Below are positions 1 to 31,737 of a DNA stretch of 31,737 nt, piece after piece; positions within the stretch are counted from its first letter, which is position 1, and the number at the start of each line of letters is the position of its first letter. The stretch lies in contig CAYJQA010000002.1 of the NCBI GenBank assembly GCA_964372065.1, positions 1,453 through 33,189 of the forward strand, in the 5' to 3' direction. A model generated the notes under the pieces. That model worked only from the letters and a program-made list of their open reading frames with translations. It did no database searches and was not told the origin of the DNA. The stretch comes from an uncultured Litorilinea sp. (GTDB taxonomy: Bacteria; Chloroflexota; Anaerolineae; Caldilineales; Caldilineaceae). Position numbers and translations under genes: made by a program.

Positions 1-375
1 CCCAGCGCCGAACGGCACCGGCGCACGCTGGAGATGGTCGAATTGGTGGGGCTTACCAAGTGGATGGACCACCGCCCGGGCGAGTTGTCCGGCGGCCAGC
101 AGCAGCGCGTCGCCGTCGCGCGGGCGCTCGCCAACCGGCCCAGCCTCATCCTGGCCGACGAACCGACCGGTGAATTGGACAGCAAGACCGGCCGTGAGAT
201 GCTCACGCTGTTCCAAACCATTGTGCACGAGCAAAATGTCACCATGCTGATGGCGACCCACGACAGTCTGGTCGACGAATTTGTGGACCAAGTGTTCCAT
301 CTGCGCGACGGTCAGGTCGTCACTGCCGAGGAGTATGCGACCGAGCTAGACCTGGACGCTGCCCCGGCCGCCTAA
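1..375 (+). CDS. ABC transporter ATP-binding protein, LolD/MacB-like (5'-truncated at window edge)
   Basis: Signature [15 protein letters not shown], Walker [10 protein letters not shown]-loop ATHD. Frame 1 is open back to base 1. Confidence 0.9.
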
Positions 376-445
376 CCTGTAGTCCCTAGTTCCCACCTCC
401 TTCCTCCGCCCAAACCATCCAACCTTGCGGTAACCGGGAGACAAT

Positions 446-1540
446 ATGACCAAGGTCGGCATTATCGGCTGTGGCACCATCAGCGGCATCTATCTCAAGT
501 CGCCGAAGGTCTTTCCGATCCTCGACATCGTGGCGTGCGCCGACATTGACTCGGAACGAGCGCAGGCCGCGGCCGCGGAGTACGGCATCCGGGCGCTGAG
601 CGTGGAGCAACTGCTGAGCGACCCGGAGATCGAGATCGTCGTCAACCTCACCATTCCCATCGCCCATGTCGAGGTCGCGACTGCGGCCATCGATCACGGC
701 AAGTCGGTCTACAGCGAAAAGCCGCTGGCGCTGAACACGGCGGACGGACGCCGCCTCCTGGAACGCGCGGCCGCGCGTGGGGTACGGGTAGGCTGTGCGC
801 CCGACACGTTCTTGGGCGGCGGTCTCCAGACTTGCCGCAAGCTCATCGACGACGGCTGGATCGGCGAACCCATCGGCGCATCCGCCTTTATGATGTCACA
901 CGGCCATGAGCACTGGCATCCCAGCCCGGAGTTCTACTATCAGCCGGGCGGCGGCCCTATGTTCGACATGGGTCCCTATTACCTGACGGCGCTGGTTTCG
1001 CTCATCGGGCCGGTCGCCGAGGTGACGGGGTCGACGCGGGCCACCTTCCCTGAGCGCACCATCACCAGCCAGCCCAAATACGGGCAGAAGATCAAAGTCG
1101 AAGTGCCGACGCACGTGATCGGGCTGCTCAGTTTCGCCAACGGTGCGGTGGGGACCATCATCACGACCTTTGATGTCTGGTCCGCCGAACTGCCGCGCAT
1201 CGAGATCTACGGGACCGCGGGCACGTTGAGCGTGCCGGACCCCAACACCTTTGGCGGGCCGGTGCGGCTGCGCCGCATGGGCAGCAACGACTGGCACGAG
1301 ATCCCGATTCCCTTCCACTACACGGCCAACAGCCGCGGCTTGGGCGTCGCCGACATGGCCCATGCGCTGCGCAGCGGTCGCGGCCACCGCGCCGGCGGCG
1401 ATCTCGCCTATCATGTGCTGGAGATCATGGAGGCCATCTACACCGCGTCGGACGCGCACCGCCACGTACAGTTGACCGGTCTGGTGGAGCGGCCCGCGCC
1501 CTTCCCGCTGGGGTTGATGCCGGGTGTGCTCGACGAATAA
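446..1540 (+). CDS. Gfo/Idh/MocA family oxidoreductase
   Basis: N-terminal Rossmann [21 protein letters not shown] motif, [19 protein letters not shown] upstream. Confidence 0.92.
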
Positions 1541-1564
1541 CGTGCGCCGGAGGGGGTGTGCGCC

Positions 1565-2575
1565 ATGAGCAGTGACGCACGCCCCCTCCGCGTGGGCATC
1601 CTCGGCGCGGCGCGGATCACACCCACCGCGCTGATCGCACCGGCGCGGGCAATACCGGGCGTCGAAATCGTAGCGGTTGCCGCGCGCGATGAAGGCCGCG
1701 CCCGCGAGTTTGCCCGGCGGCACGGCATCCCCCACGTCCTGGCATCCTATGCGGACCTGGTCGACGACCCGGTGTTGGACGCGATCTACAACCCGCTGCC
1801 CAACAGCCTGCACGGGCAATGGACGCTGCGCGCCCTGGCCGCGGGCAAGCACGTGCTGTGTGAGAAGCCCCTGGCGGCCAACGCGACCGAAGCCGCCGAT
1901 ATGGCCGCGGCGGCGCAGGCGAGCGGCGCGGTTCTCATGGAGGCGTTCCACTACCGCTATCACCCGCTGACGCTACGCATGATTGAGTACATTCGGTCCG
2001 GGCGGCTGGGCGCGATCCGGCACATCGAAGTGCACATGTGCTCGCCCAACTTCAAGCCGCAGGACATCCGCTATCGCTTCGACCTGGCGGGCGGCGCGAC
2101 CATGGACTTGGGCTGCTACACCATTCACCTCCTGCGCACGCTGGCCGGGGCCGAACCCCAAGTCATCGCCGCGCACGCACTCCGTACCGGCCGTGACGAG
2201 CGGGTGGACCGCGCCATGACCGCCGATTTCCGCTTCGACGACGGGCGCACGGGCCGGATCATCTGCTCCATGTGGTCACGGCGCTTGCTCGACTTCTCGG
2301 CGGTCGTCGTCGGCGACAGAGGCAAGCTGGGCGTGCTGAACCCCTTCCTCCCCCATCTGTATCACCGGCTCAAGCTCCAAAGCGGCGAGATCACCGTGGT
2401 GGAGAGTGTCGCCGGCGAAAGCACTTACACGCACCAGTTGCGGGCGTTCGTGGCGGCGGCACGGGATGGCGCCGCCTACCCCACCACCCCGGCGGACGGC
2501 GTCGCCAACCTGCGCGTCGTCGATGCGGTCTACCGCGCGGCGGGGCTGCCGCTGCGCGCTCCCTCACCAGCGTAG
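1565..2575 (+). CDS. Gfo/Idh/MocA family oxidoreductase
   Basis: RVGILGAARI, GKHVLCEKP, GGATMDLGCY. ATG 1565 chosen for the GGAGGGG SD at ~1549-1555; the track starts at GTG 1556. Confidence 0.9.
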   Translation: MSSDARPLRVGILGAARITPTALIAPARAIPGVEIVAVAARDEGRAREFARRHGIPHVLASYADLVDDPVLDAIYNPLPNSLHGQWTLRALAAGKHVLCEKPLAANATEAADMAAAAQASGAVLMEAFHYRYHPLTLRMIEYIRSGRLGAIRHIEVHMCSPNFKPQDIRYRFDLAGGATMDLGCYTIHLLRTLAGAEPQVIAAHALRTGRDERVDRAMTADFRFDDGRTGRIICSMWSRRLLDFSAVVVGDRGKLGVLNPFLPHLYHRLKLQSGEITVVESVAGESTYTHQLRAFVAAARDGAAYPTTPADGVANLRVVDAVYRAAGLPLRAPSPA

Positions 2576-2658
2576 CAGGCCGCACACGTTTGGCGCAGAG
2601 CGGGTCACAGCGCGATACTGCGTCGATAGTCCTTGATCCTACCCACAGCGAGACACCC

Positions 2659-3027
2659 ATGAGCAAACGGAAATCCGACAAGAACGAACTGCCGCCCCAT
2701 TGGGAAAAAGTGCAGTCCGCGATCTGGCTGATCGGGCTAGCCATCCTCTTTTGGCGGGGCTGGATGTTCCCCGGCATCCTGGTCCTGGTGGCCGTCAGCG
2801 CGCTCACGCAAGCGGCGCTTACCGTGTATGTCAACCGGAACGCTACCGTGCAGGCGCAGCAGGAAACGCGGGAGCGTCATCTGCCGGAGCACTGCCCGAA
2901 CTGTGGCGGCCCCATCAGCCCGGCCACGGTCCAGTGGCGCGGGCCGATGACCGCGGTCTGCCCCTTTTGCGCGTCTACCATCAAGGCAACGCCGCAGGTG
3001 GAGCCTGGCAAACCTTCCACCACGTGA
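2659..3027 (+). CDS. Hypothetical membrane protein with C-terminal zinc ribbon
   Basis: Two hydrophobic segments followed by CPNC-x18-CPFC. Typical codon usage from ATG 2659; the upstream extension in the track looks non-coding. Confidence 0.7.
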   Translation: MSKRKSDKNELPPHWEKVQSAIWLIGLAILFWRGWMFPGILVLVAVSALTQAALTVYVNRNATVQAQQETRERHLPEHCPNCGGPISPATVQWRGPMTAVCPFCASTIKATPQVEPGKPSTT

Positions 3028-3088
3028 ATCTGCTGCCCCGCTTACGCCGGTTGAGCGCGGCATTGCTGGACCGGCGACAACCGTCCGT

Positions 3089-3331
3089 ATGGGCGCTGTC
3101 GCCGGTCTGGGCATCCATGAACTCGTCATCCGGCCCCGCGCGCCAAGCGACGGCAAGGCGATCAGCCAAATCGCATGGCCCCATGACTGTGTCATCGCCA
3201 CCCTGCGCCGGGGCCGCCGTCGGGTGATTCCACGCGGCGACACGCTCTTGCAGGCGGGCGATGTGTTGGCCGTGGTGGCCGAAGACGACGCGTCGGCGAC
3301 GGTCCGCACCTACTGTGAAGGAGATGACTAG
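3089..3331 (+). CDS. Stand-alone TrkA-C (RCK_C) domain protein; true start uncertain
   Basis: GKAISQIAWPHDCVIATLRRGRRRVIPRGDTLLQAGDVLAVV matches the RCK_C pattern (G+.l.el..P....i..i.R......P.gdt.l..GD.l.v). Confidence 0.75.
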   Translation: MGAVAGLGIHELVIRPRAPSDGKAISQIAWPHDCVIATLRRGRRRVIPRGDTLLQAGDVLAVVAEDDASATVRTYCEGDD

Positions 3332-3335
3332 GCCC

Positions 3336-4256
3336 ATGCCCCCGCTCACCCTCTTCCCACCGGGACTGGATCGAGACCGGATCCGCGCCTGCGTGGGACT
3401 GATCTCCGACACACACATGCCCTCCCGCCGCCGCGTGCTACCGCCGGAAGTGTTCGACATCTTTGCGGGCGTAGACTTGATCCTCCACGCCGGGGATGTG
3501 GGCGAGTTGTGGGTGCTCGACCAGTTGGGGGCTATCGCGCCGGTGGTCGCCGTCCACGGCAATGACGAAACGCAAGAGGTGCAGGCCGAGCTGCCCTACC
3601 GCCAGCTGGTCGCCGTGGGCGGCGTGCGGATTCTGCTGTGGCACAGCCATTACCAAGACCGGCATGAGGAAATGGCCTCGCGCCGTGACGATGCGCTGCC
3701 GCCCAAGTTCGCGCGTCCGATCCTCTTTGGACGGCGCGCCGGCGCACAGGTCGTCGTCTTTGGTCATTGGCACATCCCACTGGTGTACGCGCATGACGGC
3801 CTGCTGCTGGTGAATCCCGGCGCGCTGGCTGCGGGCAATGAGTTCAGCGCCATGCGCCACTACACCGTGGCCCTGCTGTACGTGGACGATGCGGCGCGAG
3901 TTCATATCGTCCATGTGGACCTCGCACACCCCCAAACAGCGTTCCTGCCGGCTTTTGACGCATCCGCCGGGTTCGCCGCGTCGCTGCAGCGCTTCAGCCG
4001 CTCCGTGGTTACGCCGGAACTGGAACAAGTGCTGGCCTTCGCGCGCAAACGGCTAACCTACGACGAGATCAGCGCCTTGCGCCCGGCCTTCGCCGAACTC
4101 GCCCGCCCGCTGTGGGAAGGCGGACAAGGCTGCTTGACCGTAGACGCCGTGTGCGACGAACTGCGCCAGACCCGCGACGTCGCGCCCGCGCTTGTGGACC
4201 GTGTGCTCGCTCTGCTGGACGCGTGGCGCGCCACGCACGCCGCGGCCCAGCCCTAA
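3336..4256 (+). CDS. Calcineurin-like metallophosphoesterase (YfcE/MJ0936-like) with C-terminal extension
   Basis: Metal motifs SDTH, HAGD, HGNDE, LWHSH, FGHWH, NPG. Alternative start at 3324; SD AAGGAG at 3318-3323. Confidence 0.85.
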   Translation: MPPLTLFPPGLDRDRIRACVGLISDTHMPSRRRVLPPEVFDIFAGVDLILHAGDVGELWVLDQLGAIAPVVAVHGNDETQEVQAELPYRQLVAVGGVRILLWHSHYQDRHEEMASRRDDALPPKFARPILFGRRAGAQVVVFGHWHIPLVYAHDGLLLVNPGALAAGNEFSAMRHYTVALLYVDDAARVHIVHVDLAHPQTAFLPAFDASAGFAASLQRFSRSVVTPELEQVLAFARKRLTYDEISALRPAFAELARPLWEGGQGCLTVDAVCDELRQTRDVAPALVDRVLALLDAWRATHAAAQP

Positions 4257-4292
4257 CACCCTCTCCTGCTTGGCCTGAAAGGAAGCCACGCC

Positions 4293-5564
4293 ATGCCCGA
4301 CAAATCTTGGTTTCTCCACGACCGTTTCGGCCTGTTCATCCACTGGGGGATCTACTCGCTCCCGGCGCGGCACGAGTGGGTAAAAAGCCGCGAGCTGATT
4401 AGCAACGAGGCCTATCAGAAGTACTTCGACCACTTCGACCCCGACCTGTATGACCCGGCGGCATGGGCGCAGGCCGCCAAAGAGGCCGGGATGAAGTACA
4501 TGGTGGTCACCAGCAAGCACCATGACGGCTTCTGCCTGTGGGACTCGGCCCTCACCGACTACAAGGCGACCAACACGCCCGCCCGCCGCGACGTGCTCAA
4601 GCCCATGATCGAGGCCTTCCGCGGCGAAGGCTTCAAGGTCGGCTTCTATCACTCGGTCATCGACTGGCATCACCCGGAGTTCCCCGTCGACGGGCTGCAC
4701 CCCATGCGCGAGGACTTGGCCTTCCGCGCCGCCAGTCAGAACCGCGACATCGCCAAGTACCGGGAATACCTGCACGGCCAGACGCGCGAGTTGTTGACCC
4801 AGTTCGGTCCGATCGACCTCATGTGGTTTGACTTCTCCTACTCGAATCGCGACTGGGGTTGGTCTAAAGGTAAGGGCAAACTGGAGTGGGACTCCGACCG
4901 GCTGATGGCGATGGTCCGCCAATTACAGCCGAATGTCCTGGTCAACGACCGGCTGGAGATCGGCGGCGACTTCAAGACGCCGGAGCAATACCAGCCCGCC
5001 GGGCGGATGCTGGTGGACGGCCAGCCCGTGACCTGGGAAGCGTGCCAGACGCTCAACGGCTCCTGGGGCTATGACCGCGACAACCAAGACTGGAAGCCGA
5101 CGATCATGTTGCTCCGTATGCTGGTGGACACCGTCGCCAAGGACGGCAACATGCTCCTCAACGTCGGGCCGACCGCACGCGGCGAGTTTGACCCGCGCGC
5201 GCTCGACCGGCTGCGCGGCATCGGCGAGTGGATGCGGCGGCATGGCCGCGCCATCTACGGCTGCGGGCCGAGCGACTTCACGCCCCCGGCGGACTGTCGC
5301 TTCACCCAGCGCGGCAACCGGCTCTATCTCCACCTCTTCGCCTACCCCTTCCGCCATGTACATCTAGCCGGGCTGGCGGACCGCGTCGAGTATGCCCAGT
5401 TCCTGCACGACGGCTCCGAGGTCAAGTTGCAGCAGATTGACCCGCATCAGGCGGCGCAGAACACGACCATGGGCGGCGTGGCCGCGGACACGTTGACGCT
5501 GGAACTACCGGTCCAGCGCCCGGACGTGGCGCTGCCGGTGGTCGAGTTGTTCCTCAAGGCGTGA
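4293..5564 (+). CDS. Alpha-L-fucosidase, GH29
   Basis: RFGLFIHWG, TSKHHDGF, nucleophile region MWFD, VNDR, WEACQT, SWGY, NMLLNVGP. Confidence 0.93.
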   Translation: MPDKSWFLHDRFGLFIHWGIYSLPARHEWVKSRELISNEAYQKYFDHFDPDLYDPAAWAQAAKEAGMKYMVVTSKHHDGFCLWDSALTDYKATNTPARRDVLKPMIEAFRGEGFKVGFYHSVIDWHHPEFPVDGLHPMREDLAFRAASQNRDIAKYREYLHGQTRELLTQFGPIDLMWFDFSYSNRDWGWSKGKGKLEWDSDRLMAMVRQLQPNVLVNDRLEIGGDFKTPEQYQPAGRMLVDGQPVTWEACQTLNGSWGYDRDNQDWKPTIMLLRMLVDTVAKDGNMLLNVGPTARGEFDPRALDRLRGIGEWMRRHGRAIYGCGPSDFTPPADCRFTQRGNRLYLHLFAYPFRHVHLAGLADRVEYAQFLHDGSEVKLQQIDPHQAAQNTTMGGVAADTLTLELPVQRPDVALPVVELFLKA

Positions 5565-5570
5565 CCGCAA

Positions 5571-5617
5571 TGGTGCGGGGCGACACGGCAGCGCGCCTGC
5601 CATGCCGCCCCGCGCCA
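5571..5617 (+). repeat. GC-rich imperfect hairpin just after the fucosidase stop (terminator, REP-like or stabilising element)
   Basis: TGGTGCGGGGCG (5571-5582) pairs with CGCCCCGCGCCA (5606-5617) with one G-U; inner GGCAG/CTGCC. No U-tract. Confidence 0.45.
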
Positions 5618-5622
5618 CATGG

Positions 5623-5651
5623 TTGACAAGCGCGCCGCTTTCGCATACAGT
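5623..5651 (+). promoter_or_regulatory. Sigma70/SigA-type promoter for the MFS transporter
   Basis: TTGACA (5623-5628), 17 nt, TACAGT (5646-5651). Confidence 0.75.
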
Positions 5652-5741
5652 TCGCACGCAGCAGCGCCCTTTCCAGCCCAAGCGACCTCCCCGCGCCGCG
5701 CCCACGCGTGTGGGTCGTTGGTGCGCACTCGAGGAGAAACC

Positions 5742-7148
5742 ATGTCCGCCGCGACACCGCCATCGGAGAAGTTGAGCCTCGTCACCAAGCTTGCCTATGG
5801 TTCCGGCGACGTGGGCACCGCGATCAGCGCCGCGCTGCGCGGCTTCTTCCTGCTCTTCTTCCTGACCGACGTCGCGCGTCTAAGTCCGGCCGCCGCGGGA
5901 TCAGTGCTGCTCATCAACCGCCTATGGGATGCATTCAACGATCCCCTGGTCGGTTGGTTGAGCGACCGTACTGTCTCCAAATGGGGCCGGCGGCGGCCCT
6001 GGCTGCTGATCGGCGCACTGCCCTTCGGCATCACCTTCTTTCTCATCTGGGTGGTCCCGCCGCTCGGCCAAACCGGCCTCTTTATCTACTACGTCGTCAT
6101 TAGCTTCTTGCTGGATGCGTCCTATACGATCGTCAACGTCCCCTACACGGCGCTGACGCCGGAGCTAACCCGCGACTATGATGAGCGCACCAGCCTGAAC
6201 TCGTATCGCTTCGCGTTCTCGGTGGGCGGCGCGCTGGTCAGCGCGGTGCTGCATCCCATGATCGTGAATGCCGCGCCGGACCTGCGCACCGGCTATCTGA
6301 TCTCCGGTCTCATCTGGGCCATCGTCTCCACCGCGCCGTGCTTCATCGTCTTTGCCTTCACGCGCGAACGTCCGGACCTGCGCGAAGAGGAACCCGAGGC
6401 GTCGCCGCCGTTCTTCGAGCAGATTCGCATCGCCTTCGGCAACCGGCCCTATTTGTTTGTGATCGGCCTCTACCTCAGTTCGTGGCTGGCGCTCCAAGTG
6501 ATCCAGACGGTGTTGGTCTTCTACTTGACCTACTACATGGGGATGCCGGACAAGATGCCGATGGTCCTGCTCGCGATTCAGTCGTCATCGTTCATCTTCC
6601 TATTTATCTGGAGCGCCTTGAGTCGCCGCCTGGACAAGCGGATTGTGTACATGATCGGCGCGACCATCTGGGTCGCGGTGGTGTTGGCGCTCTCCTTCTT
6701 GCGGCCGGACCAGGCCCAGTTTGTGATTCCGTTGGCGGTGGTGGCCGGCGCCGGGGTGTCGGTGGCCTATCTGGTCCCCTGGGCCATGATGCCGGACGTC
6801 ATCGAAGTGGACGAGCTTAAGACGCACCGCCGCCGCGAAGGCATCTTCTATGGCTTCATGGTGCTGCTGCAAAAGACCGGCATCGCCTTGGGTGTGTTCC
6901 TCGTAGGTCGCGCGCTCAGCGCGGCGGGCTATGTCACGCCGAGCGACGCCGTACCCGTGCCCGTGCAGCCGGACGCGGCGCTCAACACGATCCGTCTCTT
7001 TATCGGCCCGATCCCGGCGGTGATCCTGCTGACCAGCCTGGTCATCGCGTACTACTACCCCATCACGCGGGCGAAGCACGCGCGTATCGTGGCCGTGCTG
7101 GATCGGCGGCGCAAGCACCGGGCGCGCCTCGCCGCGGCTCCGGCCTAA
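5742..7148 (+). CDS. MFS transporter, glycoside-pentoside-hexuronide (GPH/MelB-like) family
   Basis: KLAYGSGD, WDAFNDPLVGWLSDRT..WGRRRPW, YTALTPELT.DYDERTSL, PWAMMPDV, RREGIFYG; about 12 TM segments. SD GAGGAG at 5731-5736. Confidence 0.92.
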   Translation: MSAATPPSEKLSLVTKLAYGSGDVGTAISAALRGFFLLFFLTDVARLSPAAAGSVLLINRLWDAFNDPLVGWLSDRTVSKWGRRRPWLLIGALPFGITFFLIWVVPPLGQTGLFIYYVVISFLLDASYTIVNVPYTALTPELTRDYDERTSLNSYRFAFSVGGALVSAVLHPMIVNAAPDLRTGYLISGLIWAIVSTAPCFIVFAFTRERPDLREEEPEASPPFFEQIRIAFGNRPYLFVIGLYLSSWLALQVIQTVLVFYLTYYMGMPDKMPMVLLAIQSSSFIFLFIWSALSRRLDKRIVYMIGATIWVAVVLALSFLRPDQAQFVIPLAVVAGAGVSVAYLVPWAMMPDVIEVDELKTHRRREGIFYGFMVLLQKTGIALGVFLVGRALSAAGYVTPSDAVPVPVQPDAALNTIRLFIGPIPAVILLTSLVIAYYYPITRAKHARIVAVLDRRRKHRARLAAAPA

Positions 7149-7181
7149 GCGCGGCCGGGACGGCAATGGGGTAGGCCAAGC

Positions 7182-7631
7182 TCACGGCGGCGGCAGCTCG
7201 GCCATGAGCGCCGCGCCCAGGCTCTGCCAGGATCCGCCGTTCACTTGAGTATTGACAACGGCGACATTTGGCGCGACTCTGCCAGATGTAGGATGGATTT
7301 CCAGGTGTAATTGCGGGGTTTGGTCGCGAATGGGGTCGCCACACCACCAGGCCGCCACCGCATAAACGCCGGCGGCGGGTAGCTCCGGGCGAAAGGTGGC
7401 GCTGTTCTGGATGCCGCGATGCGCCCACAGGCAGTCTTGACCAAACTGGAGTCCCGTCACCGCCGGATACCAGTCGCCTACAGTCGAGAAACCGGGGTCG
7501 CGGTTGTCCACGATGATGGGCGCGTAGGCGGTCGAGGCGCTCTGTGTAGGTGAAGCGTAGCCTAGCGGTCGTACTCCTGTAAAGTGCACGTTGACAAACC
7601 AGAGTACTCTAGTGATAGAATAGGCCGCCAT
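7182..7631 (-). pseudogene. Truncated golvesin/Xly-like carbohydrate-binding-domain fragment
   Basis: IIVDNRDPGFSTVGDW...ATFRPELPAAGVYAVAAWW...VNTQVNGGSWQSLG resembles this beta-sandwich domain (core ~7215-7520) but stops before the usual final strands. The N-terminal part overlaps a + strand promoter and looks non-coding. Confidence 0.45.
7591..7621 (+). promoter_or_regulatory. Promoter with extended -10 for the 65-aa gene
   Basis: TTGACA (7591-7596), 19 nt, TAGAAT (7616-7621) preceded by TGn. Perfect palindrome AGAGTACTCT at 7601-7610 in the spacer. Confidence 0.6.
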
Positions 7632-7749
7632 AGGACTTGACAGCGGGGGGAACGACTCACAGCGAATTATGCGGCGGCGCCCCCGAGAGGCAAGCAGTAT
7701 TCGTCAGATTTTGGTACCAGTAGTGTTACTCATGAAAGGGAGATGAACA

Positions 7750-7947
7750 ATGGCCTTCAAGTACACCAACTCCAAGGGCAACACGTACATCCTGCATTCG
7801 CGCAAGACGGTGTTGAAGAACGGCACCGAGCAGACGATTTATTTCTTTGCCAAGGAGGCCAAGGAAGGCGCACTGGACGCCGTGCCGAAGGGCTACGAGG
7901 TGTCCGAGAGCAAGAATGGCCTGCCCGTTCTCAAGAAGGCCCGCTAA
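7750..7947 (+). CDS. Small basic conserved hypothetical protein (65 aa)
   Basis: Strong SD (AAAGGGAG), highly biased codons, Lys-rich, terminator downstream. Confidence 0.85.
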   Translation: MAFKYTNSKGNTYILHSRKTVLKNGTEQTIYFFAKEAKEGALDAVPKGYEVSESKNGLPVLKKAR

Positions 7948-8000
7948 TTCAGGGACGGGTAACGTCGTATCACGTATACTGAGTCAGACATGGCATAAAG

Positions 8001-8032
8001 AAGAGGGACCCAGCCAGCGCCGGGTCCCTCTT
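8001..8032. terminator. Bidirectional intrinsic terminator between the convergent 65-aa gene and csp
   Basis: Perfect 11-bp stem AAGAGGGACCC/GGGTCCCTCTT, 10-nt loop, T-rich flanks on both strands. Confidence 0.8.
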
Positions 8033-8061
8033 TGATTGTCCGTTCTCAGGACCGGATGGAG

Positions 8062-8280
8062 CTAAGCTCCGACCCGCTGTACGTTGACCGCAGCCGGGCC
8101 CTTCTGACCTTCCTGGACCTCAAACTCTACCTGCTCGCCCTCCTTGAGGGTCTTGTAGCCGGCCCCCAAGATGGCAGAATGGTGAACGAAGACATCCTTC
8201 GCACCACCGGACCGGGCGATGAACCCAAACCCCTTCTGGTCGTTGAACCACTTGACTGTACCAACTTCCCGCTTCGTCAT
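8062..8280 (-). CDS. csp: Cold-shock protein (CSD, 72 aa)
   Basis: [15 protein letters not shown] (RNP1), DVFVHHSAI (RNP2), [23 protein letters not shown]. True start is ATG 8280 (MTKREV). Confidence 0.96.
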
Positions 8281-8344
8281 TTTGAAAACCCCCAAAATGT
8301 GTGTGGAGAACAACCCGTGACGCCAGTTGTGGTTCCCAAATGCC

Positions 8345-8382
8345 AGAAAAGCCAAACGCCCAGACCTCGTGAAGTCTGGGCG
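8345..8382 (-). terminator. Terminator-like hairpin inside the csp 5' leader
   Basis: Perfect 9-bp stem CGCCCAGAC/GTCTGGGCG (8357-8382) followed on the minus strand by TTTGGCTTTTCT. Confidence 0.45.
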
Positions 8383-8427
8383 GTGCTTACACATCCGGAA
8401 CAGAACTTACAGCGTCTTCCGCCAAAA

Positions 8428-8456
8428 AGCATACAACACCTGAAATCCGGTGTCAA
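8428..8456 (-). promoter_or_regulatory. Sigma70-type promoter for csp (5' UTR ~140 nt)
   Basis: Minus strand TTGACA (8456-8451), 17 nt, TATGCT (8433-8428). Confidence 0.78.
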
Positions 8457-8492
8457 GTCGGCAAAAAACGCAATAATGCGGGCGCGACGGGC

Positions 8493-9002
8493 CTATTCTT
8501 CTTCGTCGTCCTCGTCGTGGCCCTCGTCGTGGGCGTGGCCGTGCTCCAGTTCCTCGGCGGTGGCCGCCCGCAGGCCGATGACCTTGATGCGGAACGTGAG
8601 CGTTTCGCCCGCCAGCGGGTGATTCAAGTCCACCAGCACGGTGTCGGTGCGCACTTCGGACACGTAGCCCTCGACCGTCTCGTCCGCTTCCTCGTCGTAG
8701 AGTTCGACCGGCATCCCCAAGCTCAGGTCCATGTCGTCGGGGAAGATGTCCAACGGGACCTCTTCGACGGCGTCGTCGTCGTATTCGCCATAGCCGTCTT
8801 CCGGCTCGACGATGACCTCTTTGGACTGGCCCACGGACATGCCCGCGACGGCCTTTTCCAGCCCCGGAATAATCTCCTGGTAGCCCTGCAGAAACTCGAT
8901 GGGGCCTTCGTCCTCGGTGCTCTCCACCAGTTCTTCGTCGATGTGCAGCGAGTACTCCAGGCTCACCACCATACCGCGCTCGACGATCTGCTTTTGTGCC
9001 AT
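8493..9002 (-). CDS. slyD: FKBP-type peptidyl-prolyl isomerase SlyD
   Basis: VSLEYSL, IIPGLEKA, VEPEDGYGEYD, VDLNHPLAGETLTF; His/acidic tail EELEHGHAHDEGHDEDDEEE. Confidence 0.93.
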   Translation of the reverse strand: MAQKQIVERGMVVSLEYSLHIDEELVESTEDEGPIEFLQGYQEIIPGLEKAVAGMSVGQSKEVIVEPEDGYGEYDDDAVEEVPLDIFPDDMDLSLGMPVELYDEEADETVEGYVSEVRTDTVLVDLNHPLAGETLTFRIKVIGLRAATAEELEHGHAHDEGHDEDDEEE

Positions 9003-9097
9003 ACGGCGTGCTTCCTCTGCCCTCTGGGCGCTACGAAACGCCGATCAACGGCGCGTCTATGCTGTTCAGGCGGGCCGGTCACTCCGACCCCCGGCCA

Positions 9098-9126
9098 ACT
9101 ATACAGTCTCTCGATCGTCACGTCAA
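9098..9126 (-). promoter_or_regulatory. Sigma70-type promoter for slyD
   Basis: Minus strand TTGACG (9126-9121), 17 nt, TATAGT (9103-9098). Confidence 0.72.
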
Positions 9127-9133
9127 AAGAAGC

Positions 9134-10564
9134 CTACCCCAACTTGTAGGCGGCCTTGGCGAGCCCATACGCAGCGGCGTGGATCATCTCGCGCGCGTCC
9201 TCTTCGTCGATGACATGGCGCACGACCAGGTTCGCCAACCAGTTGGCATCCACGCGCCGCGCCAGGTCATGGCGCGCCGGAATGGACGGGTAGGCGCGCG
9301 TGTCGTCGTTGAAGCCAACCGTATTGTAGAGGCCCGCGGTCTCGCTCACCGCCTCGCGGAAACGCATCATGCCGTTCCACGAGTCATAGAACCACCAGGG
9401 CGGCCCCAGACGCATGGCGGGATAGTGACCGGCCAGGGGGGCCAACTCACGCGCGAAGGTCGTCTCGTCCAGCGTAAAGACGATGAAGGTGAAGCCCGGC
9501 GCGGAGCCGTAGCGATTGAGCAGCGGGCGCAGGTTGCGCGTGTAGTCGGTGGCGATGGGGATGTCCGCGCCCATGTCCGCCCCGAAACGCTGGAAGAGCG
9601 CCGTGTTGTGGGCGCGCAGCGAACCAGGATGTAGCTGCATGACCAGGCCGTCGTCCACGCTCATGCGCGCCATTTCCATGAGCATGTGGCCGGTGAAGCG
9701 GGTCGTGTCATCCGCGCCGGCCTGTCCGCGCAGGGCGCGGCTGAAGATGGCCTCGGCGTCGACGTCGCCCAGCGCCTCGGTGAAGGGCGTCAACGCGGCG
9801 TGGTCCGTGGCCGTCGCGCCCATCGCCTTGAAGCGGGCGCGCTGCGCTTCCAAGGCCTGGATATAGCTCCGATAGCTCACCACGTCGATCCCCGTCACCG
9901 CGCTCAGGCGGTCGATCTCCTGCCGCCAGGTCGGCGTGTCCAGGTTGACCACGGCATCCGGGCGGAAGGTGGGCCGGATGCGCCCCGGCCAGCCGGAATC
10001 CAGAATCGCCTGATGGTGCTCCAGCCGCGAAGTGGCCGGGTCCGTGGTGCAGAGAACCTCGATATTGAAACGCTCGTAGAGCGCACGCGGGCGAAATTCG
10101 GGCGCCGCCAGACACTCGGCAATGTGGTCGTAGATGCGCTGCGCCGAGGCCGGCGTGAGCTTCTCCGTCACGCCGAAGACGCCGGCCAACTCATCATTGA
10201 GCCACATGCCGGTGGGCGTGCCGCGGAACAAGTAGTAGTGGTCGGCGAAAAGCTGCCAGATGCGCCGGTGGTCCGTCTCGGCGGCGGAACCCCCTTCGCG
10301 CCCGGCAAAGCCGAGCTGTTCCAGCGCGATTCCTTGCGAATACAACATGCGAAAGATGTAGTGGTCGGGGATGATCAGCAGGTCGGCGGGTGAGCCGAAA
10401 TCATAGTCGGGGTCCGCAAAGACGCGCGGGTCCACATGCCCGTGCGGGCAGAGCAGCGGCAGCCCGGCGACGGTCTCATAGAGCGCCAGCGCGATGCGCT
10501 TTTGGGCCGGGTCGGCGTCGAAATAGCGATCGACGGGTCGCGGGAGCGTTGGCTCGGTTTTCAT
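9134..10564 (-). CDS. uxaC: Uronate (glucuronate/galacturonate) isomerase
   Basis: CPHGHVDP, DHYIFRML, LCTTD, FRPD, VMQLHPG, LGPPWWF.DS, GFNDDTRA..SIPARHD.ARR. ATG 10564 has SD GGAGGA; the track's upstream extension is spurious. Confidence 0.93.
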   Translation of the reverse strand: MKTEPTLPRPVDRYFDADPAQKRIALALYETVAGLPLLCPHGHVDPRVFADPDYDFGSPADLLIIPDHYIFRMLYSQGIALEQLGFAGREGGSAAETDHRRIWQLFADHYYLFRGTPTGMWLNDELAGVFGVTEKLTPASAQRIYDHIAECLAAPEFRPRALYERFNIEVLCTTDPATSRLEHHQAILDSGWPGRIRPTFRPDAVVNLDTPTWRQEIDRLSAVTGIDVVSYRSYIQALEAQRARFKAMGATATDHAALTPFTEALGDVDAEAIFSRALRGQAGADDTTRFTGHMLMEMARMSVDDGLVMQLHPGSLRAHNTALFQRFGADMGADIPIATDYTRNLRPLLNRYGSAPGFTFIVFTLDETTFARELAPLAGHYPAMRLGPPWWFYDSWNGMMRFREAVSETAGLYNTVGFNDDTRAYPSIPARHDLARRVDANWLANLVVRHVIDEEDAREMIHAAAYGLAKAAYKLG

Positions 10565-10656
10565 CGTGTGTCCTCCGGGTGGAGTGCAGGCCGGGTGAGG
10601 TGCGGGACTGAGACAGTGGCAGCGCCGGATGGCCCGCCTGCCCGTGCGCTCCCTTG

Positions 10657-10686
10657 AGTATACCCGCGCGCCCGCCGTGGCCTCAA
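10657..10686 (-). promoter_or_regulatory. Possible promoter for uxaC
   Basis: Minus strand TTGAGG (10686-10681), 18 nt, TATACT (10662-10657). Confidence 0.4.
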
Positions 10687-10714
10687 ACGGCAGGACGGCT
10701 GCATCCGGCGCTGC

Positions 10715-10743
10715 TTGTCGCGTGTGGCCTGCTCGGCTATGAT
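10715..10743 (+). promoter_or_regulatory. Promoter placing the predicted TSS on the ATG of the di-heme protein gene (leaderless)
   Basis: TTGTCG (10715-10720), 17 nt, TATGAT (10738-10743), 6 nt, ATG at 10750. No SD. Confidence 0.62.
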
Positions 10744-10749
10744 GGGGCC

Positions 10750-13700
10750 ATGCTTCGCCACCGGCTGGGATCGTCCATACGACCAACCATGCGCCTCGTC
10801 GCGCTCCTGATCGTCGCGCTCTGGCTGGCGCCCGCGCCGGACCGCGCCCAAGGCCAGACCAACCTGATCGCCAATCGCACCTATGGCGAAGACCAGATCT
10901 TCAAGGTGATGGGTCGGCTGAACGCCCAGAACGGCGCACCCCAGGAGCATAGCAGTGTGGTCGTCCACCAAGGCTATGTGGTGGAGGTCTATTCCCAGGA
11001 GAACGACCGGCCACAGGCGGGCATCGCCGTCTTCGACTTCAGCGACCCCAGCGCTCCGCGTCTCATCTCGCGCACCGAGGAAGGCGCGGACAAGCTCTCC
11101 GAACAACACGCTATCGGCTTCGCCCACCAAGACGGCCGCGACTATGCGGCGCTGCTCGCCATCGACGGCGTCGAGATCTGGGACTGGACCGACATGGCCG
11201 CGCCCAAGCAGGTCAGCCAACTGGCGCTGCCGGGCGTGGAGTTCGGCTACGCGCGCGGGGCCTGGTGGTTGGCCTGGCAAGCGCCCTACCTCTACGTCGC
11301 CGGCGCATCCAATGGCATCTACATCGTCAACACCAGCGACCCGGCGCGCCCCTTCCTCGCCGACCGCGGGGACGGGCCGAATCCCATCCCCACCAGCCAG
11401 ACCGGCGGTTTTCGCATGGGGCCGATCTTTGCGGTGGGCAATCTATTGGTCGCCAGCGCCAACGACGGTCGCGGCTATGCCACGCTGGACATCGGCGACC
11501 CCGCCGATCCCATCCTGCTGGACACGCTGGCGGGACGCGACGCGCCGCCCTCCTATAGCTCCATGCTCAACGGCAGCGTGCTCTACGCCGTCGGCACGGA
11601 CGATGACCTGTACGGCCTGGACGTGCGCGACCCCACCGCCATCCGCCGCCTGGACGCCGTGCCCGTTTACGGTCGCGGCGGCTACCTCACCATCCAGGAC
11701 AACTTCGCCCATGTGGGCGCATCGGACCATTATGTCAAGGTGGATGTCGCCGACCCCAGTGACTTTCGCGTGGTGGGCAGCGCCACGTCGGGTGAGCCTG
11801 ACCACGACGAGGACTTCGCCGTCGCCGTTGGGAACCTCGTCGTCCTCGGCGACGACCACAATCACGGCAGCTTCATCTTCCCTCACCAAGCCGAGCCGGA
11901 TGTGACCGGCCCGACGGTCAACATGGTCAGTCCCGCGGACGGCAGTCGCAACCAGTCCCGCGCCTCGCGCATCGGCGTCACCTTCACCGACCGCGTCGAT
12001 CTCCGCACGGTCCACGCCGGCACCTTCATCGTGCGCCCGGTGGGCGGTGAAGCGCTGGACGGGACCTACAGCAGCCAGACCGGAATCGTCAACTTCACGC
12101 CCGCCGCGCCCCTGGCGCGCGACACGACCTACGAGATCGTCATCCCCGCGGGCGGCATCCGCGACGTGGTGGGGAATCCGGTGGCGACGACCTTCACCGC
12201 CCGCTTTGCGACCGGCTCCAGCGTGGGCGCGAACTTCTGGTGTCGCGTGGACCCGCCCGCGCCGGTCGAGGTGGAGCAGCTTGCGACCCTGAGCGTGGCG
12301 CTGCTCGACGGCCCGGACGGCGTGAGCTACAGTTGGCGTTTTGGCGACGGCGCGGCGGCCACGCCGCTGTCACCGGAACGGCGCGCGACCTATGCCTGGG
12401 CTGCGCCGGGCCACTATACCGTCACGGTGACCGCCACGGACGGACGCCGCAGCACCGGCTGCTCCGCCCTGTTTACGGTCTATCGCCGCGCGACCAATGG
12501 CGTAGCCCAGGCATCGGGGACCATCACCCTCGACCGCTCCGGCACGCAAGTGTGGAGCGTCAACCCCGACAACGACACCGTGACCGTCGTCGACGCCGTG
12601 CAACTCAAGAAGATGGCCGAAGTCCCGGTCGGTCACCGCCCGCGCACGCTGGCGGTCGCGCCTGATGATACCGTGTGGGTCGCCAACCAAACGGACGACA
12701 CGGTCAGCGTGCTCGACGGCGGCACCACCGCGCGCCTGACCACCGTCAGCCTGCCCAGCGGCAGCGAACCCTACGGCGTGGCCGTCAGCCCCAGCCGCGG
12801 CGTCGTCTACGTCACGCTCCAGAGCACGGGCGAGTTAGCCGAGCTTGATTTGTACGCCCGCGTCGTGCGGCGGCGGCTGGACGTCGGCCCGACGCCGCGC
12901 GCCATTGCGATCAGCGCCGACGGCAACCGCATCTATGTGACACGCTACATCTCCCCCGCCGACCAGGGCGAGGTCGTGGAGATCGACGCGGCGGAGTGGC
13001 GCGTGGCGCGGCGCATCCCACTGGCCTTTGACTCCGGCCCGGATACGGAATCCAGCGGACGCGGCGTGCCCAACGGCTTGGCCGCGGCCGCGGTGTCGCC
13101 CGATGGCGCGCGGCTGTGGATCGCGGGGCGCAAACACAACACGGCGCGGGGCATCACGCGCGACGGCCAGCGCCTCACCTTTGACTCGACGGTGCGCTCG
13201 ATTCTGGCGCAGGTTGACCCGGCGAGCGGTGACGAAGAGCCGGCCGCACGCTACGATTTCAACAATCGCGACGGACCGGTCGCGCTCCAGTTCACCCCGC
13301 TGGGCGATTACCTGTTTGTCGTGCTGGAAGGGTCCAACGCCATCGACGTCATCGACGCCTATAGCGGCCAGTTGGTCACGGCCATCGAAGGGGCGGGCCA
13401 TGCCCCGCAAGGGCTGGTCTTCACCGCCGACGGCTCCAAGCTGTTTGTGGATAGCTGGCTCAGCCGAGACGTCATCGTGTACGATGTGGCCGACTTGGTG
13501 GCGGGCCGCTCCCGGCAGGCGCAGCGATTGACCGAGATCGCCGCGGTCGGCCACGATCCCACACCCGCCGACGTGCTCTTGGGCAAGCAGGTCTTCTACC
13601 TCGCGCGCGACTCGCGCATGAGCCGCGACGGCTACATCACGTGCGCCGGCTGCCACCTGGACGGCCGCGCAGACGGCCGCGTGTGGGACCGCACCGCCGA

Positions 13701-14640
13701 GGGCGAAGGGCTGCGCAACACCATTTCGCTCGTGAGCAAGGGTCGCCCCCGCAACGGTTTGCTGCACTGGAGCGCCAACTTCGACGAGATCCAGGACTTT
13801 GAACACGACATGCGAAACAACTTCGGCGGGAGCGGCTTCTTGACCCAGGCGGAGTTCGATGCGGGCAGCCGCAACCAACCGCTGGGCGACGCCAAGGCCG
13901 GTCTCAGCCCGGAGTTGGACGCGCTCGCCGCGTTCGTCGCCACCCTGCGCGAACTGCCGCCCAGTCCCTATCGCGCCGCCGACGGCAGCCTGACGCCGGA
14001 TGCTCAGGCCGGACGAGCGATCTTCCTGGATGCCGGCTGCGCCACCTGCCACGGCGGGCCGGAGTTCACCGATAGCCCGTCGGGACAGTTGCATCAGGTC
14101 GGCACCATGACGGTGGCGTCCGGTCATCGGCTGGGCGCTGAGTTGGCCGGTTTCGATACGCCGTCGCTGCGCGGGCTGTGGCTGACCGCGCCCTATTTGC
14201 ATGACGGGTCGGCGGCCACGTTGGCCGATGTGTTGACCACGCTCAACCCGTTCGGGCAGCATGGCGGGCTGGGGCATCTGTGGGAGGCTGACCCCCACGC
14301 GGTGGATCGCCTGGTCGCCTACTTGCTCCAGATTGACGACCGCGAGCCGGGCTTCGACGTGGCCGCGCCCGCCATCGAGTTGGCCTCGCCGCCCGCCAAT
14401 GCGCGCCTCGCGGCGGGCCGTCCCGTGGTGTTGGCCGTCAACACAGCGCCCTTCTTGGGGCCGGTCGCGCGCGTCGACTTCTATGCGGGCGATGTCCTGA
14501 TCGGCTCCGACAGTACCGTCATGTACGCCTATACCTGGACCGACGCCGCGCCGAGCCGTTACGCGCTCACCGCCCGCCTCGTCTATGCGGGGGGCAGCGT
14601 GTCCATCTCCGCCCCGATCGCCGTCGAGATCGTCCCGTAG
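10750..14640 (+). CDS. Secreted multidomain protein: LVIVD-like propeller, Big_5 Ig, PKD, YVTN/YncE propeller, di-heme cytochrome c (bCcP/MauG superfamily), C-terminal Ig
   Basis: Signal peptide; PKD motif YSWRFGDG; YVTN-like repeats; CAGCH (13642-13656) and CATCH (14038-14052); RNTISL and DTPSLRGLWLTAPYLHDGS motifs. Confidence 0.85.
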   Translation: MLRHRLGSSIRPTMRLVALLIVALWLAPAPDRAQGQTNLIANRTYGEDQIFKVMGRLNAQNGAPQEHSSVVVHQGYVVEVYSQENDRPQAGIAVFDFSDPSAPRLISRTEEGADKLSEQHAIGFAHQDGRDYAALLAIDGVEIWDWTDMAAPKQVSQLALPGVEFGYARGAWWLAWQAPYLYVAGASNGIYIVNTSDPARPFLADRGDGPNPIPTSQTGGFRMGPIFAVGNLLVASANDGRGYATLDIGDPADPILLDTLAGRDAPPSYSSMLNGSVLYAVGTDDDLYGLDVRDPTAIRRLDAVPVYGRGGYLTIQDNFAHVGASDHYVKVDVADPSDFRVVGSATSGEPDHDEDFAVAVGNLVVLGDDHNHGSFIFPHQAEPDVTGPTVNMVSPADGSRNQSRASRIGVTFTDRVDLRTVHAGTFIVRPVGGEALDGTYSSQTGIVNFTPAAPLARDTTYEIVIPAGGIRDVVGNPVATTFTARFATGSSVGANFWCRVDPPAPVEVEQLATLSVALLDGPDGVSYSWRFGDGAAATPLSPERRATYAWAAPGHYTVTVTATDGRRSTGCSALFTVYRRATNGVAQASGTITLDRSGTQVWSVNPDNDTVTVVDAVQLKKMAEVPVGHRPRTLAVAPDDTVWVANQTDDTVSVLDGGTTARLTTVSLPSGSEPYGVAVSPSRGVVYVTLQSTGELAELDLYARVVRRRLDVGPTPRAIAISADGNRIYVTRYISPADQGEVVEIDAAEWRVARRIPLAFDSGPDTESSGRGVPNGLAAAAVSPDGARLWIAGRKHNTARGITRDGQRLTFDSTVRSILAQVDPASGDEEPAARYDFNNRDGPVALQFTPLGDYLFVVLEGSNAIDVIDAYSGQLVTAIEGAGHAPQGLVFTADGSKLFVDSWLSRDVIVYDVADLVAGRSRQAQRLTEIAAVGHDPTPADVLLGKQVFYLARDSRMSRDGYITCAGCHLDGRADGRVWDRTAEGEGLRNTISLVSKGRPRNGLLHWSANFDEIQDFEHDMRNNFGGSGFLTQAEFDAGSRNQPLGDAKAGLSPELDALAAFVATLRELPPSPYRAADGSLTPDAQAGRAIFLDAGCATCHGGPEFTDSPSGQLHQVGTMTVASGHRLGAELAGFDTPSLRGLWLTAPYLHDGSAATLADVLTTLNPFGQHGGLGHLWEADPHAVDRLVAYLLQIDDREPGFDVAAPAIELASPPANARLAAGRPVVLAVNTAPFLGPVARVDFYAGDVLIGSDSTVMYAYTWTDAAPSRYALTARLVYAGGSVSISAPIAVEIVP

Positions 14641-14652
14641 TCCGTGGGTCGC

Positions 14653-14768
14653 CTAGATACTGTCTACAAAGCTCTTGTCACCCTGAGCGACAGCGAAGGG
14701 TCCCGGTGGCGCACCCGAGAAGGGGATGCTTCGTTACGCTCAGCATGACAGATTGCAGACACTCCTAG
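14653..14768. mobile_element. ~116-bp CTAG-bounded inverted-repeat element containing a TGTCA-tagged REP doublet (MITE/REPIN-like)
   Basis: Left arm CTAG-ATAC-TGTCTACAA...TGTCACCCTGAGCGACAGCGAAGGGTCCC. Right arm, reverse-complemented, CTAG-GAG-TGTCTGCAA..TGTCATGCTGAGCGTAACGAAGCATCCCC. Each REP is internally palindromic. Confidence 0.65.
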
Positions 14769-16279
14769 TCGTCCAGCAGCCGCCCGTAGAGGTCCACTTG
14801 GCGGGCCAATGCCTGCGCGTGGATGGCGTGACGCGCGGCGTCGGGCAGGTAGGTCTTGCCCAGCGCAGGCGGGATGGCTGAGGGCCGGTCAATCACGCCC
14901 AGGTGTTCCAGCGCCAGCAGCGCCAGGCCGCGGCTGGTCCCTTCGCGCTCGGAGAGCGTATGCAGCGGTCGCCCCAAAGCATCGGCCATGATCTGGAGCC
15001 AGGCGGGCGAACTGAGAAGGCCGCCGCCGCTGGCGATGAGATCGTGCTGGTCCGTGGCGAGGTGGGGCGCGATCCGCCGGTAGATCAGCGCAAAGCGATA
15101 GGCGATGGCTTCCAGCCCGGCCTGCACCACGTCGACTGGGGTCGTGTGCAGGCTGAGGCCCGTTAGGGCCGCACGCGCATCCTCGCGCCAGCCGGGAGCA
15201 CGCTCGCCCGCCACAAAGGGCAGCATGGTCAGCCCGTGAGCCGCCGGGGCGCGGGCCGCCAACTCCTGTTCCAGCGCGTCGCCGTCGGGCAGCCGCAGCA
15301 AGCCGCGCAACCAGGCATAGAGATTGCCGCCTTCAGTCGTCGCGCCGCCCAAGAGGCCGCGCCGCGCGTCCACGCGGTAGAGCCACAGACCGGCCGGGAC
15401 CTGCGCCACATCCGGGCCGACCACGACCCGCATCGCGCCCGTCGTCCCCATCGTCAGGGCGATGCGCTCCGGCGTGTCGCACCCGCTGCCGATGTTCGCC
15501 GCCGCGCCGTCGCCCACGGGCAGCAGCCAGGGCACGTCGGCCAGCGCGGGCCAACGCGCCGCCCACTCGCCGGCCAGTCCCCGGCAAGGCGTGTTGAGAT
15601 CGCCCAGGGGCGAAAGCTGGTCGGCGGTCACGGGCAGGCGGGCCAGCCAGGCCGCGTCCCAGTTTAGCTCGCGCCGGTTGAGCAGGCCGCTCCACGACGC
15701 CACGCTGTAGCTCACGCGCCAATCGCCAAAGAGGCGAAAATAGAGATACTCGCCTACGCTCACCCAACGCGCCGCGGCGGCAAACCGGGCCGGTTCGGCG
15801 CGGCCCAGCCAGCGGAAACGCGCCGGCAAATACGACGTATGGATCAGGGTTCCCGTACGGTCATGGGCTTGCGCCGCGCCCGTAGGGCCAAGTTCGGCGC
15901 GCAGCGCCTGCGCGTCCACGGCGTTGCGGGTGTCGGCATAGGTAAACACGGGCGTCACTGGGTTGCCCGCGGCGTCCACGCCCAGCACGTTGCCGACCAA
16001 CGTGTCGGTCGCGACCGCGGCGATCCGGCCGCGCAGGTCGCCCGCGCGGGCCAGCAGCGCGTCAATCACACCGATCACGCTTTCCACCAGGTGACCGGCG
16101 TCGAAGACCGCGCCGCCGTCCGGCGTAGTGGTCATGGTCGTGCTGCGCTGCTCCACCATGCCCTCCACGACCTGCGCCCGGCCGTCAAAGAGGATCGCGC
16201 GCGTGGATGAACTGCCGATGTCCAGCGTCAAGGTCAGCGGTGTTGCAAGCGGGAGCCCATTGGGCGCGGCGTCGGTCAC
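14765..16279 (-). CDS. gntK: FGGY-family carbohydrate kinase, gluconokinase-like
   Basis: LDIGSSSTRA, GDGAAANIGSG, MGTTGAMRV, GERAPGW, GLEAIAY, SGGG. Substrate is inferred. Confidence 0.75.
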   Translation of the reverse strand: MTDAAPNGLPLATPLTLTLDIGSSSTRAILFDGRAQVVEGMVEQRSTTMTTTPDGGAVFDAGHLVESVIGVIDALLARAGDLRGRIAAVATDTLVGNVLGVDAAGNPVTPVFTYADTRNAVDAQALRAELGPTGAAQAHDRTGTLIHTSYLPARFRWLGRAEPARFAAAARWVSVGEYLYFRLFGDWRVSYSVASWSGLLNRRELNWDAAWLARLPVTADQLSPLGDLNTPCRGLAGEWAARWPALADVPWLLPVGDGAAANIGSGCDTPERIALTMGTTGAMRVVVGPDVAQVPAGLWLYRVDARRGLLGGATTEGGNLYAWLRGLLRLPDGDALEQELAARAPAAHGLTMLPFVAGERAPGWREDARAALTGLSLHTTPVDVVQAGLEAIAYRFALIYRRIAPHLATDQHDLIASGGGLLSSPAWLQIMADALGRPLHTLSEREGTSRGLALLALEHLGVIDRPSAIPPALGKTYLPDAARHAIHAQALARQVDLYGRLLDD

Positions 16280-16285
16280 GAGGCC

Positions 16286-18112
16286 CTATCCTTCCGATGA
16301 TTCGACGAATTGGCGAGTGTAAAGCGTGGCATATAGACCGCCCAGGGTGAGCAACTCGGCGTGGCTGCCGCGTTCCACAAGCTGCCCGGCCTGCACCACG
16401 CAGATGACATCGGCGTTACGCACCGTGCTCAGGCGGTGGGCGATCACCACCGACGTGCGCCCCTGCAAGAGTCGCTCCAGCGCATCTTGGATCAATGCTT
16501 CCGTCACTGTGTCCACGCTGGAGGTCGCTTCGTCCAGCATGAGGATGCGCGGGTCCGCCATGACCGCGCGCGCGATGCAGATGAGCTGGCGCTGGCCGAT
16601 GGAGAGGTTGGCGCCGCCCTCCATGACCGGCGTAGCGTAGCCCTCGGGCAGTTGGGTGATGAAATCGTGGGCGTTGGCCATGCGCGCCGCTGCCTCCACA
16701 CGCGCTTGGTCCGCGTCCACGACGCCAAAGCGGATGTTATCGGCCACCGCGCCCGGAAAGAGAAACGGGTCTTGGGGGACCAGTCCCATCTGGCGGTGGA
16801 GCGATTGCTGCGTCACGGCGCGCACGTCGATGCGGTCGATCAGCACCGCGCCGCCGGTGACATCATAGAAGCGCCCAATGAGGTTGGCGATGGAGGTCTT
16901 GCCCGCGCCGGTCGGCCCCACCAGCGCCACAGTCTGGCCCGGCTCGATGACCAGGTTGATGTCGCGCAGCACCGGCTCGCCCGGCTTGTAGGCGAATTCC
17001 ACGTCGCGCAGTTCGATGCGGCCCGCAATGGGCGGCATGGCGCGGCCGTCCGCGGGGTCTGCCACTGTGACCGGCGTGTCCAGCAGGTCCAGCACCTTCT
17101 CGCCGCCCGCCATCGCCGCCTGCAGCGTCGTATAGAGTTGGCTCAGCTCTTGGATGGGGCCAAAGAACCGGCTCACATAGGCCAGAAACGCGACCACGAC
17201 GCCCAACGTCAGTTCGCCCTGCGCGACGGACATGCCGCCGACCCACAGCACAACCGCGGTGGCAACCATGCTCAAGAACTCGACCGAGGGCAGAAAGATA
17301 AAGGACAGCGTCATGGCCGCGATGTTGGCGTCGCGGTTGGCCTGGTTGACTTCGTTGAAGCGTTCCTGGCTGGCGTCTTCCTGGGCGAAGGCTTGGATGA
17401 CGCGGATCCCGGCGATGTCCTCGGCCAGATTGCCGACCACCGCCGCGATGCGCGTGCGCGTCTGGCGGTAGGCTTCCTGGGCGTAGCGCGCAAAGATCAG
17501 CGTCGCCACGACCATCAGCGGGACGACCAAGAAGGCCATGAGCGCCAGCTTGGGGCTCATAGAGACCATGACCGCCACGATGCCCACCAGCAGCAGCGTG
17601 TCGCCGAGGATCGTCACCACGCCCTGCGAGAGCAGTTCGTTGATGATCCCCACATCGTTGATGACGCGCGACACGGTGACGCCCACGATGTGGGTGTCGT
17701 GATAGCTCAACGGCAGCCGCTGCAAGTGCTCAAAAAGCTGCGACCGCAGGGTCGCCAGGACTTTCTGGCCGACCCAGGAGAGCAGATAGCTCAACCCCGC
17801 CGACGAGGCGTATGTCCCCACATAGGCGGCTGCGATCAGCAGCGCGGTCCGCGTTAGCCCGGCCAGGTCCATTTGCGTGATGTTGGCGTCGATGGCGACC
17901 TTGACCAGATAGGGAATCCACAGCGTCAGCCCGGTCGATACGACCATGAGGGCCAGCGCCGCCGCCATCATCTTGCCATGCGGGCGCAGATAGGCCAGGA
18001 GCCGCCGCATGACCCGCTGATCGTAGACGCGTCCCTCTTCCGGCGCGGTGCCGAAGCTCTCGATCAGCCCGCGCGGCCCTCCCCCCATGCCACCACCAAG
18101 CGCCAGTCCCAT
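16286..18112 (-). CDS. ABC exporter, fused TMD-NBD half transporter
   Basis: Six-TM domain plus Walker A GPTGAGKT, signature LSIGQRQ, Walker B ILMLDE, IAHRLST. Confidence 0.93.
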   Translation of the reverse strand: MGLALGGGMGGGPRGLIESFGTAPEEGRVYDQRVMRRLLAYLRPHGKMMAAALALMVVSTGLTLWIPYLVKVAIDANITQMDLAGLTRTALLIAAAYVGTYASSAGLSYLLSWVGQKVLATLRSQLFEHLQRLPLSYHDTHIVGVTVSRVINDVGIINELLSQGVVTILGDTLLLVGIVAVMVSMSPKLALMAFLVVPLMVVATLIFARYAQEAYRQTRTRIAAVVGNLAEDIAGIRVIQAFAQEDASQERFNEVNQANRDANIAAMTLSFIFLPSVEFLSMVATAVVLWVGGMSVAQGELTLGVVVAFLAYVSRFFGPIQELSQLYTTLQAAMAGGEKVLDLLDTPVTVADPADGRAMPPIAGRIELRDVEFAYKPGEPVLRDINLVIEPGQTVALVGPTGAGKTSIANLIGRFYDVTGGAVLIDRIDVRAVTQQSLHRQMGLVPQDPFLFPGAVADNIRFGVVDADQARVEAAARMANAHDFITQLPEGYATPVMEGGANLSIGQRQLICIARAVMADPRILMLDEATSSVDTVTEALIQDALERLLQGRTSVVIAHRLSTVRNADVICVVQAGQLVERGSHAELLTLGGLYATLYTRQFVESSEG

Positions 18113-18116
18113 GCGT

Positions 18117-18782
18117 CTATCGCTTTCGTACCAGGGTCATCCCGTCGCCGATCGGCACCAGCGTCAGGTCGACGCGCTCATCATCGCGCAGCTGTGTGTT
18201 AAGCTGGCGAATCGCCTTGATGCCGGCATCTTGGCGGGCGGGGTTAATCACACCGCCGCTCAAGAAGACATTGTCAATCACGATCATGCCGCCGGGCCGC
18301 AGCAGCGTCAAACAATGCTCGTAGTATGCTGGGTAGTTCGGCTTGTCGGCGTCGATGAAGGCGAAATCGTAGGAGTCGCGTTGGTCTCCGTCCGCGACCA
18401 GCGCGGACAGGGTATCCAGGGCTGGGGCCAAGCGCAAGTCAATCTTGTGCGCTACACCCGCCGTTTGCCAATTGCGTTGCGCGATGGCCGCCCATTGGGG
18501 ATTGACGTCGCAGGCAATCAGGCGGCCGTCATCGGGCATCGCCAGGGCGACGGCCAGCGCGCTGTAGCCGGTGAACACGCCGACCTCCAGCGCCCGTGTT
18601 GCGCCCAACGTCTTGACCAGAAAGGCCATGAATTGCGCCTGTTCGGGCGCAATCTGGAGCTCAAATTCCGGCATCTTCTCCGCTTCCGCGCGCACGGCGG
18701 CCAGCTTCGGCGGCTCGCGCAGGGAAACATCCAACATGTAAGCGTTCAGCGGGTCTGTCATGCTGATCGTCCGGCTCGCCAT
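18117..18782 (-). CDS. SAM-dependent O-methyltransferase (caffeoyl-CoA OMT-like, Methyltransf_3)
   Basis: LQIAPEQAQF, ALEVGVFTGYS, DFAFIDADKPNY..YYE, LRPGG.IVIDN, VPIGDGMTL. Confidence 0.92.
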   Translation of the reverse strand: MASRTISMTDPLNAYMLDVSLREPPKLAAVRAEAEKMPEFELQIAPEQAQFMAFLVKTLGATRALEVGVFTGYSALAVALAMPDDGRLIACDVNPQWAAIAQRNWQTAGVAHKIDLRLAPALDTLSALVADGDQRDSYDFAFIDADKPNYPAYYEHCLTLLRPGGMIVIDNVFLSGGVINPARQDAGIKAIRQLNTQLRDDERVDLTLVPIGDGMTLVRKR

Positions 18783-18821
18783 ACGGGTCTCTTTCTAGCA
18801 CAAATCGCGTTGCCGACTGCG

Positions 18822-19997
18822 TCACAGGGCAGGCGTGCGGTACAGGACTTGTCCGCTCACCTTGATCTCCACGTCCAACAGGTACTTCGCCAAGCCCGCG
18901 GTGTTGACCGTGAGGCCCAGACCGGGGCGCTCCGGCGCATGAATCTGCCCATCGGCGTCGCGCTCGATGTGGTCCAGCGTGATGTCCAGCGCCAGTTGCT
19001 TCGGCTCGACCGGATATTCGCTGATGACGTCTGCGCGGATGCCTGCAAAGGGCTGGATGGATGCGCTCAGCGCCAGATGCGACGTGAAGGTATGGTTGAC
19101 GTAGGTCACGCCGTGGGCCTGGGCATAGTCAGCGGCGTCTTTGGCGATGGTGATGCCGCCGATACGTCCGGCGTCCACCTGGATATAGCCGATGCCCGCA
19201 TAGTCGATCATGTGCTGGGCCATGTGGAAGTTATGGCTGCCCTCACCGCCCGCCAGCTTAACCGGCCCCGCCAGCGCGGCCAACCGGGCGTACTCCTTGA
19301 GCGCGCCCGACACAAACGGTTCTTCCAGCCAGGTCGCGCGGGCCGTCAGCAGGGACGGAATCCGCAACGCGGCCGCGGCGAAGTCGGTCTTCCACACGGT
19401 CCCGGCGTCGATCAACAGGATACCCTCGTCGCCCAGCCCTTCGCGTGCGGCCATGAAGTGGTCGGCGTCATCCTGTACCGACCCCAGACCGATCGGCCCC
19501 CAGCCAAACTTGGCGGCGACATAGCCCATGGCCCGCGCCGACTTTCCCTTCGCCAGCGTCTCCTGCGGCGTGTCGCCAAAGAGCATCGACGCATAGGGCG
19601 TCTTGGAGTAGGCGGTGGGATAGCCCAGCAGGGCATACACCGGCGCGTTGAGCCGCTTGCCCAGCAGGTCCCACAGCGCCATGTCGATGCCCGACAGCAC
19701 ATGGTCGGTTTGCAGCAGGTCCATGCTCTCGGCGCGCACCAGATCGCCGATGCGCCGGATGTCGGCAATGTCGTCGAGCCGCTTGCCCAAGACGGACGCC
19801 TGCACCGGCTTGCACGCGCTGTGCGACATGGGGCAGACCAGCCCGGCGATCGAGGGCAGCGGAGCGGCCTCACACTCGCCCCACCCCGTATGACCGCCCG
19901 CCGTCACGCGCACAAGCGTCGCGTCTTGGCTGCCGTCGCCCACGTTGAGGATTTCGGGCATGGACAAATAGAAAAAGTCAACGCTATCAATTTGCAT
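18822..19997 (-). CDS. Enolase-superfamily enzyme, mandelate racemase subgroup (probable acid-sugar dehydratase)
   Basis: GWGE, SGIDMALWDLLGK...PVYALLG, metal ligands IDAG/LEEP/GGEG, QVD and NH general-acid pair. Confidence 0.88.
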   Translation of the reverse strand: MQIDSVDFFYLSMPEILNVGDGSQDATLVRVTAGGHTGWGECEAAPLPSIAGLVCPMSHSACKPVQASVLGKRLDDIADIRRIGDLVRAESMDLLQTDHVLSGIDMALWDLLGKRLNAPVYALLGYPTAYSKTPYASMLFGDTPQETLAKGKSARAMGYVAAKFGWGPIGLGSVQDDADHFMAAREGLGDEGILLIDAGTVWKTDFAAAALRIPSLLTARATWLEEPFVSGALKEYARLAALAGPVKLAGGEGSHNFHMAQHMIDYAGIGYIQVDAGRIGGITIAKDAADYAQAHGVTYVNHTFTSHLALSASIQPFAGIRADVISEYPVEPKQLALDITLDHIERDADGQIHAPERPGLGLTVNTAGLAKYLLDVEIKVSGQVLYRTPAL

Positions 19998-20090
19998 GGT
20001 CGGTGATGTCCTGGGAAAATCGGCATCTGGTAGATGGCGGCGGATGGTTGCAGCAGCCGGCGGCGCACAGCGTTGGGGGAGCGTTGAGCA

Positions 20091-20387
20091 ATGAACAGCA
20101 CATTTTGGGGCCTGCCGGTAGAAGTCTGGGTGGGTCTATGTTTGGCAGTCGCGGCCTTCTACACCATGCTGTGGCCGCGGCCCCTGCGGGGCGAGCAGCG
20201 ATCCCTGTGGACGGCTTCCGTCCTGCGCTGGGGCCATGCGCTGGTCTGGGTACTGCTGGCGGCGGCGTTCCTCGCCTACCGCTTCTTCGGGCTGCTGCCC
20301 GCCCAGCTTCTCGGCCTGAGCGGGCTTGCGCTCTACATCGTCTTCATGGCGACCCTACTGCGCCGCCGGGCCAAGCCACGCGCCTAG
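20091..20387 (+). CDS. Small hypothetical membrane protein (3 TM)
   Basis: Three hydrophobic segments, basic C-terminus, SD GGGGAG; fills the gap between minus-strand genes. Confidence 0.7.
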   Translation: MNSTFWGLPVEVWVGLCLAVAAFYTMLWPRPLRGEQRSLWTASVLRWGHALVWVLLAAAFLAYRFFGLLPAQLLGLSGLALYIVFMATLLRRRAKPRA

Positions 20388-21415
20388 ACGGGCGACAGAT
20401 TGCCCAGGCGCACGGCCTTGGCCTGCGCCGTCAGCGCCAGTTCCGAGGCGCGGAAACAGTGCGCCTGGCTCATGGCCGTCTCGGTCCGGTGCAGGATGTC
20501 ATAGGACAACTGGCGGCCATAGGGCAGTTCCACTTGCGAGCAGTCAATGTACCGCGTGCTCTTGCTGTCCACCAAGAAGAGATGGTCGCTGCCCGGTCGT
20601 CCGGCGATGTCGATGTTTTTGCGGACCTCGATGTAGCCGTCCGTGCCGATGACCGTCAAGCGCGTGTCGCCCCACGTAGCCAGCCCCTCCGGCGTGAACC
20701 AGTCCACGCGCACATAGCCCGTGCAGGTGGGCGCGCGGAACAGAATTTCGCCAAAGTCCTCAAACTCCGGATACTGGGGATGGTGGCGGTTAGCCACGGT
20801 CGCGGCGACAACCTCGACGTCGGTCGCCTGGGTGAAGCTCAAGAACTGGTCGCACTGGTGCGCGGCGATGTCGGTGAGGATGCCGCCAAACTTGGCCCGC
20901 TCGAAGAACCACGGGGCGCGCGTAGGGAAGCGCCGCAGGTGCGGCCCCAGCCCCACCGTGTTGACCACCTGCCCAATCGCGCCGTCCAGCACCAGTTGTA
21001 GCGCCTGGGTCGTGGCGCGGTTCTCCATCCGCTCGCCAAAGTCGATCGAGTAGATGCGCCCGGTCTCGGCCTGGACGCGGCGTACTTCGGCCAGTTGCTC
21101 AAAGGTCGTGACGCCCGGCTTGTCGCTCATGAAGTCTTTGCCGTGGCGCATGGCCTGTACGGCGATCCCGGCGCGCTCGCTCGGCACCCCGGCGGTGAGG
21201 ATGAGCTGGATCGACGGGTCTTCCAGGATTTCTGCGGCGCTGGAGGCGGCCTTGCCCTGCGGATAGGCCTTGGCAAAGTCGGCCTGCTGCTTGGGGTCGG
21301 CGGTGATGTAGCTGACCAGCGTCGCACCCGCGTTAAGCATCAAGCTTGTCTGCGAGTTGATGTGCGGGTGGTCCATCCCGATCACGCCAAAGCGGATCGA
21401 CGGTTGTGTACTCAT
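20384..21415 (-). CDS. Gfo/Idh/MocA family oxidoreductase
   Basis: RFGVIGMDHPH, GKDFMSDKPG, GGILTDIAAHQ, VRVDWFTP. ATGA overlap with the upstream SDR; SD AGGGAG. Confidence 0.9.
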   Translation of the reverse strand: MSTQPSIRFGVIGMDHPHINSQTSLMLNAGATLVSYITADPKQQADFAKAYPQGKAASSAAEILEDPSIQLILTAGVPSERAGIAVQAMRHGKDFMSDKPGVTTFEQLAEVRRVQAETGRIYSIDFGERMENRATTQALQLVLDGAIGQVVNTVGLGPHLRRFPTRAPWFFERAKFGGILTDIAAHQCDQFLSFTQATDVEVVAATVANRHHPQYPEFEDFGEILFRAPTCTGYVRVDWFTPEGLATWGDTRLTVIGTDGYIEVRKNIDIAGRPGSDHLFLVDSKSTRYIDCSQVELPYGRQLSYDILHRTETAMSQAHCFRASELALTAQAKAVRLGNLSPV

Positions 21416-22200
21416 GGCGTATCTCCCTTGGATCGGTTGTACTCGTGATACCAACGTTCGCCGTCATGCATCCCAGTCGCAAACAGCCGGAAGGCATCGT
21501 CCACCGGGGCGTAACCGACTACGTCGCGGGTGTTGGTGATGTCCATCCGCTTGAAGCGATTGTCGGAAACGGCCTGCACAATGGCAAATTGCACGCCTTC
21601 CGTCTCGATACACTGCACGAAAAGGTGGGTCAGATCGCGCTTGGAGACAAACGCGCTCAACGTGCGCGCATCCGGGTGCTCGTGGACCCGATTGCCCTCA
21701 AATGCGCCGATGCGTACCGCCACGGTGGAGAGGCCCTCGGCATAGGCAAAGTAGTGGCCCAGCGCCTCGCCAAACGCCTTGCCCACGGCGTAGAGGTTCA
21801 TGGGCTTGACGGGGTCATATGCCTTGGGCTGCACGTCCAGCGGATAGCCCTCGATGACCTGGACGCTGCTGGCAAAGATAACCCGGCGGCAACCCTGATC
21901 CTTCGCCGCACGAAAGATGTTGAACACAGCCTTGATGTTGTTGTCCAGCAGCGATCCATAGAAATCGGCGCGCGTCGACGGGTCCGCCGCCAGGTGCAGC
22001 ACCGTGTCCATCCCTTCGCACACGGCATAGCAGGCCGCCAGGTCGGACAGATCCGCCTGGATCGCCTCATAGGGGCCGGGGTCGCCGATCTTGTCCAGGT
22101 CCCGGTCCACCAGGCGCAGATCGTAGCGGTCGCCGACCAGGCTGCGAAAGGCCGTGCCCACCCGGCCCCCTGCGCCGGTCAAAAGAACTCGACGTGCCAT
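21412..22200 (-). CDS. NAD-dependent SDR, uronate dehydrogenase (Udh)-like
   Basis: VLLTGAGGRVG, VLHLAA, VIFASS, YxxxK (YAVGK), VAVRIG, VSDN, GYAPVD. Its 262-aa length and layout fit the Udh-like group better than full-length epimerases. Confidence 0.8.
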   Translation of the reverse strand: MARRVLLTGAGGRVGTAFRSLVGDRYDLRLVDRDLDKIGDPGPYEAIQADLSDLAACYAVCEGMDTVLHLAADPSTRADFYGSLLDNNIKAVFNIFRAAKDQGCRRVIFASSVQVIEGYPLDVQPKAYDPVKPMNLYAVGKAFGEALGHYFAYAEGLSTVAVRIGAFEGNRVHEHPDARTLSAFVSKRDLTHLFVQCIETEGVQFAIVQAVSDNRFKRMDITNTRDVVGYAPVDDAFRLFATGMHDGERWYHEYNRSKGDTP

Positions 22201-22234
22201 GCGCTTCCCGTTCTAGCGCCCATGTTTGGGCGGC

Positions 22235-23206
22235 TTAGGTGTATACCGGCAGGTCCGGCGCGATGAGCCGGTTGGCGAGCGTGACGCCCGGCGGCACACG
22301 CGCGCCCGTGAGGGCCATCACATCGGCTAACTGCGCGTGCTCGCCCACACAGACGCCGCGCTCCAGGTAGACCCGCGGGCCGATGGTCGCGTGTGGGCCG
22401 ATACATACCCCGTCTTCGACTACCACGGGCGGGCAGAAGGTGACGGACGCATGGGCCTCCGTGGTCGCCACGACCCATTGGTCGGGCGTCTGCGCCAGAA
22501 AATCCAGGTTGAGCGCCAGCAGGTCGGCGGCGTCCGTCACTTGGCGGCGCTCCGCAGTGATGACTCCCAGCACCGCGCCGGTCTCCTCGATCAGCATTTG
22601 GATCGCGTCTTGCAACTCGTACTCACCGCGTGGCGACGGCTGCACGCGCGGCAGCACATCCAGCACGGCGCGGTCAAAGACATAGAGGGGCAGGCTCGAA
22701 ATGTTGGAGGGAGCATCGGCGGGGCGCGGCTTTTCCACAATGCGGCGCACAAAGGGCGGCTCCCACACGACGACGCCCGTGCGGGGGGCCAGGGCAATGT
22801 CGATGGGCATGAGGCTGAGGACCGCAGCCGCAGCGTGCCGCGCCTGGAGGGCGATCAGGTCGCCCACGTGCTCGGGCGCGACCAGGTTGTCGCACGCCGA
22901 CAGCACAAACGGGCCGGTCAGCAGCGGCGCGGCCTGCCTCAGCGCATGGGCCATCCCCAGCCGCTCCGTCTGCGCCACATAGCGCACCCGCACGCCCCAC
23001 GCGTTGCCGTCGCCAAAATAGCCGCGGATCGCCGCGTCGTCCGGGCTGACGACCATCACCAGGTCATCCACGCCGTTAACTGTGAGCGTATCCACCACGC
23101 GGCCCACCAAGGGCTTGCCCGCGACCGGCGACATAGCCTTGGTGCGCGTTTGCGTCAAGGGCCGGAGCCGCGTACCTTTGCCCGCGGCCAGGACTACACC
23201 CTGCAC
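22235..23206 (-). CDS. Sugar-1-phosphate nucleotidyltransferase (RmlA/long-form type with hexapeptide-like C-terminus)
   Basis: LAAGKGTRLRPLT, Q.ERLG.AHA, CDN, VEKP, PSPRGEYELQDAIQ. Confidence 0.9.
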   Translation of the reverse strand: MQGVVLAAGKGTRLRPLTQTRTKAMSPVAGKPLVGRVVDTLTVNGVDDLVMVVSPDDAAIRGYFGDGNAWGVRVRYVAQTERLGMAHALRQAAPLLTGPFVLSACDNLVAPEHVGDLIALQARHAAAAVLSLMPIDIALAPRTGVVVWEPPFVRRIVEKPRPADAPSNISSLPLYVFDRAVLDVLPRVQPSPRGEYELQDAIQMLIEETGAVLGVITAERRQVTDAADLLALNLDFLAQTPDQWVVATTEAHASVTFCPPVVVEDGVCIGPHATIGPRVYLERGVCVGEHAQLADVMALTGARVPPGVTLANRLIAPDLPVYT

Positions 23207-23212
23207 CCGGAC

Positions 23213-24502
23213 CTAGCCTTCCACCGGCGCGGGCAGCAGCGCGGCACGGCCATCGGGCCGGCAGAGGTGAATGCTGTACTTGTCCGCGATCTCCGGGTGC
23301 GCCGTGGGATAGCGGCGATGCACCGCCTCGGCGATTGCGCCGAACGCCGCCGGGTCGATCAGCGCCAGGCAGTTGCCGCGGAAGCCTGCGCCGCTAAAGC
23401 GCGTGCCCAGCACGCCGGGCGTCTGCGCCAGGATCTCGTACAGCGTGACCAACTGCGGACTGCCGCATTCGTAGCACTTGATGGAGCTTTCGCCCGACGC
23501 CGTGACCAAGCGCCCCATCTCGGCCAAGTCACCCCGCTGCCAGGCTGCGACGCCCTGTTCGACGCGCGCCATTTCGCCAAAGAAGTGCTTGGCTCGTTTG
23601 GCCAACGGTGCGTCGAGCGTATGTCCGTAATCGGCAAAGAGGCCGGGGTCGACATGGCGCAGACGCACCTCCGCCGGGAGCGGCCGCCCACCGCGGTCCA
23701 ACAGGGTCGCCGCCGCGTCGCGGCATTGAGCGACCCGGCTGTTGTAGTCGGTCCCCGTCAGGGCATGGGTGACGCCGGAATAAACGACCAACACGCCAAA
23801 GCGGTCGCGCAGGTCGGCGGGGGCCAGCGCCGTGGGTACATTGTCCACTTCGACGGAAGCGCAGTCGATGCGCGTCAAATGGTCGTGGCGGCTGTACAGA
23901 ATGACCGACTGGTCCAGGATGCCGTTGTTCAAGCCAATGTAGCGGTTTTCCGTGTACCGGCAATGGTCCACGTTCTCGCGCTCGTCCACGCTCAGGTCGT
24001 TGGCCGCCTCCAGCGCCAGCAGATAGGCCACCGTCACCGCCGCCGACGAGCTTAGTCCGCCGATGGGCATACTTCCGCCCACCACCCCGATCAGCCCACG
24101 GCGCAGCGCGTGACGCTGCTGCAGGGCCAGCACGGCCCCGCGCACATAGTTGGCCCACTCGCCTTTCTGGAAGGGCGGCACCGCGTCCAGCACAAACGCC
24201 GCGGGCTGGGCGAAGTCCAGGCTTTCCAGTTCCACGCGGCCATCGTCCGTGGGCACAAAGGCGAGCAGGATCGACCGGTCAATGGTCATGCCGGTGACAA
24301 TGCCCAGTTGGTGGTCGATGTGCGCGCCCAACGGCGAAATCCGCAGCGGCGCACGGACCACACGGATGCGCGCCGGGTCAACGCCGGGACGCTCCAGCAA
24401 ACGTCTACGCAATGGCGCGACCTGTTCGTCCTCGGTGTGCGGTTGCACAATGGGCGGCGCGCCGGCAAGTGAGGAGAGGGTAGAGCCGGACGTAAGTGCC
24501 AT
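23213..24502 (-). CDS. GHMP sugar kinase, plant galacturonokinase (GalAK)-like
   Basis: RISPLGAHIDHQ, GLSSSAAV.VAYLLALE.AN, NGILDQS, YN.RV, SGESS..YECG, RFSGAGFRG. 429 aa from ATG 24502, SD GAGGGG. Confidence 0.82.
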   Translation of the reverse strand: MALTSGSTLSSLAGAPPIVQPHTEDEQVAPLRRRLLERPGVDPARIRVVRAPLRISPLGAHIDHQLGIVTGMTIDRSILLAFVPTDDGRVELESLDFAQPAAFVLDAVPPFQKGEWANYVRGAVLALQQRHALRRGLIGVVGGSMPIGGLSSSAAVTVAYLLALEAANDLSVDERENVDHCRYTENRYIGLNNGILDQSVILYSRHDHLTRIDCASVEVDNVPTALAPADLRDRFGVLVVYSGVTHALTGTDYNSRVAQCRDAAATLLDRGGRPLPAEVRLRHVDPGLFADYGHTLDAPLAKRAKHFFGEMARVEQGVAAWQRGDLAEMGRLVTASGESSIKCYECGSPQLVTLYEILAQTPGVLGTRFSGAGFRGNCLALIDPAAFGAIAEAVHRRYPTAHPEIADKYSIHLCRPDGRAALLPAPVEG

Positions 24503-24590
24503 GCAGAATGAACCCCTCGCGATACGCTGAAGCCGCCGCAGCAGCCATCCCCGCGCATTGGCGCGTCGAAGTGAATGGTCGGGCAGCGCG

Positions 24591-24599
24591 TGGTACAAT
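24591..24599 (+). promoter_or_regulatory. Extended -10 element in the kinase/AKR divergent region
   Basis: TGGTACAAT = TGn-TACAAT, oriented toward the AKR gene; no good -35. Confidence 0.45.
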
Positions 24600-24741
24600 G
24601 ACACCATTCTACTCGATGCCAAGGTGACACAAAAATCGACGCGACAATTCTATAGCTGCGTGTCGAGTGCGTCTGACAACTGGTGACCGCGCGGCGTCTC
24701 ATGTACCGCCCGGTCGCCCCATCACAGCGGAGATACTCCTC

Positions 24742-25689
24742 ATGCGTTACGTACCCCTCGGCCAATCCGGCCTCCAGGTCTCGCAAGTCGCCTACGGCTG
24801 TATGAGCCTCACGCCCGACCGCCGCGATGCGGGCATCCAGGCCGTCGCCCGCGCCTGGGAGTTGGGCATCAACTTCTACGATACGGCGGACGTCTACCGT
24901 CGGGGCGTGTCGGAATTTATCCTCGGCGACGCGCTGCGGCGCGCGGCGATTCCGCGCGACCAAGTTGTCATCGCGTCCAAGTGCGGTATCATCTTCAAGG
25001 GCAGCCACCCCGACTATGCGTACAAAGCCTACGACCTATCAGGCGACTATCTGAAGCGATCCTGCGAAGGCTCGCTCAAGCGGCTGGGCATGGAGTATAT
25101 TGACCTCTATCAGCCGCACCGCATCGACTATCTGACCCATCCGCAGGAGACGGCCCGCGCCCTGGAAGACCTCATCCGCGAGGGCAAAGTGCGCCATGCC
25201 GGTATCAGCAACCACACCGCCGACGAGATTCGCGCGCTGTCGGCCTACATCCGGCTGGAGTCACTACAGACGCAGTTCAGTCTCCTCCACCTGGAGCCGC
25301 TGGAAACGGGGCTGGCCCCGGTCTGTTTGGAAAAGCAGATGGCGATGTTATGTTGGAGTCCGCTGCACGTGGCGGTCCTGTCCGGCGTGGACAAACCGGC
25401 CCACGATGACTGGCAGCGCCAGCGTGAAGTAGGCGCGGTGGCGCAACTCGCCAAGTTCGCCGCGGCCTATGGCGTCACGCTCTCGCAACTGGCGCTGGCG
25501 TGGCTCATGCAATTGCCCGGCAGCGTGATTCCGCTGGTGGGCACGGCCAATGCGGCCCACATCGCCGAAGCGGCGGCAGCCGTCGACGTGACCCTGACCC
25601 GCGACGACTGGTACGAAATGATGGTCATCGGCCGCGGCCGCCCCATGCCCTGGGGCCAGCGACCGTACATGTATATCAAGGATCGATAG
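24742..25689 (+). CDS. Aldo/keto reductase
   Basis: VSQVAYGCM, INFYDTADVY, IASKCG, SLKRLGMEYIDLYQPHR, GKVRHAGISN, QLALAWL, PLVGT. SD GGAGA. Confidence 0.92.
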   Translation: MRYVPLGQSGLQVSQVAYGCMSLTPDRRDAGIQAVARAWELGINFYDTADVYRRGVSEFILGDALRRAAIPRDQVVIASKCGIIFKGSHPDYAYKAYDLSGDYLKRSCEGSLKRLGMEYIDLYQPHRIDYLTHPQETARALEDLIREGKVRHAGISNHTADEIRALSAYIRLESLQTQFSLLHLEPLETGLAPVCLEKQMAMLCWSPLHVAVLSGVDKPAHDDWQRQREVGAVAQLAKFAAAYGVTLSQLALAWLMQLPGSVIPLVGTANAAHIAEAAAAVDVTLTRDDWYEMMVIGRGRPMPWGQRPYMYIKDR

Positions 25690-25749
25690 ACAGCTAAGTT
25701 TGGTCGAGGAATCAGGCCGGCAGTTGGGCCACGAGTGAGGGAGGAATCG

Positions 25750-26376
25750 GTGAAAACGGTGCTATGTTTTGGCGACTCCAATACGTGGGGCGCCAACCCA
25801 GCCACGTCAGGACGCTTTCCCCGTGAGGGCGCTTGGCCGGCCGTCTTGCGTGACGCGCTGGGCGCAGGCTATTGGGTGATTGACGAGGGTCTGCCGGGCC
25901 GCACGACAGTCTGGGACGACCCCATCGAAGGCTACAAGAACGGCAGGGACTACCTGGTCCCATGCCTCAACAGCCATAACCCCATCGACCTGGTGATCAT
26001 CCTGCTGGGCACGAACGACCTCAAGAAACGTTTCTCCGTCTCGGCCTATGACATCGCCAACAGCGCCGGGGTGCTGGTCGACATCGTCCAGAAGAGTGAC
26101 GCCGGGCCGGACGGCGCGCCGCCGCAAGTCCTACTCATGGCCCCGCCCAAACTGGCTCCCCTGACCGAATATCGCTGGATGTTTGAGGGCGGCGAAGAGA
26201 AGTCCACCCGCCTTGGCGTCGAGTATGCCCGCGTCGCCGCGCTCAAGGGCTGCCACTATCTCGACGCGGGGACGGTGATTGTCTCCAGCCCGCTGGACGG
26301 CATCCACTTTGCGCTGGAGGAACACGCCAAGTTGGGCCGCACCGTCGCGGCCCGCGTGCACGACATTTTGGGATAG
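25750..26376 (+). CDS. SGNH/GDSL hydrolase (arylesterase/acetyl-esterase-like)
   Basis: Block I FGDSNTWG, block II EGLPGRTT, block III LGTND, block V DGIH. GTG start with SD GAGGAG. Confidence 0.92.
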   Translation: MKTVLCFGDSNTWGANPATSGRFPREGAWPAVLRDALGAGYWVIDEGLPGRTTVWDDPIEGYKNGRDYLVPCLNSHNPIDLVIILLGTNDLKKRFSVSAYDIANSAGVLVDIVQKSDAGPDGAPPQVLLMAPPKLAPLTEYRWMFEGGEEKSTRLGVEYARVAALKGCHYLDAGTVIVSSPLDGIHFALEEHAKLGRTVAARVHDILG

Positions 26377-26403
26377 CCCGCCCCCCGCGCTGCGGCGCTG
26401 GCT

Positions 26404-27969
26404 TCAGCGCGCGACGTACCGCTGCACGGTCAATCCGTCCCAGGACCACGTTTGCGCCAGGCGCAGGCGGCGCGTTAGCGCGTCGGGGATGAGGCCGTCC
26501 GGGTCGGTGTACCACCAGTGGGAATAGACGAGCCAGAGTTGGCCGCGCCCTGCGATGTGGCTGTCCAGTCGCGGCAGATCGGCTGCGGTCATGGACGGCT
26601 CCAACTCACCCCGGTCAAAGAGATCGACGGGCAGGCCACGCCGTGCCGCCGCCAGGTCGTCCGGCGGCAAGTAGTAGTCAAAGGGCAGTTGCACCCAAGA
26701 CGCGTTGAAGAGGATCAGGTCGCCCGGCAGCGCGGCCGCCCGTACGACGGCCGCGGCCTTGTCCCACGCTTCCTTCTCGTAGGCCGTCAGATAGGACCAC
26801 ACGCCCACACCGCTGAGGACCAGCAGCGCGCCGCCCGCCATCCAACCCGGCAGCCGCCCGCGCCCCGCCCGCGCGCCGGGCGGCTGCGCCACGACGCCAC
26901 GGGCCATGAGTAACGCATACGGCAGGATGGTCCAGATCAGCGTGCGGTCATAGAAGATGGGCCGCCGCAGACTCACCGCCAGTTCCAGCAGCGCCGGCAG
27001 CAGCCAGAGCGACAGCAGCAGCCAGGCCAGCCCCGGCTGGTCTGAACGCGCCCGCACCCCGCGCCAGGCGAGCCACAGCCCCAGCACAGGCCACACGCCA
27101 CGCAGCGGGAACGTCACCGGCAGTTGAGCGACGGTCAAATTGCCCAGCGTCTCCCAGACAAACGCAAGCGTCGGCGCGGGCACCCAGAAGTGCGCGTCCA
27201 CTACCCGCGCTTGGGCCAGGAAGGGACCTGCCCACGGCAGCCAGAGCGCCAGGGCCAGCCCTTGCGCCGCCAGCCAGCGCCCCAACCAGCCCCGATCCGC
27301 CTGGGCGGGCCACGGCAGGGTCATGCGCCCCAGCCGCCATGCCCCCCACGCGCCCAGCACGCCCACATTGAGCGCCACGGGCGCCAGGATCGTCGCGGTG
27401 TTGTGCAGCCACATGGCCGCGGCCTGCGCCGTCGCCAGCCCCAGCACCGCGCGGATAGCTTGTCGCCGCGACGGTTGGCGCGGCGTGAGCAGATTTGCCG
27501 TGAAGACCAGCATGGCGGCCACGGCCAGCGTCAGCAGGGCGTACATCCGCGCTTCTTGGCCGTAGCGCACCAGAAACGGCGACAGCGTGACCAGGAGCGT
27601 CGCCGCCAGGGCCACGCTCCGACCTGTCAGCTTGACCGCGGCGGCATAGAAAATCGGGATCGCGAGCGTTCCGGCCAGCGCGGAAAGACCTCGCGCCGCG
27701 GCCGCCGTCGCGCCCGTCCCGGCCAGCCACCCATGCAGGAGCAAATAGTAGAGGGGTGGATGGTGGTCAATCTGGACCACCCAGTGCAGCAGATCGGCGG
27801 GTGTCTGACCGGCCATCCACAGACTGAAGGCTTCGTCCAGCCACAGCGTCTTGGCTTCCAGCGCCCACCCGCGCAGCCCACCCCCGACGACTGTCAGCAG
27901 CGCAACCGCGGCCCATGCCATACGATTTGGGGATTGGGCCGTGTCCGCGCTATGGTGAGGCGCGATCAT
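26404..27969 (-). CDS. GT-C fold membrane glycosyltransferase (GT39/PMT_2-like)
   Basis: LWLDEAFS (DE motif after TM1), DHHPPLYYLLLH, RGLSALAG, SPFLVRYGQEARMY; multiple TM segments. Start could be 27978, 27969 or 27921. Confidence 0.85.
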   Translation of the reverse strand: MIAPHHSADTAQSPNRMAWAAVALLTVVGGGLRGWALEAKTLWLDEAFSLWMAGQTPADLLHWVVQIDHHPPLYYLLLHGWLAGTGATAAAARGLSALAGTLAIPIFYAAAVKLTGRSVALAATLLVTLSPFLVRYGQEARMYALLTLAVAAMLVFTANLLTPRQPSRRQAIRAVLGLATAQAAAMWLHNTATILAPVALNVGVLGAWGAWRLGRMTLPWPAQADRGWLGRWLAAQGLALALWLPWAGPFLAQARVVDAHFWVPAPTLAFVWETLGNLTVAQLPVTFPLRGVWPVLGLWLAWRGVRARSDQPGLAWLLLSLWLLPALLELAVSLRRPIFYDRTLIWTILPYALLMARGVVAQPPGARAGRGRLPGWMAGGALLVLSGVGVWSYLTAYEKEAWDKAAAVVRAAALPGDLILFNASWVQLPFDYYLPPDDLAAARRGLPVDLFDRGELEPSMTAADLPRLDSHIAGRGQLWLVYSHWWYTDPDGLIPDALTRRLRLAQTWSWDGLTVQRYVAR

Positions 27970-28024
27970 GCTAGACACCTTCGTCGTCGAGCGTGCAGTT
28001 TTTCACGTCAAAAGGAGCGCAACT

Positions 28025-28492
28025 ATGCGTATTGCCGTTGGCGGCGACCATGCCGGCTTTCCCCTCAAAGGCCCGGTCATCGCGTTGCTGCAAAGCTGGG
28101 GCCACGAAGTCACCGATCACGGCAGCTACACGCCCGACCCGGTGGACTTCCCCGACATTGCCAAGTTGGTCTGCGGCCAAGTGCGGGCGGGTGAGGCTGA
28201 CCGCGGGGTGATGGTCTGCGGCACGGGCGTGGGCGCGGCCATCGCCGCCAACAAGACGCCCGGCATCCGTGCGGCTGTCTGTCACGACTCCTATTCGGCG
28301 CATCAATGCGTGGAACATGACGACGTCAATGTACTGTGCATGGGCGCGCAGATCGTCGGCAGCAAACTGGCCGAGGAAATCGTGGCCGCGTTCCTGCGCG
28401 CCGAGTTCAGCACCGCGCCGGAGTTTCGGCGGCGCGTGCAGAAGCTCCACGAGTTGGAACGTTGGGCCGCGCACGACGTCCTCAACCGCTGA
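28025..28492 (+). CDS. rpiB: Ribose-5-phosphate isomerase B (RpiB/LacA/LacB)
   Basis: IAVGGDHAGF, DFPD, CGTGVG..IAANK.PGIRAA, HDDVNVLCMG, F..RV.K. SD AAGGAG. Confidence 0.93.
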   Translation: MRIAVGGDHAGFPLKGPVIALLQSWGHEVTDHGSYTPDPVDFPDIAKLVCGQVRAGEADRGVMVCGTGVGAAIAANKTPGIRAAVCHDSYSAHQCVEHDDVNVLCMGAQIVGSKLAEEIVAAFLRAEFSTAPEFRRRVQKLHELERWAAHDVLNR

Positions 28493-29585
28493 CCGGCGGG
28501 ACCGTCACCCACCGCCCCTCACGGTGCGAGGTGATGGCCGCCTCGATCACTTCCTGGACGATGACCCCGTCCCATAGGCTCGGTGTGGGTTGACGGCCGG
28601 CGAGGAGGCAGTCGATAAAGTAGCGGTCACCCGCGGGCTGGCTGTTGAAGGCGTCGGCAAAGGCTTCCGGCGCGAGACCGCCCAAGATGTGGTCGGGGAT
28701 GGGCAGGTCCGCATAGAGACCGTCCGGAGCGCCGGCCGCGCGCACGGCCGTGCTCACCCCGGCGTTGCCGAAATTGCCGAAGGCGAAATCGGCTTCCACG
28801 CTGCCCGCGTCGCCGTAAAGCCGTACGTGCTGTTCCATGCCCCGCCCGCCGGTGTGGATCACCGCGGACGTATGGATGATCCCCTGGCTGCCGTTGGCGA
28901 ACTCCAGCGCCAACAGCGCGGCGTCGTTGGCGGGCGTCACCGGCCGACCGTCCGGGTGGGTGCGCGGGACGTACGCGCCCAGGTGCGCAGCCACGCGCAC
29001 GATGTCGCCGTTGAGCCAGCGCGCCAGGTCAATCAGATGCGAACCCAAGTCGCCCAGGATGCCGTTGGCGCGGTCGCCATCCAGCCGCCAGCGATAGCGC
29101 CCGTCGCGCCCGTTCCCGTGGAAGTACGCGATCTGGCAGTGGGTCGGCTGGCCGACGCGCCCGGCGTCGACCAACTCGCGCAGGAAGCGCGTGTGCGGAA
29201 ACCAGCGCAGGGTGAAAAAGGTCATGTGCTTGACGCCCGCGGCATCGGCGGCCCCGGCCATCGTGCGCGCTTCGGCCGCGGTCAGCGCCAGCGGCTTTTC
29301 GCAGACCACATGCAGTCCGGCGTCGATGGCGGCCATGCACATCGGGTAGTGCAAGTCATCCGGCGCGGCGATCACTACGGCGTCCATCAGCCCGGACTGG
29401 AACATGGCGCGCCAGTCGGTGAAAACGTGGGGCACACCGAACTTGGCCGCCATCTCGGCGGCGCGCGCCGCATTGCGCCCGCAAATCGCGGTGACGGACG
29501 CTTGCGGGTGGCTGGTCAGGCTGGGCAAGTGCATGGAATCCGCATACCAACTGGTCCCAACCATCCCAACGCGTACCTTGTCCAT
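28482..29585 (-). CDS. Gfo/Idh/MocA family oxidoreductase
   Basis: RVGMVGTSW, GLHVVCEKP, GILGDLGSHLIDLARWL. 3' end overlaps rpiB by 11 bp. Confidence 0.92.
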   Translation of the reverse strand: MDKVRVGMVGTSWYADSMHLPSLTSHPQASVTAICGRNAARAAEMAAKFGVPHVFTDWRAMFQSGLMDAVVIAAPDDLHYPMCMAAIDAGLHVVCEKPLALTAAEARTMAGAADAAGVKHMTFFTLRWFPHTRFLRELVDAGRVGQPTHCQIAYFHGNGRDGRYRWRLDGDRANGILGDLGSHLIDLARWLNGDIVRVAAHLGAYVPRTHPDGRPVTPANDAALLALEFANGSQGIIHTSAVIHTGGRGMEQHVRLYGDAGSVEADFAFGNFGNAGVSTAVRAAGAPDGLYADLPIPDHILGGLAPEAFADAFNSQPAGDRYFIDCLLAGRQPTPSLWDGVIVQEVIEAAITSHREGRWVTVPPVSG

Positions 29586-29666
29586 CGGTCTGCTCCCTAC
29601 TATGGTGCGTCGTGGGGCGTGTTGCCACCGCCGGCATCAACGCATTGGGTGGAACCGTCCCGGCAC

Positions 29667-29699
29667 AAAGAAAGCCGCCAACCGACTCGATCCGGCGGC
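29667..29699 (-). terminator. Intrinsic terminator ~80 nt upstream of the Gfo/Idh/MocA start
   Basis: GCCGCC/GGCGGC stem (29674-29699) with additional inner pairing, followed on the minus strand by TTTCTTT. Confidence 0.65.
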
Positions 29700-29822
29700 G
29701 GGTGCGCGTGCCAGCGGGCACGGGGAGATAATCGATAATCCTCAGCCCTGCCGGCGTGACTCTCGCCGTCCAGGCTGGCTCATCGTCAGTGTTGCAGCCA
29801 CTCCCGGCGGGCGTCGGATGTC

Positions 29823-29851
29823 ACATTACATCTGCCCAGGGGGGAAGTCAA
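29823..29851 (-). promoter_or_regulatory. Sigma70-type promoter pointing toward the terminator and Gfo gene
   Basis: Minus strand TTGACT (29851-29846), 17 nt, TAATGT (29828-29823). Confidence 0.6.
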
Positions 29852-30119
29852 CTGGCCCGGCGCAGGGCAATAAGGCGTTTTCATGTTGCAATAGCGCCGA
29901 TCCACTGCAACGCAACTTGCAGATGGTAGCGGCAGTAGCACGCCCAGGGGGCTCCCATGCCCGCGGCGGTGTTGCCAATACGCTTCGTATTGCCTGGTCT
30001 ACAGCGCAATCTGGCGCATTGGCTGATCCGGCGGCTGCGCCCTGCTCCGTGCTGAACCCTTGCTCCGCCAATATGGGTGAAGGAGCAAAGCTGGTGCCGG
30101 TCCGCGGCCCATGACGAAT

Positions 30120-30818
30120 CTACATACGCCCGTACTTCGCGAACACCTCGTAGATCGAAATGCCGGCGGCCAAATCGCGCCGTGTACCCGCTTCCCGCTC
30201 TTCGACTCCTTCAGCCCTGAGCAGGGCTTCATAGGCAACCGCCTGGGGGACGACCATGACGCCGTCGGCATCACCGACGATCCAATCACCCGGATCAACC
30301 CGCACAAGTCGAGTCAGCGTTCCACTCATGTAGATGGGACACAGCAAGTCTTCTGCCTGCCAGCGTTTGGAGGATTCAATCGGTGAAGTATAGCGAGTGA
30401 ACATGGGCCAGCCCGGAATGCGAATTAGCCCCAACAGGTCACGGGAGCCGCCGTCAATGACAACCCCGGATGCTCCAGCTTGCCGAGCGGCGTAACTCAT
30501 CATTTCACCCCACTGGCCGGTCTGGTCTTCCCGCTCGGCGTTTATAGTCACGACACAACCAGGGAACATCGGCTTGAAGATCCCCCAATCGGCGAACTTA
30601 TCTCGTTGAGGCAGTTCATGATCCTCGCGCGGCTCCCGTGTGCCGCGAACGGTAAAGGCGGGGCCGGCCACGTGCATCTCTAGGGTCAAGGGCTTGATTT
30701 CCAGAGAAAGGCATTGGTTGGGCATATCCATCCGGTCCAACACATCGAAGATAGTGGCCGACGCACACTTGCGGTACCGGGCCGCCATTTCGTCAACAGG
30801 TAATGGTGAGACCTTCAT
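30120..30818 (-). CDS. RraA family / HMG-aldolase-like protein
   Basis: AGPAFTVRG, WGEMM...A...GASGVVIDGGSRD, VDPGDWIVGDADGVMVVP. Alternative GTG start at 30833. Confidence 0.88.
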   Translation of the reverse strand: MKVSPLPVDEMAARYRKCASATIFDVLDRMDMPNQCLSLEIKPLTLEMHVAGPAFTVRGTREPREDHELPQRDKFADWGIFKPMFPGCVVTINAEREDQTGQWGEMMSYAARQAGASGVVIDGGSRDLLGLIRIPGWPMFTRYTSPIESSKRWQAEDLLCPIYMSGTLTRLVRVDPGDWIVGDADGVMVVPQAVAYEALLRAEGVEEREAGTRRDLAAGISIYEVFAKYGRM

Positions 30819-30942
30819 CGGTTGCCTTTCCACCTCGGTGACCTGATCGGCACATCGGTTTTGTCGAAATGCCGAGAAATCCGGATTGAGCTGTTATTGC
30901 ACCACACCCCGGAAGCGGGCGGCCACACACGGGTGAGCCACC

Positions 30943-31737
30943 TCAGAGATACAACCGGACGGTCTGGAACTGATGAGGACGCAATGCAAAATGCACTCGG
31001 CCGTCCTGCATTTCCAGCGATTCTGCCTCTTCCTCCAGCAGGTTGACTTTTTCCGCATGACGGACCGTGAAGGGGAAGGCAAGAGCCACATCCGCCGCGC
31101 GCCCGGCGCACTCCAGCACCCGCACGATCAGCGCGTCCCGCTGGAAATCAGACGGCTTGAACGCGGTAATGGTCACGTGTTGTGGGACCACATCAACCGC
31201 GCTAGGACTCACTCTGTCCGGCGCACGCTGTGAGTCCGGTCCGTCACCATCCACCAGACAGGCGACGCTGTTGAGGCTCTCCTCACCTACTCGATACGAC
31301 TGACCCTCCCGCCAATCGCCGGCATGGGGCCGGATTCGGAAGGTCCACTGGTGAAAGCCTGGGTTTAGGCTCCATAGGTTGCCGTCGCCGCAACTAAACT
31401 GGGTGCGGAGAAGAGAGGCGTGTAGTTCAGCGTCGTTAATCCACCAACAGGTGGCACGGGTACCGATTGTAACGCCGTGGTAGGTGTAGTTGAGATCGAG
31501 CCAGCCGATCACTTCCCGAAAATGCTGACGATCGTCCGGCGCAAGCATATCCATGGTCTCTGCGGCTCCCTGACTGAGGGTGAACTCGTCCTTGATACCG
31601 TCGCCGTGCAGCATTTCCGGCCAGCGTACCGCACCAAACGGAACTCCATACCAGGTTTCCACAAAGTCATTGGTCGAGAATGGGAAGCAGAGACGCAGGT
31701 GTTCCTCGCGTTTGCCCCACCACCACAAGCGCAGGGT
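30943..31737 (-). CDS. Glycoside hydrolase family 38 (alpha-mannosidase-like), C-terminal domains; 5'-truncated at window edge
   Basis: SLLRT, FRIRPHAGDW, VTITAFKPS, LIVRVLE..G, KVNLLEE, LRPHQFQTVRL are typical of GH38 C-terminal beta domains. Frame is open to 31737. Confidence 0.78.
   Translation of the reverse strand, partial: TLRLWWWGKREEHLRLCFPFSTNDFVETWYGVPFGAVRWPEMLHGDGIKDEFTLSQGAAETMDMLAPDDRQHFREVIGWLDLNYTYHGVTIGTRATCWWINDAELHASLLRTQFSCGDGNLWSLNPGFHQWTFRIRPHAGDWREGQSYRVGEESLNSVACLVDGDGPDSQRAPDRVSPSAVDVVPQHVTITAFKPSDFQRDALIVRVLECAGRAADVALAFPFTVRHAEKVNLLEEEAESLEMQDGRVHFALRPHQFQTVRLYL

Follow-up and report, generated by a model that had tools for sequence, protein, structure and literature searches.

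A galacturonokinase-like kinase and a nucleotidyltransferase form a conserved gene pair, predicted to activate D-galacturonate, in Caldilineaceae

Described routes and layout of the locus

The closest named relatives of the kinase described here are the plant galacturonokinases (GalAK, EC 2.7.1.44), of which Arabidopsis At3g10700 was reportedly described by Yang et al. in J Biol Chem in 2009. In plants, GalA-1-P is converted to UDP-GalA by the unrelated and promiscuous UDP-sugar pyrophosphorylase USP. SDR enzymes of the Udh and Azf types, also relevant to this locus, oxidise their substrates at the free anomeric C1. A eukaryotic precedent for a uronate kinase working with a bacterial-type nucleotidyltransferase is zebrafish DrGKUP, whose GHMP uronate 1-kinase and GT-A, RmlA-like transferase, coupled to one another, convert free uronic acid to UDP-uronate (PMC3938481). 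DrGKUP differs from the present locus in being a fusion protein, in having a kinase of the glucuronokinase family and not of GalK/GalAK, in using GlcA and in its short transferase domain devoid of a beta-helix (PMC3938481). The canonical RmlA Cps23FL is inactive on GalA-1-P (PMC9056299), so a dedicated transferase would be needed for this substrate. We found no experimental test of a kinase-transferase route from GalA to NDP-GalA in bacteria in the literature.

We analysed a stretch of 31,737 nucleotides (the window) from the genome of a sediment Caldilineaceae (Chloroflexota). Its relevant features are:

9134..10600, minus strand: context, UxaC-type uronate isomerase (Pfam UxaC, E 6.7e-70; start provisional within ORF 9134-10786)
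18822..19997, minus strand: context, MR/MLE (enolase-superfamily) acid-sugar dehydratase or cycloisomerase (Pfam MR_MLE_N/C)
20091..20387, plus strand: hydrophobic ORF, 98 aa, from the ORF list, opposite in strand to the four-gene unit
20384..21415, minus strand: Gfo/Idh/MocA oxidoreductase (Gfo) of an uncharacterised subfamily, 343 aa (Pfam)
21412..22200, minus strand: extended SDR of the Udh/Azf type, 262 aa, predicted to be a C1 dehydrogenase acting on an anionic sugar (free uronate)
22235..23206, minus strand: long-form sugar-1-phosphate nucleotidyltransferase, 323 aa, C-terminal left-handed beta-helix, predicted NTP:GalA-1-P nucleotidyltransferase
22886..22900, minus strand: SACDN motif, transferase residues 103-107, where RmlA has LGDN (translation, HMMER alignment)
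23126..23143, minus strand: TKAMSP motif, transferase residues 22-27, where RmlA has SKQLLP and the usual form is PKxLxP (translation, HMMER alignment)
23213..24502, minus strand: GalAK-clade GHMP sugar-1-kinase, 429 aa (ORF/translation and Pfam), predicted D-galacturonate 1-kinase
24667..25689, plus strand: context, aldo-keto reductase divergent from the kinase (Pfam Aldo_ket_red)

The kinase starts with ATG preceded by GAGGGG, and its TAG is followed by a gap of six nucleotides (gtccgg) and the GTG start of the transferase. The SDR gene lies 34 nucleotides further on, with GGGAAG ahead of its ATG, and its stop overlaps the Gfo start by four nucleotides (ATGA). Open reading frames, translations and junctions thus bear out the arrangement of four co-oriented genes that an earlier note on this DNA had described, and place it on the minus strand. 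Pfam assigned four domain types to the products: a GHMP kinase with galactokinase signature, an NTP_transferase with hexapeptide repeats, an extended SDR of the epimerase-type fold and Gfo/Idh/MocA. The next gene on the same strand after Gfo is that of the MR/MLE dehydratase, and the two are separated by the 98-aa ORF of the opposite strand, which has no Pfam match; the tightly spaced unit therefore consists of kinase, transferase, SDR and Gfo only.

Identity of the kinase and the transferase

The kinase carries the Pfam domains GalKase_gal_bdg, GHMP_kinases_N and GHMP_kinases_C. It scores 188.7 bits against the galactokinase model TIGR00131, below the cut-off of 226.65, and matches human GALK1 with only 138 bits; the Camellia sinensis galacturonokinase is 41 % identical over 414 aa. 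Motif I reads PLGAHIDHQ, with A60 in place of the Glu of GalK, and motif III reads SGAGFRG; GAHIDHQ and SGAGFRG are common to the window and Camellia enzymes. The 150 best-matching representatives of 50 %-identity clusters include the Camellia enzyme and proteins of Spirogloea, Mesotaenium and Micromonas. The motif R-x-x-P-x-G-A-H-x-D-H-Q is present in 100 of these 150, where canonical GalKs have RVNLIGEHTDYN. In the tree, a branch with SH-aLRT 100 splits this GAH clade from canonical GalK. The window kinase falls into one subclade with the streptophyte GalAKs (Camellia, Spirogloea and Mesotaenium; support 97), and Micromonas belongs to the sister subclade.

By motifs, identity and tree position the kinase is a member of the plant galacturonokinase clade and not an ordinary galactokinase, which agrees with its earlier description as GalAK-like. 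Like plant GalAK it has a GHMP/GalK-like fold, and the same reaction (GalA + ATP to GalA-1-P) is predicted for it; unlike plant GalAK it is bacterial, and its gene stands beside that of a presumed partner enzyme, among catabolic genes. The Arg, His, Asp and Tyr positions that bind sugar in GALK1 are retained. The Glu that contacts O6 is replaced by Ala, and two nearby positions have become basic (Tyr to His, Gly to Arg), changes that would be compatible with a carboxylate at C6. The roles presumed here for A60, Y253 and A372 follow those reportedly given by Yang et al. 2009. Given 41 % identity to plant GalAK and a different sub-branch, a shift of specificity (to GlcA, L-arabinose or D-fucose) is possible.

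The transferase has the Pfam domains NTP_transferase and Hexapep. Its best NCBIfam matches (Arch_glmU, AglF and rmlA_long) all fall below their cut-offs, and no equivalog cut-off was passed. An AF2 model (pLDDT 85.8) has ST0452, VTC1/GMPPB and GlmU as nearest folds, with TM of 0.71-0.73. With S. tokodaii ST0452, archaeal GlmU-like enzymes, RmlA-long and GMPPB/VTC1 it has in common the two-domain architecture and catalytic motifs; GKGTRL, K23, Q79, D106 and E158-K159-P160 are all conserved. It differs from them in a truncated beta-helix, in scoring below every curated cut-off, in having [ST]KAM.P for PKxLxP and SACDN for LGDN, and in being genomically tied to a GalAK-like kinase. Translation and alignment confirm the two motif replacements reported previously. 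In an alignment of 16 sequences of the Chloroflexota family, K23, A24, P27, A104, C105 and D106 are invariant and M25 and S103 are kept in at least 90 %. The earlier assignment to nucleotidyltransferases holds by Pfam; rather than RmlA-type, the enzyme is better described as a long ST0452/GlmU/GMPP-like form with a left-handed beta-helix. For the sugar and the nucleotide that it accepts, which the sequence does not disclose, only predictions can be made.

Conservation and genomic context

In 49 of 60 loci of the Chloroflexota type with room for a transferase to show, at most 350 bp separate the kinase from a transferase gene downstream of it; with a limit of 4 kb the count is 52. Across 151 genomes of the GTDB family, the kinase was found in 34 and the transferase in 35; 33 genomes have both genes, three have one and 115 have neither, and kinase and transferase occur in an identical set of 12 genera out of 26. 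In some genomes with both genes the two are unlinked, for instance far apart in G526 and G527. In other phyla the partner of the kinase is a short transferase of a different subfamily, and the short transferases that follow it in KSB1 and Latescibacterota retain PKPLLP. In Planctomycetota loci no transferase adjoins the kinase, and in eight of them the gene after it encodes an unrelated protein for which a Gfo fold is predicted. The earlier note had made its proposal depend on the pair recurring in other genomes, which it does. The four-gene operon that it proposed stands as regards the tight spacing of all four genes; as a unit it is composite, since wide conservation is limited to kinase and transferase.

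The neighbours of the pair include galacturonate enzymes in four different architectures: UxaC, UxaE, altronate/galactarate dehydratase and a Udh-like SDR. UxaE (tagaturonate epimerase) is divergent from the pair in seven loci. UxaC adjoins the kinase in four to five loci, divergent in L022, L039, L048 and L057 and in-cluster in L033. Altronate/galactarate dehydratase is downstream of the pair in three loci and nearby in others. Loci of the window type have the Udh-like SDR, DHDPS, MR/MLE and lactonase, and they conserve a PMT_2-type GT-C, an O-methyltransferase and an ABC exporter. This context points to galacturonate specifically. The window MR/MLE protein matches galactonate, arabinonate and galactarate dehydratases weakly. 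The divergent aldo-keto reductase recurs in L007-L009 and L011 (73-75 % identity), and divergent ones of 29-31 % identity are present in L004 and the Armatimonadota locus L084.

SDR and Gfo genes are missing from most pair-bearing loci and turn up beside catabolic genes in a few close relatives, the SDR gene in close relatives only; they are lineage-specific additions to the pair. The SDR gene is accompanied by MR/MLE and DHDPS genes in the long loci L006, L009, L011 and L041, and L010 and L028 are too short to show such company. Uronate dehydrogenases are the nearest solved structures to the SDR (3RFT of A. tumefaciens and 3AY3 of C. salexigens; full-length match, E 1e-21), which fits the Udh-like character ascribed to it before. 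With them and haloarchaeal Azf it shares the short extended-SDR format (about 265 aa), TGxxGxxG and YxxxK, and it keeps the Arg aligned with Udh R174. It differs from Udh in having V, Q and A for N112, H113 and S165, and from Azf in that its best NCBIfam match, Azf G6P dehydrogenase, reaches 151 bits, below the cut-off of 400. In the PDB, Gfo comes closest to 3U3X (S. meliloti, E 5e-114) and 2P2S, both structural-genomics targets, and in NCBIfam it weakly matches archaeal UDP-GlcNAc 3-dehydrogenase. A 53 % identical homologue on S. meliloti pSymB lies inside a sugar ABC-transporter cluster, beside Gfo, DHDPS, mandelate-racemase and sugar-phosphate isomerase/epimerase genes and with neither kinase nor transferase. 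In L003, L033 and L047, and by tblastn in L013, loci without the SDR, Gfo comes immediately after the transferase.

Proposed function and its alternatives

We hypothesize, at somewhat better than an even chance, that the pair is a conserved module which activates free D-galacturonate in two steps; in this Caldilineaceae lineage it lies within a galacturonate-utilisation island. The kinase would phosphorylate the anomeric hydroxyl of D-galacturonate to alpha-D-GalA-1-phosphate, and the transferase, with its remodelled sugar pocket ([ST]KAM.P, SACDN), would convert GalA-1-P and an NTP to NDP-GalA, flux presumably running towards glycan synthesis. UTP and dTTP are the likeliest NTPs, since the transferase retains the base-reading Gln and the GxGTRL loop. 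The salvage of GalA to NDP-GalA first read into this pair is supported by inference, each part of it that computation can check having proved favourable. Free uronate is the probable substrate of the SDR, with oxidation at C1. In GalA-1-P and NDP-GalA this carbon is blocked, so that activation and oxidation would part at a branch point encoded by the operon. Gfo would be some sugar or sugar-acid dehydrogenase.

The pair might instead activate another sugar of galacto configuration that has no C6 hydroxyl or is altered at C6 (L-arabinose, D-fucose or D-glucuronate), or galactose in a pyrophosphorylase-type Leloir bypass, the uronate genes then belonging to a general plant-polysaccharide island. 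The small residue in place of the motif I Glu would fit sugars devoid of O6 as well, the GAH clade varies in motif III (GFRG, GFGG, GFKG and GFNG), suggesting more than one specificity, UxaC acts on GlcA as well as GalA, and genes for an alpha-L-fucosidase, an MFS_2 glycoside transporter and an FGGY kinase are present in the island as well. We nevertheless consider this fairly unlikely: the plant galacturonokinases, closest named relatives of the kinase, share GAHIDHQ and SGAGFRG with it, all three pocket changes are toward positive charge, the recurrent UxaE and altronate/galactarate dehydratase handle intermediates derived from GalA and not from GlcA, Ara or Fuc, and the genome has a separate canonical GalK.

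Alternatively all four genes may serve one pathway on an activated sugar, Gfo and/or SDR oxidising NDP-GalA or GalA-1-P or converting it otherwise. The product would be an NDP-sugar modified to a keto, epimerised or decarboxylated form and destined for an envelope glycan, or the route would be catabolic at the nucleotide level. Tight gaps with ATGA coupling, the position of Gfo directly after the transferase in SDR-less loci, the Gfo-fold protein of Planctomycetota, the existence of NDP-sugar 3-dehydrogenases among Gfo/Idh/MocA and the conserved GT-C, O-methyltransferase and exporter would all fit. The C1 chemistry of Udh/Azf-type SDRs, the free-sugar uptake and catabolic setting of the S. meliloti homologue and the many pair-bearing loci devoid of both genes make it unlikely. 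That the enzymes are mere neighbours acting separately, with kinase and transferase meeting unrelated housekeeping needs for sugar nucleotides, agrees with the wide variation of the outer neighbours and with the genomes in which the two genes are far apart; their frequent adjacency, their near-identical presence and absence over the family and the fact that in other phyla the kinase is independently paired with transferases of another subfamily render it very unlikely.

If the pair does activate D-galacturonate, free galacturonate derived from pectin would become an activated NDP-sugar in a bacterium. No glycosyltransferase consuming NDP-GalA was identified. The genome also encodes a Ugd-type NDP-sugar dehydrogenase, so salvage would be redundant, not essential. 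The sequencing runs that contain the window are all DNA runs, from sediment.

Gene organisation of the sugar-acid island

An earlier note had read part of this window as a candidate uronic-acid salvage operon of four co-oriented genes, with gaps of 6 and 34 bp and a 4-bp overlap at the junctions. The junction sequences bear this arrangement out, the overlap being ATGA, and each of the four starts is preceded by a purine-rich ribosome-binding site. The genes below come from the ORF list and its translation, and all proteins are direct table-11 translations of the unaltered sequence.

Genes of the four-gene unit
24502-23213 (-), kinase of the galacturonokinase (GalAK) clade (KIN), 429 aa; GalKase_gal_bdg, GHMP_N and GHMP_C domains
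23206-22235 (-), nucleotidyltransferase (NT), 323 aa; NTP_transferase and Hexapep domains
22200-21412 (-), uronate dehydrogenase (Udh)-like SDR, 262 aa; Epimerase-type extended SDR
21415-20384 (-), Gfo/Idh/MocA oxidoreductase (Gfo), 343 aa; GFO_IDH_MocA domain

On the opposite strand, at 20091-20387 (+), an ORF encoding a hydrophobic protein of 98 aa, probably a membrane protein and without a Pfam match, sits between the Gfo gene and the MR/MLE gene. Because it parts the Gfo gene from the next gene on the same strand, the compact unit consists of exactly four genes. Scans for promoter and terminator consensus sequences at the boundaries of this unit gave nothing usable.

As a whole, the window forms an island for the use of sugar acids. 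It carries a GH29 fucosidase, an MFS_2 transporter of the glycoside-pentoside-hexuronide type, a UxaC uronate isomerase, an FGGY kinase, an MR/MLE dehydratase, an aldo-keto reductase (AKR) in divergent orientation to the kinase, several more Gfo/Idh/MocA genes and a RpiB/LacAB isomerase. The source genome is a MAG, 84.6 % complete; the closest relatives of the stretch are Caldilineaceae and Anaerolineae MAGs (Chloroflexota), and the stretch is found in sediment metagenomes; no RNA run contains it. Two of its genes keep their synteny with the kinase cluster in other Chloroflexota (loci L003/L020 and L033), and three others are conserved around the kinase-NT pair in 7-11 loci that share the architecture of the window.

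Other conserved genes of the window
9134-10600 (-), UxaC-like gene, synteny kept
10750-14640 (+), secreted multi-domain cytochrome-c/propeller/Ig protein of about 1300 aa, synteny kept
16286-18112 (-), fused ABC exporter, conserved around the pair
18117-18782 (-), Methyltransf_3 O-methyltransferase (OMT), conserved around the pair
26404-27978 (-), PMT_2-type GT-C glycosyltransferase, conserved around the pair

Identity of the kinase

The kinase scores above the Pfam cut-offs of PF10509, PF00288 and PF08544. We rejected its assignment as a canonical galactokinase (GalK), since it reaches only 188.7 bits against the galactokinase equivalog TIGR00131 (cut-off 226.65) and has Ala in place of the Glu of GEHxDY. 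Its best match among solved structures is human GALK1, at 138 bits only. In the alignment with GALK1, the galactose-contacting Arg, His and Asp, the catalytic Asp and the Tyr are retained, while motif I reads PLGAHIDHQ (residues 57-65) against GEHTDYN, with Glu changed to Ala and the subsequent Tyr to His, and motif III reads SGAGFRG against GGGFGG. The three pocket changes shift the site away from negative and towards positive charge, as would fit the C6 carboxylate of a uronic acid.

We searched 1.84 billion cluster representatives exhaustively with HMMER. The GAH-type motif I (R-x-x-P-x-G-A-H-x-D-H-Q) that it shares with Camellia GalAK is present in 100 of the 150 best representatives; canonical GalKs, with RVNLIGEHTDYN, are confined to the bottom of these 150. 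Cluster look-ups identified one representative (P0146) as the Camellia sinensis galacturonokinase, two (P0150 and P0235) as streptophyte algal proteins and one (P0220) as a Micromonas protein. The Camellia enzyme is 41 % identical to the window kinase over 414 aa, and the SGAGFRG motif and the Tyr of TDYN in the kinase align with SGAGFRG and GYNH in Camellia and are invariant in 17 Chloroflexota sequences. Positions A41, Y250 and A368 of the Arabidopsis enzyme AtGalAK were reportedly probed by Yang et al. in 2009, and we take them to correspond to A60, Y253 and A372 of the window kinase. All three residues match Camellia GalAK and are likewise invariant in the 17 Chloroflexota sequences.

In a maximum-likelihood tree of 105 kinases (quick search with SH-aLRT support, without bootstraps), a branch with support of 100 separates the clade carrying the GAH-type motif from canonical GalK. 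The window kinase falls with the streptophyte GalAKs of Camellia, Spirogloea and Mesotaenium in one subclade (support 97), with Micromonas in the sister subclade. Motifs, identity and tree position thus agree with the description of the kinase as GalAK-like in the earlier note. Automatic annotation (IMG) already calls some of its homologues "galactokinase/galacturonokinase", and an ESM Atlas look-up gave nothing more specific than GHMP and galactokinase clusters.

The source genome also encodes a canonical GalK, with GEHTDYN and GAGFGG, split over two contig ends (C273:3-572 and C88:11874-12494), which suggests that the window kinase is an extra, specialised paralogue. Contig C467 ends in a third GalK-like fragment. 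In four related genomes (G508, G456, G527 and G510) the kinase match holds an in-frame TAG or TAA, which could reflect a pseudogene, an assembly error or fused open frames.

The nucleotidyltransferase and its pairing with the kinase

NT matches PF00483 at an E-value of 6.7e-32. The unusual SACDN (residues 103-107) and TKAMSP (residues 22-27) pointed out in the earlier note do align, by HMMER, with the LGDN and SKQLLP of RmlA, and both are kept in the family of NT itself. GKGTRL, K23, D106 and E158-K159-P160 also align to RmlA and are invariant in the family; judged from its sequence, NT lacks none of the catalytic signatures of PF00483 enzymes. It further retains Q79, presumably the Gln that reads the pyrimidine base in RmlA, GalU and GlmU. 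We could not assign NT to a characterised equivalog, as every NCBIfam match (RmlA, RmlA-long, GalU, GlmU, AglF, MurU, HddC and ManC were considered) falls far short of its cut-off; Arch_glmU comes closest, with 184.6 bits against 292.1. A plant-type UDP-sugar pyrophosphorylase (USP) was rejected as well, for NT has no UDPGP match and combines PF00483 with hexapeptide repeats in the fold of ST0452, GlmU and GMPP. In its AF2 model (pLDDT 85.8) the nearest folds are the two-domain ST0452 and VTC1/GMPPB (TM 0.71-0.73), and also GlmU. The sugar and nucleotide specificities of NT are predicted ones. Cps23FL, a canonical RmlA, is inactive on GalA-1-P (PMC9056299), so that it is plausible for a dedicated enzyme with a reshaped pocket to exist.

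Lack of conservation of the kinase-NT pair in other genomes had been named as a result that would refute the salvage reading; the pair is clearly conserved. We retrieved 80 genome loci with a kinase profile, 60 of which are non-redundant Chloroflexota-type loci with enough downstream sequence. In 49 of these 60 loci NT follows the kinase within 350 bp, and in 52 it does so within 4 kb. Among 151 genomes of the same GTDB family, which are related so that counts are not independent events, 34 carry the kinase and 35 an NT orthologue, and the 12 genera (of 26) with the kinase are also the ones with NT. Both genes are present in 33 genomes, the kinase alone in one (at a contig end), NT alone in two and neither in 115; a few genomes, such as G526 and G527, keep both genes though far apart. 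In a phylum-wide sample, the kinase was found at E <= 1e-60 in only 2 of 401 Chloroflexota genomes, indicating that the gene is patchy in the phylum.

The long form of NT is also present at one Armatimonadota locus. At KSB1 and Latescibacterota loci, the kinase is followed by a short NT of about 256 aa with a canonical PKPLLP (L069:8098-8871, L075:5063-5833 and L082:3423-4193). This short form belongs to a subfamily other than the long LbH-type subfamily of the window and aligns with the window NT over the first 43 residues only. The kinase clade is thus paired with at least two NT subfamilies, which supports a functional coupling of the kinase with some nucleotidyltransferase.

In Planctomycetota loci, the gene after a GalAK-like kinase encodes no nucleotidyltransferase but a conserved protein, about 370 aa long and without a Pfam family (L068:8326-9516, L071:8015-9139, L076:6858-7973, L078:8205-9302 and L079:8320-9444; also L072, L081 and L083). 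This protein has an AGAWGYIG Rossmann motif, and its AF2 model (pLDDT 78.6) has a Gfo/Idh/MocA fold, close to GFOR and also to Gal80p; yeast Gal80p binds a GalK paralogue. We rejected it as a homologue of the window Gfo, to which it has no sequence similarity though its predicted fold is Gfo-like.

Galacturonate context and possible fates of the product

We clustered all predicted neighbours and annotated them with Pfam. Four recurrent architectures surround the kinase-NT pair.

Architectures around the kinase-NT pair
A (window type): (PMT_2 GT-C)/GDSL/AKR divergent from KIN-NT-UdhSDR-Gfo-DHDPS-MR/MLE-OMT-ABC; SMP-30 lactonase and altronate/galactarate dehydratase upstream in some loci
B (seven loci): adh_short SDR and UxaE (tagaturonate epimerase) divergent from KIN-NT; xylose-isomerase-like TIM barrel, creatininase-family gene and Zn-ADH on the other side
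C (4-5 loci): UxaC divergent from KIN(-NT)
D (three loci, including cultivated Litorilinea aerophila): KIN-NT followed by a GD_AH altronate/galactarate dehydratase

Tagaturonate, altronate and galactarate derive from galacturonate (GalA), not from glucuronate or neutral sugars, so the context speaks for GalA as the substrate rather than GlcA, arabinose or fucose. It is because its neighbours are galacturonate-specific catabolic enzymes that the Chloroflexota pair provides evidence on the substrate. UxaE was not found in the source genome (84.6 % complete).

The SDR is a short extended SDR with TGxxGxxG and YxxxK. Its top PDB matches are the uronate dehydrogenases 3RFT and 3AY3, full length, with an E-value of 1e-21 over residues 3-236; the best NCBIfam match, below cut-off, is the haloarchaeal G6P dehydrogenase Azf. 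We take N112, H113, S165 and R174 to be the substrate-contact residues of Udh (3RFT structure). The equivalent of R174 is kept in the SDR, and the other three align with V, Q and A. The substrates of Udh and Azf are free sugars carrying an anionic C6 group. Since both enzymes oxidise a free anomeric carbon and C1 is blocked in GalA-1-P and NDP-GalA, it is more likely that the SDR vies with the kinase for free uronate than that it acts downstream of NT. Of the two roles that the earlier note had left open to the SDR, diversion of free uronate to aldarate is accordingly favoured and action on the NDP-sugar is the less likely one.

The SDR co-varies with MR/MLE and DHDPS-family genes in loci L006, L009, L011 and L041, and a KIN-NT-Gfo-OMT variant without the SDR exists. 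The oxidative galacturonate pathway consists of Udh, galactarolactone cycloisomerase and KdgD. As a lead, the families of the SDR and of the genes that co-vary with it are those of this pathway and, together with the AKR, of the fungal reductive GalA pathway. In the same four close relatives, the DHDPS-family gene (KdgD- or aldolase-like) separates Gfo from MR/MLE; the corresponding window gap (19998-20383, 386 bp) lacks it, and a search of the source genome (84.6 % complete) gave no orthologue.

Taken together, comparative genomics supports the interpretation of the unit as uronic-acid salvage; the mechanism is inferred. We cautiously favour the overall reading in which a GalA kinase and NT would make NDP-GalA, with greater confidence in the GalA kinase than in the whole and with less in NDP-GalA serving glycan synthesis. 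The conserved GT-C, O-methyltransferase and ABC exporter could give the product an envelope-glycan role. An alternative that we consider improbable is that GalA-1-P or NDP-GalA is the true substrate of the Gfo/Idh/MocA-fold dehydrogenase, in a new nucleotide- or phosphate-level uronate conversion. Such a conversion is hinted at by the independent pairing of GalAK-like kinases with unrelated Gfo-fold proteins in Chloroflexota and Planctomycetota, and by the same conserved GT-C, methyltransferase and exporter; it would lead to an envelope sugar derived from an NDP-keto-uronate or to a phosphorylative, nucleotide-dependent catabolic route. The Gfo protein itself (PF01408 and PF22725; N-terminal Rossmann and C-terminal alpha/beta domain) matched no characterised NCBIfam equivalog. 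It matches 3U3X from S. meliloti, whose function is not assigned, over near full length (E 5e-114), and a homologue on S. meliloti pSymB is 53 % identical. This homologue lies in a sugar ABC-uptake cluster next to Gfo, DHDPS, mandelate-racemase and sugar-phosphate isomerase/epimerase genes, which points, not decisively, to a free sugar or acid as the Gfo substrate.

In plants, GalAK and USP carry out the same pair of reactions as the favoured route through KIN and NT. To our knowledge, bacterial UDP-GalA has been taken to come only from UDP-Glc via Ugd and a 4-epimerase. A close analogue of the window pair is zebrafish DrGKUP, in which a glucuronokinase is fused to a bacterial-type nucleotidyltransferase (PMC3938481). 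Our literature search turned up plant and zebrafish work only; neither a bacterial GalA kinase nor a GalA-1-P nucleotidyltransferase was described there, and a full-text search for the motif LGAHIDHQ found no papers. What appears particular to the window is the long LbH-type NT subfamily, the galacturonate-specific catabolic neighbourhood and the predicted co-transcription with a Udh-like SDR.

If the favoured reading is true, a direct kinase and pyrophosphorylase route from free galacturonate would, in environmental bacteria, tie the breakdown of pectin to the synthesis of envelope glycans, and the "plant" GalAK family would be largely bacterial, given the motif in 100 of the 150 closest representatives. 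It would also provide a dedicated GalA-1-P nucleotidyltransferase useful for the chemoenzymatic synthesis of NDP-uronates, an activity that ordinary RmlA lacks (PMC9056299).

At two Anaerolineales loci (L064:2520-6961 and L065), a phosphoglucomutase, an ATP-sulfurylase/APS-kinase fusion and a GalE-like epimerase precede the kinase and no transferase is adjacent; this context looks anabolic and may reflect a link to sulfated glycans.

Follow-up and report, generated by a model that had tools for sequence, protein, structure and literature searches.

The gene examined here lies in a window of 31,737 nucleotides, that is, the whole stretch of DNA that was analysed, from an uncultured Litorilinea sp. 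The features on which the argument draws are the following.

9134..10786, minus strand: glucuronate (uronate) isomerase UxaC (Pfam UxaC, 6.7e-70)
14765..16279, minus strand: FGGY sugar kinase (Pfam, NCBIfam)
16286..18112, minus strand: MsbA-like ABC exporter (Pfam, NCBIfam)
18117..18782, minus strand: O-methyltransferase (Pfam, NCBIfam)
18822..19997, minus strand: enolase-superfamily acid-sugar dehydratase (Pfam, NCBIfam)
20384..21454, minus strand: Gfo/Idh/MocA oxidoreductase (Pfam GFO_IDH_MocA and C3 domain)
21412..22200, minus strand: short SDR of uronate-dehydrogenase/Azf type, P0003, 262 aa (Pfam Epimerase)
22235..23206, minus strand: sugar-1-phosphate nucleotidylyltransferase with a left-handed beta-helix tail, P0002, 323 aa (Pfam NTP_transferase, 6.7e-32, and Hexapep)
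23213..24502, minus strand: GalAK-like GHMP sugar-1-kinase, P0001 (Pfam, NCBIfam score, identity, model, trees)
24503..24666, no strand: divergent intergenic region between the kinase gene and an aldo-keto reductase gene, with a TATAGAAT-like element, and GAGGGG before ATG 24502

The window also encodes an MFS_2 sugar transporter, and a GT-C glycosyltransferase is found nearby. The kinase gene translates into an open frame of 429 aa with the Pfam domains GHMP_kinases_N and GHMP_kinases_C (PF00288, PF08544) and GalKase_gal_bdg, and a database protein, P0004, is identical to it across the 429 aa. Its phosphate-binding motif II reads GGLSSSAA at residues 148-155, as the GHMP fold demands, and its AF2 model has a pLDDT of 92.2 and a pTM of 0.91. 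A longer ORF, which begins with TTG and reaches 24622, is probably over-extended; a plausible ribosome-binding site, GAGGGG, precedes the ATG at 24502. The intergenic region 24503..24666 would be a probable promoter region, and a consensus scan gave no match to a sigma-70-type promoter within it. The GC content of the kinase contig (C2) is 65.7% vs a genome mean of 65.0%, and its tetranucleotide profile ranks with those nearest the mean; mis-binning of this contig was therefore rejected as far as composition tells.

Is this kinase a galactokinase, as its automatic names would have it? The top-scoring NCBIfam models are those of galactokinase, and the PDB search returned no GalAK structure, its best matches being human GALK1 and Pyrococcus GalK. 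The initial annotation had expected such a gene to be auto-annotated as galactokinase. This is largely the case, as homologues are mostly called 'galactokinase', 'GHMP kinase' or 'hypothetical protein', but JGI already names some of them 'galacturonokinase' or 'galactokinase/galacturonokinase', and thus the resemblance to GalAK had been seen by the databases before. The scores themselves are low: P0001 stays under all galactokinase cut-offs, with 189.1 bits against the equivalog cut-off of 226.65 for TIGR00131, and 150-183 bits vs cut-offs of 385-509 for four PRK galactokinase models. In the Swiss-Prot structural search the first rank is taken by Arabidopsis galacturonokinase Q8VYG2, with 43% identity, TM 0.89/0.90, rmsd 1.9 over 425 residues and E 3.5e-46, so that the match which the initial annotation had named proved real; galactokinases show 27-31% identity, the best of them 31% with E 3e-36. 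Similarly, galacturonokinase of Camellia sinensis (UniRef V9QNR1) shares 41% identity over 414 residues (E 1e-94), and its cluster scores 292 bits, whereas canonical GalK representatives do not exceed about 200 bits.

The trees agree with the scores. Canonical GalKs form a clade of their own, separated with 100 SH-aLRT in two trees and with 100/100 in the third, and P0001 is outside it in all three; the grouping with GalK that the initial annotation had named as fatal to its reading was thus not seen. In the maximum-likelihood tree, P0001 falls inside a Caldilineales clade (99/100), within a GalAK-like group to which Camellia, Spirogloea and Micromonas belong as well. P0001 belongs with the plant-type galacturonokinase and not with ordinary galactokinase. 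Furthermore, the same genome carries a separate canonical GalK with GRVNLIGEHTDYN and GAGFGG (contigs C273 and C88), and GalT and GalE are not adjacent to the kinase gene, which has a nucleotidyltransferase as its neighbour instead. Despite the names, the models and the solved structures, it is very improbable that P0001 is an ordinary divergent galactokinase (EC 2.7.1.6).

The residues of the sugar-binding site tell the same. All the strings quoted in the initial annotation are present in P0001: SPLGAHIDHQ at 56-65, VAYLLALEAAN at 158-168, NGILDQS at 193-199, YECG at 344-347 and GAGFRG at 371-376. They are not chance matches, because they sit within full-length homology to Camellia GalAK. The loss of the galactokinase Glu to Ala and the gain of an Arg are borne out by the alignment with human GALK1, where Ala60 stands opposite Glu43 and Arg375 opposite a glycine of GGGFGG. 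In galactokinases, the motif-I Glu contacts the C6 hydroxyl of galactose. A column comparison of 112 representatives gives L-I-G-E-H-T-D-Y-N with G at the Arg position for canonical GalKs (Glu in 12/16; Tyr-Asn and the motif III Gly in 16/16), and P-L-G-A-H-I/V-D-H-Q with mostly R at the 375 column for the GalAK-like group including plants. In place of the galactose-binding signature GR-N-LIGEH-DYN and the GalK motif III G-G/A-GFGG, P0001 has LRISPLGAHIDHQ and GAGFRG. It equals plant GalAK and differs from GalK at positions 57, 60, 64, 65, 196, 199, 340, 346-347, 370 and 375, and both Camellia GalAK and the eukaryote column consensus share its Ala60, His64-Gln65, Tyr253, Ala372 and Arg375. According to what Yang and co-workers are said to have found in 2009, the specificity of AtGalAK is set by Ala41, Tyr250 and Ala368 (mutants A41E, Y250F and A368S), and the single change A368S reportedly lets the plant enzyme accept glucuronate as well. 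We take these three residues to correspond to Ala60, Tyr253 and Ala372 of P0001, a mapping that is consistent through the Camellia alignment. As judged by alignment, Arg375 may be near C6 of the sugar.

How widespread is the family, and does this gene bear on the origin of the plant enzyme? Relatives occur in at least 496 species genomes; the family is very common among bacteria, so P0001 is an ordinary member of it. Of the 401 genomes sampled from its own phylum, only 2 contain the gene at E 1e-60 or better, so it is patchily distributed there rather than general to the phylum. The sequences with which plant GalAK groups are those of Planctomycetota/Verrucomicrobiota, and not those of this Chloroflexota clade. 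A green-lineage GalAK nested among bacteria is favoured by the trees (97 SH-aLRT in one and 92/100 in another), but a tree with all bacteria together is not rejected by the AU test (p 0.143), and we therefore claim no bacterial donor for it. Thus the relevance to plant GalAK origin that the initial annotation had seen shrinks to little, and the P0001 gene adds little on that question.

The partner gene is the next piece of evidence. P0002 begins with a GTG 6 nt after the kinase stop, with GGAAGG just upstream of the GTG. It scores below every NCBIfam cut-off, the best models being Arch_glmU, AglF and rmlA_long, and in the PDB it comes closest to RmlA-type enzymes (E 1e-23). This coupling is conserved. 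In most close Chloroflexota loci, P0002 orthologues with 43-59% identity are located at most about 340 nt downstream of the kinase, usually at most about 150 nt. Of 83 related loci, 52 have an NTP_transferase gene next to the kinase or close to it, in nearly every case immediately downstream. The paired loci come from Chloroflexota, Acidobacteriota, Verrucomicrobiota, Spirochaetota, Bacillota, Bacteroidota, Latescibacterota and others. Since the partner position is filled by two only distantly related nucleotidyltransferase paralogues (25% identity), the pairing is suggested to have arisen more than once. In Bacillota isolates (Proteiniclasticum, Evansella, Gracilibacillus, Amphibacillus and others), UDP-glucose 6-dehydrogenase accompanies the pair, in most cases together with an NDP-sugar epimerase; polysaccharide flippase genes adjoin it in two of those genomes, and a GT2 gene too in Proteiniclasticum. 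The kinases of these loci have the same Ala/Tyr/Ala-Arg signature. In Planctomycetota, a divergent Gfo/Idh/MocA-like gene follows the kinase in place of the nucleotidyltransferase.

Further downstream, the genes have a sugar-acid character. The SDR P0003 finds its best PDB matches in the uronate dehydrogenases 3RFT and 3AY3 (E 1e-21 to 2e-20, about 30% identity), and its best NCBIfam match is the Azf glucose-6-phosphate dehydrogenase, at 151 bits vs a cut-off of 400. It keeps YxxxK (Tyr136, Lys140) and the equivalent of Arg174, while the equivalents of Asn112, His113 and Ser165 are Val, Gln and Ala; these four positions we take to bind the substrate in uronate dehydrogenase (Udh, EC 1.1.1.203). 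An SDR after the nucleotidyltransferase is conserved in three related loci (L007, L012 and L025). The Gfo/Idh/MocA gene, the true start of which is probably downstream of 21412, is kept in position in L007, L017, L022 and L025 with 59-64% identity. The order of the genes at 14765..19997 is the same in Litorilinea sp. L025 and Caldilineaceae L007, and in L018 and L022 the kinase likewise has UxaC nearby. It is from synteny only that we infer that the genes at 14765..19997 share a pathway with the kinase and that the operon extends past its first two genes.

Then what is the sugar, and where does the product go? The reading we favour, with moderate confidence, is that P0001 would be a uronate 1-kinase, probably for galacturonate, which feeds the formation of an NDP-uronate; a uronate kinase was also what the initial annotation had proposed. 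With ATP, P0001 would phosphorylate a free uronic acid at its anomeric hydroxyl and so give the alpha-1-phosphate; D-galacturonate is the most likely substrate. Asp197 would serve as the catalytic base together with Arg54, and Ala60 (for Glu) and Arg375 in motif III may make room for the C6 carboxylate and attract it. The translationally coupled P0002 would then join the sugar-1-phosphate and an NTP, assumed to be UTP, into an NDP-uronic acid, which may enter glycan synthesis or be further processed by the SDR and the Gfo/Idh/MocA enzyme. The kinship with GalAK and the coupling to a sugar-phosphate nucleotidyltransferase together point to a probable recycling of uronic acid into activated sugar. 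UxaC, the uronate-dehydrogenase-like SDR and the acid-sugar dehydratase within the window count for a uronate. Several points count against a uronate 1-kinase: an identity of 41-43% is insufficient to fix sugar specificity, the neighbours in this clade are partly catabolic-looking rather than biosynthetic, and P0003 is without several of the Udh substrate-binding residues. Furthermore, a genome search found no GH28 or PL1 pectinases in the MAG, which is 84.6% complete, and GH88-like matches in it were weak only. The second enzyme counts against it as well, as the plant pyrophosphorylase Sloppy is of the UDPGP family while P0002 is PF00483. Typical RmlA, in addition, has no activity on GalA-1-P (PMC9056299).

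It is less probable, though to be taken seriously, that P0001, though a GalAK-family sugar-1-kinase, prefers another substrate, such as D-glucuronate or a galacto-sugar modified or lacking at C6 (L-arabinose, D-fucose or galactosaminuronate), and would still feed the adjacent nucleotidyltransferase. The only characterised family member is at 41-43% identity, and position 375 of motif III is G, K, N or Q elsewhere in the wider family, which suggests several specificities. UDP-glucose dehydrogenase and epimerase neighbours suit UDP-GlcA as well as UDP-GalA, and UxaC acts on both uronates. However, all the GalAK-diagnostic residues of P0001, including Ala60, Tyr253, Ala372 and Arg375, equal those of plant GalAK, and the characterised plant glucuronokinase is on a different, barely related GHMP branch (PMC2823444).

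Another reading, which we consider unlikely, is that the pair serves catabolism: the NDP-uronate would be oxidised or epimerised by the SDR and the Gfo/Idh/MocA enzyme and passed on to the acid-sugar dehydratase and FGGY kinase in a Leloir-like manner. Downstream of the pair, and on its strand, the closest Chloroflexota loci encode an SDR, a GFO, an enolase- or GD_AH-type dehydratase, a DHDPS-like enzyme and an FGGY kinase. UxaC and the MFS_2 transporter are within the window, and in Planctomycetota the place of the nucleotidyltransferase is taken by the divergent Gfo/Idh/MocA-like gene. But we know of no nucleotide-dependent uronate catabolism of such kind, the O-methyltransferase, the MsbA-like exporter and the GT-C glycosyltransferase suit glycoconjugate synthesis, and the Bacillota pair sits within polysaccharide biosynthesis clusters; the catabolic reading also needs the part of the operon that follows from synteny. 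A broader and equally doubtful idea is that the Caldilineales-type operon (kinase, beta-helix-tailed nucleotidyltransferase, Azf/Udh-like SDR and Gfo/Idh/MocA) handles uronate via nucleotide-activated intermediates, either for Leloir-like catabolism or for a modified (oxidised/methylated) NDP-uronate in an MsbA-exported glycoconjugate. To our knowledge, neither route is known in bacteria.

If the favoured uronate 1-kinase holds for the bacterial family, uronic-acid envelope glycans could be made directly from scavenged uronate by many bacteria of soil, sediment, gut and sea, by a route that bypasses UDP-glucose dehydrogenase and 4-epimerase, and a common mis-annotation as 'galactokinase' would be corrected. 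As far as we know, plants are the only organisms with an experimentally demonstrated galacturonokinase, which there returns GalA from pectin to UDP-GalA by salvage, and a literature search for a characterised bacterial galacturonokinase or uronate kinase found none, only plant papers. There is also a practical side, as Borg et al. 2020 (PMC7984243) were unable to produce GalA-1-P owing to the instability and weak activity of the plant kinase. The bacterial kinase with its dedicated nucleotidyltransferase would offer a ready two-enzyme route to NDP-GalA, and the cultured thermophile Litorilinea aerophila has a kinase 63% identical to P0001.

Among known systems, the nearest is Arabidopsis GalAK (At3g10700, Q8VYG2, EC 2.7.1.44; Yang et al. 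2009, J Biol Chem 284:21526, as cited in PMC8636097). P0001 has the same GHMP fold and the same PLGAHIDHQ, NGILDQS, YECG and GAGFRG motifs, and the step from sugar-1-phosphate to NDP-sugar, which comes next in the plant pathway, would come next here as well. The differences are that P0001 is bacterial (Caldilineales-type Chloroflexota), that a loop of about 15 residues after residue 108 is present in plants and absent from P0001 in the Camellia alignment, and that its gene lies among sugar-acid genes while the plant enzyme serves pectin turnover. Compared with the two-step plant salvage by GalAK and the USP 'Sloppy', the putative second enzyme here is of PF00483 instead of the UDPGP family. 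Canonical GalK (EC 2.7.1.6; human GALK1 1WUU/6GR2, E. coli P0A6T3) has the fold in common with P0001 (TM 0.81-0.85), as well as the GLSSSA phosphate-binding motif and the catalytic Arg/Asp pair, with Arg54 and Asp197 aligned to Arg37 and Asp186 of GALK1; it phosphorylates a galacto-configured sugar at the anomeric position, as proposed for P0001. In P0001, however, Glu43 is replaced by Ala60, Tyr47-Asn48 by His64-Gln65 and GGGFGG by GAGFRG. The plant and animal glucuronokinase GlcAK (EC 2.7.1.43) likewise belongs to the GHMP kinases and supplies a uronate-1-phosphate to a UDP-sugar salvage route, and 'a few bacteria' are reported to have homologues (Pieslinger et al. 2010, PMC2823444), but P0001 is clearly on the GalK/GalAK branch and thus not a member of that family. 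Finally, the pairs in Bacillota, Spirochaetota, Bacteroidota and others (e.g. Evansella sp. L068, Gracilibacillus L077/L080 and Proteiniclasticum L066) have a kinase of the same family (42-48% identity) followed directly by a nucleotidyltransferase, as here. Their nucleotidyltransferase, in contrast, is of 243-257 aa, has no beta-helix tail and is 25% identical to P0002, and they are without the SDR, GFO and dehydratase genes that are present here.

The kinase P0001 is encoded by an open frame of 429 codons on the minus strand (window 23213-24502). GAGGGG precedes its ATG at 24502, and the database entry P0004 is an identical 429-aa product; the longer TTG frame reaching 24622 is probably not used. 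Is this protein a plain galactokinase? Pfam assigns the two domains of GHMP kinases and, weakly, a galactokinase signature, and the top NCBIfam model is galactokinase TIGR00131, with 189.1 bits against a cut-off of 226.65; the other four NCBIfam galactokinase models lie far short of their cut-offs. The top solved structure is human galactokinase GALK1 (E 3e-39; 29% identity by Foldseek). Aligned with it, P0001 is a GHMP kinase of the GalK fold whose catalytic and phosphate-binding residues are intact, GALK1 Arg37, His44, Asp46, Asp186 and Tyr236 being Arg54, His61, Asp63, Asp197 and Tyr253. The sugar pocket carries galacturonokinase (GalAK)-type substitutions. The strings on which the initial annotation had based a galacturonokinase-type kinase are all present, namely SPLGAHIDHQ (56-65), VAYLLALEAAN (158-168), NGILDQS (193-199), YECG (344-347) and GAGFRG (371-376), and the alignment confirms the two swaps it had read from them: GALK1 Glu43 becomes Ala60, and one Gly of GGGFGG becomes Arg375. 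Furthermore, Tyr47-Asn48 of GALK1 is replaced by His64-Gln65. In a column census (n=112), P0001 agrees with the eukaryote GalAK group and differs from GalK at 57, 60, 64, 65, 196, 199, 340, 346-347, 370 and 375.

An exhaustive homologue search over 1.84 billion representatives found P-[LIV]-G-A-H-x-D-H-Q in nearly all top matches, while canonical L-I-G-E-H-T-D-Y-N galactokinases were first seen at about 200 bits and lower. Camellia sinensis galacturonokinase (UniRef V9QNR1) is among the representatives, at 292 bits (pairwise 41% identity over 414 residues, E 1e-94), and other eukaryote matches are from Spirogloea and Micromonas. The suspected likeness to Arabidopsis GalAK was recovered at the level of structure: when the AlphaFold model (pLDDT 92.2) was compared with Swiss-Prot models, Q8VYG2 ranked first (43% identity, TM 0.89/0.90, rmsd 1.9, 425 residues), followed by galactokinases only, at 27-31% identity. 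Ala41, Tyr250 and Ala368 reportedly govern AtGalAK specificity, a result attributed to Yang et al. in 2009; through the Camellia alignment, with consistent offsets, they match Ala60, Tyr253 and Ala372 of P0001. By every sequence and structure test applied P0001 belongs to the GalAK family, and its activity is predicted.

The genome holding the window also has a canonical galactokinase, with GRVNLIGEHTDYN, GIMDQF and GAGFGG, split over the ends of two contigs whose sequences overlap there (C273:6-700 and C88:11900-12496). It follows that P0001 is not the GalK of this organism. C467:3900-4817 holds a third GalK-like fragment, which reads GAGWGG. In all three maximum-likelihood trees built with P0001, GalK and GalAK-like sequences, canonical GalK is set apart on a long branch supported at 100%, and thus P0001 does not group with it; it falls in a Caldilineales/Anaerolineae clade (99/100 in one tree), beside the Anaerolineae MAG L012 and Litorilinea. 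That P0001 is a plain galactokinase, as its best-scoring profile and solved structure might suggest, is highly improbable. The proposed relevance to the origin of plant GalAK turned out to be small: green-lineage sequences lie apart from the Chloroflexota clade of P0001, in one rich in Planctomycetota, Verrucomicrobiota and Latescibacterota (97 SH-aLRT in one tree; 92/100 in another). An AU test did not reject a tree in which the bacterial sequences all stay in one group (lnL difference 19.0, p 0.143), and therefore no donor of plant GalAK is claimed.

How widespread is the family? When one genome per species was scanned by pattern, at least 600 candidate stretches emerged, and at least 496 of them encode a relative. 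The best 80 of these relatives come from Chloroflexota, Planctomycetota, Verrucomicrobiota, Spirochaetota, Bacillota, Bacteroidota, Latescibacterota, Calditrichota, Acidobacteriota, Armatimonadota and others, including the cultured Bacillota Gracilibacillus, Amphibacillus, Evansella and Proteiniclasticum. In its own phylum, Chloroflexota, the gene is patchy (2/401 sampled genomes at E 1e-60 or better). Bacterial homologues are numerous, and partly auto-named already. In the large protein collection the closest relatives (59-88% identity) mostly go under 'galactokinase', the expected name, or under 'hypothetical protein', 'GHMP kinase' or 'galactokinase family protein'; JGI already calls a few of them 'galacturonokinase' or 'galactokinase/galacturonokinase'. 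A literature search found no assay of any bacterial GalAK-family member.

In composition, the contig is a typical part of its MAG (5.87 Mb, 84.6% complete). P0001 is translationally coupled to a nucleotidyltransferase, P0002 (323 aa; window 22235-23206, minus strand), which begins 6 bases past the stop codon of the kinase and is closely preceded by GGAAGG. By Pfam, P0002 joins an NTP_transferase domain to a hexapeptide beta-helix tail. It stays below every NCBIfam cut-off, and the solved structures it resembles most are those of RmlA-type enzymes. The surrounding genes are as follows.

Genes around the P0001-P0002 pair
26404-27978, minus strand: PMT_2/ArnT-like GT-C glycosyltransferase, flanking the kinase side
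25735-26376, plus strand: GDSL esterase, flanking the kinase side
21412-22200, minus strand: P0003, an SDR of 262 aa, nearest to uronate dehydrogenases among solved structures
After P0003, minus strand: Gfo/Idh/MocA oxidoreductase
After the oxidoreductase, minus strand: enolase-superfamily dehydratase
After the dehydratase, minus strand: O-methyltransferase
After the O-methyltransferase, minus strand: MsbA-like exporter
After the exporter, minus strand: FGGY kinase
Farther along the window: UxaC, MFS_2 transporter, fucosidase

The order of the pair and the genes downstream of it is common to Litorilinea sp. L025 and the Caldilineaceae MAGs L007, L017 and L022. For P0003, the NCBIfam model of haloarchaeal Azf glucose-6-phosphate dehydrogenase outscores the uronate dehydrogenase likeness, and in the alignment P0003 lacks equivalents of Udh Asn112, His113 and Ser165; it may act on a sugar phosphate and not on a free uronate. 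In related Chloroflexota loci, the GDSL esterase recurs beside the kinase in L007, L019 and L022 (about 9.7 kb away in L017), and PMT_2 in L019, L022 and L025. Since polyprenyl-phosphate sugars are the substrates of GT-C enzymes, one can conceive of a connection to envelope glycans that contain uronate. The UxaC frame (9134-10786, minus strand) is listed with 550 aa, its Pfam match beginning at residue 96; its TTG start is probably too far upstream, overlapping the start of an opposite-strand 1328-aa gene (10654-14640, plus strand) with Big_5, PKD and beta-propeller domains and di-haem cytochrome c peroxidase/MauG-like parts.

Across the family, an NTP_transferase gene is beside or near the kinase in 52/83 loci, nearly always directly downstream and often overlapping or within 20 nt; 7 of the 83, among those without the pairing, stop about 450 nt or less from the kinase. 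The partner takes two forms: one of 316-326 aa with the tail, in Chloroflexota and Thermoanaerobaculia, and one of 243-257 aa in the remaining taxa. Because these paralogues share only 25% identity, the data suggest that the pairing was assembled more than once. UDP-glucose 6-dehydrogenase flanks the pair in Bacillota isolates and several MAGs, mostly with a full-length NDP-sugar epimerase; together these enzymes make UDP-GlcA and UDP-GalA de novo. In Proteiniclasticum and Evansella the pair adjoins polysaccharide flippase genes, with GT2 in the former. The Ala/Tyr/Ala-Arg signature of P0001 is found in 66/80 kinases of these loci. The family is associated with nucleotide-sugar and UDP-uronate genes. 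A mainly catabolic role for the pair, which the dehydratase and UxaC genes of the window might recall, is improbable.

In Planctomycetota the gene directly after the kinase encodes, in place of the nucleotidyltransferase, a protein of 351-399 aa (L010:9221-10276, L049:11205-12299, also L050, L058 and L075). Pfam gave no match for these proteins; those of L010 and L049 are 58% identical, and language-model features suggest that they are divergent oxidoreductases of a Gfo/Idh/MocA-like type. A Gfo/Idh/MocA gene is also present in the window's putative operon. In L007:153-5745 and Litorilinea aerophila (L008:10278-13025) the pair adjoins proteins of 900-915 aa in which the GD_AH (altronate/galactarate dehydratase) domain is duplicated, and in L007 also an apionate-lactonase-like gene and an SGL lactonase.

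Taken together, we favor, with some reservation, a uronate 1-kinase feeding NDP-uronate formation. P0001 would use ATP to phosphorylate the anomeric hydroxyl of D-galacturonate or another uronate, with the C6 carboxylate presumably accommodated by Ala60 and Arg375; P0002 would turn the 1-phosphate into NDP-uronate, destined for glycan synthesis or for further oxidation by the SDR and Gfo/Idh/MocA enzymes. A related kinase acting on a different sugar is the less likely reading.

UDP-GalA synthesis has been held back by a poor plant kinase (PMC7984243), and typical RmlA does not accept GalA-1-P (PMC9056299); P0001 and P0002 may have practical value at these two steps. While the partner in the plant GalAK system is UDPGP, that of P0001 is of PF00483, and the neighbourhood also differs.
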